Assembly: GCA_965649295.1 (NCBI GenBank) | Contig: CBFGKH010000001.1 | Span: 32,001-96,000 of the forward strand | DNA length: 64,000 nt | Direction: 5' to 3' | Source: a candidate division WOR-3 bacterium | Lineage (GTDB): Bacteria > Hydrothermota > Tepidihabitantia > Tepidihabitantales > Tepidihabitantaceae | In this document: positions 1 through 64,000 of the stretch, piece by piece | Numbering within the stretch: position 1 is the first letter of the stretch | How the letters are laid out: each line of letters starts with the position of its first letter | The notes under the pieces: model-generated | Databases searched by the model: none | What the model was told of the DNA's origin: nothing | The model's input: only the letters and a program-made list of their open reading frames with translations | Translations under genes and position numbers: made by a program

Positions 1-496
1 CGGTCCTTCGCTGCAGTCCTTCGATCAGTCGCAGCCGAAAGTCATTCCGCTCATAGACGCTCGCGGCACCAAACTCAGCAACCAGTACTTCTGTTACAAG
101 CTGCTGCCGCTGGTCAATAGCTGCCGAATAGGCCTGAATCACGAATTCTTGGCCGTACTTGTCAACTATCAGGCCGGGCAAACCGTCGCTCTCACCATAG
201 CAAAACCGATAGTCTCCCTCTCCGGGCAGCCAACATCTACGCCGCGAAGCCGCTAATCTGAGCCGACTCGTGACGAACGAGCGGTTCAAATCTTGAACCT
301 CTTTCGAGTAGAGCCGGACACGAATCAACGAATGAGGGTTGTACACTCCTGAGCCAAGCAGTCTCTTGCCCTGGTAGACTAGCACCGTGTCGCCAATCCG
401 TGGATCCCCATCTACGCTTCTGACCTCGTTGGAGAAAACCCACGGATGTTGAGAGCGAGCCTGCTTGCGTACTACCTTCACAACTGCCTGCGGCAT
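1..496 (-). CDS. rlmI: RlmI-like class I SAM-dependent rRNA methyltransferase, N-terminal part (runs off window)
   Basis: Not in the ORF track; manual translation from ATG 496 (SD GAGGTG): MPQAVVKVVRKQARSQHPWVFSNEV...NPHSLIRVRLYS...GESDGLPGLIVDKYG, the HPWVF and ESDGLPGL motifs of the RlmI family. Confidence 0.8.
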   Translation of the reverse strand, partial: MPQAVVKVVRKQARSQHPWVFSNEVRSVDGDPRIGDTVLVYQGKRLLGSGVYNPHSLIRVRLYSKEVQDLNRSFVTSRLRLAASRRRCWLPGEGDYRFCYGESDGLPGLIVDKYGQEFVIQAYSAAIDQRQQLVTEVLVAEFGAASVYERNDFRLRLIEGLQRRT

Positions 497-499
497 CGC

Positions 500-2122
500 T
501 CACCTCTTATCTACCATCGGTCGGATTGCAACTAGAACCGGCTTTCCATCAGCGTCCACTGTGTAAAGCAAGCTCACTTCTCGTTCATCCGGAACAGCCA
601 GCAGGTGCTGTGCCAAACGTAGGTGGAGGTCTGGCCGCGACTGGCTGACCCAACTCGAACCGACAGCGACCAAACGCTCGCACGGTGCCACCAGCAACGG
701 TGGACGGTTACCCTCCCCGAAAGGAACGAGTGAAGCAAACTCGGTCGTGAACTCAACCAAAGGCAGCTCTGCATCAACTCGCAAGATGTTCTCCGGCTCA
801 ATCTTGCCAGCAAAGTGATCATGGGCGTATTGCTCAGCTGACCGTATGAAACCATCAACTTTCTCTTCAGCAATAGTGAAGCCGGCCGCTTTACGGTGAC
901 CACCGTAGTCAACAAAGTAGTCAGCATGCGCCTTCAACAAATCCATCAAATCAATGCCATCGACTCCGCGACACTCACCCACCCAAACGCCACCTCTTGG
1001 CCCAAGAACTATCGCCGGCAACTGATACCGTTCTTTGAGTCGGGCCGCACAGTAGCCTAGCGTTCGTGGACCAAGCTCGGTACTCCGCACGAAAAGGATT
1101 CCATCACCAACTTGAGCAATTCGCTCGGCCCTAGCGAAACTCTGTTCTGCCTCCTTCCGCCAATCCTCACTACGGGACGCCAGCTCTGCAATCCACAATC
1201 GAGCCTGTTCAGGCGTACTTGTCAGCATCCGCTCAACTCCCTCATTACCGTTCGCCGCTGCAAACAGACCAAGCAGCCCGCTAACGATGGCACCGGTATC
1301 ATGACCAGCCAGCCCCCGCAGGTAGTCACGCACCGCTGCAATAACCGGTGCTGAACTTAACTCTATCGCCCAGTGGCCACCAACGACTAAAGTGCGGTTC
1401 TCGCCCACAAGCGGCACCCGATCGGCCAACGTGCCAAGAATTGCCAGGGCCAGACACTCCGTTTGAACAGAACAGAACTCCGTATGACTCAATCCCAGTT
1501 GCCGTTCAACTAGTCCCATGGCCAGCTTGAAAGCTACCCCCGCACCCGCCAATCCCCGAAATGGATAAGTTGAATCAGGCCTCTTGGGATCAACGTTCGC
1601 CACAGCCGAAGGCAGTGTAGCAAGAACTTCGTGATGATCGGTAACGATAACATCAATTCCCTGCCTGCTGAGCTCCGCTACTGCTGAGTGATTAGTGATC
1701 CCACAGTCTACTGTTATTACCAACCGTACACCCTTGTCCCGAAACCCAAGGGCAACTGCTGGGTTCAGCCCGTGCGGCTCATGACCCTTGGTAGGTATGT
1801 AGTGGAGGACTCGACCGTGTAGGTCAGTCAGCACCCGGGAGAGAATCACGGTGGCAGTGATACCGTCGAGGTCATCATGCCCCCAGATAAGGATCGTCTC
1901 GCGCTCACGGATGGCCTGATTGATACGTCCGACTGACGGTTCGAAATCGGGTAACGCTGCTGGCGGATGAAGCTTGTCAATTGATGGACGTAGCCAGGCA
2001 TCGACACCAAGCTCGTCACGAACGCCCCGCAACCAGAGCACCCGGGCAAAAGCTGGGGTAATACCTGTCTTGACGGCCAGCTGCTTGACACAGTCTTCAT
2101 CCACCAGGCGGAGAGGCCACAT
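500..2122 (-). CDS. recJ: RecJ-like DHH/DHHA1 phosphoesterase (ssDNA exonuclease family)
   Basis: GHDDLDG, TVDCG, TDHH, GTLAD, GGHRKAAG motifs; some RecJ motifs divergent. Confidence 0.75.
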   Translation of the reverse strand: MWPLRLVDEDCVKQLAVKTGITPAFARVLWLRGVRDELGVDAWLRPSIDKLHPPAALPDFEPSVGRINQAIRERETILIWGHDDLDGITATVILSRVLTDLHGRVLHYIPTKGHEPHGLNPAVALGFRDKGVRLVITVDCGITNHSAVAELSRQGIDVIVTDHHEVLATLPSAVANVDPKRPDSTYPFRGLAGAGVAFKLAMGLVERQLGLSHTEFCSVQTECLALAILGTLADRVPLVGENRTLVVGGHWAIELSSAPVIAAVRDYLRGLAGHDTGAIVSGLLGLFAAANGNEGVERMLTSTPEQARLWIAELASRSEDWRKEAEQSFARAERIAQVGDGILFVRSTELGPRTLGYCAARLKERYQLPAIVLGPRGGVWVGECRGVDGIDLMDLLKAHADYFVDYGGHRKAAGFTIAEEKVDGFIRSAEQYAHDHFAGKIEPENILRVDAELPLVEFTTEFASLVPFGEGNRPPLLVAPCERLVAVGSSWVSQSRPDLHLRLAQHLLAVPDEREVSLLYTVDADGKPVLVAIRPMVDKR

Positions 2123-2167
2123 TACAATTTACGGGATGTGACTGATGATCAAAAATCGGTAATTCGG

Positions 2168-3697
2168 TCAGCGGTCAAGAGCAATGATACGACCCTCGAT
2201 GCGGACATCAAGCGGCGAGTGGCGTCGGATGTAGCTAACAATAACGTCTCGCAGAGGCATAAAGGTGTCCTCGATGTCAGTGCCCTCGAGAAAAACTCCG
2301 TACTCTCCAGTCCCTGTGGCTAGAAAAGAGTTCGTAGCAACGCGATACACACGGTCGTCTTCGAGCGGCTGCCCTCCGACCAGGACCGACTGAACCCGCT
2401 TCCCAATTGGCCGGCTACGTACCCATGTCATAGTCAGACCTGAAACCTGAAAGATGGCGTGGTGACCATTGACCGACACTTCAAGCATCTCCCTAACCTG
2501 GGCCCCCGTGTAGTTACCAACCACTACCGTGTTGCCGAATATGTCAACCTGATAGATATCACGGTACCGGATTTCTCCCTCGGGTATGTTGGCTCGAATC
2601 CCAGCTGAGTTGTGCAACGCAATGTCAGCATTAGCATACTCCCGCATCGCATCAGTTATTAGATTGCCGGCCGGTGTCTCAGTGAACCCACCGCGAGTCA
2701 ACTCGCGTTTGCTCCAACCGATAACCTCGTCAAATCCCTGCTCTGCCTCCTGTCGAGCCGAATCAAGCCGGGCAGCATACTCCCGATCCATCGGTATCTC
2801 TTCACCCAACAGATCGAATAGCCGACCCTCGTAGCCGACGATCCGGCGTGTTCGCAGATCGATTGCCAGATCAATCAAACCAACTGTTGAAAGCTTACTG
2901 TATGCCTGCTGAACGATGACATGTCGGCGGGGACTCTCGTATGGCGGTTTGACGCCAGTGTGGGAATGGGCGCCGATGATAACATCCACGCCCGGCACTG
3001 AGTCGGCAAACTGCGTATCATGCTTGTGGCCAATGTGGTTGAGACCGATAATTATGTCAGCGCCCTGCTGACGTAACCGGGCAATCTCCTGCCGGGCGAC
3101 CTCGTGATAAGGCAGGATGTCAAGCGGACCAATTAGCGAATCGCTCACCATCCCCCGCAGGTACTTAGTCAGCAGTCCGAACAGGCCGATACGAATACCG
3201 CCTCGCTCAAAAAGCACACTGCGTGTCAGCCACGATGGCGCCGTGTCACTACCTTGTACAACAACATTCGTCGCGAGCCATGGCAGCCCGCTACTGTCAA
3301 TGATAGCCTTGAGAACCTCACAGCCGAAATCGAAGTCATGGTTGCCAACGGCAACTGCGTCGTACCCCGCCCGTCTGAAGAAGTCAACGACAATCTGGCC
3401 ACGAGTGAAATCACCCAATGGCGTACCCTTGAACACATCACCGCCGTCGAGCAGCAGAAAACCGTATCCTCTGGCCAGAGCCGTATCCCGCAATTCCCTG
3501 ATGACAGTAAGTGCGCCGGGCGCGTTTGCCAGCGGTGGCGGAAAGTTCCGATTCATCCAGAATGCATCAGAAGGCTGCAGTGCACCATGAATGTCGTTTG
3601 TATGTACGACATAGATATGTTGGACAGAAGCGAACGCCGGGAGGACTGCAAAAACGACGTAGAACAGTCTAGAAACTGCGCGATGCAGTAACCGCAA
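2168..3697 (-). CDS. Secreted bifunctional UDP-sugar hydrolase/5'-nucleotidase
   Basis: Signal peptide; HTNDIHG, DGGD, GNHDFD, GAHSH metallophosphoesterase motifs; 5'-nucleotidase C-terminal domain (NSAGIR, YRVATNSF). Confidence 0.9.
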   Translation of the reverse strand: MRLLHRAVSRLFYVVFAVLPAFASVQHIYVVHTNDIHGALQPSDAFWMNRNFPPPLANAPGALTVIRELRDTALARGYGFLLLDGGDVFKGTPLGDFTRGQIVVDFFRRAGYDAVAVGNHDFDFGCEVLKAIIDSSGLPWLATNVVVQGSDTAPSWLTRSVLFERGGIRIGLFGLLTKYLRGMVSDSLIGPLDILPYHEVARQEIARLRQQGADIIIGLNHIGHKHDTQFADSVPGVDVIIGAHSHTGVKPPYESPRRHVIVQQAYSKLSTVGLIDLAIDLRTRRIVGYEGRLFDLLGEEIPMDREYAARLDSARQEAEQGFDEVIGWSKRELTRGGFTETPAGNLITDAMREYANADIALHNSAGIRANIPEGEIRYRDIYQVDIFGNTVVVGNYTGAQVREMLEVSVNGHHAIFQVSGLTMTWVRSRPIGKRVQSVLVGGQPLEDDRVYRVATNSFLATGTGEYGVFLEGTDIEDTFMPLRDVIVSYIRRHSPLDVRIEGRIIALDR

Positions 3698-4832
3698 TTC
3701 GGCTCCTCGTGCTCTGCACTTTCACGTCACTTTCCCACAACGGCTGCCAGAAGTGCTCGGGTTCTGATACGTCGTGCTGAAACAAGGCGCCGACATCGAC
3801 CCGCAGCACGCCAGCATCAAACCCAAGCCCAAACCCAGCAGACAAAGTCTGCAGTGTCGGATCATAGTATTGCGGCTCAACACCAAAACCATAACGAAGG
3901 TTGACATAGTTCAGCATGGTATGCTCGACTCCGGCCCGAATCATCAGCGAATTGCTGAACAGCGAGTCAACAACCTTCCACGCCGCGTACCGAGCCTCGG
4001 CCACGAATGTGCTAGGCAGCGTACCTGGCGCCCGAAAAGAAACTCCAACTCGAGCTGCCCAAGGATACTCATGGTCAGTCGCAACCTCAGCTTCAGTCCA
4101 GTTCTTGAAGCTAGAACTGCCAGAGAAATCACCCGCCAGGATCAGTCGCCCAGACGGCATGACGACGAGGCCGCCGCTGTAGAAGAAACCACGTGGACGA
4201 CCTGTCTCAGAAATAAGAGTGGTATCCGGACCACGGATGCTCCAAACTTCCAGGCTTCGCGTACCGAATCCGAATCCACCACGTGCGCCGAACCCAAACC
4301 AAGGCACGGGCCTCACTCCAAACCCCAGTCCGGCATCATAGAGAAGTCCCGTTCCCTCGACTCGGTCCTCACCGGTCAGCACATAGAAGTCGTCTCGATA
4401 CTCCTTGCGGTAACGGTAGCTAAAATCGCGCACTGCTGCGATACCGATTCCCAATCCCAATTGACCAACACGCAATACTCCGGTTAAGGGACCAGGTAAT
4501 CCGACAGAGTTGATGTTCTCTGCAATAGCTACCTCACCCAAGGTATTCTCGAACTGGTCATAGACGACCCTAGTTCGCGTCTCTGCTGCCACTTTGATTG
4601 CATAGCCCCCTTCAATTGTTGTCTGACGAGCAGAAGCTAACAAAGCCGGGTTGGTAAACAAAGCCCCTGGTCCCGCGTCAAGAGCGGCAACGCCACCTCG
4701 ACTCAGAGTCTTGGCGCTTGCGTAGCCAAGTTCACGACCAAGATAGCTCGCCATTGGAACCTGGGCTGCTGCAAATCCAAAGGACACCAAGGCAAGAAGC
4801 AACGACCGCCACACGAATTTGCAATCAATCAT
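3669..4832 (-). CDS. Outer-membrane beta-barrel, FadL/PorV-like
   Basis: Signal peptide, ALFTNPALL motif, alternating beta strands, terminal Phe. Confidence 0.7.
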   Translation of the reverse strand: MIDCKFVWRSLLLALVSFGFAAAQVPMASYLGRELGYASAKTLSRGGVAALDAGPGALFTNPALLASARQTTIEGGYAIKVAAETRTRVVYDQFENTLGEVAIAENINSVGLPGPLTGVLRVGQLGLGIGIAAVRDFSYRYRKEYRDDFYVLTGEDRVEGTGLLYDAGLGFGVRPVPWFGFGARGGFGFGTRSLEVWSIRGPDTTLISETGRPRGFFYSGGLVVMPSGRLILAGDFSGSSSFKNWTEAEVATDHEYPWAARVGVSFRAPGTLPSTFVAEARYAAWKVVDSLFSNSLMIRAGVEHTMLNYVNLRYGFGVEPQYYDPTLQTLSAGFGLGFDAGVLRVDVGALFQHDVSEPEHFWQPLWESDVKVQSTRSRIAVTASRSF

Positions 4833-4847
4833 CCGAGTCTCCTCTCA

Positions 4848-7229
4848 TCACCAAAGCAGGTCAAGCTGCAGACTAATGTCGTAAGAGTTCTGACGGGAAA
4901 CAAAATCACGTACCGTCTCAGCGTTGCCTCGATAGTGCAGACCGCTAACGCTACCAAGCCCGGTGTGCGGAAAATCAGCCACCTTGTGTCTAAACTTGAA
5001 GTAGAACAGCAGGTTGTCGGATATGCGATCGGTGACTGCGGCATACCAGCGAATCCCCTGGCCGTCGAGAAAATCAATGCCTTGGTCCTCGAACGCCCAC
5101 TGCGACATCGAGTTCGTCTGCCAGACCGCAATGCCCAGCTCAGTGTTGAAGTCATCTGAAAAGTTGTGCTCCCATTGCACTGAGACGAAGTCGCCCCACA
5201 TACTAGCATTGTCCCCGTAGCGCATTGTCGGCGTCAACAATACCTTGCCCAGCCTAACCTCACCGGTCAGATAATCCCAATTGCTCAGACTGGTCATCGC
5301 TCGGATTGTGGATTCTAACGTCACCGAACGAGTAGTTCCAGCCACCTTCGGCAGCTCTTTGGCCTGAATCTTCTGTTTGAATCGGAGTCGAACCGGATAG
5401 ACCGGCTGGTACTCAACCTCGCCTTGGAACCGGACATTGTCTGCCCCCCACGCAAGATTACGCCAGATATCTAGGTAGGCGCGCGTGAACGTCACTTGTC
5501 TGCCAACCTGGTATCGGGCATCAAGAAACAGCCCCTGCTCAGCCTTCGGCATTGGAAAGTCCTTCAGAGCAATGAAGGCCGGGTCTATTACCCGATAACT
5601 CTTCTCCAGCGGCGTATCTTCGAACCGCAGCTGCTCACAGAACCCACGATTATAGGGATTGTCATACCCAACGTCGTAGTGACGGAACAATCCTGTCAGC
5701 GTCAGATAGTCGTACTGGGTTCTGGCTTTGACAAGTAATCCCTTCTGCAAACCCGCTGCCGAGTCAATCCGCGGTTTGGCTGCAAGCTCTGCTTCAAGCG
5801 ACACGTTCTCGACCACTGTCCTCAAATCAGCCCCAACAAAGAGTCGATTCATACCGGTGTCGAGCTTGGTGTAGTTAGGGTCATCAAGCGTCTCGGCATC
5901 AGCCGGCACATCCAAGAACCGGGCATCGGATCGGAACGACCGATCGTACCCCACGCCTAGCAGATTCAAGGCAAACCTGGTACCGATGGGTGCAAAGAGG
6001 AGACTACCCAAGTCGAACCGGATACTGCCACCCCAGTCAGTCTCAGTCAAAACATCTTTGTACGATGGGAAGCGCGGCGTTGCCACGATGTAGTAGTTTA
6101 CTAAGGAATCTGGATTGAGGATTGCATCCCGCCGCGTTCGGGAAAAGAAACCAATCAAACCCAGTCGGTCATAACCCACCTCGGTGGCCACCCCGCGCAT
6201 ACCGAAACCTGGATTCTCAGTCAGGTCGCTGAACAGACCCTCAGCCCGGTCATAGGTCCTGGCTCTGAGTTCAGAGTTATTATCCAGAAGCAGACCCTGA
6301 CCAAGCGTTAGCCTGTAATCACCAACGAATAGACGCCGCACCGGTCCGATGTCTTGTAGACTGACGAAACCCTTAATGTCGTCCAATGTCTGCCTCGAGT
6401 ACAGCTTCTGGCCAGCCCAAGCACCCAATCGGATATGGCGTCCTGCCCGCACCCGCAGACGATGACGGATTCCCGCCTTATTGCGCATTCCTGCCACGTA
6501 GGCACTCTCGGCCAAGAGACGTTCCCGGAAGAACGCGGTATCAATTCCTTGGGCTTCCCAGGGAATCGTCGAATCGCGCAACGCCGCCAGCGCCTGAGAG
6601 AACATTGCTAGGTCAGCCTGGGTGTCCCACTTTGGATCGGTCTCATAAGCCACCCGATAATTGCCACCAAACCCCACCAAAGTCGAGTCGGTGTAAGTGA
6701 CGAAGTCGCGCATGTTTCGATAGCCATAGCTTGAAAGGCCGGGGACCTGACCTGCCAGGTCGCGGCGGCCAGAAATTTTGCCCCCGGCTCGGAGGAACTT
6801 TGCCACTGCTACAGCATCGACCAACGAGACCCGGTCAAGCACAAGAAGGTCATCGATTCGGGCCTTGTTGATGTTGATTGGCGAGAGCAGTAAGTCTTGC
6901 CATTCTTCAACTGCCGCAGTTGTCGGCCCATCTTCAGCCGCCAGCCTTCGCTGAATTCGCTGCACTGTGTTCTGACGAAACTCACCCCACTCCCTAGGGG
7001 TCACCATTATTAGCGGCTTTAGTTCTTCGAACTTCTCCGGCGTGATGCCCGGAATCTGCAGCAACTCGTAGATGCTGTTCAACCGGCCATAGGCATCGAT
7101 GCGCTCCCAGATGCGCTCAGCAGTCACCGAATCAACCGGCAGCCTCATTATCTCCTGTCGCGTCGCTTTATTGATATCAAGCTGAGCCGAGTCGCTGTAG
7201 GCCAAGACGAACAGTAATAGGAGCAGCAT
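4848..7229 (-). CDS. Helix-hairpin-helix (ComEA-like) domain outer-membrane protein
   Basis: Signal peptide; two HhH blocks (LDINKATRQEI...ELLQIPGI; ININKARIDDL); C-terminal beta-rich region ending in Trp. Confidence 0.75.
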   Translation of the reverse strand: MLLLLLFVLAYSDSAQLDINKATRQEIMRLPVDSVTAERIWERIDAYGRLNSIYELLQIPGITPEKFEELKPLIMVTPREWGEFRQNTVQRIQRRLAAEDGPTTAAVEEWQDLLLSPININKARIDDLLVLDRVSLVDAVAVAKFLRAGGKISGRRDLAGQVPGLSSYGYRNMRDFVTYTDSTLVGFGGNYRVAYETDPKWDTQADLAMFSQALAALRDSTIPWEAQGIDTAFFRERLLAESAYVAGMRNKAGIRHRLRVRAGRHIRLGAWAGQKLYSRQTLDDIKGFVSLQDIGPVRRLFVGDYRLTLGQGLLLDNNSELRARTYDRAEGLFSDLTENPGFGMRGVATEVGYDRLGLIGFFSRTRRDAILNPDSLVNYYIVATPRFPSYKDVLTETDWGGSIRFDLGSLLFAPIGTRFALNLLGVGYDRSFRSDARFLDVPADAETLDDPNYTKLDTGMNRLFVGADLRTVVENVSLEAELAAKPRIDSAAGLQKGLLVKARTQYDYLTLTGLFRHYDVGYDNPYNRGFCEQLRFEDTPLEKSYRVIDPAFIALKDFPMPKAEQGLFLDARYQVGRQVTFTRAYLDIWRNLAWGADNVRFQGEVEYQPVYPVRLRFKQKIQAKELPKVAGTTRSVTLESTIRAMTSLSNWDYLTGEVRLGKVLLTPTMRYGDNASMWGDFVSVQWEHNFSDDFNTELGIAVWQTNSMSQWAFEDQGIDFLDGQGIRWYAAVTDRISDNLLFYFKFRHKVADFPHTGLGSVSGLHYRGNAETVRDFVSRQNSYDISLQLDLLW

Positions 7230-7231
7230 TG

Positions 7232-8053
7232 CTATGGCTCAATTAGAAGGCCGATACTGTGTGACAGCGGCAGCCGCGGATGAGTGCGAATCGCGTAATC
7301 CACGTGGACTAGCCGGTATCCGGTGCGCAGGCCGAAAGCCAGTGACACAGGCTCGGTCTGGACACCGGCCCGCAGAGTCAAGTAGTCTTCGACAATTCGG
7401 AACTCTTGTCCAATTGCTAACCGAGTTGGCTGTCCCGGTTCCTTCACGATATCCAGTGCTGACCTAATGTAGGGTGCAGGCGAGAATCCAAGCCCGAAGC
7501 TAAGCAGACGAGGCAAATCAGTACCGCCGACTTTGGGCATGTTGAGGTTGTGAGCGTAGAAACCGACGGTCCAAACTCGATAGATGCGAGCAAACATGCC
7601 GATGTCAACTCCAAAAGCAAAGCCCTGACCGAGGTCTTTCTGTGCAAAGTTGTAGCCATTCAGCCCGTAACCGAAAGCCAAATCTCGGGCCAGACTGAAG
7701 CCATGCACGAACCGTAATGACCGCTCGGACAGCAAATCAAGGCCCGACTCCTGTAGCCGCACGCCGAAAGTGCCTAGCTTTGCGACCGGCAGTAGGAACG
7801 CGGCTTGGACTACGTGGAGCCCCCCCACACCCCCATATGCAGACCTACCACCCAACGCACCAGCCAGTCTGTTCACCTGATAAAGACCGGCCGGGTTCAC
7901 GCCGATGGCTGAAACATCGTCAGCAATGGCGGTGAAAGCACCGGCCATTGCCTCAGGCCGCGGGCCGAACTCGTCGTCCTCGAATAGACCAAACGCCGGC
8001 GCAGCCAGTAGCACGACGACCACGCAGGCAACAAACATACGGAATCTGGTCAA
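7232..8053 (-). CDS. PorV/UPF0164-like outer-membrane beta-barrel
   Basis: Signal peptide; GPRPEAMAGAFTAIADD...NPAGL N-terminal motif; SD GGAGGAG before TTG. Confidence 0.75.
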   Translation of the reverse strand: MTRFRMFVACVVVVLLAAPAFGLFEDDEFGPRPEAMAGAFTAIADDVSAIGVNPAGLYQVNRLAGALGGRSAYGGVGGLHVVQAAFLLPVAKLGTFGVRLQESGLDLLSERSLRFVHGFSLARDLAFGYGLNGYNFAQKDLGQGFAFGVDIGMFARIYRVWTVGFYAHNLNMPKVGGTDLPRLLSFGLGFSPAPYIRSALDIVKEPGQPTRLAIGQEFRIVEDYLTLRAGVQTEPVSLAFGLRTGYRLVHVDYAIRTHPRLPLSHSIGLLIEP

Positions 8054-8089
8054 AGTTCTCCTCCGGGTTTGAGACTGGCTTGGCTAGTC

Positions 8090-8117
8090 ATTCTAGGTGC
8101 TGCCGGTGCTGAGTCAA
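8090..8117 (-). promoter_or_regulatory. Sigma70-type promoter for the 8053 operon
   Basis: TTGACT-N16-TAGAAT. Confidence 0.65.
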
Positions 8118-8148
8118 GGCAGACCCGGTACATTCTAGCGCTCGCTGC

Positions 8149-8176
8149 TTGACTAGCCAGACTGCCGGACTACGCT
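8149..8176 (+). promoter_or_regulatory. Sigma70-type promoter for 8196
   Basis: TTGACT-N16-TACGCT then SD GGAGG. Confidence 0.6.
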
Positions 8177-8195
8177 GAAAACGGAGGTCTGATTT

Positions 8196-10760
8196 ATGAC
8201 CAAACGCATCCCGGTCTTGAGTTTGCTGCTCGTCGCAACCGCTGTTGCTACGAGGGTCTGGTCTGAGGCCGAGTTCAATGAGTTTAGTCGAACCTTCAGT
8301 CCGAACACTGTCCCTCAGCCTGAGAACCCAGTACGCGGTCCGCGCCGGTTCAACTATCTCGAGCGAATCTACCGCCTCTGCGAATTCCTGAGAGAGTACC
8401 AAGTGGCCGACTCGTTCTCACCTGATTTCGGTGGAATTATCGAAGCAGAGTACCTGCAAAGTGTGATTGAAACTGACAACACCCAGGAGGCGATCTGGGT
8501 CTGGTCCCGCTGGTATGAACTGACCGGGCGCGATGACTATCGCACTCAGATTCGTCGTGCTTGGACCTATGTGCTCCGTCATCCAGCCTACCAGGAACAC
8601 GGCGGCCAACCGTCCAGCGTCTGGTACGCAGTCTGGAACTGCGGGCTTGGGTTTATGGCAGAAACCCGTTACCGTGCCGCGTATGGCGACACGACCTACC
8701 GCCGCTATGCCGATACCTGCCGCAGTTTCTACCTCAACAATCCGCTCTCGACCACGGCCTTGCACCAGCTCGTAACGAGCCAATCTTCGGGAATGGCCTA
8801 TGACTATGCAGTCGAGTTCAACGACGCTACCCTTCGCGATTCTGCACTTGCACGCTTGAATCGTGTGCGACAATGGATTGAACAATCCCCGACAACAAAC
8901 CTGGCAATCCAGAACTGGGCAATGTCTGGTGGCACCGCGTTCTGGGGGGTAGCCCATGGCTGGTGTCGCCACGACACCACCCTGGGCAATGCCTGGCTGC
9001 GCAACTACGTCCAGTATCTGCCTGGATTCTATCCCACTGGCAACTGGAACTGCTCTCACAACATCTGGCTGGCCAATGCCTATCGTGCGGCTGCCGAGGC
9101 TCTCGGTCATGAGAACTGGTGGTTGCTGCATCAGTATCTGACTGATACCCTGCTCTTTCTGGATAGCGACGGGGACGGCGGCATTCCAGCAACATGGACT
9201 GATCCGAACACTGCCGATCAAACCTGGGTCTCGACCTATCTCGACTTCATGGGCATGGACGTCTTTGTCACACCGGTCCATGATAATGACCTTAGCCTGC
9301 TCCAGTTCACGCAGCCGAACCCGAGGCAGTTACTGATTGCGCCCTGTACTTTACAAGCAACAATCCCTGTCACCAATGTTGGTCGAGACCAAACTAGCGT
9401 CGTGGTTCAGCTCACGGCACCTGGCACCAACGAGCGGGTGGCAGTCGGCCCGCTTGATTTCATGGCCACTGATACGGTCAGTTTTGCCCCGATCGTCATT
9501 GCCATGCCGGGACGATACGAACTAGTCGCCGCGCTGTCCGGCGACGACAACCCAAGCAACGACACACTAAGACTATCGCTGCACGTCCACGGCATAAGAA
9601 CTATTACCGGGCACGTCACCGATTCCCTTACTGCTGACCCAATCCACGCCTGGATTTACGCGAGGATTGCCGGCGACACTGCAATTTGGGACTCGTGCGA
9701 GACTAACCGCTCTGGCGGATTCACCCTGCGTATCATTGACACGCTGGTTGCCATCGACATGCGGACCTGGCCGCCCTACTATAACCGAACCTGGCATCTC
9801 GACCTACTCGGCGACACCACACTTATGCTAGTAACCGAGCCGGCCCAGATTCTCATTGCCGGCAACGATCCGGCCAGTAACTACGCCGAGTACTACGCGT
9901 CAACTCTAGATACGCTCGGTATCACCTGGTGTCTCTGGAACTGTCGAACCCAAGGGATGCTACCCTACAGTATGCTCGATCGGCTACAGGCGCGTACGCT
10001 CATCTGGTACTCCGGTGACGCCGAAATCGGCACAGTGCCGCCAGCTGATCGAGAAAGCCTGGCCGCGGCACTCAATCGCGGCATCAATCTGCTGCTCACC
10101 GGCCAGAACATCGCCGAAGAACTATCCGGCACTCCCTTTCTTCAGGCCACACTCGGCGCCCGCTTCGACTCCAGCGGCTACTCTGGCCTGTTCGTCTTTG
10201 GCAATCGGGCCGACTCGGTCGGCGAACGTTTGAAAGGAACCTCGACTGCAGGCGGCAACGGTGCCAACAACCAGACCTCACGCGACATCATATCGCCTCT
10301 TGCCGGTTCTCAAGGGATGTTCGTTTACGATTCGGTCACGCCACGCTACGCAGCGATTAGACGCGATGCCGGAACAGCCAAAGCCGTCTTGCTGGGATTC
10401 GGATTCGAATCGGTCAACCGACCGCCGGGTCGGCCGAGCTACTGGAATCGGATGCAGGTTCTCGGTTTGATTCTTAACTGGTTCAACCCCGGCATCGGCA
10501 TTGAGGAAAGACCTGCTCCGAAAGTCGAGCTGCCACAACCGTCTCCGACAATCACACGCAGTCAGCTCTTCATTCCGCCATCATCTGTTGACCACAAATC
10601 CTCGAACTGCTTCAGCCACCAGCGCTATGCCATCATCGACGCCGCCGGCCGCACTCTTCTAACTCTTCGTCCCGGACTCAATGACATTTCCTCGCTCGCG
10701 ACGGGTGTTTACTTCCTGACTGGCGACGGACAACCGCATCGCCTACTTGTCCTGCCTTGA
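8196..10760 (+). CDS. Secreted multidomain protein with helical Trp/Tyr-rich N domain, CARDB/Ig domains and a short T9SS-type CTD
   Basis: Signal peptide; DDNPSND CARDB motif; GIEE linker; DAAGR...LATGVYFL...RLLVLP C-terminus. Confidence 0.7.
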   Translation: MTKRIPVLSLLLVATAVATRVWSEAEFNEFSRTFSPNTVPQPENPVRGPRRFNYLERIYRLCEFLREYQVADSFSPDFGGIIEAEYLQSVIETDNTQEAIWVWSRWYELTGRDDYRTQIRRAWTYVLRHPAYQEHGGQPSSVWYAVWNCGLGFMAETRYRAAYGDTTYRRYADTCRSFYLNNPLSTTALHQLVTSQSSGMAYDYAVEFNDATLRDSALARLNRVRQWIEQSPTTNLAIQNWAMSGGTAFWGVAHGWCRHDTTLGNAWLRNYVQYLPGFYPTGNWNCSHNIWLANAYRAAAEALGHENWWLLHQYLTDTLLFLDSDGDGGIPATWTDPNTADQTWVSTYLDFMGMDVFVTPVHDNDLSLLQFTQPNPRQLLIAPCTLQATIPVTNVGRDQTSVVVQLTAPGTNERVAVGPLDFMATDTVSFAPIVIAMPGRYELVAALSGDDNPSNDTLRLSLHVHGIRTITGHVTDSLTADPIHAWIYARIAGDTAIWDSCETNRSGGFTLRIIDTLVAIDMRTWPPYYNRTWHLDLLGDTTLMLVTEPAQILIAGNDPASNYAEYYASTLDTLGITWCLWNCRTQGMLPYSMLDRLQARTLIWYSGDAEIGTVPPADRESLAAALNRGINLLLTGQNIAEELSGTPFLQATLGARFDSSGYSGLFVFGNRADSVGERLKGTSTAGGNGANNQTSRDIISPLAGSQGMFVYDSVTPRYAAIRRDAGTAKAVLLGFGFESVNRPPGRPSYWNRMQVLGLILNWFNPGIGIEERPAPKVELPQPSPTITRSQLFIPPSSVDHKSSNCFSHQRYAIIDAAGRTLLTLRPGLNDISSLATGVYFLTGDGQPHRLLVLP

Positions 10761-10789
10761 AATGTAACCGGCGCCAGCCGGATTCAAAG

Positions 10790-10821
10790 CAGCAGGGGCA
10801 GGCACCTGCCCACCCCTGCTG
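10790..10821. terminator. Hairpin between convergent genes, possible bidirectional terminator
   Basis: CAGCAGGGG...CCCCTGCTG inverted repeat; no clear U tract. Confidence 0.45.
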
Positions 10822-10835
10822 TGGTAGTTGAGCTA

Positions 10836-13800
10836 CTACTTCCCAACTACAAGTTTCTGCTTTTCCAGCCCGGCCGGGGTGGAGAGCTGACAGAAATAGA
10901 CACCGGGCGCCACCGTCCGACTCTTGTCCACGCGTCGGTCCCAACTAATCGAGTAGTCTCCTGGCGACATCGTCGCGTCAACAAAAGTGTGAACAAGACG
11001 TCCGCTTGCGTCATACAGCCGCAAACTCACCTGTCCACCAATCGGCACATGCCATGCTATTTGAGTACGACTACGTACCGGGTTCGGATAGAGCCTGAAC
11101 CTAGCCGCCTCAGCTCCTAGCGACCGAACCTGCTCGTCCTCGACACCAACAGTGAATGGTGGTGTCGTGGTGTAGAGGATCGCCCGACCCGCGGCGATCT
11201 GGGCACAGCCGCGATGGTAGGCGCCGTCGAACAGATTCTGAATACCAATCGCCTGAGTCTGATCCTGCATGCCCAGTGTGGACGAGCCGTAACCGGCTGC
11301 GGTTTTGTACTGCACGAGTATCGCGTTGTCTCCGGTCGGCGTCACGACTGTTGTATCGTAGAAGATGATCTGGAACTTGTCACGGGTAGAGGTTGATGAG
11401 TAGTAACCAACTGAGTCGTATTCAACAATCAATCGGTGGTTTGCAGCATCGTGGTACCAGTAGACGTAGCCGGTGCCACCGCCGCCCGAGACTGGGTACA
11501 GGTCGTCCCAGTTAGCAAAGACTGCGGCCCGGGGTGCAGAAGAACTAGGAATACCGACATTAGAGTAGTTAGTCGTTGTGTAGTTACCCATCGCAATCCA
11601 GCCGTCAGCCGAAATCGAAATCTGGGTATAGCGGTTGCCATAGAACTTCACCGGTCCGAATCCGGTCGGCAAACTGACCATCACAACCGCATCGTTCTGT
11701 GAGAACGTCAGGCGTGTACCGACTGTGTTAATCTCAACCCAGTTGTAGGTCGGGTGCGGCTCATAGCTGGTGTCCGAATTATCGTAGGCATAATAACGAG
11801 CAGGCTGACGCGGCCCGTCAGGAATTGGGTCAACTGCCCGTATTTCCCCGACAACGATAACGAATGTTCTGGTGACAGCGTACCCACCATCGGCAGTGAT
11901 GTGCAGCGTGCAGGTCACCGATGTCTCCAGTGGCATGCCAGCTGCTGCTGAAATTACAAACATGTCTGTCTCGTTGGTCCCTACTGCGCCAGCCCGGACC
12001 GTTCCCCAACTGGCGCTATTGTCCACTACGGTCAGCCGGGCATCACCGGACGCCAAAGTTGCCCGGACATCGTAACCATGCCCCAGTCCGGTGTTCTGCA
12101 AGTTAACGACCAAGTCCGATACTTCGCCCGGATCTAGCTTGCCATTGCCGTTGCCACGAGCACTGTCACGGACCAAAACTGCCCCATTCTGCAACACCGG
12201 CGCGCCAACGTAGAAAGTCATTGTCGAAACCCATACCGAGTCGAGTGCGTCGCGAACAACTAACGAACAAGGAATCGGGTAACCATTGGTCAAACCCGAG
12301 TTCACTGTCAGGCCGAAACCATCTGTGCCAGTCCAGGCCGAATCACCCGCACCGATACTACCGAAGCTCTTTACCGAGTCGGTAATCTGCGCATTCGGGT
12401 CATGGGTGCGCAACCGAGCTGTGACCGAATTGGCCGTTTGCTGACCCCAGTTCTTCACCCAGGTCGGCAGCTTCACAACCTCACCTGGGTTCAGAATCGA
12501 GTCCGCATTGCCACCCGGTGTCGGGTCATGGATGGTTGAACGCAACCAGGTCACATAGCGTTGCGAAGCGATTACCTGAACCGTATCTTGCTTCAGATAG
12601 CGGTTGCGTGCCTTGGCAGTCAGTAGCATCGGCCCTGGCGTTGTCGGTGAAACGTAAAGCGTCACCTGCCCCGAGGCATTGGTCCGGCCCGTGACGTAAA
12701 CCTCACTACCCTTCCAGAGCAATACGTTTGCTGCCTCAATCGGCGTACCGCCAGCAGTCACAGTAACGGTGTACGGCAGATTGTTACCGACGTTGACGGT
12801 CCCCGTATGTGTAACAGTCAACTGGCCTGGCTCAGTGGTCCAGACCTCAAGCTCGGGGTCACCGTGATAGTTCAGCTCGTATATACAGAATCGCTGCATG
12901 TCATAGCGACCGGCCGAATCGGCATAGGGCGCCCACCAAGCCTTGGAGAATGCCAGAGCCTGACCTGGACGATATTCGCTATTGTTCAGAATCCGGGAGA
13001 AGAAAACCGTATCGAGTCGTTCCGACGGTCCCGGCACATAGCCGCCGACATAAGCGCCATAGCCGTAGCGCGAATTGAACGCTGCTCCAACCGCGCCGCC
13101 GCCGACTCGGTTCATCAGGTGTTCAGAGAAGCAGTCACCACCCGGCACCTCATCCCAGGCGCCGGCGAAACAGGCAATCGAGACATGAATCCCCTGCCTG
13201 GCGCCATTCGTGAGCGCCTGGGCATCGCTTGAATTGATATACGGCGATGAACCCATATAGACGCCGTTCTCGTCGCCATGGCCTACAAAGTGTCCAAGTC
13301 CAAATCCGGAATTCATCGAATCCCGAACACGTTGCTGCGACAGCGTGCCCGTACGCTCGTATAGCCGTGAATCCTGCCAGTCAGCCGGAGTCATTCGGGC
13401 GATTGACTCCTGCATCGGCCGCTCCTCGTAGCTCGACCAGAGGATCGCGGTCGGCAGCAACAACTTGCGTAGGTACCCGGTAGGAGGGTTCTGCTCGTAA
13501 GTCAGGGTCTTGTTTACAAAGTTCTGCGCCTGAGCCACGTTGTTCACAGTTGCCCGGCCGACAAAAACCTCGGAAAGCATGTCCGCCTGGTCCTGACGCT
13601 GACCATAGACGCGATTGCCGTTGGCATCCCAGTTGCCGTCCAGACCACCGTAGTACAGATCGCAAGGAATCGTGTCCTCGTCATTGTAATAACCGACGCC
13701 CTGCGTGATGTAGTAGCAGTCGCGCGTCGGAATGATGTTCTGACCGGTCGTCCGGTGGTCAGCCGCGCCACCCAGAAGCACCCAACGCGTTCCCCAGTTC

Positions 13801-14663
13801 TGATACGCATCAATAATGAAGTTGCGAATCTTCTCCTGCGTATCGTAGCCGGAATAGTTGGCGTTGATATATGGTAGTGTCACGGTTGTTGCCGGCACAC
13901 CCTTCAGTGTCTTCCACGCCACCAGTCGGTCGAAGCAAGTGTCGAGCGGTGGCGTGGAGATAACCACATACTCGTAACGTCCTGGCGGCAAAGACGACAG
14001 CGCGGAGCGCCTAATCGTCGGCTCGAACCGTTCCACATCCTGAGGATTCACAACCAGCGAACGGACCATCTCCGCATAGAACTCCCGCTGGCCGAGTGAC
14101 GGCACAGTCGCATCACTGTTTCCATTGGCGTAAGTCAATCGGTAGCTCAACCTTGTCGCCAGTTGCAACTCGCCGGTCGTCGGGTTCCAACGCACCGGCA
14201 GAACTTCAACGAAAGCAATCCGGAATCCACCCAATGTTCCTGATTCTAGCAACCGCAGTGGGCTTGACGGATAGTAAGCGTTCACCGCATAAACTGAAGG
14301 ATCAGGCTCGTAAGCAAGCCCCTGCCTGTCCAAACCGTTGCGCCGGCAATCAAGCGTCATCAAGGCGACGTCCGGCTGGGCCGGCACTAGGTTATGGTGG
14401 CCAGGGATGGTCATCCATTCGACGTCAACTAGCTCAACCGCAGTCGGCTCTGCACCAGCCGGTATCAGTACCCGCTCTACCACCCGCGGTATTCGGGGCA
14501 TCCCTGGCTGAACCAGCGCCGGGTAGCCGGCGAGCTCTACAACATCAAAACCACCGACCGACCAGAAGGAAAAGTCAGCCGGACTGAACACGGCAGTCTG
14601 GCTTACTGTACCCGCAGAAAGCGGCAGCACAGCACAGACTAGCACCAGTAGGACGTTACGCAT
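10836..14663 (-). CDS. Peptidase C25 (gingipain-like) with propeptide, Ig-like domains and T9SS-type CTD
   Basis: Start moved to ATG 14663 (SD AAAGGAG; signal peptide MRNVLLVLV); VLLGG, VFVGR, catalytic GHG and IACFAG, GDPEL; CTD YPNP...GVYFCQL...KLVVGK. Confidence 0.9.
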   Translation of the reverse strand: MRNVLLVLVCAVLPLSAGTVSQTAVFSPADFSFWSVGGFDVVELAGYPALVQPGMPRIPRVVERVLIPAGAEPTAVELVDVEWMTIPGHHNLVPAQPDVALMTLDCRRNGLDRQGLAYEPDPSVYAVNAYYPSSPLRLLESGTLGGFRIAFVEVLPVRWNPTTGELQLATRLSYRLTYANGNSDATVPSLGQREFYAEMVRSLVVNPQDVERFEPTIRRSALSSLPPGRYEYVVISTPPLDTCFDRLVAWKTLKGVPATTVTLPYINANYSGYDTQEKIRNFIIDAYQNWGTRWVLLGGAADHRTTGQNIIPTRDCYYITQGVGYYNDEDTIPCDLYYGGLDGNWDANGNRVYGQRQDQADMLSEVFVGRATVNNVAQAQNFVNKTLTYEQNPPTGYLRKLLLPTAILWSSYEERPMQESIARMTPADWQDSRLYERTGTLSQQRVRDSMNSGFGLGHFVGHGDENGVYMGSSPYINSSDAQALTNGARQGIHVSIACFAGAWDEVPGGDCFSEHLMNRVGGGAVGAAFNSRYGYGAYVGGYVPGPSERLDTVFFSRILNNSEYRPGQALAFSKAWWAPYADSAGRYDMQRFCIYELNYHGDPELEVWTTEPGQLTVTHTGTVNVGNNLPYTVTVTAGGTPIEAANVLLWKGSEVYVTGRTNASGQVTLYVSPTTPGPMLLTAKARNRYLKQDTVQVIASQRYVTWLRSTIHDPTPGGNADSILNPGEVVKLPTWVKNWGQQTANSVTARLRTHDPNAQITDSVKSFGSIGAGDSAWTGTDGFGLTVNSGLTNGYPIPCSLVVRDALDSVWVSTMTFYVGAPVLQNGAVLVRDSARGNGNGKLDPGEVSDLVVNLQNTGLGHGYDVRATLASGDARLTVVDNSASWGTVRAGAVGTNETDMFVISAAAGMPLETSVTCTLHITADGGYAVTRTFVIVVGEIRAVDPIPDGPRQPARYYAYDNSDTSYEPHPTYNWVEINTVGTRLTFSQNDAVVMVSLPTGFGPVKFYGNRYTQISISADGWIAMGNYTTTNYSNVGIPSSSAPRAAVFANWDDLYPVSGGGGTGYVYWYHDAANHRLIVEYDSVGYYSSTSTRDKFQIIFYDTTVVTPTGDNAILVQYKTAAGYGSSTLGMQDQTQAIGIQNLFDGAYHRGCAQIAAGRAILYTTTPPFTVGVEDEQVRSLGAEAARFRLYPNPVRSRTQIAWHVPIGGQVSLRLYDASGRLVHTFVDATMSPGDYSISWDRRVDKSRTVAPGVYFCQLSTPAGLEKQKLVVGK

Positions 14664-14706
14664 TGATACTCCTTTGGTCAGGACCGGACGGAACTGTAAT
14701 AGAAAG

Positions 14707-14735
14707 ATTCTAGACCCTTGGTAGTTCGGCGTCAA
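14707..14735 (-). promoter_or_regulatory. Sigma70-type promoter for the C25 peptidase
   Basis: TTGACG-N17-TAGAAT. Confidence 0.65.
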
Positions 14736-14769
14736 TGGCCGCCGCAGTCATCGCGGAACCGAGCCTGGC

Positions 14770-14797
14770 TTGACCTCGTATCTGCTTTGCCTACGCT
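14770..14797 (+). promoter_or_regulatory. Sigma70-type promoter, leaderless start at GTG 14805
   Basis: TTGACC-N16-TACGCT-N7-GTG. Confidence 0.6.
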
Positions 14798-14804
14798 TCA
14801 CCCT

Positions 14805-15608
14805 GTGTCCCGTCGCCAAGTAAGGGAACGTCACGAACAGCGCAAACAGAGTTTCGACACTAACCCGCAGCTATATGAGAAAGCCCGACCAAGCTATCCT
14901 GAGGAGCTGTTCGACGACCTCATTCACCTCTCCGGTATCCGACCGGGTGACCGGATTCTCGAGATTGGGCCCGGTACTGGCCAGGCCACCCTGCCGCTGG
15001 CCCGCCGCAACTTTCGCATCACTGCCGTCGAACTGGGCCCGCGCATGGCCCGGCGCTGCGCCCAAAATCTTCGTGCCTTTCCCAAGGTAGCAGTTCACAA
15101 CTGCGCCTTCGAACAATGGCCGATTGAAGCCGAGGCCTATGACCTCGCTGTCTCGGCCAGCGCATTCCACTGGATACCCGCTGGTATTGGATTCCGCCGT
15201 GTTGCCCAGGCGCTGAAGCCAGAACGTCATCTTGCGCTTATCTGGGTTTTCGGCGAGGATCAAAAAGACCCACTCAGCCTTGCACTACATCAGACCTATC
15301 AGCAATTCGGCCTCAAGCCCTGGCGGCCGCGTCCGCCCGAAGTCCGCATTCAGCGCCAAGTAAAGCGTATTGAAAACTCAGGTCTGTTCGGTCCGGTCGC
15401 AGTCCGGCGCTATCCTGGCTCCCAAGAATATTCTGCCGACAGCTACATCGCCTTACTCCGGACAATGTCCGACCACGCCATCCTCAGTAACCCGACTCGG
15501 CACAGGCTATTTCAGCTCATCCGCGAGATATTCACCTACCACGGCGGCACCTACACGCGTCACTTTATCTCGGTTCTACTGCTTGCGGCGAAGCGCCGCG
15601 CCCCCTAA
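14805..15608 (+). CDS. Class I SAM-dependent methyltransferase
   Basis: YEKARPSYP, ILEIGPGTG, AFHWI motifs; start moved to GTG 14805. Confidence 0.85.
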   Translation: MSRRQVRERHEQRKQSFDTNPQLYEKARPSYPEELFDDLIHLSGIRPGDRILEIGPGTGQATLPLARRNFRITAVELGPRMARRCAQNLRAFPKVAVHNCAFEQWPIEAEAYDLAVSASAFHWIPAGIGFRRVAQALKPERHLALIWVFGEDQKDPLSLALHQTYQQFGLKPWRPRPPEVRIQRQVKRIENSGLFGPVAVRRYPGSQEYSADSYIALLRTMSDHAILSNPTRHRLFQLIREIFTYHGGTYTRHFISVLLLAAKRRAP

Positions 15609-15701
15609 ACCCCGTAAACAACAGTGGACTTGCCAAGGGGTCGTTCGGAACTTCAATCTGGAATGCGCACCAACCGCTGACGGTTCAAGGTCTAACTAGT
15701 A

Positions 15702-17756
15702 GTGAATAGACTAAGCCGGGAGACAAGCCCATATCTGCGTGACCACGCCAATCAGCCAGTAGACTGGTACCCATGGGGCGAGGAGGCACTCAGTCGTGCC
15801 CGGGCTGAAGACAAGCCGATTTTTCTGTCCATAGGTTACTCAGCATGTCACTGGTGCCACGTCATGGCCCGGGAGTCTTTTTCGAATCCAGTAATTGCCC
15901 AGCGACTCAACAGCGACTTCATACCGATCAAGGTTGACCGCGAAGAACGCCCCGACCTTGATGAAATCTACATCGAGGCGGTGCGTTTGATGACCGGCTC
16001 AGCGGGCTGGCCGCTTTCGGTGTTTCTGACGCCTGAACTCAAACCATTCTATGGTGGCACATACTTCCCGCCTGAGCCTCGACTGGGCCTAGCCGGTTTT
16101 GGTCGCGTCCTTGAAGCTGTCCTGCACTACTACCGAACCGAACGCCATGAGATTGATGCTGCGGCCAATCGGGTGACCGCCGAAATAATCAGCCTCTCAA
16201 CTCTCCATCCATACAAATTTCAATTGACTGATGTCCCACTCCGACGGTTCTACGAGCAGCGTCTCGAGGCATTCGACTCTGACCATGGCGGCTTTGGTAT
16301 TGCTCCCAAGTTCCCCGGGCCAACTGAGCTCAGTCTTCTGCTACGGCTCGCCCAACGCCAAGGCTTTGGCCAGGCCCTGCCGATGGTCGAACTCACGCTG
16401 CGTAAGATGGCCGACGGCGGTATCTACGACCAGCTTGGCGGCGGTTTCCATCGCTACTCAACCGACACAATCTGGCTTGTCCCCCACTTCGAGAAGATGC
16501 TCTATGATAATGCCCTCCTAGCCAGCGTCTATGCTGAGACCTGGCGCTTGACCCGCGACGACCTATACCGCCGCGTTGCTGAAGAGACCCTCGGCTATGT
16601 GCTACGTGAACTAAGGCATCCTAATGGTGGCTTCTGTTCGTCACAGGATGCTGAATCATCAGGCAGCGAAGGCGGCTACTACACTTGGACACTCAGTGAA
16701 CTTGCCACCGCCACCGGCCCTGAGCTAGCGCCACTCGCTGCCAGCTTCTATGGCGTGACTTCAACCGGTCACTATCAGGGCACCAACGTCCTGCACATTG
16801 CCACGCCGGTCGAGGTGCTGTTGCGACAGCACCGCCTTGATCTAAACTCACTCTGGCAGCGGCTTACTGAAATTCGATCCCGCCTCGTTTCTGCTCGAAA
16901 CCGACGCCCCCATCCTCGTCGCGATGACAAAGTGCTAGCTGACTGGAACGGCCTGCTGCTCTCAGCGCTCGCTTACTGCGGCCGAGTCTTTGCAGACACC
17001 AACCTGCTCAGAGAAGCCCAAGGACTCGCTGACTATCTGATAACCGAATTGGCCGAAGATGACGAACTATACCATCTGCGCCGGCCAGGCCTCGCTGACG
17101 TGCCTGGCCAGCTTGCTGACTACGCATTTGTTGGACTCGGCTTGCTCGACCTCTACGAAGCCGTGTTCGATCATCGCTACCTTGCTAGGACGTTAGGTTT
17201 TGCTGACCGACTGATTGCACTGTTCAAGGCCGATCAGGGCGGATTCTACACCACCCGATCCGAGACACCGGGGCTAATTGCCCGAATAATGGCTGGAACC
17301 GATGGCGCGATTCCTGCCGGCAACTCCGCAGCGATTGTCCTGCTTCTACGGCTTGGTCGGCTTTGTGGTCGTCACGAATTCGTACGCGAGGCCGAAGCGG
17401 CCCTGCGACGATTCTATCCCTTGCTTGAACACTATCCTTCGGCTCTCAGTCGTATGACCGCTGCTCTTGACCTGCTGCTCAACCCTGGTCCGGAAGTTGT
17501 GCTCTTCGCGCCGGACGAATCAACCGAATCCAAGGCAATGCTCGAATTGCTCGTCCAGCAACCAGATGAAAAGCGAGTCACCGCTGTCGTCAGAGCAACA
17601 CAACCGGGCCCAGCGAACGAACGTCTAATACCAATGATGAATGGCAGATACGCAATCCATAACCGACCGACTGCTTGGGTTTGTCGTCAAGGCAGATGCC
17701 AAGAACCAGTCACAACTGCTGCCGACCTCGGCCGTCTTCTTAACTATGAAGGCTAA
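15702..17756 (+). CDS. Thioredoxin-domain protein, YyaL/SSP411 family
   Basis: [42 protein letters not shown]. Confidence 0.92.
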
Positions 17757-17771
17757 GCCTGCCTCTGTCGC

Positions 17772-17800
17772 TTGACACTTTGGCCATGGCGAAATAGACT
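17772..17800 (+). promoter_or_regulatory. Sigma70-type promoter for clpC
   Basis: TTGACA-N17-TAGACT-N9-ATG, no SD. Confidence 0.65.
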
Positions 17801-17809
17801 AACTTACTA

Positions 17810-20244
<2,435 letters not shown>

Positions 20245-20248
<4 letters not shown>

Positions 20249-22488
20249 ATCTACTCCTAACCCTTATCCTTGCCGCCGCCCCGGCTGATACTGGCCGATT
20301 GGTTCTACTCCGAGTTGAGGCCCGCACCGCGACGGCCGACACTGCGCTGATTACTCGCACAAGCGGACTGCTTCCGGGCACAATCTTCACCCCGACTGCC
20401 TTTCGCTCCGAGCTCGAAGCTGCCATCCGTCGTATCTGGGGACTTGGCCTTTTTTCTCAGATACGGGCTGAGACCAGCCGGGTTGCCGACGGTGTCAATC
20501 TGACCTTTGTGCTCGATGAGTATCCCCGGTTGGGCAGCATCAACTTCAACGGCAACCGCCGAGTCCGACAGAAGGACATCGAAAGTAAAGTCAAGGCTCG
20601 CCCCGGTGAGGTTCTCACCGATCGCAAAGTCTTCGACTGGCAGGAAGAAATCCGCAAGCTCTACAAGGAGAAAGGTTTTCTCTCAGTCAACATCGAACCG
20701 GTCAGGTCCGCACCCGATTCAACTAGTAGTGTCCAACTTACCTACAATATTGACGAAGGCGATCCCGTTCGCATCCGCAAGATTGAGTTTTACGGCAACG
20801 ACAGTCTGTCTGACAACTTTCTCGAACGTCAAATGAAAAACCGCGAAAAGCGTTGGTGGCGCAAGGCCCGTTTCAACGAGGACGAGTTCATTCGTGACCT
20901 CGACCGGGTGATTGATGCCTACAAGCAACGCGGCTTTGTGGAGGCCCGGATCGTTGACTACGACATGCAGCTTGATGCCGGCTGGGCCGATATCACGATT
21001 ACCGTTGCCGAAGGCCGGCGCCACTACTTCGGCGACGTCTCTTTCAGCGGTGATTCGGTGATCCCGGCTGAAAGTTTGCGCCGGATTGCAGCCTTTCCCC
21101 GCGGTCGCCCTTACAATGCCAAGAAGACCCAAGAAGCCCTGGCCGCCCTCCATGCCGCCTATTCGGAAATCGGCCACATCTACGCTTCGGTCGTGCCGGT
21201 TGAGCAGGTGCGCCACGACACCATTGATATTGCCTACCAGATTGTTGAAGGCCGACCAGCGCAGGTTCGGCTGGTCCGAATTGAAGGGAACGAGCAAACC
21301 CATGACCGCGTTATCCGCCGAGAGATCTCCTCGCTGCCCGGCTACCCGTTCAAACGTTCCGAAGTCATTCGCTCCCAGCGTGACATCTACAATCTCGGTT
21401 TCTTCGACGATATCACCCTTGACTATCGTCGTGCCGACACCACCGGCGCCATCGATCTCATCTACCGTGTCAAAGAAAAGAGCTTCTTCGGCACGGTCGG
21501 TGCCGGCGTCTCCTACTCAGCAGTGGACAAGCTTACCGGCTACGTTCAACTGCAGCAGCCCAACCTGTTCGGCCGCGGCCAACGGGCCACTGTCCACGTC
21601 GAGAGAGGTGGCAAGAAGACCAATGTTGCCTTGGGCTTTACCGAGCCCTGGCTTTTCGATACTCCCACTTCGGCCGGGGTTGATGTCTCCTACCTGACCC
21701 GTACTTACGACTACTACGAGAAACAGGAACTCGGCGGCGGCTTCTCCTTTTCCCGCCCTTTGCCGCTCGATTTTGCCCGAGCCTCGCTTGGGCTTAGGGT
21801 CCAAGACGCCTATGTTCCCCCTTCCTCAATTAGCCAGAGCTATACGCCGCCGCTTGGCGACTCCGGCCCCTTCAATATCCGTCAGGATACCGTCCACAAG
21901 ACAGCCTTCGTGCCGAGCATCGGTTTCAATCGTGACTCCCGCGACTACATCTACAACGCCTTATCCGGTTCACTTTTCTCCTACTCACTCGATCTCTCGT
22001 TCGGCGACATTCGGTTCCATCGTCACATCCTCGATGTCAGCGCCTACCTGCCACTTTTCTGGAAGTTCGGACTGGTCGGCCGCACGCGACTGGGCTACAT
22101 CACTGGCTTCACCAACCGCGACACCGTACCAATCTACGAACGTTTCACGCCCGGAGGCACTGGACCAGACGGCATCCGCGGCTACGGTGAACGTTCGATT
22201 GGGCCACGCCTCGGCGGCTACAACATCGGCGGCCGCGCGCTAGCGCTCTTCTCGCTTGAGTACAAACTCCGCATTAACCGCCAGCTATCTTTCCTGGTTT
22301 TCGGTGATGCCGGCAACACCTGGCACTCAATAGACAAGCTCAGCCTCTCTGGGCTGCGCCGCGGCGCCGGCATCGGCGTCCGACTGGAGATACCGATGCT
22401 TGGTCTGATCGGCTTTGATTTCGGCTACGGCTTTGACAGAGACAAACCGGGTTGGGAACCCCACTTCCAGCTCGGCCGTACTTTCTAA
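20245..22488 (+). CDS. bamA: Outer membrane protein assembly factor BamA
   Basis: Signal peptide, POTRA repeats, NLFGRG, IRGY motif, terminal Phe. Confidence 0.92.
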
Positions 22489-23090
22489 GCTGTCCTCACA
22501 ATCCGCGAAAAGAAGTTAGCGAACAGTTGTTCGCCGGCAGGCCCTGATCGCTCCGGATGAAACTGCACGCCATACAACGGCAGTTGCGGGTGCCGCGCCG
22601 CCTCAACCGGACACGAAGACGACCTTGCCCCAATCTCCCAGCCAATACTTTGCAGTGACTCGGGAGTAACAAACTCACGGTGGCTCTCCCGCATCGTCGC
22701 GGCCGGCCTGAGTCCAGTGAAGAGCGGCCAGTCGGCCAGGAACTCTACATGCTCATCAAACTCCAGAAACCGTTCACCACTAACGACTACCGCGCCAAAG
22801 CTACGGCAGAGCAACTGGTGTCCAAAACAGATGCCGAGGGTTGGCAGAGTAATGACCTGACAGAATCCGACCAGCGCTGCTGGGGGCTCAGCTTCCGACA
22901 GCATCCACTGTGACCCGCTCAGAATCACCGCGTCGTATGAGCCAAGGTCAAACTCTGGTCCAACCTCACCAGCTTTGACTGTTATCACCTGAACTGAAAG
23001 ACGACCGGCCAGCTCCAGATAGCGACCAAGCTTCTGCTCGCCATCCCGCAGGTAGCAGTCAACGACCAGCGTTCGTGGTCTAGCCGTCAT
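22485..23090 (-). CDS. Stand-alone class I glutamine amidotransferase
   Basis: GICFGHQ and QFHPE triad motifs; start moved to ATG 23090. Confidence 0.85.
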   Translation of the reverse strand: MTARPRTLVVDCYLRDGEQKLGRYLELAGRLSVQVITVKAGEVGPEFDLGSYDAVILSGSQWMLSEAEPPAALVGFCQVITLPTLGICFGHQLLCRSFGAVVVSGERFLEFDEHVEFLADWPLFTGLRPAATMRESHREFVTPESLQSIGWEIGARSSSCPVEAARHPQLPLYGVQFHPERSGPAGEQLFANFFSRIVRTA

Positions 23091-23856
23091 CGTCCCAGTG
23101 AGCGATGAACGCATAGACATCATGATTGTGAATTGACTCGTGGCTTTCAACCGCCACCTCAAAACCGGTCACCAATGGGTGCTCGAGTAGCCTGCCAGCT
23201 ACTTTGCGCACCACGTCCTCGACAAACGCCGGATTAGCAAAAGCTCGGCTGGTCAGGTGCTGCTCATCCTCTCGCGCCAGCAGTGAATAGACCTGACTGG
23301 AACCGCAATCCTCAACCAACTCAATCAAGTCCTCAAGCCAGAGAAAGCCACGGAACTCGACCGCCACCTTGATCTCGGCTCGCTGATTGTGGGCCCCAAT
23401 CTCGACCATCTCCTTCGAACAAGGGCAGAGCGTTGCCACCGGCACGGTTACGCCGAGGCGGAGCCGAAAACGCTCACGTTGCTCAACCACTAGCCGACAG
23501 CGATACTCCATCAAACCACGCGCACCTGATATCGGAGCTCGCTTCTCGATGAAATAGGGAAACTCCATCTCCAGATGAGCCGATGCCGCGCCGAGCTCAC
23601 GGCGCATGTCCCGCAGGATTGTTCCGAGCTTATGGATGTCAATCTCCCGATGATAACGGTTAAGAATCTCAACAAACCGTCCCATCTGAGTACCACGGAA
23701 CTCCTTGGGCAGGTCAACAAACATGCTGATGTCAGCCACGGTGTGCTGCCGCCGGTGGGCCTTATCCAGCAACACGACTGGATAGCGAAGACCCTTGACA
23801 CCAACCTTGTCAATCGGGGTCGGAGTCGCGCTCGCTTCGCGGCGGATGTCGTGCAT
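23080..23856 (-). CDS. folE2: GTP cyclohydrolase IB (FolE2)
   Basis: IDKVGV, LCPCSK, AHNQR, FVEDVVR, ESIHNH; start moved to ATG 23856. Confidence 0.9.
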   Translation of the reverse strand: MHDIRREASATPTPIDKVGVKGLRYPVVLLDKAHRRQHTVADISMFVDLPKEFRGTQMGRFVEILNRYHREIDIHKLGTILRDMRRELGAASAHLEMEFPYFIEKRAPISGARGLMEYRCRLVVEQRERFRLRLGVTVPVATLCPCSKEMVEIGAHNQRAEIKVAVEFRGFLWLEDLIELVEDCGSSQVYSLLAREDEQHLTSRAFANPAFVEDVVRKVAGRLLEHPLVTGFEVAVESHESIHNHDVYAFIAHWDDDG

Positions 23857-23860
23857 AGAA

Positions 23861-24592
23861 CTACACCAGGGCGTGGGCCCGGAACGAATAGGACCGCTCG
23901 CCGGCAACGATGACGTGGTCAAACACCGGTATGCCGAGTATTCTGCCAGCCTCGACCAAACGTCGCGTCAATCGCAGGTCCTCATCCGACGGCGTCGGAT
24001 CACCGGATGGATGGTTGTGGGTCACAATGATGGCCGCAGCCTTAGCGCGCACTGCCCGTTCAAAGACCTCACGCGGATGGGCAAGCGTCGAATCAAGACT
24101 GCCGACTGAAATCCGCTGGACATGCTTCAAACGACTCCGAGCATCAAGCGCTAGGGCATAGAAACACTCCTTGCCCGGCTCCCGGGCGAGCTGGTTCACC
24201 ACCCGCACTACTGTCTTGTGGTCCGAAGCATCCGCTCCCAGTAGCTCGGTAACGTCTGGGCCATTTGGCTCAGACCGGGCAGCGCCCATTCGCTGCGCCA
24301 GTTCGAGCGCAGCCTTGATCTGGCATGCCTTGGCGCGCTTCACGCCTGGCACCTCAGTCAGCTCCTCGACCGAAGCCGCGGCCAGCTCAGCAAGGCTCCC
24401 AAACCTGGCGAGCAACTGCTCGGCCAGCGCCGTCGCTGTCATCCCTTTGGCGCCGACACGCAGCAGAATAGCCAGTAGCTCGTGAGTCTTCAGCTCCTGC
24501 GGTCCAAGCAACACCAGCCGTTCCCGTGGCCGCTCGATTTCCGGCAGGTCCTTGATCGTACGAGAAGCAACAGCTCCGCTCTTTCGACTCAC
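23861..24592 (-). CDS. radC: RadC/JAB domain protein
   Basis: ERPRERL, HhH, HPREVF, HNHPSGDPTPSDED, DHVI. Confidence 0.93.
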   Translation of the reverse strand: MSRKSGAVASRTIKDLPEIERPRERLVLLGPQELKTHELLAILLRVGAKGMTATALAEQLLARFGSLAELAAASVEELTEVPGVKRAKACQIKAALELAQRMGAARSEPNGPDVTELLGADASDHKTVVRVVNQLAREPGKECFYALALDARSRLKHVQRISVGSLDSTLAHPREVFERAVRAKAAAIIVTHNHPSGDPTPSDEDLRLTRRLVEAGRILGIPVFDHVIVAGERSYSFRAHALV

Positions 24593-24609
24593 ACTATCTC
24601 ACTGGAAGG

Positions 24610-25134
24610 TTACTCGCCCAAACTGAACTCCCAGGCACACCAGCTATCTTCAGGATGTGAGTCAGGCGGGCAGTGCAGGCAGCGAGTACGAATCCGCGGA
24701 TCAATCGTCCTGGCAAACCACTCGTATTCGACCAGTCCAACTGGCTTGCAGGGAAAATCTGGCAGCCCTTTTCGTTTCCGCGCCGACTGCACACGGCAGT
24801 CGCGCATCCGGAAAACGACCCGCCTCTCAGTCTGCTCAATCGTATCCTGGACATTAATGAAGGCATAAAGCCGGAACGAGAGGGCCCTGACCAGCGCTGC
24901 AATCCCACCGCCCGGCTCAATCCTGTGCCGTTCCACTATCCGTTTCGCCTCGATAACGGTGAATCGCCGCCAAGCCTCAATATCAGCTTGGACCGCGGCA
25001 TCCATTCCGTGTGCCTGCTCAACGGCCTGAAACCAAAGTCCATCGTGGGCAAGCCAGTTCTTGGCCGCATCCTCGATGATCCCGATCAGTTCTTCGCGAC
25101 TCAGTCCAACGAACTGTGGATAACGTTCACTCAT
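24610..25134 (-). CDS. DUF6125-type protein (Cys-containing, V4R-like fold)
   Basis: WLAHDGLWFQAVE, CRVQ..R, PCKPVG, CLHCPPD, WCAWEF; start moved to ATG 25134. Confidence 0.7.
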   Translation of the reverse strand: MSERYPQFVGLSREELIGIIEDAAKNWLAHDGLWFQAVEQAHGMDAAVQADIEAWRRFTVIEAKRIVERHRIEPGGGIAALVRALSFRLYAFINVQDTIEQTERRVVFRMRDCRVQSARKRKGLPDFPCKPVGLVEYEWFARTIDPRIRTRCLHCPPDSHPEDSWCAWEFSLGE

Positions 25135-25142
25135 CGCCCTTG

Positions 25143-25214
25143 ATGATAGAATTGTGCCCAGCCGTGTCAAACCCACTCGGCACAACTTGAGTGGTCAGAC
25201 TAGGATGGTATCAT
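25143..25214. promoter_or_regulatory. Back-to-back divergent promoters
   Basis: Minus: TTGACA(25170)-N16-TATCAT-N8-ATG; plus: TTGAGT(25187)-N16-TATCAT-N10-ATG. Confidence 0.6.
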
Positions 25215-25224
25215 CAATCGCGAT

Positions 25225-26541
25225 ATGTCATCCGACTCAGGCAGCGGGCCGCAGCCGCAGCTTTCCTCTGCCCGACCGTTCCCGACCTCTGACTCACAAC
25301 GCTGGGCTCGGATTGTCCTAGCGGGAATCGTAGTTCTGTTAGCGAGCTTCGCCGCCATCCTGCTTCTTTACCGCCCCAAGAGACCAGCTACCGCCAGACC
25401 GCAGTCCGTCCAAAAGAAACCAGTCGTACTTATCGAAACAACTGCTGCCGTCGTTCGGCCCCGCGAGGTACTCGCCACCGTCCTTGGCCGCGCCGGTCTC
25501 AACCCTGGCCACGCGAACCGCATCGCGGTTGCTCTGGACGCAGCCGGCTTCAACTCCCGCTTGATCCAACCCGGCGACTCAGTGCTCGTGATTCATGAAG
25601 ACAGCGTGCCGTGCCGACTTCTCTACCGCCGCAACTATGAGAGTGTCTATCAAGTTGATGTCGAATCAATCGACTGCCGCGTCTCGATGCTTGTGCGCCG
25701 CTTGCGACGCGAACCCTCACTAGTCGCCGGCACGATTCAGAACTCACTCTACGAAGCACTAACCGCCCTTGGCGAACGCCCTGAGCTCGTCTTTGACTAT
25801 GCCGATATCTTTGGCTGGGAGATAGACTTCTTCACCGAATGTCAACCCGGCGACTCGTTTCTCATCGTCGTCGAACGCAAGTATGCCGACACTACCTTTG
25901 TCGGCTACGGCCCGATTCTCGCCGCCCGTTACACCGGTCAGGTCGGCACGTTCAACGCCTGGCACTTCACCGACGGCGACAACCGCACCGACTACTACAA
26001 TGATGAAGGTCAGTCATTACGCAAGACCTTTCTCAAGTCACCGCTTCGCTTCTCCCGAGTTTCATCGTTCTTCGGCCGACGCCGCCACCCGATCTTGCGC
26101 CGGGTGCGGATGCACCATGGCGTTGACTATGTTGCACCTAAAGGAACGCCAGTTGACTGCGTGGCCGACGGCCGGGTCATTGCCGCTGGCTGGTCTGGCG
26201 GTTATGGACGACTAGTCGCAGTCGCCCATGCCAACGGCTACGAGACCCGCTACGGTCATCTCAGTGCCTTTGCTCGCGGTATCCGCGTTGGAACAACAGT
26301 AACCCAAGGCCAAACGATTGGCTACGTCGGCTCTAGCGGTCTATCCACTGGCCCGCATCTCCATTACGAAATAAGAAAGAACGGCCGCCCAACCAACCCG
26401 CTGCGGCTAGACCCGCCCCGGGCTGCGCCGGTCAATCCCTCCTACGAGCAACAATTCTTCGCTCACCGTGACTCACTGCGCCAGCTCATTGTGACGCTTT
26501 CGGCGCAGCCGCAGCCACCACCAACCCCAGCACTGCCTTAG
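25225..26541 (+). CDS. M23 family peptidoglycan DD-endopeptidase (MepM-like)
   Basis: N-terminal TM helix; HHGVD, YGHL, STGPHLHYE motifs. Confidence 0.9.
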   Translation: MSSDSGSGPQPQLSSARPFPTSDSQRWARIVLAGIVVLLASFAAILLLYRPKRPATARPQSVQKKPVVLIETTAAVVRPREVLATVLGRAGLNPGHANRIAVALDAAGFNSRLIQPGDSVLVIHEDSVPCRLLYRRNYESVYQVDVESIDCRVSMLVRRLRREPSLVAGTIQNSLYEALTALGERPELVFDYADIFGWEIDFFTECQPGDSFLIVVERKYADTTFVGYGPILAARYTGQVGTFNAWHFTDGDNRTDYYNDEGQSLRKTFLKSPLRFSRVSSFFGRRRHPILRRVRMHHGVDYVAPKGTPVDCVADGRVIAAGWSGGYGRLVAVAHANGYETRYGHLSAFARGIRVGTTVTQGQTIGYVGSSGLSTGPHLHYEIRKNGRPTNPLRLDPPRAAPVNPSYEQQFFAHRDSLRQLIVTLSAQPQPPPTPALP

Positions 26542-27223
26542 CCCCGGCCTGCAGTAGTGGCCGGGCCGCTGCATCGAGTGTCGCGCCGCTGGTACAGACA
26601 TCATCAACCAGTATCACGCTGCGACCGGTCACGACCGCCTCCGGTTTTAGCCTAAACGCACCCGCCAGATTCTGATATCGCGCCTTGGCATCGGGTCGGC
26701 CCGTCTGGGTCGGGGTGTTTCTGACCCTCTCAAGCGGCTGCTCAAAGGAGATCCCGGTTCTTAATGCCACAACCGCGGCTAACAGCTCGGACTGATTGTA
26801 GCCGCGTTCCCGCAAGCGGGCAGAATGCAGCGGCACAGCTACAACCGAGTCAGCCGTCCGGTAGTCAGGATCCTGCTCCACCAGGGCACCCAGGGCACTG
26901 CCTAAAAGCATGGCCAACCTGGTCTTACCATCATACTTCAATGCTTGAACAAGGTTGTGGAACGGGGCGGCATAGCAGCCTAGCGCTCGAACCCGCCGCA
27001 GAGCAAGCGGCCGGGAACAAAGCCCACAACCAGCGGCAGGCAACAGACAGGGCCGTCCGCACGCTGGACAGACGGCCAGCTCGCTGGTGTGCAAAAGCAG
27101 CCGGCAGGCATCGCACACCAGCCCAGCCTCAATTTCCGCATCACAACCACAGCAGAGCGGCGGATAGACAAAGTCGAGGAGTGAACCGAGTAAGAACCGA
27201 AGGCTACTGGCGAGAGCGGACAT
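26486..27223 (-). CDS. comF: ComF family protein (Zn ribbon + phosphoribosyltransferase domain)
   Basis: CxxC pairs, RGYNQ, LVDDVCTSGAT. Confidence 0.88.
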   Translation of the reverse strand: MSALASSLRFLLGSLLDFVYPPLCCGCDAEIEAGLVCDACRLLLHTSELAVCPACGRPCLLPAAGCGLCSRPLALRRVRALGCYAAPFHNLVQALKYDGKTRLAMLLGSALGALVEQDPDYRTADSVVAVPLHSARLRERGYNQSELLAAVVALRTGISFEQPLERVRNTPTQTGRPDAKARYQNLAGAFRLKPEAVVTGRSVILVDDVCTSGATLDAAARPLLQAGAKAVLGLVVAAAAPKASQ

Positions 27224-28001
27224 CGGCCGGCAGCGACCCGGCAGCCATCCGGTTGAACACTACAATCAGCACGATGCCGACAACCGTCAGTGACAACGCA
27301 ACAATTTGATTGCCCCAGAAGTTCGACGCATTTTCGTAATGCCGTACAAAATCAATGCCGAACCGAAACAGTGAATAGATAACGAGCATTATGCCAGTCA
27401 GGACACCTGGTTTCAGCTTGCGCCGTTCCAGAAGAAGAGCGATGCCAAACATTAGAAACCCGGCTGCCGAAGAGTAGAGCTGCGTTGGATGAATCGTCTG
27501 CTGCGGATAGGTCGCACCAGCCGGCGACGTCATCGGAAACACTACCCCGGTGAAACAACTTGTCGGCTTGCCGAAGCAGCAACCGTTCAGGAAACAGCCA
27601 ATCCGCGTGAACCCTTCACCGAGCAGAATTGCCGGCATGATGGCATCAAGCAGTGGCCGCACCGGTAGCTTGTTGCGCCAAACAAAAATGATCCCGGCAA
27701 GAATACCGCCCAGAAACCCGCCATAGAACATCAGTCCGGCCAGACCACCGCGCCAAAAGGCAATGATGCCGATCAAGTCGTTCTCAAACTCGCTCCAATG
27801 GAATGCGACATAGAAAAGCCGCGACCCCACCACAACCGCAATTAGAATCCAAAGGGCCAGGTCAGTAATCTTCTTCGGTTCGACACCGAACCGCTTGGCC
27901 CGGCGCTCGACCAGCGCAATGCCGAGGATGAACGAAATGAAGAGCATCACGCCGTATGAATAGACGTGCATATTGCCGAGCTTCAGTAATGTTGGGAACA
28001 T
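27204..28001 (-). CDS. lgt: Prolipoprotein diacylglyceryl transferase
   Basis: YSYG, GSRLFY, FYGG, RIGCFLNGCC, HPTQLY. Confidence 0.92.
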   Translation of the reverse strand: MFPTLLKLGNMHVYSYGVMLFISFILGIALVERRAKRFGVEPKKITDLALWILIAVVVGSRLFYVAFHWSEFENDLIGIIAFWRGGLAGLMFYGGFLGGILAGIIFVWRNKLPVRPLLDAIMPAILLGEGFTRIGCFLNGCCFGKPTSCFTGVVFPMTSPAGATYPQQTIHPTQLYSSAAGFLMFGIALLLERRKLKPGVLTGIMLVIYSLFRFGIDFVRHYENASNFWGNQIVALSLTVVGIVLIVVFNRMAAGSLPADVRSRQ

Positions 28002-28007
28002 CAGGTT

Positions 28008-28035
28008 ATCGTAAAGGCTGAGCTGCCGGAGTCAA
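28008..28035 (-). promoter_or_regulatory. Leaderless promoter for lgt
   Basis: TTGACT-N16-TACGAT-N6-ATG. Confidence 0.65.
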
Positions 28036-28124
28036 GCCACACCGCCTGCCAGCAACACAGATACTGGTGGCCGGTTAGTACTGCCAGTGGCACCCGCCTT
28101 CTGCCAACTTGACATCGGCACAGT

Positions 28125-29192
28125 CTAGAACCTGGCCGTTCCGAACGGCGCTGGTACGATTGTCAGCACTAGCAGGACCAGCCCGATGACAGCCAATAAC
28201 CAGTCAGTACGGGACAGCGGCGTGATATCATCGAGCGGCGGCGGATGTCGCAGTCCGAAAAAGAGACTAAGCAACGTCCAGAATGGCCAGCCCATCCAAA
28301 ACAATCCGCCCACAAACAATAGACCGATGACGACCAGGCTCAGCCTGGTCCAGCGCCTCCCGAACACTGCATAGGCGACATGCCCGCCATCAAGCTGACC
28401 GACCGGCAACAGATTGAGACCCGTCACAAACAATCCCAGCCAACCGGCAAAAGCCAGCGGGTGAAGTAGCACATCCTGACCTGGTCCAAGATTCGGATGC
28501 AGCAACTTGGATGCTACCCAGAACACAAGTGAGGACCCGAGTTGAATTCCCGGCGTGCTGCCGACTGAGACCGGCGTTGACAGAGCCAGGCCGATAACAG
28601 TGACCGGCAGCGCCACGAGAAAGCCCACCAGCGGTCCAGCCACTCCCACCCGCACCAGCGCGCCGCGACTCGGCACCGGCGAAGTCATTCGGATGAAGGC
28701 ACCCATCGTGCCGGTCAACGGATGCGGCACCGGCAAGAAATATGGCAGTGAGGCATCAACTCCATGCCGTCGCGCTGTCAGGTAGTGGGCCAACTCGTGT
28801 GAACCGAGTATCAGCAGGATGCCAGCAGAGAAAGGTAGGCCCAACAGTAGGTCAAGGGGCTGGCGGAACGGGTTGCCACCACGATTGACTGCTCCGACGA
28901 AAAGAGTCGTCAGGATCGTTGCCAGAAACAGTAGAACATTCACCCAGACCTTTGGTCTTCGCCGTTCCCAACGCCGACCGTAGAGAATGATGTGCTCGTC
29001 GCCGGATCGCTCAAAGTAAACCAAGTAACCAGAATCAGCAAGAAGTCGGCGCAGCCCAATGATACTCTCTGACACTGGTTCTCTTAGTCTGCCAGTTATG
29101 CGATTGCCTTGGACGGCAGTCACGTCCATATACCTGTTTATTTTCTCAAGAGCAGGATCAGAATAATCGTTGGCCACCGGCTGATCAGTCAT
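28125..29192 (-). CDS. Site-2 protease (peptidase M50)
   Basis: HELAH, AGP, NLLPVGQLDGGH; start moved to ATG 29192. Confidence 0.88.
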   Translation of the reverse strand: MTDQPVANDYSDPALEKINRYMDVTAVQGNRITGRLREPVSESIIGLRRLLADSGYLVYFERSGDEHIILYGRRWERRRPKVWVNVLLFLATILTTLFVGAVNRGGNPFRQPLDLLLGLPFSAGILLILGSHELAHYLTARRHGVDASLPYFLPVPHPLTGTMGAFIRMTSPVPSRGALVRVGVAGPLVGFLVALPVTVIGLALSTPVSVGSTPGIQLGSSLVFWVASKLLHPNLGPGQDVLLHPLAFAGWLGLFVTGLNLLPVGQLDGGHVAYAVFGRRWTRLSLVVIGLLFVGGLFWMGWPFWTLLSLFFGLRHPPPLDDITPLSRTDWLLAVIGLVLLVLTIVPAPFGTARF

Positions 29193-29229
29193 TTCTGTTA
29201 GACGCGACCGAGCGCAGTTTGGCTCCAAA

Positions 29230-30273
29230 CTAACAAATGCGCGGCAGCTGCTCTCCTTCAAGCATCAGCAGCGGCCGCAGTGACCCGAGTTCGGTAGCGA
29301 GCCATACGCCCTGACGCTCAGCCGTGACTTCACCGATTACCGCTGCCCTACGGCCATACCGATGCCGCCGCAATTCCTGAACCACCTTATCAGCAACGCT
29401 CGCCTTGCAGACCAACACCGCCTTGCCTTCGTTAGCCATATACAGCGGGTCAAGCCCAAGCAGACGGGCAACTCCTCGCACCTCCTTGGCAATCGGAATC
29501 GCCTCCTCCCAGACGACAAAGCCAAGTCCGGTCTGCTGTGCAAACTCACAGAGTGTCGTCGCCAGTCCGCCACGCGTCGGGTCACGCGCCAACCGGACCT
29601 CGTACTTCTTCAGCACCGACAGCAACATCTCGGCAAGCGGCGCGCAGTCGCTCCTCACCCTTGCTCGAAACCGATAGTTGCCACGCGCCAGCCCAACTGC
29701 CGCCTCGTGCTCGCCGATACCGCCGGTCAGAATCACTCTGTCACCCGACCGCACCTGCTCGGCTCCCAGCCGCACACCGGCCACCTGCTCACCGATTCCG
29801 GTCACATTGATGTAAAGCCCTTCGTCGCCGCCGCGCTCGATGACTTTGGTGTCACCAGTTACCACTGTCGCACCGACCAGCCGCGCAGTCCTGCCCAGCG
29901 ACCGACAGACCCGTTCGAGCTCACCAATCGCCAGTCCTTCGCGCAACACGAACCCGACTGCCAGGAATCGTGCGCGCGCACCCATCACCGCCAAGTCATT
30001 CACCGTTCCACAGACTGCTAGTTTTCCAATATCACCACCCGGGAAGAATAGCGGCTGGACTACATACGAATCGGTCGAAATGGCAATCGCTCCTGTTCGA
30101 AGTCGTACCCTAGCCGCATCTTCCATTCGCCGCAGTGCCGGCGAGCCAAAGTGCTTCTGAAACACCTGGGCAATCAGCCGGTGCATCTTTCTGCCACCAG
30201 CCCCATGTCCTAGGACAATCCGGTCATCCCTGATTTCACCGACAACAACCGACTGCCAGCTAGTTCCGCTCAT
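29230..30273 (-). CDS. hypE: Hydrogenase maturation protein HypE
   Basis: HGAGG, DSYVV, GTVNDL, DPTRGG, C-terminal PRIC; start moved to ATG 30273. Confidence 0.95.
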   Translation of the reverse strand: MSGTSWQSVVVGEIRDDRIVLGHGAGGRKMHRLIAQVFQKHFGSPALRRMEDAARVRLRTGAIAISTDSYVVQPLFFPGGDIGKLAVCGTVNDLAVMGARARFLAVGFVLREGLAIGELERVCRSLGRTARLVGATVVTGDTKVIERGGDEGLYINVTGIGEQVAGVRLGAEQVRSGDRVILTGGIGEHEAAVGLARGNYRFRARVRSDCAPLAEMLLSVLKKYEVRLARDPTRGGLATTLCEFAQQTGLGFVVWEEAIPIAKEVRGVARLLGLDPLYMANEGKAVLVCKASVADKVVQELRRHRYGRRAAVIGEVTAERQGVWLATELGSLRPLLMLEGEQLPRIC

Positions 30274-31351
30274 ACTTGTAGTACGCTGCACAGGCACCTT
30301 CCGATGATACCATGCACGGACCAAACGGCCGTTCCGGGGTGCAGCGACGCGCAAAGAGACCACAGTCGGTTGGCAGCAGCCTCCCTAGCATCACCTCACC
30401 GCACCGACAGCTGCTCTTCTTTGGTCGGACAGGCCTGACATCAAACCGCTGCCACGCATCGAACTCTGCAAACTCCGCCCGTAAACGCAGTCCCGAATCA
30501 GGAATCGTGCCGATACCACGCCACGACGCAGCACATGGTTCAAACACCTGTGCCATCAACTGGCGAGCAACCTGATTGCCCTCGACACGCACGCTGCGGC
30601 GATACTGCACCGCCACCTCTGGCCCGCTCTGCAACTGTTCAAGCAGTGACAGTATGGCCTGCAGCACATCCAGCGCCTCAAACCCTGCCACGCAACTCGG
30701 CATTCGGTACCTCTCTACAAGAAACCGATAGGGTTCAGAACCAATGATTGTCGAGACATGCCCCGGCAGAATGAATCCATCAATCCGACTTCCTTCATTT
30801 GCAGCAATGTAGTCCAGTGCCGGCGGAATCAACTTGAACATCGTCAGCACCGTGAAGTTGCGCAGACCGGCTTCTTTGGCTGAAACCAGTGCTGCCGCCA
30901 CGGTCGGAATCGTTGTCTCAAAACCGACACCGAGAAAAACAAACTCACCCGGCTCAGCCTTGGCCATTCGGACAGCATCAAGTGGTGAATAGACAACACG
31001 GACATCCGCACCCGCGGCCCGGGCAGTTTCGAGCGAACCACCACTACCCGGCACTCGCAACATATCACCGAAAGTGACAACCTTCACCCCTTCCCTTCTG
31101 GCTAAGCTGACACAGGCGTCAATCTCCTCCTGCGCTGTCACACAAACCGGACATCCTGGTCCGGAAAGCAGCCGCAGCCGATCATCAACTGCCCGCCGGA
31201 TGCCAGAGCTTGATATCGCCATCGTGTGGGTTCCACAAACCTCCATTAGATTGATCTCCGCTCGCTCGCGACATAGTTCGGCAACGATTTGGTTGATGCG
31301 ACGAAGCAAAGCCCTGGCCACCACCGATTCTGAAGCGCTCTGCTTCTTCAT
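30260..31351 (-). CDS. hypD: Hydrogenase maturation protein HypD
   Basis: MEVCGTHT, GPGCPVC, GFETT, PGHVS, CMVSSEGAC. Confidence 0.96.
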   Translation of the reverse strand: MKKQSASESVVARALLRRINQIVAELCRERAEINLMEVCGTHTMAISSSGIRRAVDDRLRLLSGPGCPVCVTAQEEIDACVSLARREGVKVVTFGDMLRVPGSGGSLETARAAGADVRVVYSPLDAVRMAKAEPGEFVFLGVGFETTIPTVAAALVSAKEAGLRNFTVLTMFKLIPPALDYIAANEGSRIDGFILPGHVSTIIGSEPYRFLVERYRMPSCVAGFEALDVLQAILSLLEQLQSGPEVAVQYRRSVRVEGNQVARQLMAQVFEPCAASWRGIGTIPDSGLRLRAEFAEFDAWQRFDVRPVRPKKSSCRCGEVMLGRLLPTDCGLFARRCTPERPFGPCMVSSEGACAAYYKYERN

Positions 31352-31356
31352 AGCTG

Positions 31357-31384
31357 ATTATAGTTGCGGTCTACTCACGGTCAA
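31357..31384 (-). promoter_or_regulatory. Leaderless promoter for hypDE
   Basis: TTGACC-N16-TATAAT-N5-ATG. Confidence 0.7.
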
Positions 31385-31463
31385 CGAACCTGACCGCTGG
31401 CAGTTCCACATCTGACTACCGCCTCCCATACTCAACCGCACAAGCATGGATGTGACTGCCTCG

Positions 31464-31828
31464 TGCACCCCTTTCTAGGTGCAGAACCGAACCGTTCACA
31501 TCGGTTCTAACACTCGGTTCTACAATCTGATAGCCGGATTCTCGTAGTTACCCCTCCCCTGTCTCCGGGGTTGTCGCCGATGCTCCTGCCAAGTCCCTCA
31601 GGCACAAGCCTGGTCAAGGCACTTACCAATAGACCAGCGACTGGACTCAGAACTAAGCCATCGCAGCAGCCCGCGACTGAGCAGGATGACAGCTTCCGCA
31701 GGATGCCTCGGAAACCCCAAGAGACCGGGCTTCGAGAGCTACCCTCGCTTGGGCGCGCAGACGACCCTCACTAGGGCCACGACCGAGCCTTCCCAGTACG
31801 GTCTCGATGCTGGCTTTGCTTGACGCTA
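31464..31828 (-). repeat. Copy A of a dispersed element: ~23 degenerate 12-bp units (31553-31828) plus conserved cassette (31464-31552)
   Basis: On the minus strand position 3 of the 12-mer is a purine in 23/23 units; cassette GCTATCAGATTGTA (31534-31521), TTAG, GGTTCGG, TGCACC-N8-GGTGCA matches copy B without gaps. Confidence 0.8.
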
Positions 31829-31866
31829 CCGGATCCTAATGTCGGAGCGACTGTTCCGCGCCGACA

Positions 31867-32622
31867 CTAGTACTCTCCACGAGTGAAGAAGAAAACCGCA
31901 GCAGCGGTGGCAACAGCACCGAACAGGATCAAGAACCCGATATCGAACCACGGATTGTAGTACCCGAACCCAAGGACGAGTCTGCGAATCAGGTCCACAC
32001 CGTAGGTGAGCGGATTGATGCGAACAAGCAGCCGGAGCCACCACGGCAGATTAGTCGGCGGGAACATCGCTCCGGAAAGAAACCACATCGGCATGATGAT
32101 GAAGTTCATTATTGTGCCGAACCCCTGAAACGATGTCATCCGGGCGGCAATCACGATACCAATTCCGGTGAGCGCAAATGACATCACCATCATCACGCAG
32201 ATGAGCAACGGGATGCTGCCAAAGGCCAATCGAACGTGAACGAACGGCGCCAGCAGCAGGATGATACAGCCCTGAATCAAGGATAGGGTCGTCCCGGCGA
32301 GACCCTTGCCGATGACGATTGATGTCCGTGGCACCGGTGCCACAAGTATCTCCTTCAAGAAGCCAAACTCGCGATCCCAGATGATACTGATTGCCGACTG
32401 GATGGAGGTGAATATCGAGGTCATAGCGATAATACCGGGAAAGATGAACTGCGTGTAGTTGACGCTGCCAATCTGGCTATACGAGCCGCGCAGCCCCATT
32501 CCCAGAATGAAGAGCCAAAGTACCGGTCTGGTGATTGAGCCATAGAGCTGACTGCGCTCCCGGAAGTAACGGATGATATCTCGCTGCCAGACCATTTGGA
32601 TGCAGGCAAGGTCAAACACCAT
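31867..32622 (-). CDS. ABC-2 type exporter permease (DrrB-like)
   Basis: Six TM segments, DREFGFLKEILVAP, NPLTYGVD. Confidence 0.88.
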   Translation of the reverse strand: MVFDLACIQMVWQRDIIRYFRERSQLYGSITRPVLWLFILGMGLRGSYSQIGSVNYTQFIFPGIIAMTSIFTSIQSAISIIWDREFGFLKEILVAPVPRTSIVIGKGLAGTTLSLIQGCIILLLAPFVHVRLAFGSIPLLICVMMVMSFALTGIGIVIAARMTSFQGFGTIMNFIIMPMWFLSGAMFPPTNLPWWLRLLVRINPLTYGVDLIRRLVLGFGYYNPWFDIGFLILFGAVATAAAVFFFTRGEY

Positions 32623-32628
32623 TCGCTC

Positions 32629-33630
32629 CTAGCGCCAGGCTCGGCCCATCCGGCGCAACCCGCTCTTGAGCTTGTCAGCGCTGCTGGCCGAGTCATCACG
32701 GATTTCGCGGCCAGTCAGCTTGAGAAAGACATCGTCAAGAGTCGGCTGATGCACGGCAACCGCTATTACCGGCACCGACAGCTCGCGCACGAGCTTCGGC
32801 ACAAACTCAGCCCCGTCCTTCACCTCGAATCGGATAGCCTGGCCGTCGGTCTGTACCGCCACCCCATAGCGACTGCCTATCTCGGCTGCTGCTGCCGGAT
32901 TGTCAGCAGTGCGCAGGCTGATGACATCGCCCTGCACCTGCTCTTTCAGTGCGCGGGGCGTGTCGAGCGCAATTATCCGGCCACGGTCAATAATCGCGAT
33001 GCGATCACAATACTCGGCCTCGTCCATGTAGTGAGTTGTCAAAAAGAGTGTCACCCCCTGCTCGCGACGCAAGTGCAGCAGACGCTCCCAGATGCGGCTG
33101 CGCGTCTGCGGGTCTAGCCCAAGGGTCGGCTCGTCCAGAAAGAGCACGCGCGGCGAGTGAAGCAGACCCCGGGCAATCTCCAACCGCCGCTTCATCCCGC
33201 CTGAGAACTCCCGCACAAGGTCGTTAGCGCGGTCTAGTAGCTCCATCCAGTCCAGCGCCTGCCTGATGCGGCTGGCGACCTCGGCCTTGGGTACCTTATA
33301 GATCATCGCGTGAAACCGCAGGTTCTCCTGTGCGGTCAGCCGGTCGTCAAGCGAAGGATCCTGAAAGATAATGCCAATCGAACGCCTGACCTCGTTGTGC
33401 TGCACAACCACGTCGGCTCCCACAACCCGAGCCTGACCAGCGCTGGGCCGAGTCAGCGTACAGAGCATCCGCACGGTCGTAGTCTTGCCGGCGCCGTTAG
33501 GGCCAAGAAACCCAAACAACTCGCCGGCCCGGACGTCAAATGAGACCTGATTCACTGCCACAAAATCCCTGAACTCCTTAGTCAGGCTGAGAACCTCAAT
33601 GCTCTTTTCAGTGACAGGTGATTGCGCCAT
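32629..33630 (-). CDS. ABC exporter ATP-binding protein (DrrA-like)
   Basis: GPNGAGKT, FSGGMKRRLE, DEPT, TTHY; start moved to ATG 33630 behind TTGAAC-N16-TACAAT. Confidence 0.9.
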   Translation of the reverse strand: MAQSPVTEKSIEVLSLTKEFRDFVAVNQVSFDVRAGELFGFLGPNGAGKTTTVRMLCTLTRPSAGQARVVGADVVVQHNEVRRSIGIIFQDPSLDDRLTAQENLRFHAMIYKVPKAEVASRIRQALDWMELLDRANDLVREFSGGMKRRLEIARGLLHSPRVLFLDEPTLGLDPQTRSRIWERLLHLRREQGVTLFLTTHYMDEAEYCDRIAIIDRGRIIALDTPRALKEQVQGDVISLRTADNPAAAAEIGSRYGVAVQTDGQAIRFEVKDGAEFVPKLVRELSVPVIAVAVHQPTLDDVFLKLTGREIRDDSASSADKLKSGLRRMGRAWR

Positions 33631-33665
33631 TGGCAGGGTTGATTGTAGTAAACCGCTGTCGCGGT

Positions 33666-34550
33666 TCAACCGGCAACCTCGGCCTGCATCTCGTCGGATA
33701 TTGCAAGGTAGATGCCGGTGCAGACGATGGTGCCGCCGAGTATCTCGAAGCTGGTCGGCGGTGACTTGAGAATCAGCCACGCCAGCAGGGTTGTGCCGAC
33801 TGGCTCACCCAGCACCGCCATTGCCACTGCCGGTGCTGAGATGTACCGCAGCGCCCAGTTAAAACTAGTATGGCCAAGCAGTTGCGGCCCAAGCGCCATC
33901 AGGAGAATAAAGAGCCATGTCAGCGGCTTGTAGCCGCTAAACCGCTGGCCTGCGGCCAAAGCGACTAGCACAAGGATAACCGCAGCAACTCCATAGATAA
34001 CATAGATGTACGATGTGAGCGACAACCGTTGCCTGACCCGTCGGCCTGCCATCAAGTAACCGCCGGCACAGGCCGCACCGCCAAGCGCCAGCAGATTGCC
34101 GACAGTTGAACCAGCTGAAGACAGTTGTGGCCCGGCGATGACCGCGGCGCCGACCGCTCCAAGAACAACAGCCAGCACGATGCGCCAGGATACTTTCTCA
34201 CGCAGGATGATTGGTGACAAGACAGCAACGAAAATTGGATTCATCGCCACGAGCACGACCGAACTGGCCACGCTGGTGCGATTGAGCGACTCAATCCAGA
34301 GGGCAAAGTGCGCGGCCAGAAGCACACCAGCCAGAAGCAACGGCCACCACGGAATCCTGACCAGCTCCTGCCTACGAGTCGGCCAGCGGGCAAAGAAGAT
34401 GGGCGTCAATACCAGCGTGGCGATTCCCATACGTGCTGCTGCTATCACGATGCTCGGTGCCGGGGTGAGCTTGATGAGAATTGAGGCAAATGAGAGCACG
34501 ACAACACCGGCCCCAAGTCCCGCCAGAACTCGTACCCGCGACACAGCCAT
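33666..34550 (-). CDS. DMT/EamA family transporter
   Basis: Ten hydrophobic helices in two repeats, GEPVG motif. Confidence 0.85.
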   Translation of the reverse strand: MAVSRVRVLAGLGAGVVVLSFASILIKLTPAPSIVIAAARMGIATLVLTPIFFARWPTRRQELVRIPWWPLLLAGVLLAAHFALWIESLNRTSVASSVVLVAMNPIFVAVLSPIILREKVSWRIVLAVVLGAVGAAVIAGPQLSSAGSTVGNLLALGGAACAGGYLMAGRRVRQRLSLTSYIYVIYGVAAVILVLVALAAGQRFSGYKPLTWLFILLMALGPQLLGHTSFNWALRYISAPAVAMAVLGEPVGTTLLAWLILKSPPTSFEILGGTIVCTGIYLAISDEMQAEVAG

Positions 34551-34560
34551 CGCTACACTC

Positions 34561-36915
34561 TCACGGCAGAATGGCTGCTGTCAAGGCAGGCTTCATCCGC
34601 ATCAACGAGGGTCTGTTCGGGCCGAACCGGATAATGAACCCACCGTCGCGTCGAGTATTGATATAATCAATATCGCTGTCGGCGAATCGCTGCTCAAGCC
34701 GGGCCGGAGTTGGATACCGTCCCATGACCACCACGTGCTTCGGTTGCACCAAAAGAAAGAGCGAGTCAGGATTGCCTTTGCGGCTACCGTGATGGGGTGA
34801 CTTGAGCAAGTCAGCCTGGCCGCTACTGCGCCACCATTCGCCTTCCGCATCGCCAGTGAGTAGCATCACAAAGCCAGCGTGCTCCACCCGCGCGACCAAC
34901 GAGACACTGTTGGTCGGCAGCAACCCTGCCTCGTAGAGACCAACATCAGCTGGCTGTGGTGCAACGAACCGTACCGAGAAACCGAATCCACAGAGGCTGT
35001 CTCCAGCCCGGACCGCTTCAATAACGGTACCCTGCGCTCGTAATCGCGCAAGCAACTGGTCGTAGCCTGAATCACGACTGAAGAGCGTCGGCACGAGCAG
35101 CCGCTCAATCTTCACTCGTTCCGGCAGGTCCAGCAGCCCGCCATAATGGTCGCGGTCTGGATGGGTGACAACAGCCGCGGCGATGCGATGCACACCTCGG
35201 CTGCGCAGGAAGTCGCGCAAGATACCCGGCCCGTCAATACCAGCATCGAAGAGAACACATCTACCCAGGCTATCTGACAAGATCACGGCGTCGCCCCTGT
35301 CTGGATCAAGAAAGACGGCTTCGGTTACAGGCCGGCGCAAGCTATAGCTCCAAAGACCAAACCCGACACCGATGGCAACCAGCAGAAGGAAGAGCCGCCG
35401 TGCCCAGCGGCGCTGCCAGCCAAGCAAGAGCAGCACTGTTGCGTAACACCACAATACCCAAGGCCAGGCAAGCCTGCCCGGTTCCCAGATTGCCCAGTCC
35501 ATTCGACCAAGAACCGTGCCAAGCTTCAATACGAACCAAAGCACAAGCCACAGCGACTGGGCGACAATTCCGGCCAGCCCGGCCCAGATTGCCCGCGCGA
35601 CCAGCACCAGCAAGCCCAGCGGCACTGCTAGACCAACAAGCACCGACACAAGAAAGGTAGAAAGAAACGCCAGCGGCTGCACCCGATAGAAGTGATGTAG
35701 CAGCAGCGGCGCGGTAACTACAGTCGCTGTCATTGAAACACCCATTGGCAGCCAGATGTAACGCTTCAACCAGCGCCCGAATCCTGCCTCGACCTGAATC
35801 CGGCCCAGACGTTCCGAGGCGATAACTATTCCTGCAGTCGCTACAAAAGAAAGCTGTGCGCCCACATCGAATAACGACAGTGGGTCTATGAGCAACAGGA
35901 CTATTCCGACCGAACAGAGTGTCGCCAAGGTCGAAACGCGGCGTTGAAGCTGCATCCCTAACAGCCAGAGCATTGCCATCAGTCCGGCCCGAGCCGGTGC
36001 TGCTGACCAGCCGCAGAGCGATACATACAGCACGACGACCGCCAAGGTTATCCCGAACCTCCACCAGCCTCTGATGCCGGCCACTGCTAGTAGAGTCCAG
36101 ACTACACCGATGACGATGGCGACGTTCATACCCGAAACCGCCAGGATGTGCAAAATCCCGGCATCAGTGAACGCAATCCTGGTCTCCTCGGGCAACCCGG
36201 CACTACCGCCGAGTAGCAATCCGTTCATAAGACCGGCTTCTGCCGGCGGCAGATACCGAGCAAAGGTCGCCCGAATGAAACGGCCAAGAGGCATGACTAC
36301 CAGCCGCAGCCAGACTGAGCCGCGATTGCAGCCAATCACTGCTACTTGGCTAGCGCTAGCATTCGTTGTGCCAACAAATCCCTGGCGCTGATAGTACTCG
36401 TTTCTGTCCGGTAGCCCAGGGTTACGCGGATAGTCAAGTGGCCTTACTCTGGCACTAATTCGTACCATGTCACCATACTTCAGCGCTAGCGAGTCTTGAG
36501 ACCAGACGCGCACCTTCCCATGCCAGGGGCGGTCAAGACTGACAACTACTGCCCAATAGTCAGCACCAGCCGGCTCCTCAACTACCACGCCGACGAAACT
36601 TGAGGCTGCATAGAGACTTGGGTCAACTGTCACTGGTTTGCGGAAACCAACATAGAGCGCACCGGCAGCAAGCACAGCAAGATACAGCGATAGCCCACGC
36701 GTCACAAGTGTGCCTGCCAGCGCAACAAACGCCACCAAAGCAGGAACCCACCACGGCAGCGGCAAGGCACGTCCAATAGCAATCCCGGTCGCCAGTGCCA
36801 GAAGCACTCGCGCGGCCGCATGACGTAGGCCAAGCCTTGCCTCGGACAGACCAAACATGGCATCGAGCCTAGACCCAGCAGACGAACAGTCAAGCAGTTG
36901 CGGCCAATGTCGCAC
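34561..36915 (-). CDS. comEC: ComEC/Rec2 DNA internalisation channel
   Basis: OB region, HILAVSGMN, GAQLSF, metallo-beta-lactamase domain THPDRDH, LTGD, PHHGS. Confidence 0.9.
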   Translation of the reverse strand: MRHWPQLLDCSSAGSRLDAMFGLSEARLGLRHAAARVLLALATGIAIGRALPLPWWVPALVAFVALAGTLVTRGLSLYLAVLAAGALYVGFRKPVTVDPSLYAASSFVGVVVEEPAGADYWAVVVSLDRPWHGKVRVWSQDSLALKYGDMVRISARVRPLDYPRNPGLPDRNEYYQRQGFVGTTNASASQVAVIGCNRGSVWLRLVVMPLGRFIRATFARYLPPAEAGLMNGLLLGGSAGLPEETRIAFTDAGILHILAVSGMNVAIVIGVVWTLLAVAGIRGWWRFGITLAVVVLYVSLCGWSAAPARAGLMAMLWLLGMQLQRRVSTLATLCSVGIVLLLIDPLSLFDVGAQLSFVATAGIVIASERLGRIQVEAGFGRWLKRYIWLPMGVSMTATVVTAPLLLHHFYRVQPLAFLSTFLVSVLVGLAVPLGLLVLVARAIWAGLAGIVAQSLWLVLWFVLKLGTVLGRMDWAIWEPGRLAWPWVLWCYATVLLLLGWQRRWARRLFLLLVAIGVGFGLWSYSLRRPVTEAVFLDPDRGDAVILSDSLGRCVLFDAGIDGPGILRDFLRSRGVHRIAAAVVTHPDRDHYGGLLDLPERVKIERLLVPTLFSRDSGYDQLLARLRAQGTVIEAVRAGDSLCGFGFSVRFVAPQPADVGLYEAGLLPTNSVSLVARVEHAGFVMLLTGDAEGEWWRSSGQADLLKSPHHGSRKGNPDSLFLLVQPKHVVVMGRYPTPARLEQRFADSDIDYINTRRDGGFIIRFGPNRPSLMRMKPALTAAILP

Positions 36916-36939
36916 CTATCCATCCCACACGAGAGAAGT

Positions 36940-36968
36940 TTGACATTCCGCCACTTGTGGAGTAGACT
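36940..36968 (+). promoter_or_regulatory. Sigma70-type promoter for the 36980-45762 operon
   Basis: TTGACA-N17-TAGACT. Confidence 0.65.
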
Positions 36969-36979
36969 TTCCCGTCAGC

Positions 36980-38701
36980 TTGATGAGCGCAATACTGACG
37001 CTGGGTTTACTACTGGGGATGCACCTCGGTCAATCCGAGCTGCCGCCTAATCCGCCTGTTCCTGCTGCTCCGTTCCGCCTCGCGTCCTTTGTTTTCCAGC
37101 GACTGCCATCGTTTGCCTATGCCGGCGAACCGTTTGCCGTGGTCATCGAGACTCGCGACGAGGTTGGCCAACCCTATCCATATTCAGGCCTTGCTCGAAT
37201 CTCGACGACACTGGACCAGAACTTTGTCTATGTTACGCCAACCCAGGTTTCATTCCTAAATGGTCGCTGCAGCACCTACCTAAGTCTCACTCTCGCTGAC
37301 ACCCTCCAGCTGCGCTGCTCTGACCCAGGCAACCAGGTGACCAGCACCAGTGCACCGATTGAGGTCTTTCCCGGCCTGCCCAGCCGGTTTCTCACTGTCA
37401 TGCCTGGTGAAGAACTGGCACCCGGTTCGCCGACCGGTCGTCGGATAGCGCCCGATGCCCACATTGCCGGTGACACGTTCTCCTTTGATGTCTATGTCAC
37501 CGACTCGTGCTTCAACGTCATCCGAACTCGCCAGGATAGTGTTACTTTTTCGGCAACTGACAACTTTTCCCGGCTGCCGACTGGCGGTCGTCTGACCAAC
37601 GGTCAGGGACGGTTCACCGCCGCGATTCGAACTGCCGGTACTCATCGGCTTCGCACCCGGGCAGCTGAGTCGTCCCCAATCCGGCCCGACACATCATCAC
37701 CGTTCGCAGTCCTGCCTGGCGGTTATCAGCAACTGCAGCTCCTTCTGCCTGGAGAACAACTGCTGCCCGGTGACACCACCACTTCGATCTGGCAGACACC
37801 TGGGAAGTCAGGCACACCGACACCTCAGTTTCTGCGCACACCGTTTCCGGTTCGGGTAGTCGCCTGCGACCGCTGCTGGAATCGGACCACTGGACTTGGC
37901 GACACAATAACCCTCAACTCCAACTCGGTCATTAGTTTCACCCCAACAATGGCAGTGCTCGACGATAGCGCGGTGCTATCGCTTGAGTTCGGCACAGCCG
38001 GACCAAGCCAGACCATTCGCGCCGTCAGCACCAGAACTGGCCGGGCTTCATACTGGAACTACATTGAGATACGTGCCCGCGGCGCCCGCCTGTTCGTTCG
38101 GGCACCGGACACTGTTCGGGCCGGCGAGACCACCCACGTTGAAGTCACAGTTCTTGATGCCAATTCCAACCCAGTAGTGGCAACCCGTTGTGACTTCCAG
38201 GTTACATCCGGCCGGGGTGAGATACTCGACCCAGCCCTGTTGACCGACACCCTTGGTCGCTGCCAGGCCCGTTTTCTCTGCTCGCGGGCGGTTTTCACTG
38301 AGACGGACTCAATTCGTATCCGCTCTGGCACTGCTGATACAACCATCGCCATCGCCGTCACCGTTCCCGATAGCGCAGTAATGAAAGGCCAGGTTGTAGC
38401 ATTCCCTAACCCATTTGGCAACCCATCCGGTAACCGCACCTCTACCGTCTTGACCTACAATCTACCCTACGGCGCTGACGTGACGCTAATGATTCATGAC
38501 CCCTTCGGCAACGAAGTCCTCACCCGCCGCTTCACCCGTAACCAGCCTGGCGCTCTTGCTGGCATCAACCAGGTTCGCTGGGACGGAACCAACAGTCAGG
38601 GGCGCCGTGTTGCCAGCGGTATCTATTCGGTGCTGGTAATCGCCCAATCGCACACTGGCATTGCCTATCGTGGCACAACCCGCGTCGGAGTCGTATGGTA
38701 G
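36980..38701 (+). CDS. Secreted Ig-like repeat protein with FlgD-Ig/CTD-like C-terminus
   Basis: Signal peptide; repeated PGE motif; FPNPF...WDGTNSQGRRVASGIY. Confidence 0.7.
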   Translation: MMSAILTLGLLLGMHLGQSELPPNPPVPAAPFRLASFVFQRLPSFAYAGEPFAVVIETRDEVGQPYPYSGLARISTTLDQNFVYVTPTQVSFLNGRCSTYLSLTLADTLQLRCSDPGNQVTSTSAPIEVFPGLPSRFLTVMPGEELAPGSPTGRRIAPDAHIAGDTFSFDVYVTDSCFNVIRTRQDSVTFSATDNFSRLPTGGRLTNGQGRFTAAIRTAGTHRLRTRAAESSPIRPDTSSPFAVLPGGYQQLQLLLPGEQLLPGDTTTSIWQTPGKSGTPTPQFLRTPFPVRVVACDRCWNRTTGLGDTITLNSNSVISFTPTMAVLDDSAVLSLEFGTAGPSQTIRAVSTRTGRASYWNYIEIRARGARLFVRAPDTVRAGETTHVEVTVLDANSNPVVATRCDFQVTSGRGEILDPALLTDTLGRCQARFLCSRAVFTETDSIRIRSGTADTTIAIAVTVPDSAVMKGQVVAFPNPFGNPSGNRTSTVLTYNLPYGADVTLMIHDPFGNEVLTRRFTRNQPGALAGINQVRWDGTNSQGRRVASGIYSVLVIAQSHTGIAYRGTTRVGVVW

Positions 38702-39987
38702 CTCGGCTTAGTCTGTTGCTCATTGCCACCTTCGCCTTCGCCAGTGAAGGTGGACTGGCCGGTGCCTTCCTTGACTATGGTGCTGGGCCGCGCAGTCTGG
38801 CAATGGGACGTGCCTTCGGCGCGGTCGCTGACGATGCCCAGGCCGGTTACTTCAACCCCGCCGGACTCTTCCAGCTCAACGCCCAGGAAGTCATTCTTGC
38901 CCATTCCCAGCTCTATGGTGCCAGGATGGAATACATCGCCTATGCTTTACCGACTCGCGGCCTGGGCACCTTCGGTCTCGTCCTCATCAACTACGGCGCC
39001 GAAGGTATCGAATCGCGCACGCCCGAAAACAACCGCTACCAGAACTACATCTTTGCCGAGAACGCCTATCTTGCTTCGTATGCTTACAACCCCTGGCCTT
39101 TTCTTGGCTTTGGTGCCAATCTGAAGCTTGTCACCAAGAACCTCGCTGAATACGCTGACGTCAGCGTGGGAGCTGATGTCGGTGCCCTATTACTCTGGCC
39201 AAGACCACTAAGCTTTGCCTTATCGGTCCAGAATCTGATACAACCCAGCCTCCAGCTCGCGAACATCGCCGACATCTACCCGCGCGGCCTGCGTGCTGGC
39301 AGTGCGGTGCGTCTGCTTGGTGGCCGGGCAGTCATCGCCATGGACGCGACGATGCCACTCCTTCAGGAAGCTGACCCAGTCACCGGCTATCTGACCAACC
39401 GCTTCGTACCCCGTCCAGTGCTGCACGGTGGGGTCGAGTTTGCGCTTGTTCCCGGGGTACTCATCCAACGTATCGGTATTGACCCGGACTACATAACCTT
39501 TGGCCTTGGGATTCACAAGTCCTGGGGTCGCATGGGCATTGGCGTTGACTACGCGGTGCTCTTACACCACCGTTCTGACTATCTAATGACGCCTACCCAC
39601 AAACTCGGGGCCTTCCTCTCATTTGCCGGATTCCGGGTCTGGATTGATGCCCAGCCCTCGCTGTTCAGCCCAACGCCTGAAGATAAACAGAACGTCCTCT
39701 GGATGGACGTTCGCCTGATGACCAGGGCCGCGGTCAAACGCTGGCAGGTACTAATCAAAAATCATCTCGGTGAAGTCGTCCGCTCCTACAGTGGCTGGGA
39801 CCAGCCGCCGCTGCGGCTCACTTGGGACGGCCTTGATGATGCTGGCCGACTGGTGGCTGACGGCCGCTACAGCTACGACATCGTCGTCGTTGACCAGCGC
39901 GACCGCTCGCTTAACTTCAGCGGCAGCCTGACCGAAGTCCGAACCCGCGGCCCTGAGGGCCGCTTCGAGATTCGCCCGAACCAGTAA
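38695..39987 (+). CDS. PorV-like beta-barrel with C-terminal FlgD-Ig domain
   Basis: AFLDYGAGPRSLAMG..ADD..YFNPAGL; C-terminal WDGLDDAGRLVADGRY. Confidence 0.75.
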   Translation: MVARLSLLLIATFAFASEGGLAGAFLDYGAGPRSLAMGRAFGAVADDAQAGYFNPAGLFQLNAQEVILAHSQLYGARMEYIAYALPTRGLGTFGLVLINYGAEGIESRTPENNRYQNYIFAENAYLASYAYNPWPFLGFGANLKLVTKNLAEYADVSVGADVGALLLWPRPLSFALSVQNLIQPSLQLANIADIYPRGLRAGSAVRLLGGRAVIAMDATMPLLQEADPVTGYLTNRFVPRPVLHGGVEFALVPGVLIQRIGIDPDYITFGLGIHKSWGRMGIGVDYAVLLHHRSDYLMTPTHKLGAFLSFAGFRVWIDAQPSLFSPTPEDKQNVLWMDVRLMTRAAVKRWQVLIKNHLGEVVRSYSGWDQPPLRLTWDGLDDAGRLVADGRYSYDIVVVDQRDRSLNFSGSLTEVRTRGPEGRFEIRPNQ

Positions 39988-39993
39988 CTGACA

Positions 39994-42480
39994 ATGACCG
40001 CGCTGCTCATCCTTGCGCTCGTTAGCGCACTTAGCCAGACCCAACTCCGTTCACTTGTTGAACGGTACAATCAGGCTCAAACCGCCATTGAGTCTCAAGA
40101 CTACAACCGGGCCGGTGGGATACTGGGCGGGCTCGTTCGGGAGTATGGCAAGAGTGAGTTCGGCGATGAACTGCGCTATGCGCAGGCTGAGACCTATTTC
40201 AACCTTGGCCGTTACGAACAAGCACACAGCCTGTTTGCCAGCATCCTTGATCGGACTCAGTATAGCTATATCAAACCCGAAGCCATGTATGGTCTGGCCA
40301 TATCAGCGATAATGCTCGGCAACTATCGTGAGGCCCAACTAACCCTGGAGCGGCTGGCCAAGCAGCCTGGTTATGACAAAGACAGCCGGACCAACTTTGC
40401 AGCCGGTGTGCTCTACTACTTCCAACGCGATTACGACCAGGCTATCGCCCGGCTGACCGGCGTCGAGTTACCCGAAGCCAAGTTCTTTCTCGCCAAGAGC
40501 CTCGCCCAGACCCGCAAGCCACTGCCGGCCCTGCTCAAGTTCCGCGAGATTGCTACTGACGTGCCGAATACGCCACTGGCAACTATGGCCCATTTCGCGG
40601 CTGGCCAGGCCTTGTTCCTCAACCATGACTACGACGGCGCTCGGGCAAAGCTCCAGTTCTTCATTGATAACTTCCCGTTCTCACCGCTGGCTGATTATGC
40701 GAGCTATTACCTGGGCTGCGCCCTAATTGCCCAGAAGCAGTATGCGGCGGCTGCCGACCGGCTGCTGCCGCTCACTCGGCATCAGAACAACATCCTCGCT
40801 GCCCATGCCAACTACTTCATCGGTCAGACCGACCTGGCGCTAGGCCAGGCCCAACGGGCAGTTGAACGGTTCCAGCGCGTCCGGGCCAACTTTCCAAAGA
40901 CCAAGGTCGCCAGCTTTGCTAACCTCCAGCTCGCTCAAGCCATGCTCGCCACCGCCGATACAATGCAGACCCTGCTTGCCACCAGTCAACTGGCAACGAT
41001 GTTCCGTACCGGTGAACTGTCCGGCGTTGGCAACTACTTGTCTGGCGTCATCTGCTATCAGCTCGGCCAGTATCAGCAGGCAGCCGAGCAGTTCGAAAAC
41101 ATCCTCACGACCTATGCGCAGACTGCCTTGCGCGAGCCAGCCTGCGCGATGCTGCTCCTCGCCTACAACAGCGCTGGCCAGTTCGAAAAAGCAGTAGCAA
41201 TTGGCGCCAAGTATGTTGCCGACTATCCTGAGGACACGACCGGTTGGCGCGCCCGCACACTCTACTTTCTCGCCGAAGGCCTGTATTACGACCGCAAGTA
41301 CAGCGAAGCCGACGCCTATTACCAGCAGGCCTACACCCATCCAGCCGGGTCCGACATCGCCGCTTATGCACGGCTCGGCCGCTGCTACTGCCTCTATCAC
41401 AACGGCCGCCTGAACGAGGCTGCCAGCGGATTTCAGGGACTGCTCAACGCCCGACTCGCCGACACCCTCTTCACGATCAGCGCCTACCTAGGCTACGGCT
41501 ACACACTGTTCAACCAAAAGGAATACCTCAAAGCCCTCGACGTCTTCGAACCACTACTAGCGACATTTCCCGACAAGCCGCTGGCTGGCATTCCTGGCTA
41601 CTTCTACGCCGGCTACTGCTACTATCAGCTTCAGTACTACGGCCAGGCAGTCGAAACCTGGACTCAGCTCCTGACCCGCTACCCAGAAAAGAATCCGAAG
41701 GCTGCCGAAGCCGCTTTTCGCACCGGTGACACCTATTTCAAGGCGCTCGAATACGACAAGGCCATCGCCACTTTCAACTTCGTAATCGAGCGCTACCCCT
41801 TCTCTGAGTTCGGCCCGCCCGCACAGGCACTGATTGCCCAATGCTACTACAACCGCAAGCAGTTCCTTGACGCAGTGCGCGAGTACCAGAAGTTCCTCGA
41901 CCTCTATCCGTCCGACCCACAGGTCCCGAGTGTCCGCCGCAGCCTGGAAATGAGCTACTATCTGGCTGGCCAGCAAGACTCAGCGGTCATGGACGACTTC
42001 CTTCGTCGTTTCCCCACCTCTGAGCTCGCTGCCGAGGGCCAGTATAACCGCGGCAAAGCACTCTACGACGCCGGCAACTACGAGGCTGCGATTGCCGAAC
42101 TCCAGCAGGCCGTTGTCAACTTCCCTGGCTCGGCGATTGCTGGCGACGCTCAACTGCTCACTGCCGAGGCCTACTCCCAGCTTGGTCGCTGGCCCGAAGC
42201 CGCGCTCGCCTACGAGAAGTATTTCGCCTACTTCCCCAACCACGAGCAACGCGCCGGCGCCACCTTCAATCTTGCCTCTGCCTACTTCAATGCCGGCGAA
42301 TACCAAAAGAGTCTCGACCGATTCCAGCAGGTGATAGACTCATTCCCGGAATCGGAGTACGTTGAGAGTGCCCGGGCCAACGTTGCCCTGGCCCGCCGTC
42401 GCCTCGGCGCCGCCGTCGGCGGCGAAGCCATGCCCAACGAGACACCGCTTCCGCCAACCCAAGGAGAAACAAAGCAATGA
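39994..42480 (+). CDS. Large periplasmic TPR protein (BamD/CpoB-like repeats)
   Basis: Signal peptide; tandem TPRs ending in YP/FP throughout. Confidence 0.85.
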   Translation: MTALLILALVSALSQTQLRSLVERYNQAQTAIESQDYNRAGGILGGLVREYGKSEFGDELRYAQAETYFNLGRYEQAHSLFASILDRTQYSYIKPEAMYGLAISAIMLGNYREAQLTLERLAKQPGYDKDSRTNFAAGVLYYFQRDYDQAIARLTGVELPEAKFFLAKSLAQTRKPLPALLKFREIATDVPNTPLATMAHFAAGQALFLNHDYDGARAKLQFFIDNFPFSPLADYASYYLGCALIAQKQYAAAADRLLPLTRHQNNILAAHANYFIGQTDLALGQAQRAVERFQRVRANFPKTKVASFANLQLAQAMLATADTMQTLLATSQLATMFRTGELSGVGNYLSGVICYQLGQYQQAAEQFENILTTYAQTALREPACAMLLLAYNSAGQFEKAVAIGAKYVADYPEDTTGWRARTLYFLAEGLYYDRKYSEADAYYQQAYTHPAGSDIAAYARLGRCYCLYHNGRLNEAASGFQGLLNARLADTLFTISAYLGYGYTLFNQKEYLKALDVFEPLLATFPDKPLAGIPGYFYAGYCYYQLQYYGQAVETWTQLLTRYPEKNPKAAEAAFRTGDTYFKALEYDKAIATFNFVIERYPFSEFGPPAQALIAQCYYNRKQFLDAVREYQKFLDLYPSDPQVPSVRRSLEMSYYLAGQQDSAVMDDFLRRFPTSELAAEGQYNRGKALYDAGNYEAAIAELQQAVVNFPGSAIAGDAQLLTAEAYSQLGRWPEAALAYEKYFAYFPNHEQRAGATFNLASAYFNAGEYQKSLDRFQQVIDSFPESEYVESARANVALARRRLGAAVGGEAMPNETPLPPTQGETKQ

Positions 42481-43184
42481 TTCTTGGCCGGAGTCTTTTC
42501 GACATCTTTCGCTCCAGCATCGTGATGGTTGCCCTGCTTATCGCCTCCATCGCGGCCCTGGCGCTAATTATCGAGCGATTGTGGTATTTCTACCGCAACC
42601 GTTTCAACACTGGCAAAGGCTTGGTCGAACTACGCCGCCGACTACTTAACGGTGGGCCAAACGCGGCCTTGGAATGGGCCAAAACCCAACAGAACCCCAT
42701 GGGCCGGATGTTTGTTGTCGCCCTCGAAAACCTCAGTCTGTCCAGTGACGAGCTGGCCGACCTGCTCTACAGTCTCATCCTCGAAGAGCGACTGCGGTTT
42801 GAACGGATGCTTGGCGGTATGGGCACGCTTGCCAACGTCGCCACCCTGCTCGGCCTGCTCGGCACAGTCACCGGTCTCATCAATGCCTTTGCCAACATCG
42901 CTGCCACTGGCTCCGGCGGACCAGCCGTTGTCTCGCGCGGCATTGCCGAAGCCCTCATCACCACCGCCTTTGGTCTATTCATCGGTATCCCGACACTCTT
43001 CTTCTACAACTACTTCTCCAAAAAGGCTGCCGATATCGCCATCATGCTCGAAAGCGCCTCTGACCGGCTCGTCGTCCTACTATCCCGAACTCAGTCCGCT
43101 AACCAGCAACCAGCGCCGGTTGCCGCTCCGCCCCCACCGCCGCCCAAGCCCCAGCCGACAGAGGACACTAACTGGAAGTTCTAA
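42477..43184 (+). CDS. exbB: MotA/TolQ/ExbB proton channel
   Basis: LLGLLGTVTG, GIAEALITTAFGL. Confidence 0.88.
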   Translation: MILGRSLFDIFRSSIVMVALLIASIAALALIIERLWYFYRNRFNTGKGLVELRRRLLNGGPNAALEWAKTQQNPMGRMFVVALENLSLSSDELADLLYSLILEERLRFERMLGGMGTLANVATLLGLLGTVTGLINAFANIAATGSGGPAVVSRGIAEALITTAFGLFIGIPTLFFYNYFSKKAADIAIMLESASDRLVVLLSRTQSANQQPAPVAAPPPPPPKPQPTEDTNWKF

Positions 43185-43597
43185 TGCGTCGCCGGCCGGT
43201 TGAACGTCCCCGCAACGAACTGATTCTCACCTCGCTCGTTGACATCGCCCTCTCACTGGTCATCGGCTTCATGGTGGCAATGCCGCTCTTTTTTGAAACC
43301 GGTATCTTTGTCTCGGCTCCAGCGGCAACCCGCGCCGGCCAGAACGAACCTGGTTCCGACATCAAAGCGAACATCTATCTGACCGACGACGGCCGCACCC
43401 TGCTCAACGAGTCACCGGTCACCACCGAAGAACTGGCCGAGCTGCTACCCAAGCTACTCGATCGCAGCGTTGAGAAACGAGTGATAATTGCCACTGACGA
43501 CCAGGTCGTGTATGATAGGGTAATGCGCATACTCGACCTGGCCAAACAATCTGGCGCTGCTGACCTGGCGCTGCTGCGCCGCCGGAGGGCACCATGA
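43184..43597 (+). CDS. exbD: ExbD/TolR family protein
   Basis: TSLVDI TM with conserved Asp; periplasmic domain IATDDQVVY. Confidence 0.85.
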   Translation: MRRRPVERPRNELILTSLVDIALSLVIGFMVAMPLFFETGIFVSAPAATRAGQNEPGSDIKANIYLTDDGRTLLNESPVTTEELAELLPKLLDRSVEKRVIIATDDQVVYDRVMRILDLAKQSGAADLALLRRRRAP

Positions 43598-43989
43598 AAG
43601 GCCCGACCAACGTTGATATCCTGCCGATGGCTGCTGTCGGCCTCATTTTGGTTCTCATCATGATGGTCGTATCGCCGCTGGTGATTACCCGCAACAGCAC
43701 CCCGGTTGAGCTGCCCCAGACCCATACATCGGAACGGAAGGTCGAAAACGACATCAACATCACCTACACGATCGATGGCCGGCTGGTGATGGACGACCAG
43801 CCGGTCAGCGATTACAACGAACTGCAGAACCTGCTACAGGCAGCGGTAAGTCGAGATCCCTATGTTCTTGTCGTCGTCCGCGCTGACAAGGAATGCCTCC
43901 ATTCTCACGTCCTTGACCTTTTGGCCTGTGCCCGTCGGGCCGGCGCGCTGCGCATCGCCTGCGCCACCAAGCGGCTCAAGGAGGGATGA
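43594..43989 (+). CDS. exbD: Second ExbD/TolR family protein lacking the TM Asp
   Basis: ILPMAAVGLILVLIMMV TM; VELP; VVRADK. Confidence 0.8.
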   Translation: MKGPTNVDILPMAAVGLILVLIMMVVSPLVITRNSTPVELPQTHTSERKVENDINITYTIDGRLVMDDQPVSDYNELQNLLQAAVSRDPYVLVVVRADKECLHSHVLDLLACARRAGALRIACATKRLKEG

Positions 43990-44897
43990 TGACATTCGAA
44001 TCCAAGCGCTACCGCGGCACCGAAATAGCCATCGCCATCTCGGTTCTCCTCCACGCCATCGGCTTGATACTCGCCTCGCGGCCAGCTCCTGAAGCCAGCA
44101 CCGCTGCCGACCTGCAGGAAGTCTCGTTCATGGACGTGACCTACCGCCCCGAAGTTGCCAAGATTCTTGCCAAAACTGAAATCCCGGGTGGCGGCGGCAC
44201 TGACGCGGCCACCGCCACGGCACCAACCTACTCTGCTGGCATCGCCGCCGACGAAGTTCCAGCCATTGACCTCTCGGCCAAGCTCGAACGCGACAACTCT
44301 CAAGCCAAGATTGACCTCGACCGCTATGAACTCGACCGCGGCGACAACATCAACGTCATCCGGCTCGGCGGCTCCGGCTCGACCAAATCCACCGAGGAGA
44401 TTCTTGCCCAGCCCAAAGTCGAACTGTCACGCAGCCTTGGCCGTGGTAGCGGCACCGGCCTGCGCGGCGTCCCCGGCATACCCCAGCCTACTGCCCAGCT
44501 CACCATCGAAAGCCGGCCCCTTGCCAAACCGGCTGCCCGGCCCTTGCCCACGGTTCCGACTGCTGACCTGCCCAAAGTCACCGCCCCGGTCAGCCGCGGT
44601 ACCAACTTCATGGTTGCCGGCCCGATATCCCAGCGCGAGATTACCAGAAAAGTTGTCCCGCGCTACCCCAAGTGGGCACTCGAACGCCGCATCTCTGGCA
44701 CTGTTGTCGTCCGGCTCTGGGTTCAACCCAACGGCCAAGTCAAAGGTACACCCACCGTTGAGTGCAGCTCCGGCTATCCGGACCTCGACCAGGTCGTGAT
44801 TGATGCTCTGCGCGCCTGGGAATTCGCTCCGCTCGGCCCCAATGTCAAAGCTGAAGACCAGTGGGGCGTAATCACCTTCAAGTTCACTCTCTCCTAA
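43986..44897 (+). CDS. tonB: TonB family energy transducer
   Basis: SVLLH TM motif, Pro-rich linker, PRYP..A...GTV, SSGYPDLD TonB_C. Confidence 0.85.
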   Translation: MMTFESKRYRGTEIAIAISVLLHAIGLILASRPAPEASTAADLQEVSFMDVTYRPEVAKILAKTEIPGGGGTDAATATAPTYSAGIAADEVPAIDLSAKLERDNSQAKIDLDRYELDRGDNINVIRLGGSGSTKSTEEILAQPKVELSRSLGRGSGTGLRGVPGIPQPTAQLTIESRPLAKPAARPLPTVPTADLPKVTAPVSRGTNFMVAGPISQREITRKVVPRYPKWALERRISGTVVVRLWVQPNGQVKGTPTVECSSGYPDLDQVVIDALRAWEFAPLGPNVKAEDQWGVITFKFTLS

Positions 44898-44898
44898 C

Positions 44899-45762
44899 AT
44901 GCTGATTGCTGGCCTGCTCCTGCTCTTGGCCCAGCCCGCCGCCTCGAACTCCGACCAGCACGCCATCGGCGAAGAGGTCATCACCGGCCAGGCCGAAATC
45001 AAGATTACCGATACCAAACCCTACTTCTCGCCCCAGCTTGACCCGTTTGCACCAATTACCGGCCTATTGGCCCCAGAAACCTACGTGCTCGACGACGCCC
45101 TGCTCCGGTCAATTGACTCAATGACCATTCCCCAGCAGTTCATCCGTTCCTCCTACCTGCGGGTGCCAGTCGAACGCGGCTTCATCTACAGCGACGTGAT
45201 GCTCTTTCTGCCGTCCTTCGAGACCCGAGTCGCCAACTGGGAACTGGTCATCGCCAACTCACTCGGCGAGACGGTTCGCCGCATCAGCGGCAAGGGCCAG
45301 CCGCCCGCGGCTCTCTCCTGGAATGGCCGTTCCGACAAGGGGGAGATGATTGCCCCCGGTGAAGTCTATAGCTTCACCTTCAATGCCTACGACGCCCGCG
45401 GCAACCAGACTCGGATTCCCGGCACGCCGCAGCGCATCAATGCAGTCGCCTACCAGGCTGACGGTGAGTGGGTCGTCGCCATCGCTGCTGACCAGCTCTT
45501 TGCCGAGGGCAGCAACCAGTTGCTCGAACCAGCAGCCGCCCGCCTTGACGAGGCCGCCAATATCATCAAAGAGCACTTCCGCAAGGAAGTCGTGGTCTAT
45601 GTCTATTCTGAGCAGGAGAATCTCTCTGCCGACCGCTGCCAAGTGATGCAACGGGAGCTCAGCCGCCGCGTGGTCCTGCCCCGCGAGGGAATCAAGGTTG
45701 CCCCGCGCTTCATCCCCGGGCTGCAGCCCAAGTTCTCCAAAGTCGAAATCCACATCCTCTAG
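44899..45762 (+). CDS. Exported protein with FlgD-Ig domain and degenerate OmpA-like C domain
   Basis: Signal peptide; WNGRSDKGE; LFAEGSNQL...LD..A...LSADR. Confidence 0.6.
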   Translation: MLIAGLLLLLAQPAASNSDQHAIGEEVITGQAEIKITDTKPYFSPQLDPFAPITGLLAPETYVLDDALLRSIDSMTIPQQFIRSSYLRVPVERGFIYSDVMLFLPSFETRVANWELVIANSLGETVRRISGKGQPPAALSWNGRSDKGEMIAPGEVYSFTFNAYDARGNQTRIPGTPQRINAVAYQADGEWVVAIAADQLFAEGSNQLLEPAAARLDEAANIIKEHFRKEVVVYVYSEQENLSADRCQVMQRELSRRVVLPREGIKVAPRFIPGLQPKFSKVEIHIL

Positions 45763-45878
45763 TCCGGCCCTCCCCAACCGGGCGACAACTGCCAGTCTGC
45801 CGCAGCCACCAGTCCCTCGCTGCCTCTTAGCACCGGCAGTTTGACTCACAAACAAACCTGGCTAGATTACCATTAGCG

Positions 45879-47735
45879 TTGACCCATTCTTCCTCTCGTA
45901 CTGATATTTTCGTTGCTGCCGGCTGCGGCCTGGTTGCGCTGGTCAACTACTTAGCAACCCTTGGCCCAACTGTCGGGCCTGGCGACGCCGGCGAACTGAC
46001 CCTTGCCGCGCTCCGGCTTGGCATCGCCCACCCGCCTGGCTACCCGCTCTTCACCTGGCTTGGCCGGCTTGCCTGCCTACTCCCTTTCCGCGAACCAGCA
46101 GTCGCTACCAACAGCCTGACAGCCCTGATTGGCGCTGCCACTGTCACAGTTCTCTTCCTTGCCGCCCGCCGACTTGGTCTCTCCCTCATCGGCGCTCTGG
46201 TCGCGGCCCTAGCGCTCGGATTCGGCCCAGCCTTCTGGCTCGTGGCAACCAGCCACGAAGTCTATACCCTCACCATTCTCTTTCTCTGTCTCCTTCTTCT
46301 TTCCGTCTCTTTACCCAGTCCTGAACACTCCAACCCCTCGCCGCGGCCGCCCCTGCTTGCGGCCCTGCTGCTCGGCCTCGCCCTCTCTCACCAGCCGACA
46401 ACCCTACTCTGGCTGCCCGCCCTAATCGTTATCGCTTGGCCCTATCGCCGGCTCGTCACGCCCCGCCTCACCCTACTCTTAGCCGGCCTCATGCTCCTCG
46501 GCTTCTCAGCCAGTCTCGGCACCCTCTTTCGCGCCCTGGCCCGACCCGAAATCAACTGGGGCAACCCTAACACCCTTGGCCGGTTCCTTGCCCATGCCTT
46601 TGCTGCCCAATACCGCTGGCTTTCCTTCCGCACTCCTGGCCCTGAGTTCATGGAACGGCTTCGCTCGCTCCCAGCCGACATCGCCACTGGCCTCGGCATC
46701 GTCCCTAGCCTTGTCGCCCTGCTCGGCTTCGTTGTGCTGGCTTTCCGACCTAGTCGTCTGCTCCTCGGTCTTGGTCTCCTCTTCAGCACTGCCCTGTTTG
46801 CCCTTGGCTACTGGATTCCCGACTACCGCTTCCATCTACTGCCTGCCCTGGTTGCTGTTAGCCTCTTTGCCGGCAAAGGTGCCACCTGGCTCGAAACCCG
46901 CATCGCTGCCATTCCCCGGCTAGGCCGTCGCCCCAACCCAAGCCTAGCAAACATCTTCACAGCTCTCGCCATCCTCATCCTGCTCGCCATTCCCGGCCAC
47001 ACCCTTCTCGCCTACCGCCGCATCACGAACGAAAACAAAACAACGATTGTCCGCGACCTTGGCGAGAACCTGCTCTACTCCTTGCCTGACAGTGCTATTC
47101 TGCTCTACGGCGGCGACCTTGCCGGCAATGCAATTCGCTACCTACAGCAAGTGCGCGGCATCCGTCCTGATGTCCAGACCATCGCTGTTGCTCGCCTCCT
47201 TGCCCAGGAGTACTACGACAGCCTAAGGTTTCTCGCCCCGCTCCCTGACTGGCGCGCCACCCTTGCCTCCTCCGCGGCCACCGACCAGAACAGCCTGCTC
47301 CGGACTGTCTTCACTGCTCTTACCCAGGCCCTGCTCCTGCACCGTCCCTGCTACCTCACCGTCGAGATTGTCACCGACATGTTCTTTCCCAGTCCTCTCT
47401 ATCAGTCCCATCTGGTCGTACCCGAAGGCATCGTCTATCGCCTCATTCCCCGTCAGGTGACAGTCAATCTGCCCGCTGTCATTGACCACAGCCGCCACCT
47501 CTGGGCCGGCTACCGCCTCACCTCACTCCATTACCCGTTCACCTCTCCCGACTACCAGCACATCCAGTTCACTTATGCTGCTGCCCGCAACAACTTCGCC
47601 ATGTTCCTCCACGAACATGGCCAGACCGCTGCCGCCATCGAACAACTCCACCTTGCCCTAAGTCTGCCTGCTCCGCCTGAACTTACCCGCCTGGTCCAGG
47701 ACAACCTTCGCCGCCTCCAGCCCGACCGCAATTGA
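45879..47735 (+). CDS. DUF2723/TMEM260-like GT-C membrane glycosyltransferase
   Basis: GDAGEL...GIAHPPGYP, EVY, many TMs, C-terminal TPR; promoter TTGACT-N16-TAGATT at 45841-45868. Confidence 0.82.
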   Translation: MTHSSSRTDIFVAAGCGLVALVNYLATLGPTVGPGDAGELTLAALRLGIAHPPGYPLFTWLGRLACLLPFREPAVATNSLTALIGAATVTVLFLAARRLGLSLIGALVAALALGFGPAFWLVATSHEVYTLTILFLCLLLLSVSLPSPEHSNPSPRPPLLAALLLGLALSHQPTTLLWLPALIVIAWPYRRLVTPRLTLLLAGLMLLGFSASLGTLFRALARPEINWGNPNTLGRFLAHAFAAQYRWLSFRTPGPEFMERLRSLPADIATGLGIVPSLVALLGFVVLAFRPSRLLLGLGLLFSTALFALGYWIPDYRFHLLPALVAVSLFAGKGATWLETRIAAIPRLGRRPNPSLANIFTALAILILLAIPGHTLLAYRRITNENKTTIVRDLGENLLYSLPDSAILLYGGDLAGNAIRYLQQVRGIRPDVQTIAVARLLAQEYYDSLRFLAPLPDWRATLASSAATDQNSLLRTVFTALTQALLLHRPCYLTVEIVTDMFFPSPLYQSHLVVPEGIVYRLIPRQVTVNLPAVIDHSRHLWAGYRLTSLHYPFTSPDYQHIQFTYAAARNNFAMFLHEHGQTAAAIEQLHLALSLPAPPELTRLVQDNLRRLQPDRN

Positions 47736-47759
47736 CGGCAGCCTGCCGAACTGTATGAT
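47732..47759 (+). promoter_or_regulatory. Leaderless promoter for fabH
   Basis: TTGACG-N16-TATGAT-N7-GTG. Confidence 0.6.
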
Positions 47760-47766
47760 AGATTCA

Positions 47767-48813
47767 GTGAGTGAACTTTCTTTGTTGGCCGACCTGCCCC
47801 AGACCGTCTCTGTCGAAGCCAAACCCCGCCTCTACTCGGCAGTAGTTGCCGGCACCGGCTTTGACGTGCCCGAAAAAATAATGACCAACGCCGACCTCGA
47901 AAAGCTCGTTGACACTTCCGACGAGTGGATAGTCGAGCGCACCGGCATGAAAGAACGTCGTATTGCCCGGCCTGACCAGGCCGCATCCGACTTTGCCCTG
48001 GCAGCCTGCCAGCGTGCGCTTGCCGATGCCAACACCCGGCCTGACGAGATTGACCTGATTATCGTTGCCACTGTCACCGGCGACATGGCCTTTCCCTCCA
48101 CTGCCTGCATCCTGCAGGACAAGCTCGGCTGCACCCACGCTGCAGCAATGGACCTAAGTGCCGGCTGCACTGGCTTCATCTACGCCCTTGCCACTGCCCG
48201 CCAATTCATCGCCACCGGCACCTACAAAACCATCCTCGTCGTCGGCGTCGAAGTCCTCTCTAAGATTACCGACTGGACCGACCGCGGCACTTGTGTCCTC
48301 CTCGCTGACGGCGCCGGCGCCGCAGTCCTGCGCGCCACTGACGAACCCGGCCGTGGCATCATCGCTACCTACCTTGGTGCCGACGGTTCGCGTGGCAACG
48401 ACCTCTATATGCCGGCTGGCGGCTCCCGCATTCCCGCTTCCCACGAATCAGTCGCTGCCCGCCAGCACTACCTCAAAATGAACGGCAATGCCATCTTCAA
48501 AGTCGCAGTCCGAGCCATGGCCGACTCGGTTCGCCGCGTTCTCGAACAAGCTCGACTCAAAGCCAGCGACGTCAAGCTCCTCATTCCCCACCAGGCCAAC
48601 CTGCGGATAATCGAAGCCGTGGCCAAACTACTCCGTTTCCCGATGGACAACGTCTTCGTCAACATCCAGAAATACGCCAACACCAGCTCGGCCACCACCA
48701 TCATCGCCCTTGACGAAGCCCGCAAGGCCGGCCGGATTCTGCCCGGCGACCTTGTCGTTCTCGTTGCCTTCGGCGCCGGTCTCACTTGGGGCGGCGTCGC
48801 CATTCGCTGGTAA
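47767..48813 (+). CDS. fabH: Beta-ketoacyl-ACP synthase III
   Basis: DTSDEWI, AGCTGF, PHQAN, NTSSA, GAGLTWG; start moved to GTG 47767. Confidence 0.95.
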   Translation: MSELSLLADLPQTVSVEAKPRLYSAVVAGTGFDVPEKIMTNADLEKLVDTSDEWIVERTGMKERRIARPDQAASDFALAACQRALADANTRPDEIDLIIVATVTGDMAFPSTACILQDKLGCTHAAAMDLSAGCTGFIYALATARQFIATGTYKTILVVGVEVLSKITDWTDRGTCVLLADGAGAAVLRATDEPGRGIIATYLGADGSRGNDLYMPAGGSRIPASHESVAARQHYLKMNGNAIFKVAVRAMADSVRRVLEQARLKASDVKLLIPHQANLRIIEAVAKLLRFPMDNVFVNIQKYANTSSATTIIALDEARKAGRILPGDLVVLVAFGAGLTWGGVAIRW

Positions 48814-49181
48814 ACCCACCCCAAAGCCCAGTCGCCAACCCTTTCCTGAGCAGCGACCAGAACAGCGTCTAAGACCTGCCCAGCTAGCCACCACCAAAGA
48901 GCCCACAAGGCTCAGCCACGGGCTTAGCCGAAAATGGTTATCCAGACACAGTCCCCAACCTGATGCGAATCACATCAGCAGACATTCCCCAAAACTCCTC
49001 CCCCAAGCCATCAGCAAGCAGCTAGGCCAGCACCAACCCAATGAGCCTTGGCAACACCCGCGCAGACCATCCCGGGGACGAGGGAGGGGGTCTGGTACTC
49101 AGCAAGCTATCAGATTGTAACAAGGCAACTTAGGCACACTTCCCTAGGTTCGGCTCTGCACCCTAGGAAGGGTGCAGAGCC
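48812..49181 (+). repeat. Copy B of the dispersed element: 23 degenerate 12-bp units (48812-49087) plus conserved cassette (49088-49181)
   Basis: Purine at unit position 2 in 22/23 and position 3 in 21/23, C at position 4 in 18/23; GCTATCAGATTGTA 49106-49119; perfect 13-bp hairpin 49152-49181. Confidence 0.8.
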
Positions 49182-49207
49182 TGACTCCCCATCGCCCAAC
49201 TAGTTGC

Positions 49208-49400
49208 GGCGATTCCTCGCTACACTCGGGATGACAGAAAGCCCGTCATTCCGAGGCCGCGATGCGGCCGAGGAATCGCCGACCCGTCATCTCTGCCCAG
49301 CGACTCCTCGTCGCCAGACTCCTCGGAATGACACCGCTGCTGGCGAAGGACAGCAGAAGACCCTTCGACTCCGGCCCTATGGCCTTCGCTCAGGGTGACA
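49208..49400. repeat. Cluster of four REP-like palindromic units (GTCATYCYGAG...GAGGAATC type)
   Basis: Units 49211-49236, 49245-49277, 49302-49333, 49359-49400; the first two are an inverted pair. Confidence 0.75.
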
Positions 49401-49442
49401 AGAAGGCACGATTCCGCTCGAACTGACCCTAGCCAAGACGAA

Positions 49443-49470
49443 CCGGCGGCAGGCACAAACCTGCCGCCGG
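49443..49470. terminator. Rho-independent terminator-like hairpin, probably bidirectional
   Basis: CCGGCGGCAGG-CACAAA-CCTGCCGCCGG perfect 11-bp stem, ATTTTCTT on the plus side, 20 bp from the stop at 49490. Confidence 0.75.
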
Positions 49471-49489
49471 ATTTTCTTCCGCTTGTCGC

Positions 49490-52400
49490 TTAGTGCTTGA
49501 GTATCAGCTTGCGCGTGGCCGTAAAGGTTCCCGACACCATTCTGACATAGTAGATGCCCTCAGGCAGCATCCGCTCGCGCCAGTCACGGCCATTCCAATC
49601 AACCTGGTGGCGACCAGCAGGCAACGGCCCCGAGACCAACGTCCGAACCGCGTTACCAGCCGCGTCGAAGACTGTTATTTCAAGCATCGCCGGCGTCGGC
49701 AGCGCAAAGCTGATGGTCACCCTCTGGCTGAACGGCGTTGGCCGAGCACTTTCGAGTGCAAGGCGACCAGGCAATCCTGCCGGCCGGTCAGCCAAACCCT
49801 GCGGCGGCAGAACTGTGACCTCGTTGTAGGCAGTGTCGTTGGCCGGGTCGACATCACCGACAAGCGCGCTGTAGCAGGTAACCGGCAGCGTACCAACCGG
49901 CCCGGCTGTCCAGCGCGGGAATCGAATCGTGTCCTCGGCCCGAGGCTCAAGCCGGTGGGTCGTGTCGGCGCGGTAGGAAGTGCCAATCAGGAATGTTACC
50001 GGCACCCCTTCGCTGAAGCTCGTGTAGTTGCGCAGCACGGCAACCGGCGTCACCTGTTGGCCCGAGTCAATTCGACCGGTTGGCGCGATGATGGCCGTGA
50101 TGCCAACGTCGTGGATCACGCGCTGGACTGTCACCTGCGCCCGGGCAGTGTCGTTGGCTGGGTTGGCGTCGCCCAGTAGCCGGGTGAAGCAAGTTATCGG
50201 ATGGGTGCCAACCGGACTGGCAACCCACTGCCGGAAGGTGACAATGGCTGAGTCGTTGCCAGCGACCGCTACTGCTGTGTCAGCAATGTAGTAGGGCCCG
50301 ATGATGAATCGCACCGGCACAACCTCAGGTTGCTGGGTGTAGTTGCGGACAACTGCCCGCGGCTGGATTACGGCACCGGAGTCAATAGTACCCACCGGCT
50401 GCAGAACACGGCTAACACCAACATCATGCGGCGCCGGCCGAACCATGCACTCAGCATAGGCAGTGTCGTTGCGCGGGTCGGCGTCGCCGTCAATGCTGAC
50501 CCAGGCCGTGACGTACATCAACCCCACGCTATCGGCGGTCCAATCGGGCAAGGCAACAACCGAATCCCGCCCCGGGGCCAGCCTGACTTCTACTGCCTCA
50601 TCGTAGAGTAGCACGTCCCGCGACTGCGTCTTCTCTTCCAGACCTTTTCCGGTCTTCTCTGCCCAGGCCTCGATTATCATACGCAGCACAAACGGCTCGC
50701 TGGTGTTGCCGTAGTTCGTTACCTGAACCAGTGGCGTGACGGTTGCTCCGGAATCAATGTCGCCAACCGGTGCCTCAATCTGCCTTGCGGCAACATCGAG
50801 ATAGCGAATGATAACGGTCTGCAGCAGAGTATCGTTAGCTGGGTTGGCATCGCCTTCGAGCCTTATCCAGGCAGTGGCCAGCAGCACTTGCGGGTCACGG
50901 GCAAACCAGTTAGTGAAAGTTGCGACCGCCGAGTCGCCGGGTTGAATCACACCCGGGTCAGCCACGTCGCTGTAGCCATCGCTGATGGTCAGAAAGACTC
51001 GCGGCTGCGAGGCAACCGAGCCGTAGTTGCGCAATACAATCTGCGGCTGAATCCGGTCGCCGGGGTTGACGATGCTCTCTGGCGCAATGAACCTGGTGAC
51101 GCCGACATCAATTCCGGTCTGCCGGGCATAGACGGTGGCAGTGGCCCGGTCATTGGCCGGCACCAGGTCACCGCTCAGCATTGTCGAGCATGAAACCGCA
51201 TACTGACCGATGCCAGGCGGTGTCCAGGGCGTGGCCGAGATGAGGAGGCTCTCGCCCGGCGCCAGCGTAATGTTGTTGACCGTGACGTTGTAGCCAGCGC
51301 CAATTCGGAAGCGGGCAGCAAAGACCTGGGTTGGTGAGCCGAAGTTACGCACCCAGGCCTGCGGAATGATGACCGTGTCCACCGGCACCGTGTCGCGCGG
51401 CGCAACAATTCGCAGGCAGCCGACATCACGATAGCTGACAATCACCGAAGTCTCTTTGATGTTGTTGACTGGGTCAGGGTCGCCGGTCGTGACCACACTA
51501 CAACGCGCCACCAGCGTGCCGAACTCAGCAGCAGTCCAGCGCGGGAAGGCAACATGGGCTGTCTCGCCAGCGCGGAGCAGCCCGAGGCTCGTGCTTTCAC
51601 GGTAGAGCGTGCCAATGGTAAAGAAGACCCGATAGAAGGCTGAGTCGGTCCCGATATTGGCAACCCGGCAGCGCGGCGTCGCAGTGTCGCCAAGATTGAA
51701 CGACCCGCGCGGCGCGTAGATGGTGTCGGCCCGAAGATTGCGGTCCACATAGCTGAGCCGTCCCAGCACCAGGCTGGTCCAGCCACCACTGCGGTCAGCC
51801 TGGCCGGCAAAGTAGACAGTATTGGTATCAAGCGCAGCGACCGCTGCTCCCAGCCCACCCAGGCGATCGGGCGAATCGTAACGCACTGCCCAGAGCGTGT
51901 CCTTGTTGCTGCCGACCGGGTCGGTCTCGGTGTAACAGAGCGTCACGAGCACATCACCGACCGTACCGGCAACATAAACCCGCCCGCCCTGATAGGCGAC
52001 CTTGTAGCCATAGGCGTCATCTTCGCCATACACCGCACCAGCCGGACCCCAGCGACTGACGAGTGTACTGGAGAAACGATTCGTGCAGATGATGTCGTTA
52101 TCGTAGCTGAGCATCCCTGTCACATAAACATTGGGCGGATTGGCATTGTCCAGAGCGATGCTCGAAGCGTAGTCGTCGCCGTCATAGCCGCCAATGTTCA
52201 GGCTGCGCCAGTTGAGCAATGTGCCGGCGGAATTGAACCGGGCGACTGCATAGTTGTAGCCCTCGCTGATAATGCCGTCATCGTTGTAGTCAAACCCGCA
52301 GATGTAGATGTCGCCAGATGGAGCCAAGGCCAGGTCAAATGGCACATCAGCGTCGTGGATAATAGTGTTGGGATTGCGGTAGGTGCGACGCCAGAGCGTG

Positions 52401-53176
52401 TCACCGCTGGGCCGCAGTTTCATCGTCCACCATTCGAGGTCGAAGAATCGGTGCAGTCCGAAGCCGGTAACGACGACGTTCGAGTCCAGGCCGACCGCAA
52501 TGGCGGTCGCGCAGTTGTCAAACTCAGCGTAGTCCTGGAAGAACCAGGGATGGACGTCGCGCTGCCTCAGCTTGCTCTCGCGGGCCAGCGTGTCGAGGAC
52601 GTAGCGCCGGGTCCAGATGGTGTCGCCAGTTGCGCAACTAATCTTGAGAATGGTGTAGGCGGAAAGGTTGCGGGTTGAGTCAAACGCAGTACCGGCAATA
52701 TAGGCAACACCGCCCGGCCCCAGTGCAATGTCAAAGGCCGCGTCATCATAAGGCCAGAGCGTCTTCTTGGCCCAGACCTGGTTGCCGATAGTGTCATATT
52801 TCACCCAGGAAATGTCGGCTCCGCGTGGCAGCAGGTTGTAGGTAACGCCAGCAACATAGACATTCCCCTCACTATCAACTGCCAGCGCATGGGCCATGTC
52901 GTCCTGACTGTAAGTGTTACCGCCATAGGACTGCGACCAGCGTAGCTGGCCGTCGAGAGTGTAGCAGGCGGTGAGCATGTTCGTCACAGTCGGCCACTGC
53001 GGCGCTTCGCCCGAACCACAGATGTAGATACGGTTGCGGCCGGCATCAACATACATGTCGGCCGTCATGTTGAACTGGTTTTGACTCTGACCGTCATAGA
53101 GCCGAGTCCAGAGCGTATCAATGGCACCGGCCAAGGCCAGGGCCGGTAACAGAACTACCAGGCGGAGAAATCTCAT
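49490..53176 (-). CDS. Secreted beta-propeller protein with about six CARDB repeats and FlgD-Ig/T9SS-type CTD
   Basis: Signal peptide, SD GGGAGG; GNVYVAG/DTLW propeller repeats; repeated D.NP.ND; WNGRD...GIYYVR...RKLILKH. Confidence 0.8.
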   Translation of the reverse strand: MRFLRLVVLLPALALAGAIDTLWTRLYDGQSQNQFNMTADMYVDAGRNRIYICGSGEAPQWPTVTNMLTACYTLDGQLRWSQSYGGNTYSQDDMAHALAVDSEGNVYVAGVTYNLLPRGADISWVKYDTIGNQVWAKKTLWPYDDAAFDIALGPGGVAYIAGTAFDSTRNLSAYTILKISCATGDTIWTRRYVLDTLARESKLRQRDVHPWFFQDYAEFDNCATAIAVGLDSNVVVTGFGLHRFFDLEWWTMKLRPSGDTLWRRTYRNPNTIIHDADVPFDLALAPSGDIYICGFDYNDDGIISEGYNYAVARFNSAGTLLNWRSLNIGGYDGDDYASSIALDNANPPNVYVTGMLSYDNDIICTNRFSSTLVSRWGPAGAVYGEDDAYGYKVAYQGGRVYVAGTVGDVLVTLCYTETDPVGSNKDTLWAVRYDSPDRLGGLGAAVAALDTNTVYFAGQADRSGGWTSLVLGRLSYVDRNLRADTIYAPRGSFNLGDTATPRCRVANIGTDSAFYRVFFTIGTLYRESTSLGLLRAGETAHVAFPRWTAAEFGTLVARCSVVTTGDPDPVNNIKETSVIVSYRDVGCLRIVAPRDTVPVDTVIIPQAWVRNFGSPTQVFAARFRIGAGYNVTVNNITLAPGESLLISATPWTPPGIGQYAVSCSTMLSGDLVPANDRATATVYARQTGIDVGVTRFIAPESIVNPGDRIQPQIVLRNYGSVASQPRVFLTISDGYSDVADPGVIQPGDSAVATFTNWFARDPQVLLATAWIRLEGDANPANDTLLQTVIIRYLDVAARQIEAPVGDIDSGATVTPLVQVTNYGNTSEPFVLRMIIEAWAEKTGKGLEEKTQSRDVLLYDEAVEVRLAPGRDSVVALPDWTADSVGLMYVTAWVSIDGDADPRNDTAYAECMVRPAPHDVGVSRVLQPVGTIDSGAVIQPRAVVRNYTQQPEVVPVRFIIGPYYIADTAVAVAGNDSAIVTFRQWVASPVGTHPITCFTRLLGDANPANDTARAQVTVQRVIHDVGITAIIAPTGRIDSGQQVTPVAVLRNYTSFSEGVPVTFLIGTSYRADTTHRLEPRAEDTIRFPRWTAGPVGTLPVTCYSALVGDVDPANDTAYNEVTVLPPQGLADRPAGLPGRLALESARPTPFSQRVTISFALPTPAMLEITVFDAAGNAVRTLVSGPLPAGRHQVDWNGRDWRERMLPEGIYYVRMVSGTFTATRKLILKH

Positions 53177-53232
53177 CTTACCTCCCGACGGTTAGTCTCT
53201 TCAGTGGCAGCGCCCAGCGCCAGCCCGGGTAG

Positions 53233-53361
53233 AGAATATCGGCTGGCATGGCTGGTGTCAATCAACCAGCCCAGGGCGTCGAGACTGCAACTGGCAGTCA
53301 CACCATAACTTGACGCTTACACACCATCATCCGTTGACTTCAGCATAGCGGCGAGTAAACT
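53233..53361. promoter_or_regulatory. Divergent promoters
   Basis: Minus: TTGACA(53261)-N17-TATTCT; plus: TTGACT(53334)-N16-TAAACT. Confidence 0.55.
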
Positions 53362-53414
53362 GACGCGGCCCGAGATGCCGGTTCGGACACCGAAGAGGAG
53401 CTTACGCTGCTCAG

Positions 53415-54875
53415 ATGATTGAACTACAAACAATCGATACTGCTGTCGGCCGCCACGAAGTCCTGGACGAGCTTCAGGAAGGCTTCTGGGTTGCTGACAG
53501 TCAGGGTCGAATCGTCTATGCCAATCCGGCCTTGGCCCGAATCTTGGGGCTTGATAGCCCTGAGGCCCTGGTTGGCCGACCCTGGCGCGAACTGGTTCCA
53601 GAAGCCGATGTCGGCCGGCTCACCCGTTCCCGGCCCAGCGAGGGCGCGGTAACCGTCAGCACAACCCTCAACAGCAAGAGTGAACAACTCATACCCGCTT
53701 CGGTAACGGTGATGAAACGGAGTGCTGGCCGGATGCAGCTCCAGGTCGGGATCGTGACGCCTGAGGCCGCTCCCCAGCCCCAATCTGGCATTGCCGACGC
53801 GACCTGGCGTCAGATAGTCGAAAACTCAGTTGACGGCATCGCCATCGTTGAACAGGGTAAGACCATCTTCGCCAACCACCGCCTCGAAGAGCTTGCCGGC
53901 TATACTGTCTCGCAGATTCAGCACCTTGGCCTCGAACGGTTGATTGCTGCCCGCGACCGACGCGCCGTTGGCGAAATCATCAACCAGCCAGCTCGCCTTC
54001 TGACACCGGTTCACTACGAAGTCCGAATAGTCCATCGCTCCGGCAATGAGCTGGAGTGTGAGATGCGCGTTGTCCCGATCCAGACCAAAGGCCAGCAACC
54101 AGCCATCCTGGTCTTTGTCCGCGACGTCTCTCAGCTCAAGCAGGCCGAACGGTCGCGCAATGAGGTCGTGGCAATGCTCTCGCATGACCTGCGTACGCCG
54201 CTGGCTGCGATCAAGGAAGCAATGTCGCTCTTGGCTGAGACCGCGGCCACTCGCCTCGAAGACCGACAGCGCCGCTACCTGATTATCGCCCGCGAGGAGA
54301 TTGACCGACTCAATCGGATGATTGACAATCTGGTCGAGGCGACGCGGATGGAGTCGGGCAAGGTCGTGCTGCGGCTCGACGCCGTTGATATAGCTGCTCT
54401 GCTCTCCAGTGCCATCGAGAGCCTCTCGCTGCTCATCAACAAACGCAACCTAACGATCGAACGCAGCATCCCCGCCCGCCTGCCGCCGGTCCTCGGCGAC
54501 CGCGACCGGCTGCTGCGCGTCCTGAACAATCTTGTTGATAACGCCATCAAGTACTCACCGGTCGGCGGCACGATTCGGATTGATATCGAGTTTGTCGACC
54601 CGAATGACCCGTTGCTCGTCGGCCCCGGAATTCTCCCCAACACCGGCTACATCAAACTGACAATCAGTGACGAAGGTCCAGGCATCCCGGCGGAGTTCCT
54701 GGACCGCATCTTCGGCAAGTTCGAACGTGTTGACCCCCACGGCCCGGGCATCGGACTGGGTCTGGCAATAGTCAAATCAATCATCGAAATGCACCACGGC
54801 AAAGTCTGGGCCCAGTCCAAGCTCGGTGAAGGTGCCCGTTTCAGCTTTATTCTACCCATCAAGGAGGCTAACTAG
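53415..54875 (+). CDS. Cytoplasmic PAS-PAS sensor histidine kinase
   Basis: Two PAS domains; SHDLRTPL, NLVDNAIKY, DEGPGI, GIGLGL. Confidence 0.92.
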   Translation: MIELQTIDTAVGRHEVLDELQEGFWVADSQGRIVYANPALARILGLDSPEALVGRPWRELVPEADVGRLTRSRPSEGAVTVSTTLNSKSEQLIPASVTVMKRSAGRMQLQVGIVTPEAAPQPQSGIADATWRQIVENSVDGIAIVEQGKTIFANHRLEELAGYTVSQIQHLGLERLIAARDRRAVGEIINQPARLLTPVHYEVRIVHRSGNELECEMRVVPIQTKGQQPAILVFVRDVSQLKQAERSRNEVVAMLSHDLRTPLAAIKEAMSLLAETAATRLEDRQRRYLIIAREEIDRLNRMIDNLVEATRMESGKVVLRLDAVDIAALLSSAIESLSLLINKRNLTIERSIPARLPPVLGDRDRLLRVLNNLVDNAIKYSPVGGTIRIDIEFVDPNDPLLVGPGILPNTGYIKLTISDEGPGIPAEFLDRIFGKFERVDPHGPGIGLGLAIVKSIIEMHHGKVWAQSKLGEGARFSFILPIKEAN

Positions 54876-54878
54876 GCC

Positions 54879-55295
54879 ATGCCCCGCATCCTGCTGGTTG
54901 AAGACGAAGACAACCTCCGTGAGCTGGTCAGTGCCCGACTCGAACAGCACGGCTACGAAGTGGCTACTGCTGTTGACGGCTACCAGGCAGTCTCGAAGGC
55001 CCGCGCCTTCAATCCCGACCTCATTATTCTCGACCTGATGATACCCAAAATGGACGGCTACACGGTCTGCCGCCTGCTCAAGTCCGGCACGATGGCTGAG
55101 ACACCGATAATCCTCTTCTCGGCCCGCTCCAATCCCGACGACGTCCGCCGCGGGATCGAGATGGGCGCCAATGCTTTTGTCTCCAAGCCGTTCGAGGCAA
55201 GCCAGCTCATCAGTAAGATTGAAGAACTACTGGCCGCCAAGAACGCGCCGCCGCAGTCCTCGGCTGCGCCAACGGCTCAGCAGGCGCCAGCGTAA
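54879..55295 (+). CDS. Single-domain response regulator
   Basis: LVEDE, ILDLMIP, SKPF. Confidence 0.92.
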   Translation: MPRILLVEDEDNLRELVSARLEQHGYEVATAVDGYQAVSKARAFNPDLIILDLMIPKMDGYTVCRLLKSGTMAETPIILFSARSNPDDVRRGIEMGANAFVSKPFEASQLISKIEELLAAKNAPPQSSAAPTAQQAPA

Positions 55296-55305
55296 CCACC
55301 ACCTG

Positions 55306-56139
55306 ATGCGGCCGAGCCGCACGACAACCCAGCGACTCATCCGCCTGGCTCTTGCCGAAGACCTGGGTGCTGGCGACATCACCTCTCGCCTAACAGTCCC
55401 AGCCAGCCAGCAGGCCCGCGCCGTTATCGTCGCTCGCACCGCCGGCGTCCTTGCCGGTATCAACGTCTGCCGCGACGTCTTTCGGGCCGTTGACCGTCAC
55501 ATTCGCTTCACCCCCCTGCTGCGTGACGGCCAGCACTTTTCTGATGGCGACACTATTGCCCGTGTATCCGGCAAAGCCCGCTCCTTGCTCGCGGCTGAAC
55601 GCACCGCGCTCAATTTTCTTCAACACCTCTCGGGCATCGCCACTCTCACCAGTCGCTTTGTCGCCGCCGTCAACGGCACCAAAGCGCGAATCCTCGATAC
55701 CCGCAAGACCATTCCCGGCTGGCGCGAATTGGCAAAATACGCAGTTCGCTGCGGCGGCGGCACCAATCACCGTCGCGGCCTCGACGATATGATTCTCATC
55801 AAGGACAATCACATCGCCGCTGCCGGCTCGATTACCGCTGCCTTGGCTCGCTGTCAGGGCACCAGCCTGCCGATTGAAGTCGAAGCCCAGAACCTGGCTC
55901 AGGTCCGTGAAGCCCTGGCTGCTGGGGCGACACGTATCCTGCTTGACAACATGACTCTTGCCCAGTTACGTCGGGCAGTGGAGCTAGTTCGCGGCCAGGC
56001 CCAACTCGAAGCCTCAGGAGGCATCAACCTGAAACGGGTTCGGCTCGTGGCCCAGACCGGTGTTGACTTTATCTCGGTCGGCGCCATCACCCACTCAGCG
56101 CCGGCCGCTGACATCGCGCTAGACTTCCTTCGCGAATAG
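55306..56139 (+). CDS. nadC: Nicotinate-nucleotide pyrophosphorylase (carboxylating)
   Basis: ED..GDITS, DTRKT, HR.GL.D, KDNH, LLDN, EASGG; start moved to ATG 55306. Confidence 0.95.
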   Translation: MRPSRTTTQRLIRLALAEDLGAGDITSRLTVPASQQARAVIVARTAGVLAGINVCRDVFRAVDRHIRFTPLLRDGQHFSDGDTIARVSGKARSLLAAERTALNFLQHLSGIATLTSRFVAAVNGTKARILDTRKTIPGWRELAKYAVRCGGGTNHRRGLDDMILIKDNHIAAAGSITAALARCQGTSLPIEVEAQNLAQVREALAAGATRILLDNMTLAQLRRAVELVRGQAQLEASGGINLKRVRLVAQTGVDFISVGAITHSAPAADIALDFLRE

Positions 56140-57185
56140 CTTGCCCGGCAGTTGCCGTACAAGCCCCTTCAGTTCGAGCTGAAGTAACAATGATAGCAGT
56201 TCCGACACCGGCAGACCAAGACCGTCGCATAGCTCGTCAATGTGCTTCGGCTCGGTCGACAGAAACTCCAAGAGCGGCTGCTCGTCGGCTTCAACCGGCA
56301 CCAACTTGCGCTCCTCCTGCCGGGCCACGACACCCAGGTCGGCAAGAATCTGCTCCACTGTTGTCAGCAACCGGGCACCCTGCTGAATCAGCCGATTGGT
56401 ACCAACACTCTGAGGACTGGTTATGTTACCCGGTACCGCGTAAACTATCCGGCCCTGTTCCTCCGCCCAAGCAATCGTATTCAGGACGCCCGACTTCTCG
56501 CCTGCCTCGACCGCCACTACCACCAGTGCCAAACCGGAGACAATCCGGTTCCGTTTAGGGAAATTCATCGGCATTGGGCCGACGCCAAATGAAAACTCAC
56601 TCAGCACTGCTCCATGCTCCGCAATCTCATCACAGAGCCTGCGGTTCTCGGGCGGATAGTAAACATCAAGTCCACAACCGAGCACGGCAATAGTTCGGCC
56701 ACCCGCGGCCAGGGCACCGCGGTGAGCGTGAGTATCGGCGCCGCGAGCAAGACCGCTCACAACTGTCACTCCGTTAGCGGCCAGCTCACGACCGATCCGC
56801 TCAGCCACCACCCGACCGTAGTGAGTTGGATAGCGCGTCCCCACCACCGCCACTGTCTGGCGGTCAGCTTCAATGAGCTCGCCCCGCACAAAAAGGACCG
56901 GCGGCATGTGCGCCAGCTCGCGCAGATTATGCGGATAGTCGGCGTCAGTGAACGCAAGTGTCGCACAACCCTGTGCTCGTTCGATCAATCGACTTGTCGC
57001 CTCACTCCGCTGGTAGCCAAGGATTGCGTCAGCCAGTTGCTCATCAATTCCGCGTACCTGTAGCAACTCTGTTCGCTCGGCTCCGAAGATTCGTTCCGGA
57101 CTTCCCAACTGTGCCAGCAGGTTCTTCAGCCTGGTCTCGTTCATCCGCGGCACCGCGTAGAGGTCTATGTAGAGCTCGTTCAACA

Positions 57186-57186
<1 letters not shown>
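56119..57186 (-). CDS. dprA: DNA processing protein DprA
   Basis: VVGTR, SGLARGAD, FPKRNRIVSG, C-terminal winged helix. Confidence 0.94.
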
Positions 57187-58154
<968 letters not shown>

Positions 58155-58655
58155 CTAGCGTCGCTTTGACTTCAGCTTGCGGCGCAGTGCCTTACCAACG
58201 ACCTCCGGGACAAAACAGCCCAATTCGCCACCCTTGCTCGCCAGCTCCCGCACGAGCGAAGAACTAAGGTAGAAGTACTTCTCCGACGGTAAGAAGAAAA
58301 CCGTCTCCACTGTCGGCGCGAGTTTGCGATTGGTCAGCGCCATCTGAAACTCGTAGTCAAAGTCCATCACTGCCCGCATCCCCCGGATGATTGCCCGCGC
58401 TCCGACCTGCTGCACGAAATGAACAAGCAGGCAGTCGAACCCTTGAACCTCAACTCCGGCCAGATTACTGCAGACCTGCTGTGCCAGCTCAATTCGCTCA
58501 CTCCAGGAGAAGAGTGGATGTTTCTCTTCACGTCGTGCCACGGCAACGATTACTCGATCAAACAGATTCGCTGCTCGGCTGACAACATCCAGATGGCCAT
58601 TTGTCACCGGGTCAAAACTACCCGGATAGACCGCAATTCGTTCCAGCTTCTTCAT
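58155..58655 (-). CDS. coaD: Phosphopantetheine adenylyltransferase
   Basis: YPGSFDPVTNGH, DFDYEFQMA, SSSLV. Confidence 0.96.
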   Translation of the reverse strand: MKKLERIAVYPGSFDPVTNGHLDVVSRAANLFDRVIVAVARREEKHPLFSWSERIELAQQVCSNLAGVEVQGFDCLLVHFVQQVGARAIIRGMRAVMDFDYEFQMALTNRKLAPTVETVFFLPSEKYFYLSSSLVRELASKGGELGCFVPEVVGKALRRKLKSKRR

Positions 58656-59227
58656 GTTGCCTCTTTGTCATTGACTTGTTCTTTCGGCACTTGCCGACTG
58701 CCATTCATCATCACCGTCAGGTGGGTCTCCCCATACTTCCCGTGCTTCAGGAGCAGCCAACTTGCGGGCATAGCGACAGTCTCATCCTTACGATGCTCCG
58801 CCACAAACACGCCGCCGGTCGCAAGCAGACCAAGCTCGGCCACCTGGCTGACTGTTGCCTGAATCAACCCCTTGCCGTAGGGTGGGTCGGCGATAACGAT
58901 GTCAAACTCGGAACCGACCAGCTTTGGCAGCACCTTGAAAACATCACCGCGAATCAGCCGTGCATTCTCTAACCCGGCAAGGTTCTGGTTCAGATAGCGC
59001 AGCACCGGCCCTGCCTGTTCAACAAAAACCGCCAACTCAGCTCCACGAGATAATGCCTCAATACCAAGACTGCCTGCGCCACAGAATAGGTCAAGCACCC
59101 GGGCCTGCTCAACACGTTGACCGATGATATTGAAAATGGCCTGACGGGTGACTTCCTTGGTGGGCCGCAGCCCTGAACGCGGATAGGCAAGTGTCATACC
59201 CTTGTACTTACCAGCACTGACACGCAC
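58652..59227 (-). CDS. rsmD: 16S rRNA m2G966 methyltransferase RsmD
   Basis: MRVSAG, LRPT, DLFCGAG, DPPY; start moved to GTG 59227 behind TTGACA-N16-TATAGT. Confidence 0.92.
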   Translation of the reverse strand: MRVSAGKYKGMTLAYPRSGLRPTKEVTRQAIFNIIGQRVEQARVLDLFCGAGSLGIEALSRGAELAVFVEQAGPVLRYLNQNLAGLENARLIRGDVFKVLPKLVGSEFDIVIADPPYGKGLIQATVSQVAELGLLATGGVFVAEHRKDETVAMPASWLLLKHGKYGETHLTVMMNGSRQVPKEQVNDKEAT

Positions 59228-59410
59228 CAAAGCACTATATACTTGACCCTAGTTCTGTCAAACCACCCACCGTTCCGCTGTCCCTATTCGTGACAGGAAT
59301 ACGACTTGACGCCAGTCGAAGCGGTAGTATCATCGGCCAGGGAACCGCGATGAACCACCCTCAGCACTATCCCTGCAACACCCGCACTATCAGCATTGTA
59401 GCCTGACCCC

Positions 59411-60136
59411 ATGCCCTTGCCGCCCCAGTCTGAAACCACTCCAGTGCTCCCCGACCGAACCGACGCCCGGTTCTTCCCGTTTGTCGGCACTGGATTCTGG
59501 AAGTGGGTTCCTTCAACCTGGGTCAGGGGCGGAACCACGGTCGTAACCGAACAAGGCGAGTTCTGGCGCTTGCTCACCGGCAGCCACGACGGTTGGTGGG
59601 CCGAACCGGTCAAACCGACTGATGTCGGCGACGAACGTCATCGCGCGCGCATCAACGCTGCAATCATCGCCTTCGAGGCCGAAGCGCTTGACGCCGCGGC
59701 CCGGCCTAGACTCGAGGCATTACGTGAAGAGCTGATCCGGCTCTGCAACCCCCACATCAAGGACCGACCAGAGCCAGCCGCAATGACCGACGCTTGGTGG
59801 GCCAAAGGCTGGATTGCTGGCCTCGCCTTTGGCATCTTCATCATCTCTCTTGCCAATGCGGTACGAACCCTGGCCAAGGTTGATCCCGAACCACGCCGCG
59901 AGGCCTATCGGCTCCTTTCGATAATGTACGCCCTGGCCGCGCTGGTCATTTTTCTCGTGGTTTTCATCCCCTACTTGTACATCCGCTATCCGTACAAGAT
60001 GGGCCGGTTCGCTGCCGTCTTCGGCCGTCGGTTTGGCAATGTCGTCGGCATCATCGGCCTGTCGCTCCTCGGTCTGATTGGAGTCATCATCGGTTGGCTC
60101 ATCATCATGTTCGGATCGGCTTCAGCCGGCTCCTAG
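59411..60136 (+). CDS. Hypothetical membrane protein (three C-terminal TM helices)
   Basis: 241-aa ORF with hydrophobic segments; promoter TTGACG-N16-TATCAT at 59306-59333; no family recognised. Confidence 0.6.
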   Translation: MPLPPQSETTPVLPDRTDARFFPFVGTGFWKWVPSTWVRGGTTVVTEQGEFWRLLTGSHDGWWAEPVKPTDVGDERHRARINAAIIAFEAEALDAAARPRLEALREELIRLCNPHIKDRPEPAAMTDAWWAKGWIAGLAFGIFIISLANAVRTLAKVDPEPRREAYRLLSIMYALAALVIFLVVFIPYLYIRYPYKMGRFAAVFGRRFGNVVGIIGLSLLGLIGVIIGWLIIMFGSASAGS

Positions 60137-60191
60137 CCAACCGGCACAAACACGGCAATATCAACCGCCACGCCCGCGCACTGAATACCAG

Positions 60192-60623
60192 TCAGTGTAG
60201 CGGTGCCGACAGCAATTCAGGCAGATTCAGCGGTCCAAGCTGACGGATGCGCTCGGTAAAGCTAGTGACGGCATCGGCAAACCGCTGGCCTTCGGATGCC
60301 GACACCCATTGCAGTTCCAGTCGCTCCTTCTCAATGCCGAGTCCTTCAAGCAGACTCTGCAACAGGATGATCCGCTTCTGGGCCTTGTAGTTGCCAGAAA
60401 CATAGTGACAGTCGCCCGGATGACAACCACCGACAAAAACACCGTCTGCGCCATCACGGAAGGCCCGCAGAATGAATTCCGGTTCAATACGGCCCGAACA
60501 CATCACCCGAATGAGACGCAGGTTGGCAGGATACTGCAGCCGTGATGTGCCGGCCAGATCCGCGCCGGCATAGCAGCACCAGTTACAGGCGAATCCGACA
60601 ATCTTCGGGTTGAACTCTGCCAC
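60192..60623 (-). CDS. mvhD: MvhD/FlpD [2Fe-2S] subunit
   Basis: CNWCCYAGAD, MCSGR, GCHPGDCHY, WVSASEG. Confidence 0.93.
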   Translation of the reverse strand: MAEFNPKIVGFACNWCCYAGADLAGTSRLQYPANLRLIRVMCSGRIEPEFILRAFRDGADGVFVGGCHPGDCHYVSGNYKAQKRIILLQSLLEGLGIEKERLELQWVSASEGQRFADAVTSFTERIRQLGPLNLPELLSAPLH

Positions 60624-62639
60624 CTAGACCTCCTTGCCAACTGGCTCTACGCTGTCATTGCCCGACCAAGCACCCAACAGCGCGTCAAGCTGCGCATCAA
60701 TCTGCCGGTTCGTGAAATGCCGCATGGTAATTGCACCAGAGGGACAGGCCGATGGGCAAACCCCACAGCCTTTACAGAGGATCTGGTTCACTGTCATCAC
60801 TCCCTGCTGCGCATCATAGCTCAAGGCTGAATATGGACAGAGCGCTTCGCAAATGTGACAGGCCGAGCAGGCCTCAGCGCTAATCTCTGCCACGACCGGT
60901 TCAATCTTCACCTTGCCCTTATTGAGTAGGGCAATTGCCGACGAGGCCGCCGCCTTGGCCTGCGCCACGGTATCAGGAATATCCTTGGGCCCCTGACAGC
61001 AGCCGGCCAAAAACACTCCCTCAATGTTCGTATCCACCGGCCGAAGCTTCGGATGCGCCTCCATGAAGAAGCGGTCAGACGAGAGCGAGAGCTTCAGCGT
61101 CTGGCCGAGTTCACGAAATCCCTCACTTGGCACTAGACCAACTCCTAACACCACCATGTCGGTCTCGTGCTCGATGACCTTGCCGAGCAGGGTATCGTCC
61201 ACCCGCACGACCAACCTTCCTTTGCGCCGGAAGATCTCGGATGGCTTGCCACGACGAAATACCACACCTTCATCACGCACCCGGTCATAGAACTCTTCAA
61301 ACCCCTTGCCGTAGGCACGGATATCCATGTAGTAGCTCGTAATCTTGCAGTCCGGCAGTTTGTCGTGCAGCAGATGAGCCTGCTTGATGATGAACATACA
61401 GCAGACCCGCGAGCAGTACTCATTGCCCACCGCCTTGTCGCGCGAACCAACGCAGTGGATGAAAACAACATCTTTGGGCTCGTCGCCATCGGACAGCTTG
61501 ACGATGCGGCCGCTGGTCGGGCCGCCGGCTGACGACAGTCGCTCAAACTCAAGACTGGTCAGTACGTCCGCATACTTGCCATAGCCAAACTCCGGCAGGG
61601 TCGTCGCATCAAACACATCCATGCCGGTTGCGAGCACGATGGCGCCAACATCAATTACCCGATCCACCGGCTGTTGATCGAAGTCAATGCAGTGTTTCTC
61701 GCAAGCCTGAATACACTTCCCACAGGCCAGCGGCAGCGAACCAAGACACTGTTTCTCATTGCGACAGAATGCCGCCGGTACCGCCTGAGCAAACGGCTGG
61801 TAGATGGCTGTCCTGGTCGAAAGACCGAGATTGAACTCATCCGGAAACCGCTGCGGACAAACCTTAGCACAGTCACCACAGGCAGTGCACTGGCTGGCAT
61901 CCACAAACCGCGGCTGCTGATGGACAGTCACCTTGAAGTTACCAACAAATCCGGCAACATTCTTGACGGTCGCCAGCGTTAGTAGCTCAATATTTGGATG
62001 GCGCGCCGCGTCAACCATCTTTGGCGTCAGGATGCAGGCCGAGCAGTCAAGCGTCGGGAACGTCTTGTCGAGCTGGGCCATATGGCCGCCAATTGATGGC
62101 TCCTTCTCGACGAGATAGACTTTGTACCCAGCCTCGGCGATATCAAGCGCCGCCTGAATCCCGGCCACACCGCCGCCAACAACCATCACCGCTTTGGTCA
62201 CATCGGCGAACCGGTCTTCGAGCGGCTCCAGCAGCGCGGCCCGGGCCACTGCCGCCCGCACCAAGTCCTTTGCCTTGGCCGTGCCTTCGGCTTTGTCCGG
62301 GTGGACCCACGAGCACTGCTCGCGAATGTTGCACATCTCGAACAGGTAAGGATTGACGCCGACGCCAAAGACAGCACCCCGAAATGTCGGCTCGTGCATT
62401 CGCGGCGAGCAGGCTGCTACCACTACCCGTGTCAACCCTAACTCCTTGATGTCCTTCTTGATTAGGTCCTGGCCCGGGTCCGAACACATGTAGAGGTAGT
62501 TGCGGGCAACTGTCACATTCGGCAGCGTCTTGGCATACGCGACAACCGCTTCAACATCAACGGTGGCAGCGATGTTAACACCGCAATGACAGACATAGAC
62601 ACCGATTCTGGCCGGCGACTGCTTGGACTTGGCTATCAC
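60624..62639 (-). CDS. hdrA: Heterodisulfide reductase subunit A-like flavoprotein
   Basis: CHCG.NI, GGGVAG, KTFPTLDCSAC, ferredoxin motifs, CVGSRD, CSRVCC, GPKDIP. Confidence 0.95.
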   Translation of the reverse strand: MIAKSKQSPARIGVYVCHCGVNIAATVDVEAVVAYAKTLPNVTVARNYLYMCSDPGQDLIKKDIKELGLTRVVVAACSPRMHEPTFRGAVFGVGVNPYLFEMCNIREQCSWVHPDKAEGTAKAKDLVRAAVARAALLEPLEDRFADVTKAVMVVGGGVAGIQAALDIAEAGYKVYLVEKEPSIGGHMAQLDKTFPTLDCSACILTPKMVDAARHPNIELLTLATVKNVAGFVGNFKVTVHQQPRFVDASQCTACGDCAKVCPQRFPDEFNLGLSTRTAIYQPFAQAVPAAFCRNEKQCLGSLPLACGKCIQACEKHCIDFDQQPVDRVIDVGAIVLATGMDVFDATTLPEFGYGKYADVLTSLEFERLSSAGGPTSGRIVKLSDGDEPKDVVFIHCVGSRDKAVGNEYCSRVCCMFIIKQAHLLHDKLPDCKITSYYMDIRAYGKGFEEFYDRVRDEGVVFRRGKPSEIFRRKGRLVVRVDDTLLGKVIEHETDMVVLGVGLVPSEGFRELGQTLKLSLSSDRFFMEAHPKLRPVDTNIEGVFLAGCCQGPKDIPDTVAQAKAAASSAIALLNKGKVKIEPVVAEISAEACSACHICEALCPYSALSYDAQQGVMTVNQILCKGCGVCPSACPSGAITMRHFTNRQIDAQLDALLGAWSGNDSVEPVGKEV

Positions 62640-63607
62640 GACTTCATCTCCGCCAGTTTGGCCCGCAAAGCAGGCACCACCTTGTGTAGATCATCAACGA
62701 TTCCGTAGTGGGCGACGGCGAAGATCGGGGCGTTCGGGTCCTTGTTCACGGCAATGATTGTATCAGCACCCTTCATGCCAGCTATGTGCTGAAAGGCACC
62801 GGATATCCCCAGCGCGATATAGACCTTGGGCTTGATTGTCTTACCTGAAGAGCCCACTTGCACCTCCTTCGGCAACCAGCCAGCGTCAACCACCGGTCGT
62901 GACGCTGCCAGAACCGCACCAATCTCAGCCGCGAACTCTTTGACCAGTGGCAGGTTCTTTTCTTCCTTGATACCGCGACCGACCCCAACCACGACTGCCG
63001 CCTTGGTGATGTCAATCCCGGTTGTCGGAACCTCTTCGAGACTGATGAACTTCGTTCTGGCGCCAGCCAAGACGTCACCAGCGTCCCAACGCTCGATCGT
63101 TCCTGCCAGACTTGCCGGTTCCGGCTTGAACTGCGACTGGCGCACCATCACCACCGCCGGCCTGGTTTCAAGCATCCAGTCCGCAACAATCTTACCCGAG
63201 TACATACCCCGACTAACCTGAATGCCATTGCCACTCTTTGCCAGACCGATGGCATCTGAGACCAGGCCGGCGTCTAGCGCAACCGCTAGACTAGGTCCGA
63301 GATCAGTTCCGAATGCCGAGTGGGCAATCATCAGCACATCCGGCTTTCGCTCCGTACAGAGTCTCACCAGCGCCTGTTGGTATGCCTCATAGTTGAAATC
63401 CCGGAACGCCGGGCTAGCAATCGATATGACTCGATGGGCCGCAGCTGCAATTTGAGCCGCCATCGTTTCTGGTGACTCCGCCAGTAGCACGGCCTCGACA
63501 CTCGCCCCCCACTCAGCTCCAAGCTTACGGGCCGCAGCCAGCATCTCAAACGTCACATCCCGCACCACTCCTTGCCGGTGCTCAACCAGAACAAGAATGC
63601 CGCCCAT
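62636..63607 (-). CDS. etfA: Electron transfer flavoprotein alpha subunit
   Basis: GRG, ASRPVVD, QVGSSGK, GISGAFQH, NKDPNAPIF; ATG 63607 after SD GAGGAG. Confidence 0.93.
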   Translation of the reverse strand: MGGILVLVEHRQGVVRDVTFEMLAAARKLGAEWGASVEAVLLAESPETMAAQIAAAAHRVISIASPAFRDFNYEAYQQALVRLCTERKPDVLMIAHSAFGTDLGPSLAVALDAGLVSDAIGLAKSGNGIQVSRGMYSGKIVADWMLETRPAVVMVRQSQFKPEPASLAGTIERWDAGDVLAGARTKFISLEEVPTTGIDITKAAVVVGVGRGIKEEKNLPLVKEFAAEIGAVLAASRPVVDAGWLPKEVQVGSSGKTIKPKVYIALGISGAFQHIAGMKGADTIIAVNKDPNAPIFAVAHYGIVDDLHKVVPALRAKLAEMKS

Positions 63608-63653
63608 CACCAACTCCTCTCACGTTGCTCGGCATCCATCGTTCGCTCCGCCA

Positions 63654-64000
63654 TCATACTGCCCCCTTCTCCTTCAACAGGAGGGCCAGCTTCTGCGCCT
63701 TCTCGTCAACTGTGCCCTCAATCATCTCAGCCGCTGCTGTTACCGGCGGAACATAGAGCTTGATCAGTTGCGTCTGCGCCACAACCGCTGCCGGTTTCTT
63801 GATGTCAATCGTCTTGGCACCAGCCCGCTTGATTCCCATAATCGAAGCGTAGCGAGGTGAATTGCCGCCGGTCTGAATTGTCACTACTGCCGGCAGGCCA
63901 AGCTCCTTAACCTCCAGCATCCCACCTTCGAGTTCACGTTTGACCGTCAGCTTGTCTGTCGCAAACTCCAACCTTGTCACATACGCAGCGTGTGGCCAAC
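63654..64000 (-). CDS. etfB: Electron transfer flavoprotein beta subunit, C-terminal part
   Basis: RELEGG, LPAVVT, PRYAS; directly upstream of etfA. Confidence 0.88.
   Translation of the reverse strand, partial: WPHAAYVTRLEFATDKLTVKRELEGGMLEVKELGLPAVVTIQTGGNSPRYASIMGIKRAGAKTIDIKKPAAVVAQTQLIKLYVPPVTAAAEMIEGTVDEKAQKLALLLKEKGAV

Follow-up and report, generated by a model that had tools for sequence, protein, structure and literature searches.

What keeps a 12-base beat in place where hardly any single base is kept? The question is raised by two segments of the window, by which we mean the whole 64-kb stretch of DNA that was analysed. The segments are copies of a non-coding module of about 380 bases, which occurs twice in the window and consists of a core of about 100 bases joined to 23 units in fixed register. 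The copies, A and B, and the signals around them are the following:

31553-31828, minus strand: array A, 23 degenerate 12-base units with the kept motif purine-purine-notA at unit positions 2-4
31464-31552, minus strand: core A, delimited by alignment to copy B, exact matches and nhmmer (E 9e-48)
48812-49087, plus strand: array B, 23 units in the same register as array A
49088-49181, plus strand: core B, delimited by alignment to copy A, exact matches and nhmmer (E 6e-51)
31840-31866, minus strand: hairpin after the ABC-2 permease stop codon, the first 27 bases of the predicted fold, between the permease gene and array A
31357-31384, minus strand: sigma-70-type promoter-like site for hypD with 11/12 matches, about 80 bases beyond core A; context, outside the module
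49443-49478, plus strand: GC-rich terminator-like hairpin with T run, about 260 bases beyond core B

Layout of the modules and the 12-base beat

Module A lies in a gap of 515 bases (31352-31866). The genes on either side are both on the minus strand: hypD (30260-31351), and the ABC-2 permease gene (31867-32622), which is the final gene of a ComEC-EamA-ABC operon. The gap of 676 bases that holds module B separates fabH (47755-48813, plus) from a convergent gene (49490-53176), which encodes a secreted protein of 1228 amino acids. Both arrays are co-oriented with the upstream operon and begin close to its stop codon, at a distance of 38 bases in copy A and of 0 bases in copy B, where the outermost unit overlaps the stop codon of fabH. 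The hairpin at 31840-31866 has 10 bp, lacks a U run and directly follows the ABC-2 permease stop codon; it may mark the 3' end of the operon upstream of array A. The terminator-like hairpin at 49443-49478 would end a plus-strand transcript that crosses array B.

The minus strand of B aligns with the plus strand of A, and the modules are therefore mutually inverted. As a pair (31455-31828 and 48812-49190) they form inverted repeats around about 17 kb, with the arrays pointing inward. The genes in between look ordinary (ABC transporter, EamA, ComEC, TPR, ExbB/TonB, a glycosyltransferase-like gene and fabH). No recombinase gene was found among the ORFs scanned, and the GC skew is unchanged across the bracketed segment.

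The conserved block of about 100 bases that is common to both copies adjoins each array on the core-proximal side. Core A begins with the inverted repeat TGCACC/GGTGCA (31464-31483), which in core B is a perfect 13-bp stem (49152-49164 and 49169-49181), and continues with CCGAACC at 31487-31493. A 14-mer is identical in the two cores (31521-31534 in A, 49106-49119 in B), and occurs without mismatch nowhere else in the window. A C-rich block, CCCCTCCC, at 31551-31558 of copy A runs into unit -1, and the conservation between the copies extends beyond the core through units -1 to -6, to about 31624. An nhmmer search of the window with the core profile detected only the two copies, and no third.

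The initial annotation had reported that on the minus strand of array A, unit position 3 is a purine in 23/23 units and position 2 in 19/23. These counts are reproduced here, with 17 G and 6 A at position 3. On the plus strand of array B, with the units counted back from the homologous last unit, purines occupy position 3 in 21/23 units and position 2 in 22/23. An A at position 4 is found in none of the 46 units of the two arrays together. The information content of the unit is highest at positions 2-4, where it reaches up to 1.17 bits, and is roughly 0.05-0.3 at positions 5-9. Pyrimidines are weakly preferred at positions 9-10 (16/23 and 14/23 in array A, 17/23 and 16/23 in array B), opposite the purines at positions 2-3, which gives the unit a weak pseudo-dyad. 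The consensus at the remaining positions is faint, and the mean pairwise identity of units amounts to 3.66 of 12 in A and 4.51 in B, compared with 3.19 and 3.46 in shuffles. Outward of array A, from 31829, the pattern is lost, as annotated. It is also correct that the position-3 purines are mainly G in array A (17/23) and mainly A in array B (15/23); the GC skew of the whole window is negative.

The periodicity is real, and stronger than the initial annotation had stated. Against shuffles, the period-12 purine/pyrimidine power has a z-score of 8.3 in A and 13.2 in B, while the period-3 power (z 0.3 and 1.5) gives no signal. With a sliding segment of 276 bases moved over all 64 kb, the top period-12 peaks are array B (15.8) and array A (13.0), and the next peak is at 5.4. 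Measured from the invariant 14-mer, the period-12 component has practically the same phase in both arrays (-30.4 degrees in A, -30.6 degrees in B). Run length alone is unexceptional, because a coding region contains, at 19546, a period-12 pyrimidine run that is 24 long; a period of 12 is itself a whole number of codons. The hallmark of the arrays is instead period-12 power without period-3 power. Tandem Repeats Finder at a minimum score of 30 called neither array, and a search of the window for repeats with exact seeds did not match the copies to each other.

A third period-12 purine signal lies at 6493-6696 and reaches 5.4 in 276-base and at most 7.2 in 144-base segments. It falls within a 793-amino-acid ORF (4848-7229) and reads as ordinary coding sequence.

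Coding potential and divergence of the two copies

The claim that the arrays are non-coding is borne out. Stop codons are about as frequent as in random sequence in each of the six frames of either array (0-4 per frame versus an expected 2.2-2.9), a period-3 signal is lacking, and none of the frames stays open in both copies. For strong versus weak bases, the period-3 power is 0.3 in A and 0.7 in B, below the value of 1.0 that marks the 5th percentile in 146 equally long coding segments from the 64-kb window. It is therefore extremely improbable that the arrays are protein-coding or a recent pseudogene, even though one frame of array B is open throughout (0 stops in 92 codons); the matching frame in A has 3 stops. 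The same applies to two small ORFs at 31507-31629 (minus, 40 amino acids) and 49041-49133 (plus, 30 amino acids), which run from the proximal units into the core, terminate at the same aligned TAG within it, and have short residue blocks in common. Of their 14 conserved residues, 13 are specified by identical codons, so the conservation is at the nucleotide level and not at the protein level. A phmmer search with the 40-amino-acid ORF gave 0 matches among 1.84 billion representative proteins, and a word search with a 67-amino-acid plus-strand ORF over array A yielded no candidate.

The divergence between the copies is informative about how the arrays are maintained. The six core-proximal units of A share 7, 5, 7, 6, 9 and 9 of 12 bases with B; for the pairs quoted in the initial annotation, units -1, -2, -4 and -6, the values are 9, 9, 7 and 7. 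The background is 3.73 +/- 1.68 of 12, and the distal 17 units are at background. Over all 23 units, identity correlates with core proximity (Spearman rho 0.50, p 0.016), and the correlation is lost when the distal 17 units are taken alone (rho -0.14, p 0.59). The polar constraint that had been proposed is hence supported as a step, and not as a slope: the conserved core reaches six units into the array, and what lies beyond is a track that keeps the beat only.

In the distal 17 unit pairs, position 3 has 5 identities, 11 transitions and 1 transversion, whereas positions 8, 10 and 12 have 9 or 10 transversions each. At the purine positions, transitions between the copies are thus saturated and transversions nearly absent, and the remaining positions are scrambled. 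Phase-breaking insertions or deletions occur in neither copy over 276 bases. Since the purines track the local skew and the transitions are saturated, the sequences have had time to equilibrate with the local mutation bias. Transversions at the purine positions, an A at position 4 and phase-breaking indels have nevertheless been kept out, which suggests that the beat is under purifying selection.

A main alternative to selection is that the arrays are a relic minisatellite. A functional core would have been duplicated together with an ancestral tandem 12-mer, possibly in 84-base blocks, which would now be in decay, and the beat would have no function. The faint unit consensus beyond positions 2-4 (3.66 and 4.51, against 3.19 and 3.46 in shuffles) would fit such an origin, and an old repeat would likewise not be called by Tandem Repeats Finder. 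A hint of block duplication is self-similarity at a lag of 84 bases, or 7 units, at which self-identity is higher than at any other lag from 1 to 180 in each array (0.359 in A, 0.448 in B); lag 168 is second-best in array B. Permutation of the unit order gives p 0.046 (A) and 0.021 (B) for lag 7, which become 0.36 and 0.16 when corrected for 11 lags, and the arrays are homologous and hence non-independent. A higher order at 84 bases is accordingly suggestive only. Decay, on the other hand, should strike all positions equally, whereas the information sits at positions 2-4 (at most 1.17 bits), transversions at positions 2-3 are nearly absent despite saturated transitions, and phase-breaking indels are found in neither copy. 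We therefore regard a relic as unlikely, and the beat as probably maintained by purifying selection.

The initial annotation had also considered polarised growth, in which units would be added singly at one end, in a CRISPR-like manner, to a set number. The count of 23 units in both arrays and the polar similarity could be taken in its favour. However, units that lie side by side resemble each other no more than randomly paired ones do (permutation p 0.41 in A and 0.27 in B), and nothing therefore points to recent unit-by-unit growth. Acquisition genes are absent among the 44 ORFs scanned, searches for plasmid or phage similarity with both arrays came back empty, and unit -23 of B is just cut off by fabH, which bounds this array. 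Growth of this kind is thus highly improbable. A set length may underlie the equal count in these two copies, but a single duplication of the whole module, with no change in length afterwards, accounts for it just as well and is the simplest explanation.

Duplex DNA or transcript

It is less clear whether the beat is read in DNA or in RNA. The position of the arrays makes it natural to consider an element of the 3' untranslated region of the upstream operon (minus strand for A, plus strand for B). The array would then be a track for an RNA-binding factor that steps by about 12 bases, for example Rho, and hairpins would fix the 3' end. No familiar bacterial signal other than the Rho loading site is, to our knowledge, spaced at about 12 bases. 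Like Rho utilisation (rut) sites, the arrays are untranslated stretches just past a stop codon, at 0 (B) and 38 (A) bases from the last stop codon of a long co-oriented operon, and hairpins and a terminator follow beyond B on the same strand. Rho sites are described as about 78 bases long, with more C than G and a C every 11-13 bases (PMC6407284), or as (YC)N9-13 repeats (PMC6144790), a spacing similar to that of the contacts considered here.

The composition of the arrays is harder to reconcile with Rho. In the orientation of the upstream genes, the C/G ratio is 1.86 in array B, which is C-rich as expected for a rut site, but 0.76 in array A, which is G-rich; in the opposite orientation the values are 1.31 for A and 0.54 for B, so that whichever orientation is chosen, one of the two copies has less C than G. 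The kept bases are purines, whereas the Rho pockets take YC. Starts of YC at unit positions 1-3 number 0, 0 and 0 in A and 0, 0 and 1 in B. Where YC does occur in phase, its enrichment is only mild, with at most 6/23 units in A and 11/23 in B for any phase; the arrays have a period of 12, but the phased bases are purines. Their 276 bases correspond to 3.5 times the described length of a Rho site. Given the conserved purines and the C/G ratios, the arrays were not classed as Rho utilisation sites. For other RNA-binding factors, the equivalence of A and G would be unusual in a sequence-specific RNA binder. Altogether, a 3' untranslated region element appears somewhat unlikely, although it is, with the relic, one of the two main rivals of the reading proposed below.

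A different transcript would start at the core and cross the array in the outward direction (on the plus strand in copy A, on the minus strand in copy B), with TACAAT, which lies within the 14-mer and is invariant in both copies, as the -10 element. Such a non-coding RNA would overlap the adjacent gene in antisense at its 3' end and carry a CCUCC-like 5' block, and the C-rich block could pair with Shine-Dalgarno sequences. A consensus fold (alifold) of the two cores has double changes in 10/29 pairs in the outward orientation, versus 4/25 in the other, and these, if real, would point to RNA. This alifold is built from two sequences only, to which its structure is fitted, and folding each sequence by itself does not give the same stems. 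The fold z-scores on either strand are unremarkable (-1.0 to -2.2). A promoter scan detected a sigma-70-type site in neither core, as opposed to 23 such sites in the 40 kb scanned, where they are common and several lie just upstream of gene starts. The -35 positions differ between the copies, Rfam searches were empty, and a terminator after the array is absent in the outward direction. We consider an outward non-coding RNA distinctly improbable.

On the side of DNA, the constraint on the base class, with a composition free to follow the local skew, fits a duplex reading better than the strand-specific need of an RNA. The weak pseudo-dyad, the inverted repeats of the cores, the unremarkable folds of either strand and the promoter scan, which was negative in both cores, also count towards DNA. 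With low confidence, the substrate is more likely to be duplex DNA than RNA.

Between core B and the convergent gene lie 300 bases (49185-49485, plus) that are strongly folded in their own right (z -5.35, with 0/100 shuffles as stable). They follow array B on its strand, which speaks for RNA. They contain perfect inverted repeats of 13 bp (49207-49219 and 49269-49281) and 12 bp (49245-49256 and 49321-49332) and end in the terminator-like hairpin with its T run. A counterpart beside copy A is absent, and there is no Rfam match. The segment may represent a structured RNA of its own, or else a REP-like element.

Possible function and comparison with known systems

In view of the above, we tentatively propose, as a possibility that we hold well short of probable, that an oligomerising protein uses the module as a platform for phased binding, with duplex DNA as the more likely substrate. 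The protein, probably a dimer or oligomer, would nucleate on the core and on the six sequence-conserved proximal units. It would then polymerise outward and contact the equivalent two or three bases of every 12-base unit, so that the distal units would need to keep only the beat. The duplex could serve as a boundary or as a centromere-like nucleoprotein segment between operons.

The proposal starts from the periodicity, the shared register, the lack of coding, the selective maintenance and the step-like polarity of the arrays. The binding of a protein, its nucleation on the core and the choice of DNA as the substrate are what it would add. It is consistent with the fact that no other period-12 peak in the 64 kb is as high as those of the two arrays, whose phase relative to the 14-mer is identical. 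The class of purine or pyrimidine is kept rather than the identity of the base, the cores have inverted repeats and the unit has a weak pseudo-dyad. The lag of 84 bases, which ranks first in both arrays although its signal is weak, would equal 8.0 turns of 10.5-bp B-DNA, the point at which a 12-bp step regains the same helical face. A less favourable observation is that the arrays are co-oriented and lie right after operon ends, with a terminator beyond B, which fits a 3' untranslated region equally well. There are also only two copies, without relatives found, so that the pattern is unreplicated, and a candidate partner is absent among the 44 ORFs.

The closest precedent for the proposed platform is provided by the parC and tubC centromere arrays. 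One tubC has a 12-bp iteron step. Such arrays span a few hundred bp, as the modules do, and are made up of short direct repeats that are partly degenerate and include stronger and weaker sites, with a binding protein that spreads over them. According to PMC6009700, tubC has 352 bp, with short iterons of high and low affinity and spreading of the binding protein, an analogy that speaks for the binding platform. In contrast to these centromeres, the module is chromosomal and lies between housekeeping operons, and its units keep just three positions. Sequence-conserved iterons, a trait of parC and tubC, are not seen (unit identity 3.66 and 4.51 of 12), and neither a domain of a parC/tubC partner gene among the 44 ORFs nor plasmid or phage similarity was found.

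Nucleation followed by a degenerate track, with one base class per subunit step, is also known from DnaA-trios beside DnaA boxes and from a virus assembly origin with a G every third base. The step is 3 bases in these systems and 12 bases here, and there is no candidate for a filament-forming partner. BOX and MIRU elements are many-copy mosaic intergenic repeats with longer, sequence-conserved sub-units in variable number. They resemble the modules in being intergenic at operon ends and in joining a conserved module to tandem sub-units, but differ in that only two copies were seen here in 64 kb, and in that the 12-base units are nearly sequence-free.

TIGR arrays have a short period as well, and the unit described here, with 3 kept and 9 variable bases, recalls their 9-base variable segments in an array that ends near a terminator (PMC12045711). 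TIGR arrays are built of units of about 36 bases in which two conserved repeats of 8-12 bases alternate, and a Nop-domain (Tas) gene lies next to them (PMC12045711). Neither conserved repeats nor a 36-base super-period (lag-3 p 0.10 and 0.54) are present in our arrays, and a Nop domain was found in none of the 44 ORFs scanned (at least 150 amino acids). The 14-mer, when read outward (31521-31534 plus, 49106-49119 minus), contains CUGA and then a UGAUAG stretch, letters similar to the guide-RNA boxes D and C that PMC12045711 names. Further box C/D features were not detected, nor was an Rfam C/D match above noise.

Several other candidates were discarded. A CRISPR array was rejected in the absence of conserved 25-36-base repeats, and of cas domains among the 44 ORFs. 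Known Rfam families were set aside, as covariance models gave nothing beyond weak chance matches: the whole window had 0 matches at the gathering score, and at E up to 10 there were 0 in 31300-31900 and just 7 weak eukaryotic or archaeal chance matches (E 0.7-8.6) in 48780-49520. Genes for tRNA or tmRNA were not found. An ECF-sigma or sigma-54 promoter, a tRNA 3'-end remnant, a KOPS-like motif, an integron attC site and a recombinase site were dropped on sequence inspection alone.

Relatives of the module were sought more widely. The initial annotation had named kinship with plasmids or phages as a check, and blastn with 11-base words and both modules as queries gave no match. A scan of genome contigs, in a collection to which the source genome does not belong, used an exact pattern (the 14-mer, 13-19 free bases and a 6-mer) that diverged relatives would escape. 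The pattern fits both copies in the window, neither of which was among the matches. The scan returned 8 loci, in six Nostoc records, one Acidiferrales and one Pseudobdellovibrionaceae. The six Nostoc matches are at one identical position and were taken as one site, and the Acidiferrales site reads as coding sequence. At all 8 loci, the core profile matches the scanned pattern alone (E 0.027-0.25), and the loci were therefore treated as chance. No obvious binding partner is encoded next to or near the modules among the 44 ORFs searched against Pfam, which are 44 of the 64 ORFs of at least 150 amino acids; the other 20, to judge from their coordinates, overlap longer ORFs. A search of the open-access literature on 12-base periodicity or repeats in bacteria found no description of such an element.

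It may be that the module is a previously undescribed register-keeping element, in which a protein or ribonucleoprotein filament nucleated on the core would advance in 12-base steps along the purine-purine-notA track, and which would act as a chromosomal boundary or in a centromere-like manner. Seven steps (84 bp) of such a filament would regain the same face of B-DNA. In this specific form the idea is a long shot and quite unlikely. In a bolder variant, the nine free bases between the punctuation would be short guide-like segments, of the length of TIGR spacers.

If a protein does read the 12-base beat over 276 bases, the arrays would be a natural nucleic-acid ruler, which fixes register and length and leaves the sequence free. 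They would then offer a testable handle on extended chromosomal nucleoprotein segments, or on 3' regions that recruit phased RNA-binding machines, here at operon boundaries of an uncultured-type genome that encodes T9SS-like secreted proteins. Such elements escape tandem-repeat finders and Rfam, but are visible as period-12 purine power without period-3 power, and a scan for the two periods can be applied across genomes.

Some features elsewhere in the window were noted in passing. The GC skew is negative in 60/64 one-kb bins, and since the cumulative skew falls steadily, neither a replication origin nor a terminus lies within the window. Genes linked to DNA uptake are scattered over it (ComEC 34561-36915, DprA 56119-57186, RadC 23861-24592, and a helix-hairpin-helix protein 4848-7229). 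An extreme plus-strand pyrimidine excess at 46001-47000 (GC skew -0.336, AT skew -0.341) is located inside a TMEM260-like gene, which also contains a period-17 pyrimidine run, 30 long, from 46472. Finally, three direct repeats at 315-base spacing are present at 49829-50551, the second and third with 71% and 60% identity to the first, and probably represent repeated domains in the gene for the 1228-amino-acid secreted protein.

What the first reader, a model, noticed from the sequence alone, without database searches (positions are those of the whole stretch)
48812..49181. Unrecognised dispersed element: 12-bp-periodic array plus fixed-geometry cassette, present twice
Seen: the two long intergenic regions (48812-49181 plus; 31464-31828 minus) align without gaps over the cassette GGGAGG-N18-GCTATCAGATTGTA-N10-TTAG-N13-GGTTCGG(C/T)TCTGCACC-N8-GGTGCA. 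The N stretches differ between copies but their lengths are identical. Upstream of each cassette lie about 23 in-phase 12-bp units (276 bp). Both copies follow the stop of a co-oriented, unrelated gene (fabH; ABC permease). No transposase, integrase, Cas or RT gene is adjacent. Knowledge: this does not fit CRISPR (no identical repeats), REP, IS ends or any riboswitch I recognise. Inference: conserved blocks at fixed spacing suggest a multi-site nucleoprotein platform, a recombination/attachment site that gains 12-bp units, or a guide-array-like ncRNA served by a protein encoded elsewhere.
Basis: partly seen in the sequence, partly recalled or inferred. Interest (0 to 1): 0.92.

Follow-up and report, generated by a model that had tools for sequence, protein, structure and literature searches.

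The report
Phased 12-bp DNA tracks with HTH partner
The two stretches are gene-less copies of a roughly 375-bp non-coding module (about 23 phase-locked 12-bp units plus a fixed cassette ending in a palindrome) that occurs more than fifty times in this genome and, in its complete form, sits in front of a lineage-specific DNA-binding protein whose tail is predicted to look like the coat proteins of archaeal filamentous viruses, which wrap 12 bp of DNA per dimer.

Summary
Both copies align without gaps over the cassette. Across 27 copies in this genome the roughly 270 nt upstream stay in one ungapped 12-nt register. Only three positions per unit are constrained: purine, purine, then not-A. A register profile finds 53 to 63 such arrays in the 2.28-Mb genome.

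The element is not a CRISPR array, shows no Rfam match, holds no ORF, and does not behave like a folded RNA. Its orientation relative to neighbouring genes is random.

New here: the full module is array, G-tract core, CTAAC..GTTAG, palindromic operator at a promoter, then an XRE-type HTH gene. That gene family is confined to one bacterial order, with up to 22 matches per genome. The two window copies are solo copies that keep the operator (TGCACC-N8-GGTGCA) of one HTH paralog encoded elsewhere.

The protein's C-terminal half is predicted to resemble the major capsid proteins of archaeal filamentous viruses (Z 9.8 to 11.6). Papers report that these wrap 12 bp of A-form DNA per dimer.

Best reading (about 0.55): a DNA-level docking track coated by this protein. 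Function is inferred, not shown. Two earlier notes of this scan describe the same family elsewhere in this genome.

The parts
48814..49070 (+). Copy A, array: about 21-22 phase-locked 12-nt units, starting right after the fabH stop codon (48811-48813)
   Evidence: Ungapped column statistics over 27 copies. Register-profile score 67.1.
49071..49090 (+). Copy A, G-tract core CCCGGGGACGAGGGAGGGGG. It is the last, best-kept units of the array and continues the register.
   Evidence: Invariant or near-invariant columns. Related cores close the arrays in other genera.
49106..49133 (+). Copy A, box GCTATCAGATTGTA-N10-TTAG. It corresponds to the CTAAC..GTTAG inverted pair of relatives.
49152..49181 (+). 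Copy A, palindrome TGCACC-N8-GGTGCA (49157-49176; arms extend to 13 bp in this copy). Probable operator of the HTH paralog at G000:C4:31360-32076. This is the right edge of the element.
   Evidence: The same palindrome with an 8-nt spacer occurs in 19 elements, including the one directly upstream of that HTH gene.
31571..31838 (-). Copy B, array: about 22-23 phase-locked 12-nt units downstream of the ABC-permease ORF (31867-32622, minus strand)
   Evidence: Register-profile score 44.3.
31551..31570 (-). Copy B, G-tract core CCCCGGAGACAGGGGAGGGG
31507..31534 (-). Copy B, box GCTATCAGATTGTA-N10-TTAG
31464..31483 (-). Copy B, palindrome TGCACC-N8-GGTGCA (probable operator). This is the right edge of the element.
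31357..31384 (-). Context, not part of the element: hypD's own promoter-like site TTGACC-16-TATAAT, 5 nt before the hypD ATG (31351) and about 80 bp beyond the element's edge
   Evidence: HypD assignment from Pfam at 474.5 bits.
49443..49470 (.). Context, not part of the element: bidirectional terminator-like hairpin beyond copy A. A fabH read-through transcript would therefore cross the element.

Best explanation
The element works as double-stranded DNA. It is a docking track for a lineage-specific protein that has an N-terminal XRE-type helix-turn-helix domain and a basic, all-helical C-terminal half.

Shown:
- The complete module is array, G-tract core, CTAAC..GTTAG pair, a palindrome overlapping a promoter-like site, then the HTH gene.
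- Many copies, including both in this window, have lost or never had the gene. They keep the array, the cassette and the paralog-specific palindrome, and their conservation stops right after the palindrome.

Inferred:
- A dimer of the protein binds the palindrome, which is the usual way such genes repress themselves.
- From there, further copies of the protein line the 12-bp register, one per unit, over about 276 bp. They read little more than a purine pair per unit.
- The C-terminal half is predicted to resemble the capsid proteins of archaeal filamentous viruses, which wrap 12 bp of A-form DNA per dimer. The track may therefore be sheathed in a similar way.

What the roughly 50 sheathed intergenic segments do for the cell is unknown. 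Possibilities include titrating the regulator, blocking or insulating transcription, or marking and organising the chromosome.
For: 1. Association with the gene.
- In G014 the cassette is followed about 20 nt after the palindrome by HTH_31 genes scoring 39.7 and 41.9 bits against a cut-off of 27.
- G000 has 6 matches to this protein. Three of them (C4:31360, C1:137600, C9:9215) and a fourth with internal stops (C8:92913) have an array directly upstream.
- In 32 loci from the genome collection, the 640 nt upstream beat the gene body in 31 of 32 for the register profile (medians 22.0 against -15.2). They also beat it in 31 of 32 for lag-12 self-identity (medians 0.31 against 0.09). Six of the 38 loci were dropped beforehand for too little upstream sequence.
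- The same holds in other families of the order: lag-12 identity is 0.48, 0.52 and 0.41 in G056, G037 and G047.

2. Operator logic.
- The palindrome differs by lineage and by paralog, and it sits at -35/-10-like boxes before the gene.
- In G000, 19 arrays carry the palindrome of paralog C4 and 17 carry the TGTGTACT..AGTACACA type of paralog C9.

3. DNA-level behaviour.
- Orientation is random: co-co 16, co-convergent 11, divergent-co 13, divergent-convergent 10 of 53 arrays, with 3 at contig edges.
- 47 of 53 arrays lie outside long ORFs.
- There are stops in all six frames.
- RNA folding is ordinary.

4. The protein.
- The family is found in 43 of 44 genomes of the taxonomic family, with up to 22 matches per genome.
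- It was found only in this order: 0 of 166 sampled genomes elsewhere in the phylum.

5. Fold.
- The AF2 models score pLDDT 89.9 and 91.2.
- For the C-terminal domain alone, the five best of 48,161 chains are all capsid proteins of filamentous archaeal viruses: 3fbl Z 11.6 with rmsd 1.6 over 80 residues, 5w7g_B Z 10.9 over 121 of 126 residues, 3fbz 10.4, 3f2e 9.8 and 6wq0 9.8.
- Three more capsid proteins follow at Z 8.0, 7.9 and 7.3. Only 6 chains in all reach Z>=8.
- The arm region is net positive in 14 of 14 members.

6. Literature (passages read).
- SIRV2, AFV1 and PFV2 hold 12 bp of A-form DNA per capsid-protein dimer (PMC5517147; PMC7189273).
Against: - No binding or expression data exist. 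Everything about coating is inference.
- The fold match is moderate. The tool itself warns that helical bundles can reach Z of about 13 by arrangement alone. Foldseek gives no match at E<=0.001 (best capsid rows have E about 1, with prob 0.97, 0.82 and 0.80). Pfam and PHROGs find nothing in the C-terminal half.
- The unit code is directional. Information sits at phases 11, 0 and 1, and the best dyad correlation is only 0.38. A two-fold symmetric dimer sitting on each unit would not predict this.
- The degenerate code of about 1.5 bits per unit is thin for sequence-specific HTH contacts.
- Not every homolog shows a clear array. Of 30 upstream regions, 21 passed one or other test. Three of 6 loci (G026, G001, G015) had no lag-12 peak.
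- Phase assignment in other genera used the G000 profile, so the shared purine-pair rule there is partly circular.
- Solo copies that follow genes are probably transcribed passively, so an RNA role cannot be ruled out.
Confidence: 0.55

Rival explanations
1. It is a non-coding RNA. The array would be a linear track read by an RNA-binding protein (a sponge, a Rho-loading site or a guide array), and the cassette would be a structured 3' handle ending in a hairpin.
For: - Several copies start right after a stop codon, so they would be transcribed as a 3' UTR. For copy A the nearest terminator-like hairpin lies beyond the element.
- T is depleted on one strand, at 9-25%.
- From recall, a 12-nt spacing of pyrimidine pairs on the other strand resembles descriptions of rut sites.
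- The palindrome could fold as a hairpin.
Against: - Orientation to flanking genes is random.
- No conserved promoter was seen at the 5' edge.
- Array folding z averages -0.50 and -0.36.
- 0 of 10 consensus pairs covary, and the hairpin stem is invariant within a class.
- C/G skew flips between copies: 0.39 C and 0.19 G in copy A against 0.27 C and 0.34 G in copy B. This does not fit a rut site.
- In complete modules the palindrome overlaps promoter boxes of a DNA-binding protein gene.
- Rfam finds nothing at gathering scores.
Confidence: 0.12
2. It is a selfish or decaying repeat with no host function. The upstream region of the HTH gene gets duplicated, or moves like a MITE, and the gene then decays. 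The solo copies are relics, and the register is a by-product of how the array arose as a minisatellite.
For: - In G014 near-identical solo copies keep only the first 8 or so codons of the HTH gene, or a copy truncated after about 24 codons.
- The copy after fabH is not at the same site in other genera: 0 of 29 relatives' fabH loci have it downstream of fabH. One weak hit on the other side of the gene in G001 is not counted.
- Arrays in some genomes are homogeneous tandem repeats.
Against: - The G000 copies are old: cassette columns average 65% identity and the arrays cannot be aligned. Yet across 27 copies there are essentially no indels over about 270 nt, and three phases per unit are held at 88-99%. 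Neutral relics should lose register.
- I saw no terminal inverted repeats or shared left-end motif.
- No transposase lies beside the copies I inspected.
Confidence: 0.17
3. It is an iteron or centromere-like site of a replication or partition system. Direct repeats would be bound by the adjacent autoregulated DNA-binding protein to fire an origin or to be pulled by a motor.
For: - The layout of direct repeats, an inverted-repeat operator at the promoter and a gene for a DNA-binding protein is, from recall, that of iteron plasmids and of parC or tubC centromeres.
- From recall, tubC units are 12 bp.
Against: - There are 53-63 copies spread over a 2.28-Mb chromosome.
- The HTH genes I inspected stand alone, with no NTPase or replication gene beside them.
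- Units within one G000 array share no sequence beyond three positions.
- No Rep-like or ParB-like domain is found.
Confidence: 0.06

Closest known systems
Major capsid proteins of archaeal filamentous viruses (realm Adnaviria: SIRV2, AFV1, SFV1, SIFV, SSRV1, PFV2) on A-form DNA
   Same: - The predicted C-terminal half matches their helical arm plus four-helix bundle.
- Their repeat is 12 bp of DNA per dimer (passages in PMC5517147 and PMC7189273), equal to the period of the array.
- The arm is basic.
   Different: - This is a bacterial chromosomal gene family with an added N-terminal HTH.
- No sequence similarity was detected.
- The viral proteins coat whole genomes without known sequence phasing, whereas here the DNA itself carries a phased, directional code.
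- No virion genes are nearby.
- A 2024 review calls the fold unique to these viruses and sees no link to viruses of bacteria (passages in PMC10848233).
Autoregulated XRE / controller (C) proteins with palindromic operators (C.AhdI, C.BclI, ClgR, DdrO)
   Same: - The HTH domain matches them by sequence and by fold (1y7y at E 3.2e-5).
- The palindrome overlaps the gene's own promoter-like boxes.
   Different: - Those proteins are 70-130 residues, with one to a few operators.
- Here the proteins are 240-400 residues, with a roughly 276-bp phased array and dozens of gene-less operator-plus-array copies.
TubR-tubC and ParR-parC centromeres; iteron arrays of plasmid origins (recalled, not checked in a paper here)
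   Same: Tandem direct repeats lie just upstream of the gene of the protein that binds them, and that protein coats the repeats cooperatively.
   Different: - Those arrays have 3-10 near-identical units on one replicon, with a motor or initiator partner.
- Here there are about 23 units that share only three positions, at more than 50 chromosomal sites, and no partner gene was seen.
Dispersed bacterial repeats (REP/BIME, BOX, MITEs)
   Same: Multi-copy, intergenic and indifferent to orientation.
   Different: - Those repeats are short, or are alike in sequence along their whole length.
- Here only geometry and a cassette are kept, and a cognate protein gene exists.
Rho utilisation (rut) sites
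   Same: Roughly 12-nt spacing of a pyrimidine pair on the complementary strand.
   Different: - The array is 23 units long.
- C/G skew is not consistent between copies.
- Orientation to transcription is random.
- The element is tied to a DNA-binding protein.

Membership tests
Adnaviria-type (SIRV2-fold) DNA-wrapping capsid protein | C-terminal four-helix bundle with an extended N-terminal helical arm | tested here: inconclusive
   - For: the top five VIA-align matches of the domain model are these proteins, at Z 9.8-11.6. One alignment covers 121 of 126 residues, arm included.
- Against: Z lies below the tool's caution line for helical bundles, and Foldseek E is about 1.
Adnaviria-type (SIRV2-fold) DNA-wrapping capsid protein | Binds 12 bp of double-stranded DNA per dimer and turns it into A-form | not testable with these tools
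   Support is indirect only: the DNA beside the gene has a strict 12-bp period.
Adnaviria-type (SIRV2-fold) DNA-wrapping capsid protein | Recognisable sequence relationship to a viral capsid family | tested here: not met
   There is no hit in PDB sequences beyond the HTH, none in Pfam at E<=10, and none in PHROGs at E<=1 for 14 members. The viral families themselves are not alike in sequence either (PMC7189273).
XRE-family helix-turn-helix regulators | HTH_31/HTH_3 domain above Pfam's cut-off | tested here: met
   HTH_31 scores 39.7 and 41.9 bits against a cut-off of 27. Fold matches to C.AhdI, C.BclI and ClgR appear.
XRE-family helix-turn-helix regulators | Binds a palindromic operator at its own promoter | tested here: inconclusive
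   Lineage-specific palindromes lie at -35/-10-like boxes before the gene in the loci read. No binding data exist.
CRISPR array | Near-identical direct repeats separated by unique spacers, usually with cas genes | tested here: not met
   Units share only three constrained positions. No repeat-spacer structure is present, and no cas gene was seen next to the two window copies.
Any Rfam family | Covariance-model score at or above the gathering threshold | tested here: not met
   0 matches in the 64-kb window.
Structured non-coding RNA in general | Conserved base-pairing with compensatory changes; stability beyond shuffles | tested here: not met
   0 of 10 consensus pairs covary in 19 copies. Mean z is -0.50 and -0.36 for 27 arrays.
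MITE / IS-derived element | Terminal inverted repeats, target-site duplication, a related transposase | tested here: inconclusive
   - No shared left-end motif or inverted copy of the right end was found in 27 copies.
- Target duplications were not examined systematically.
- The genome was not searched for transposase families.
Iteron origin / plasmid-type centromere | Near-identical tandem units plus an initiator or a motor-adaptor pair | tested here: not met
   G000 units are not alike. The HTH genes I inspected are monocistronic, with unrelated neighbours.
Rho utilisation site | C-rich, G-poor transcribed strand upstream of a termination zone | tested here: not met
   On the cassette strand, C minus G ranges from +0.20 to -0.18 among copies. 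Orientation to genes is random.

The most novel reading that the evidence does not exclude
The protein nucleates at a paralog-specific operator and then sheathes a programmed 276-bp track, one dimer or monomer per 12 bp, perhaps in A-like DNA. It does this at more than fifty chromosomal sites. If so, this would be the first non-viral member of that fold and the first DNA known to carry a phased 'ruler' code for such a coat. It would bear on where that capsid protein came from.
Probability: 0.3. Interest if true: 0.92.

Novelty: categorically new. Interest (0 to 1): 0.86.

Why it matters
If the reading holds, four things follow:
- It adds a new kind of bacterial chromatin element. These are long protein-coated DNA segments whose only conserved feature is a 12-bp register, present at about 1 site per 40 kb.
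- It gives the capsid protein of the Adnaviria, so far called unique to archaeal viruses (passages in PMC10848233), a cellular counterpart with a defined DNA substrate. That makes the origin of the capsid, and the sequence rules of A-form wrapping, open to experiment.
- The register code and fixed length could serve as a programmable scaffold for protein filaments on DNA.
- Even on the sceptical reading, it is a large, undescribed repeat family. It explains many long 'empty' intergenic regions in this lineage and defines an unannotated, strongly expanded regulator family.

Tried and rejected
- **Protein-coding reading.** All six frames carry stops; the best frame has 54 stops in 27 copies. Open frames in homogeneous arrays of relatives are what any stop-free repeat gives (read).
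- **Rfam.** Gathering thresholds gave 0 hits. I did not run the permissive E-value mode.
- **RNA structure.**
- **Expression.** No RNA holder was listed for window 44500-53500.
- **Close strains.** One metagenome scan with the motif returned 6 loci, all AT-rich chance matches without the element.
- **Left-end motif or promoter.** None is consistent across copies.
- **Sigma-54 or Bacteroidota-type promoter in the cassette.** I considered this by eye and the spacing does not fit.
- **IHF-site and G-quadruplex readings of the cassette.** Considered from recall only and not tested.
- **Lag-12 test.** My first version was biased: random windows also peak at lag 12 in 54% of cases, with excess up to 0.169. 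I therefore used control thresholds, a register profile and gene-body controls.
- **Co-occurrence of arrays and the protein outside the order.** This test remains open.
- **Self-association of the protein.** Complex prediction never accepted the job because its queue was full at every try, so there is no result.
- **ESM Atlas.** No usable hit.
- **Organism names.** The genome-collection titles say only 'uncultured bacterium', so I name no phylum.
- **Literature.** Searches for a 12-nt or 12-bp periodic element and for XRE plus 12-bp direct repeats found nothing relevant. Searches for cellular or bacterial homologs of the Adnaviria capsid protein listed no such report. These searched open-access full text only.
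Full report
**The observation**

From GGGAGG to GGTGCA the two copies align without a gap. The conserved blocks are GCTATCAGATTGTA, TTAG and GGTTCGG(C/T)TCTGCACC-N8-GGTGCA. The stretches between them have equal length but different sequence.

The exact motif GCTATCAGATTGTA-N10-TTAG occurs only at these two places in the 2.28-Mb, 19-contig genome, against 0 for the backwards control. With up to two mismatches there are eight matches, again against 0. A profile of those eight finds 27 copies at E<1e-3. A covariance model built from 19 copies finds 35.

**The 12-nt register**

I stacked the 27 copies without gaps on the CCCGGGGAC anchor. Every twelfth column from about -258 (weakly -270) to -6 is A or G and almost never C. 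The column after it is almost never A, and the column before it is 88% purine. Over 621 units, C is 0.01 at phase 0 and A is 0.02 at phase 1.

Information sits at phases 11, 0 and 1 (0.50, 0.58 and 0.44 bits). The other positions are near background, and mutual information within a unit is at most 0.10. The anchor motif is itself the last unit.

So 22-23 units keep one register across paralogs whose array sequences cannot otherwise be aligned. The cassette is equally rigid. The palindrome starts at +85 in 12 of 19 copies and at 84-87 in the rest, always with an 8-nt spacer.

A register profile scanned over the whole genome gives 70 peaks of 22 or more. The reversed and complemented controls give 7, with a control maximum of 38.0. 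Of the real peaks, 53 exceed that maximum, and all 27 listed copies are recovered.

**What it is not**

- All six frames carry stops.
- Rfam at gathering scores finds nothing in the window.
- RNAalifold on 19 copies yields only the invariant hairpin and a four-pair C/G helix, with 0 of 10 pairs covarying.
- Array folding energies are ordinary in both orientations, with mean z of -0.50 and -0.36 over 27 arrays at 40 shuffles each.
- Of the 53 strong arrays, 47 lie outside long ORFs.
- Their orientation to neighbours is even: co-co 16, co-convergent 11, divergent-co 13, divergent-convergent 10, with 3 at contig edges.
- I saw no conserved promoter or end motif at the left border.
- C/G skew on the cassette strand flips between copies.

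**Relatives**

The covariance model hits 28 of 44 genomes of the taxonomic family, in 13 of 15 genera. There the arrays are often plain tandem repeats. Their unit differs from array to array, for example GGCGACGAGGTT, CAACCGGGAGAG, CCCCGGGACGGC and GTTACTCCCGGN.

Where self-similarity allows measurement, the arrays span 21-29 units in eight clear cases. The other nine measured spans were shorter (8.8-15.7 units); I read them as lower bounds because of degeneracy.

The copy after fabH is specific to this lineage. None of the 29 relatives' fabH loci has it downstream of fabH. One weak hit in G001 lies on the other side of the gene.

**The partner gene**

In G014 the cassette is followed, about 20 nt past the palindrome and after a GGAGG, by genes of 255 and 380 residues with an HTH_31 domain. 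Many near-identical G014 copies keep only the first 8 or so codons, or a truncated gene.

G000 has six matches to this protein:
- C4:31360-32076, directly downstream of a full element at 104.6 bits.
- C1:137600-138715 and C9:9215-10099.
- C8:92913-93599, a copy with internal stops. These four all have arrays upstream.
- C4:146702-146941, which has no array.
- C8:50569-50784, a weak match (E 0.006) that I did not examine further.

The family is in 43 of 44 genomes of the taxonomic family, with up to 22 matches per genome. In a sample of 201 genomes of the phylum it appears only in the five families of one order: 18/18, 8/8, 1/1, 1/3 and 1/4. It appears in 0 of 166 genomes elsewhere.

Array tests on 30 upstream regions gave the following. 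Fifteen exceed the control maximum for lag-12 excess. Seventeen exceed the 99th percentile of the profile control. Twenty-one pass one test or the other.

In an overlapping, larger set from the genome collection, 38 loci were found and 6 were dropped for short upstream sequence. Upstream beats gene body in 31 of 32 for both measures. Three loci from two other families show lag-12 identity of 0.41-0.52. Three further loci (G026, G001, G015) show none.

**Architecture**

In the loci I read the order is:
1. the array;
2. a core of two or three G-tracts;
3. a CTAAC..GTTAG inverted pair;
4. a -35-like box with a palindrome whose sequence is specific to lineage and paralog;
5. a -10-like box;
6. the start codon a few bases on.

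This is the layout of an autoregulated XRE or controller protein.

In G000, conservation in solo copies ends right after GGTGCA(A), and the -10 box is not kept (read). Among the 70 profile peaks, the sequence that follows the array falls into these classes:
- 19 have the TGCACC palindrome of paralog C4.
- 17 have the TGTGTACT..AGTACACA type of paralog C9.
- 4 have a TATACT type.
- 30 have something else. About 7 of these are expected to be false.

The two window copies are solo copies of the C4 class. hypD, downstream of copy B, has its own promoter-like site about 80 bp beyond the element.

**The protein**

Sequence searches recognise only the HTH. The AF2 model (pLDDT 89.9) is all-helical after residue 85, and Foldseek sees only HTH proteins.

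VIA-align against 48,161 chains puts capsid proteins of archaeal filamentous viruses on top for residues 100-230. A model of the C-terminal half alone (pLDDT 91.2) gives the same result. Ranks 1-5 are 3fbl (Z 11.6, rmsd 1.6 over 80 residues), 5w7g_B (Z 10.9, 121 of 126 residues), 3fbz (10.4), 3f2e (9.8) and 6wq0 (9.8). Ranks 7, 8 and 13 are SIFV, SFV1 and PFV2. Only six chains reach Z>=8.

Foldseek gives these proteins its only high probabilities (0.97, 0.82 and 0.80), but at E of about 1. The tool warns that helical bundles can reach such Z values without being related.

The arm region is net positive in 14 of 14 members.

**The link to 12 bp**

Passages I read say that AFV1 and SIRV2 fit 12 bp per repeat (PMC5517147). 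They also say that PFV2's asymmetric unit is a heterodimer plus 12 bp of A-form DNA, and that the N-terminal arm wraps the duplex (PMC7189273). A 2024 review calls this capsid protein unique and sees no tie to viruses of bacteria (PMC10848233).

The period of the DNA and the fold of the adjacent protein were found independently and point the same way. That is why I rank the coating model first.

Two things weigh against it. The unit code is directional, with a best dyad correlation of 0.38, which a symmetric dimer does not explain. And nothing has been shown at the bench.

**Standing**

Two earlier notes of this scan (e1-5218617 and e1-5218623) describe the same family elsewhere in this genome. 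They read it on the other strand, as a leader followed by units that start with a pyrimidine pair, and they call it undescribed. I agree on the register. New here are the copy census, the operator classes, the partner protein and its predicted fold. My literature searches listed no description of such an element or of a bacterial counterpart of that capsid fold. They covered open-access full text only.

Noticed in passing
window 49195-49400: A different, REP-like repeat family (GTCATTCCGAGG ... CCGAGGAATC, with several inverted copies) fills the gap between copy A and the terminator. Similar units appear near other elements (for example C14_24055 and C7_112017, and C6_152361).
   Followed up: no
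L063, L064 and L075 (downstream of fabH in G018, G009 and G014): A conserved small hairpin, GGATGC..CTTCCTCCTTTCC..GCATCC followed by CCACCCCCTGCC, sits a few bases after a TATAAT box. Its loop contains CCUCC, like the anti-Shine-Dalgarno sequence. It may be a small RNA gene. It is absent at this site in G000.
   Followed up: no
window 31351-31384 (minus strand): The hypD promoter-like site TTGACC-16-TATAAT ends 5 nt before the ATG, which suggests a leaderless mRNA. Several other genes after elements have a TATAAC/TATAAT box just upstream of the start.
   Followed up: partly
L098, L101, L103, L105 and L107 (G014): Solo copies in G014 break off into runs of a different short repeat (GAACCACAGATGRACACAGAT and similar). 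The break comes within the first codons of the lost HTH gene, which hints at a recurrent breakpoint or insertion hot spot.
   Followed up: no
G000:C8:92913-93599 (L121): One HTH paralog has internal stops (1 TGA and 1 TAA). It still has a strong array upstream (score 59.7), and a few solo arrays carry a similar TATACT motif.
   Followed up: partly
arrays of G056 and G037 (L171, L172): In low-GC relatives the unit reads YCCCTAAGC / CTCCCSAAG. It therefore contains CCCTAA, the C-strand of the canonical telomere repeat. This is probably coincidence.
   Followed up: no
cassette, all genera: A stop triplet (TAA or TAG) within GGCTAAC / GACTAG is kept at the same place in most relatives, but reads TAT in G000. 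I have no explanation for this beyond its being half of the CTAAC..GTTAG inverted pair.
   Followed up: no
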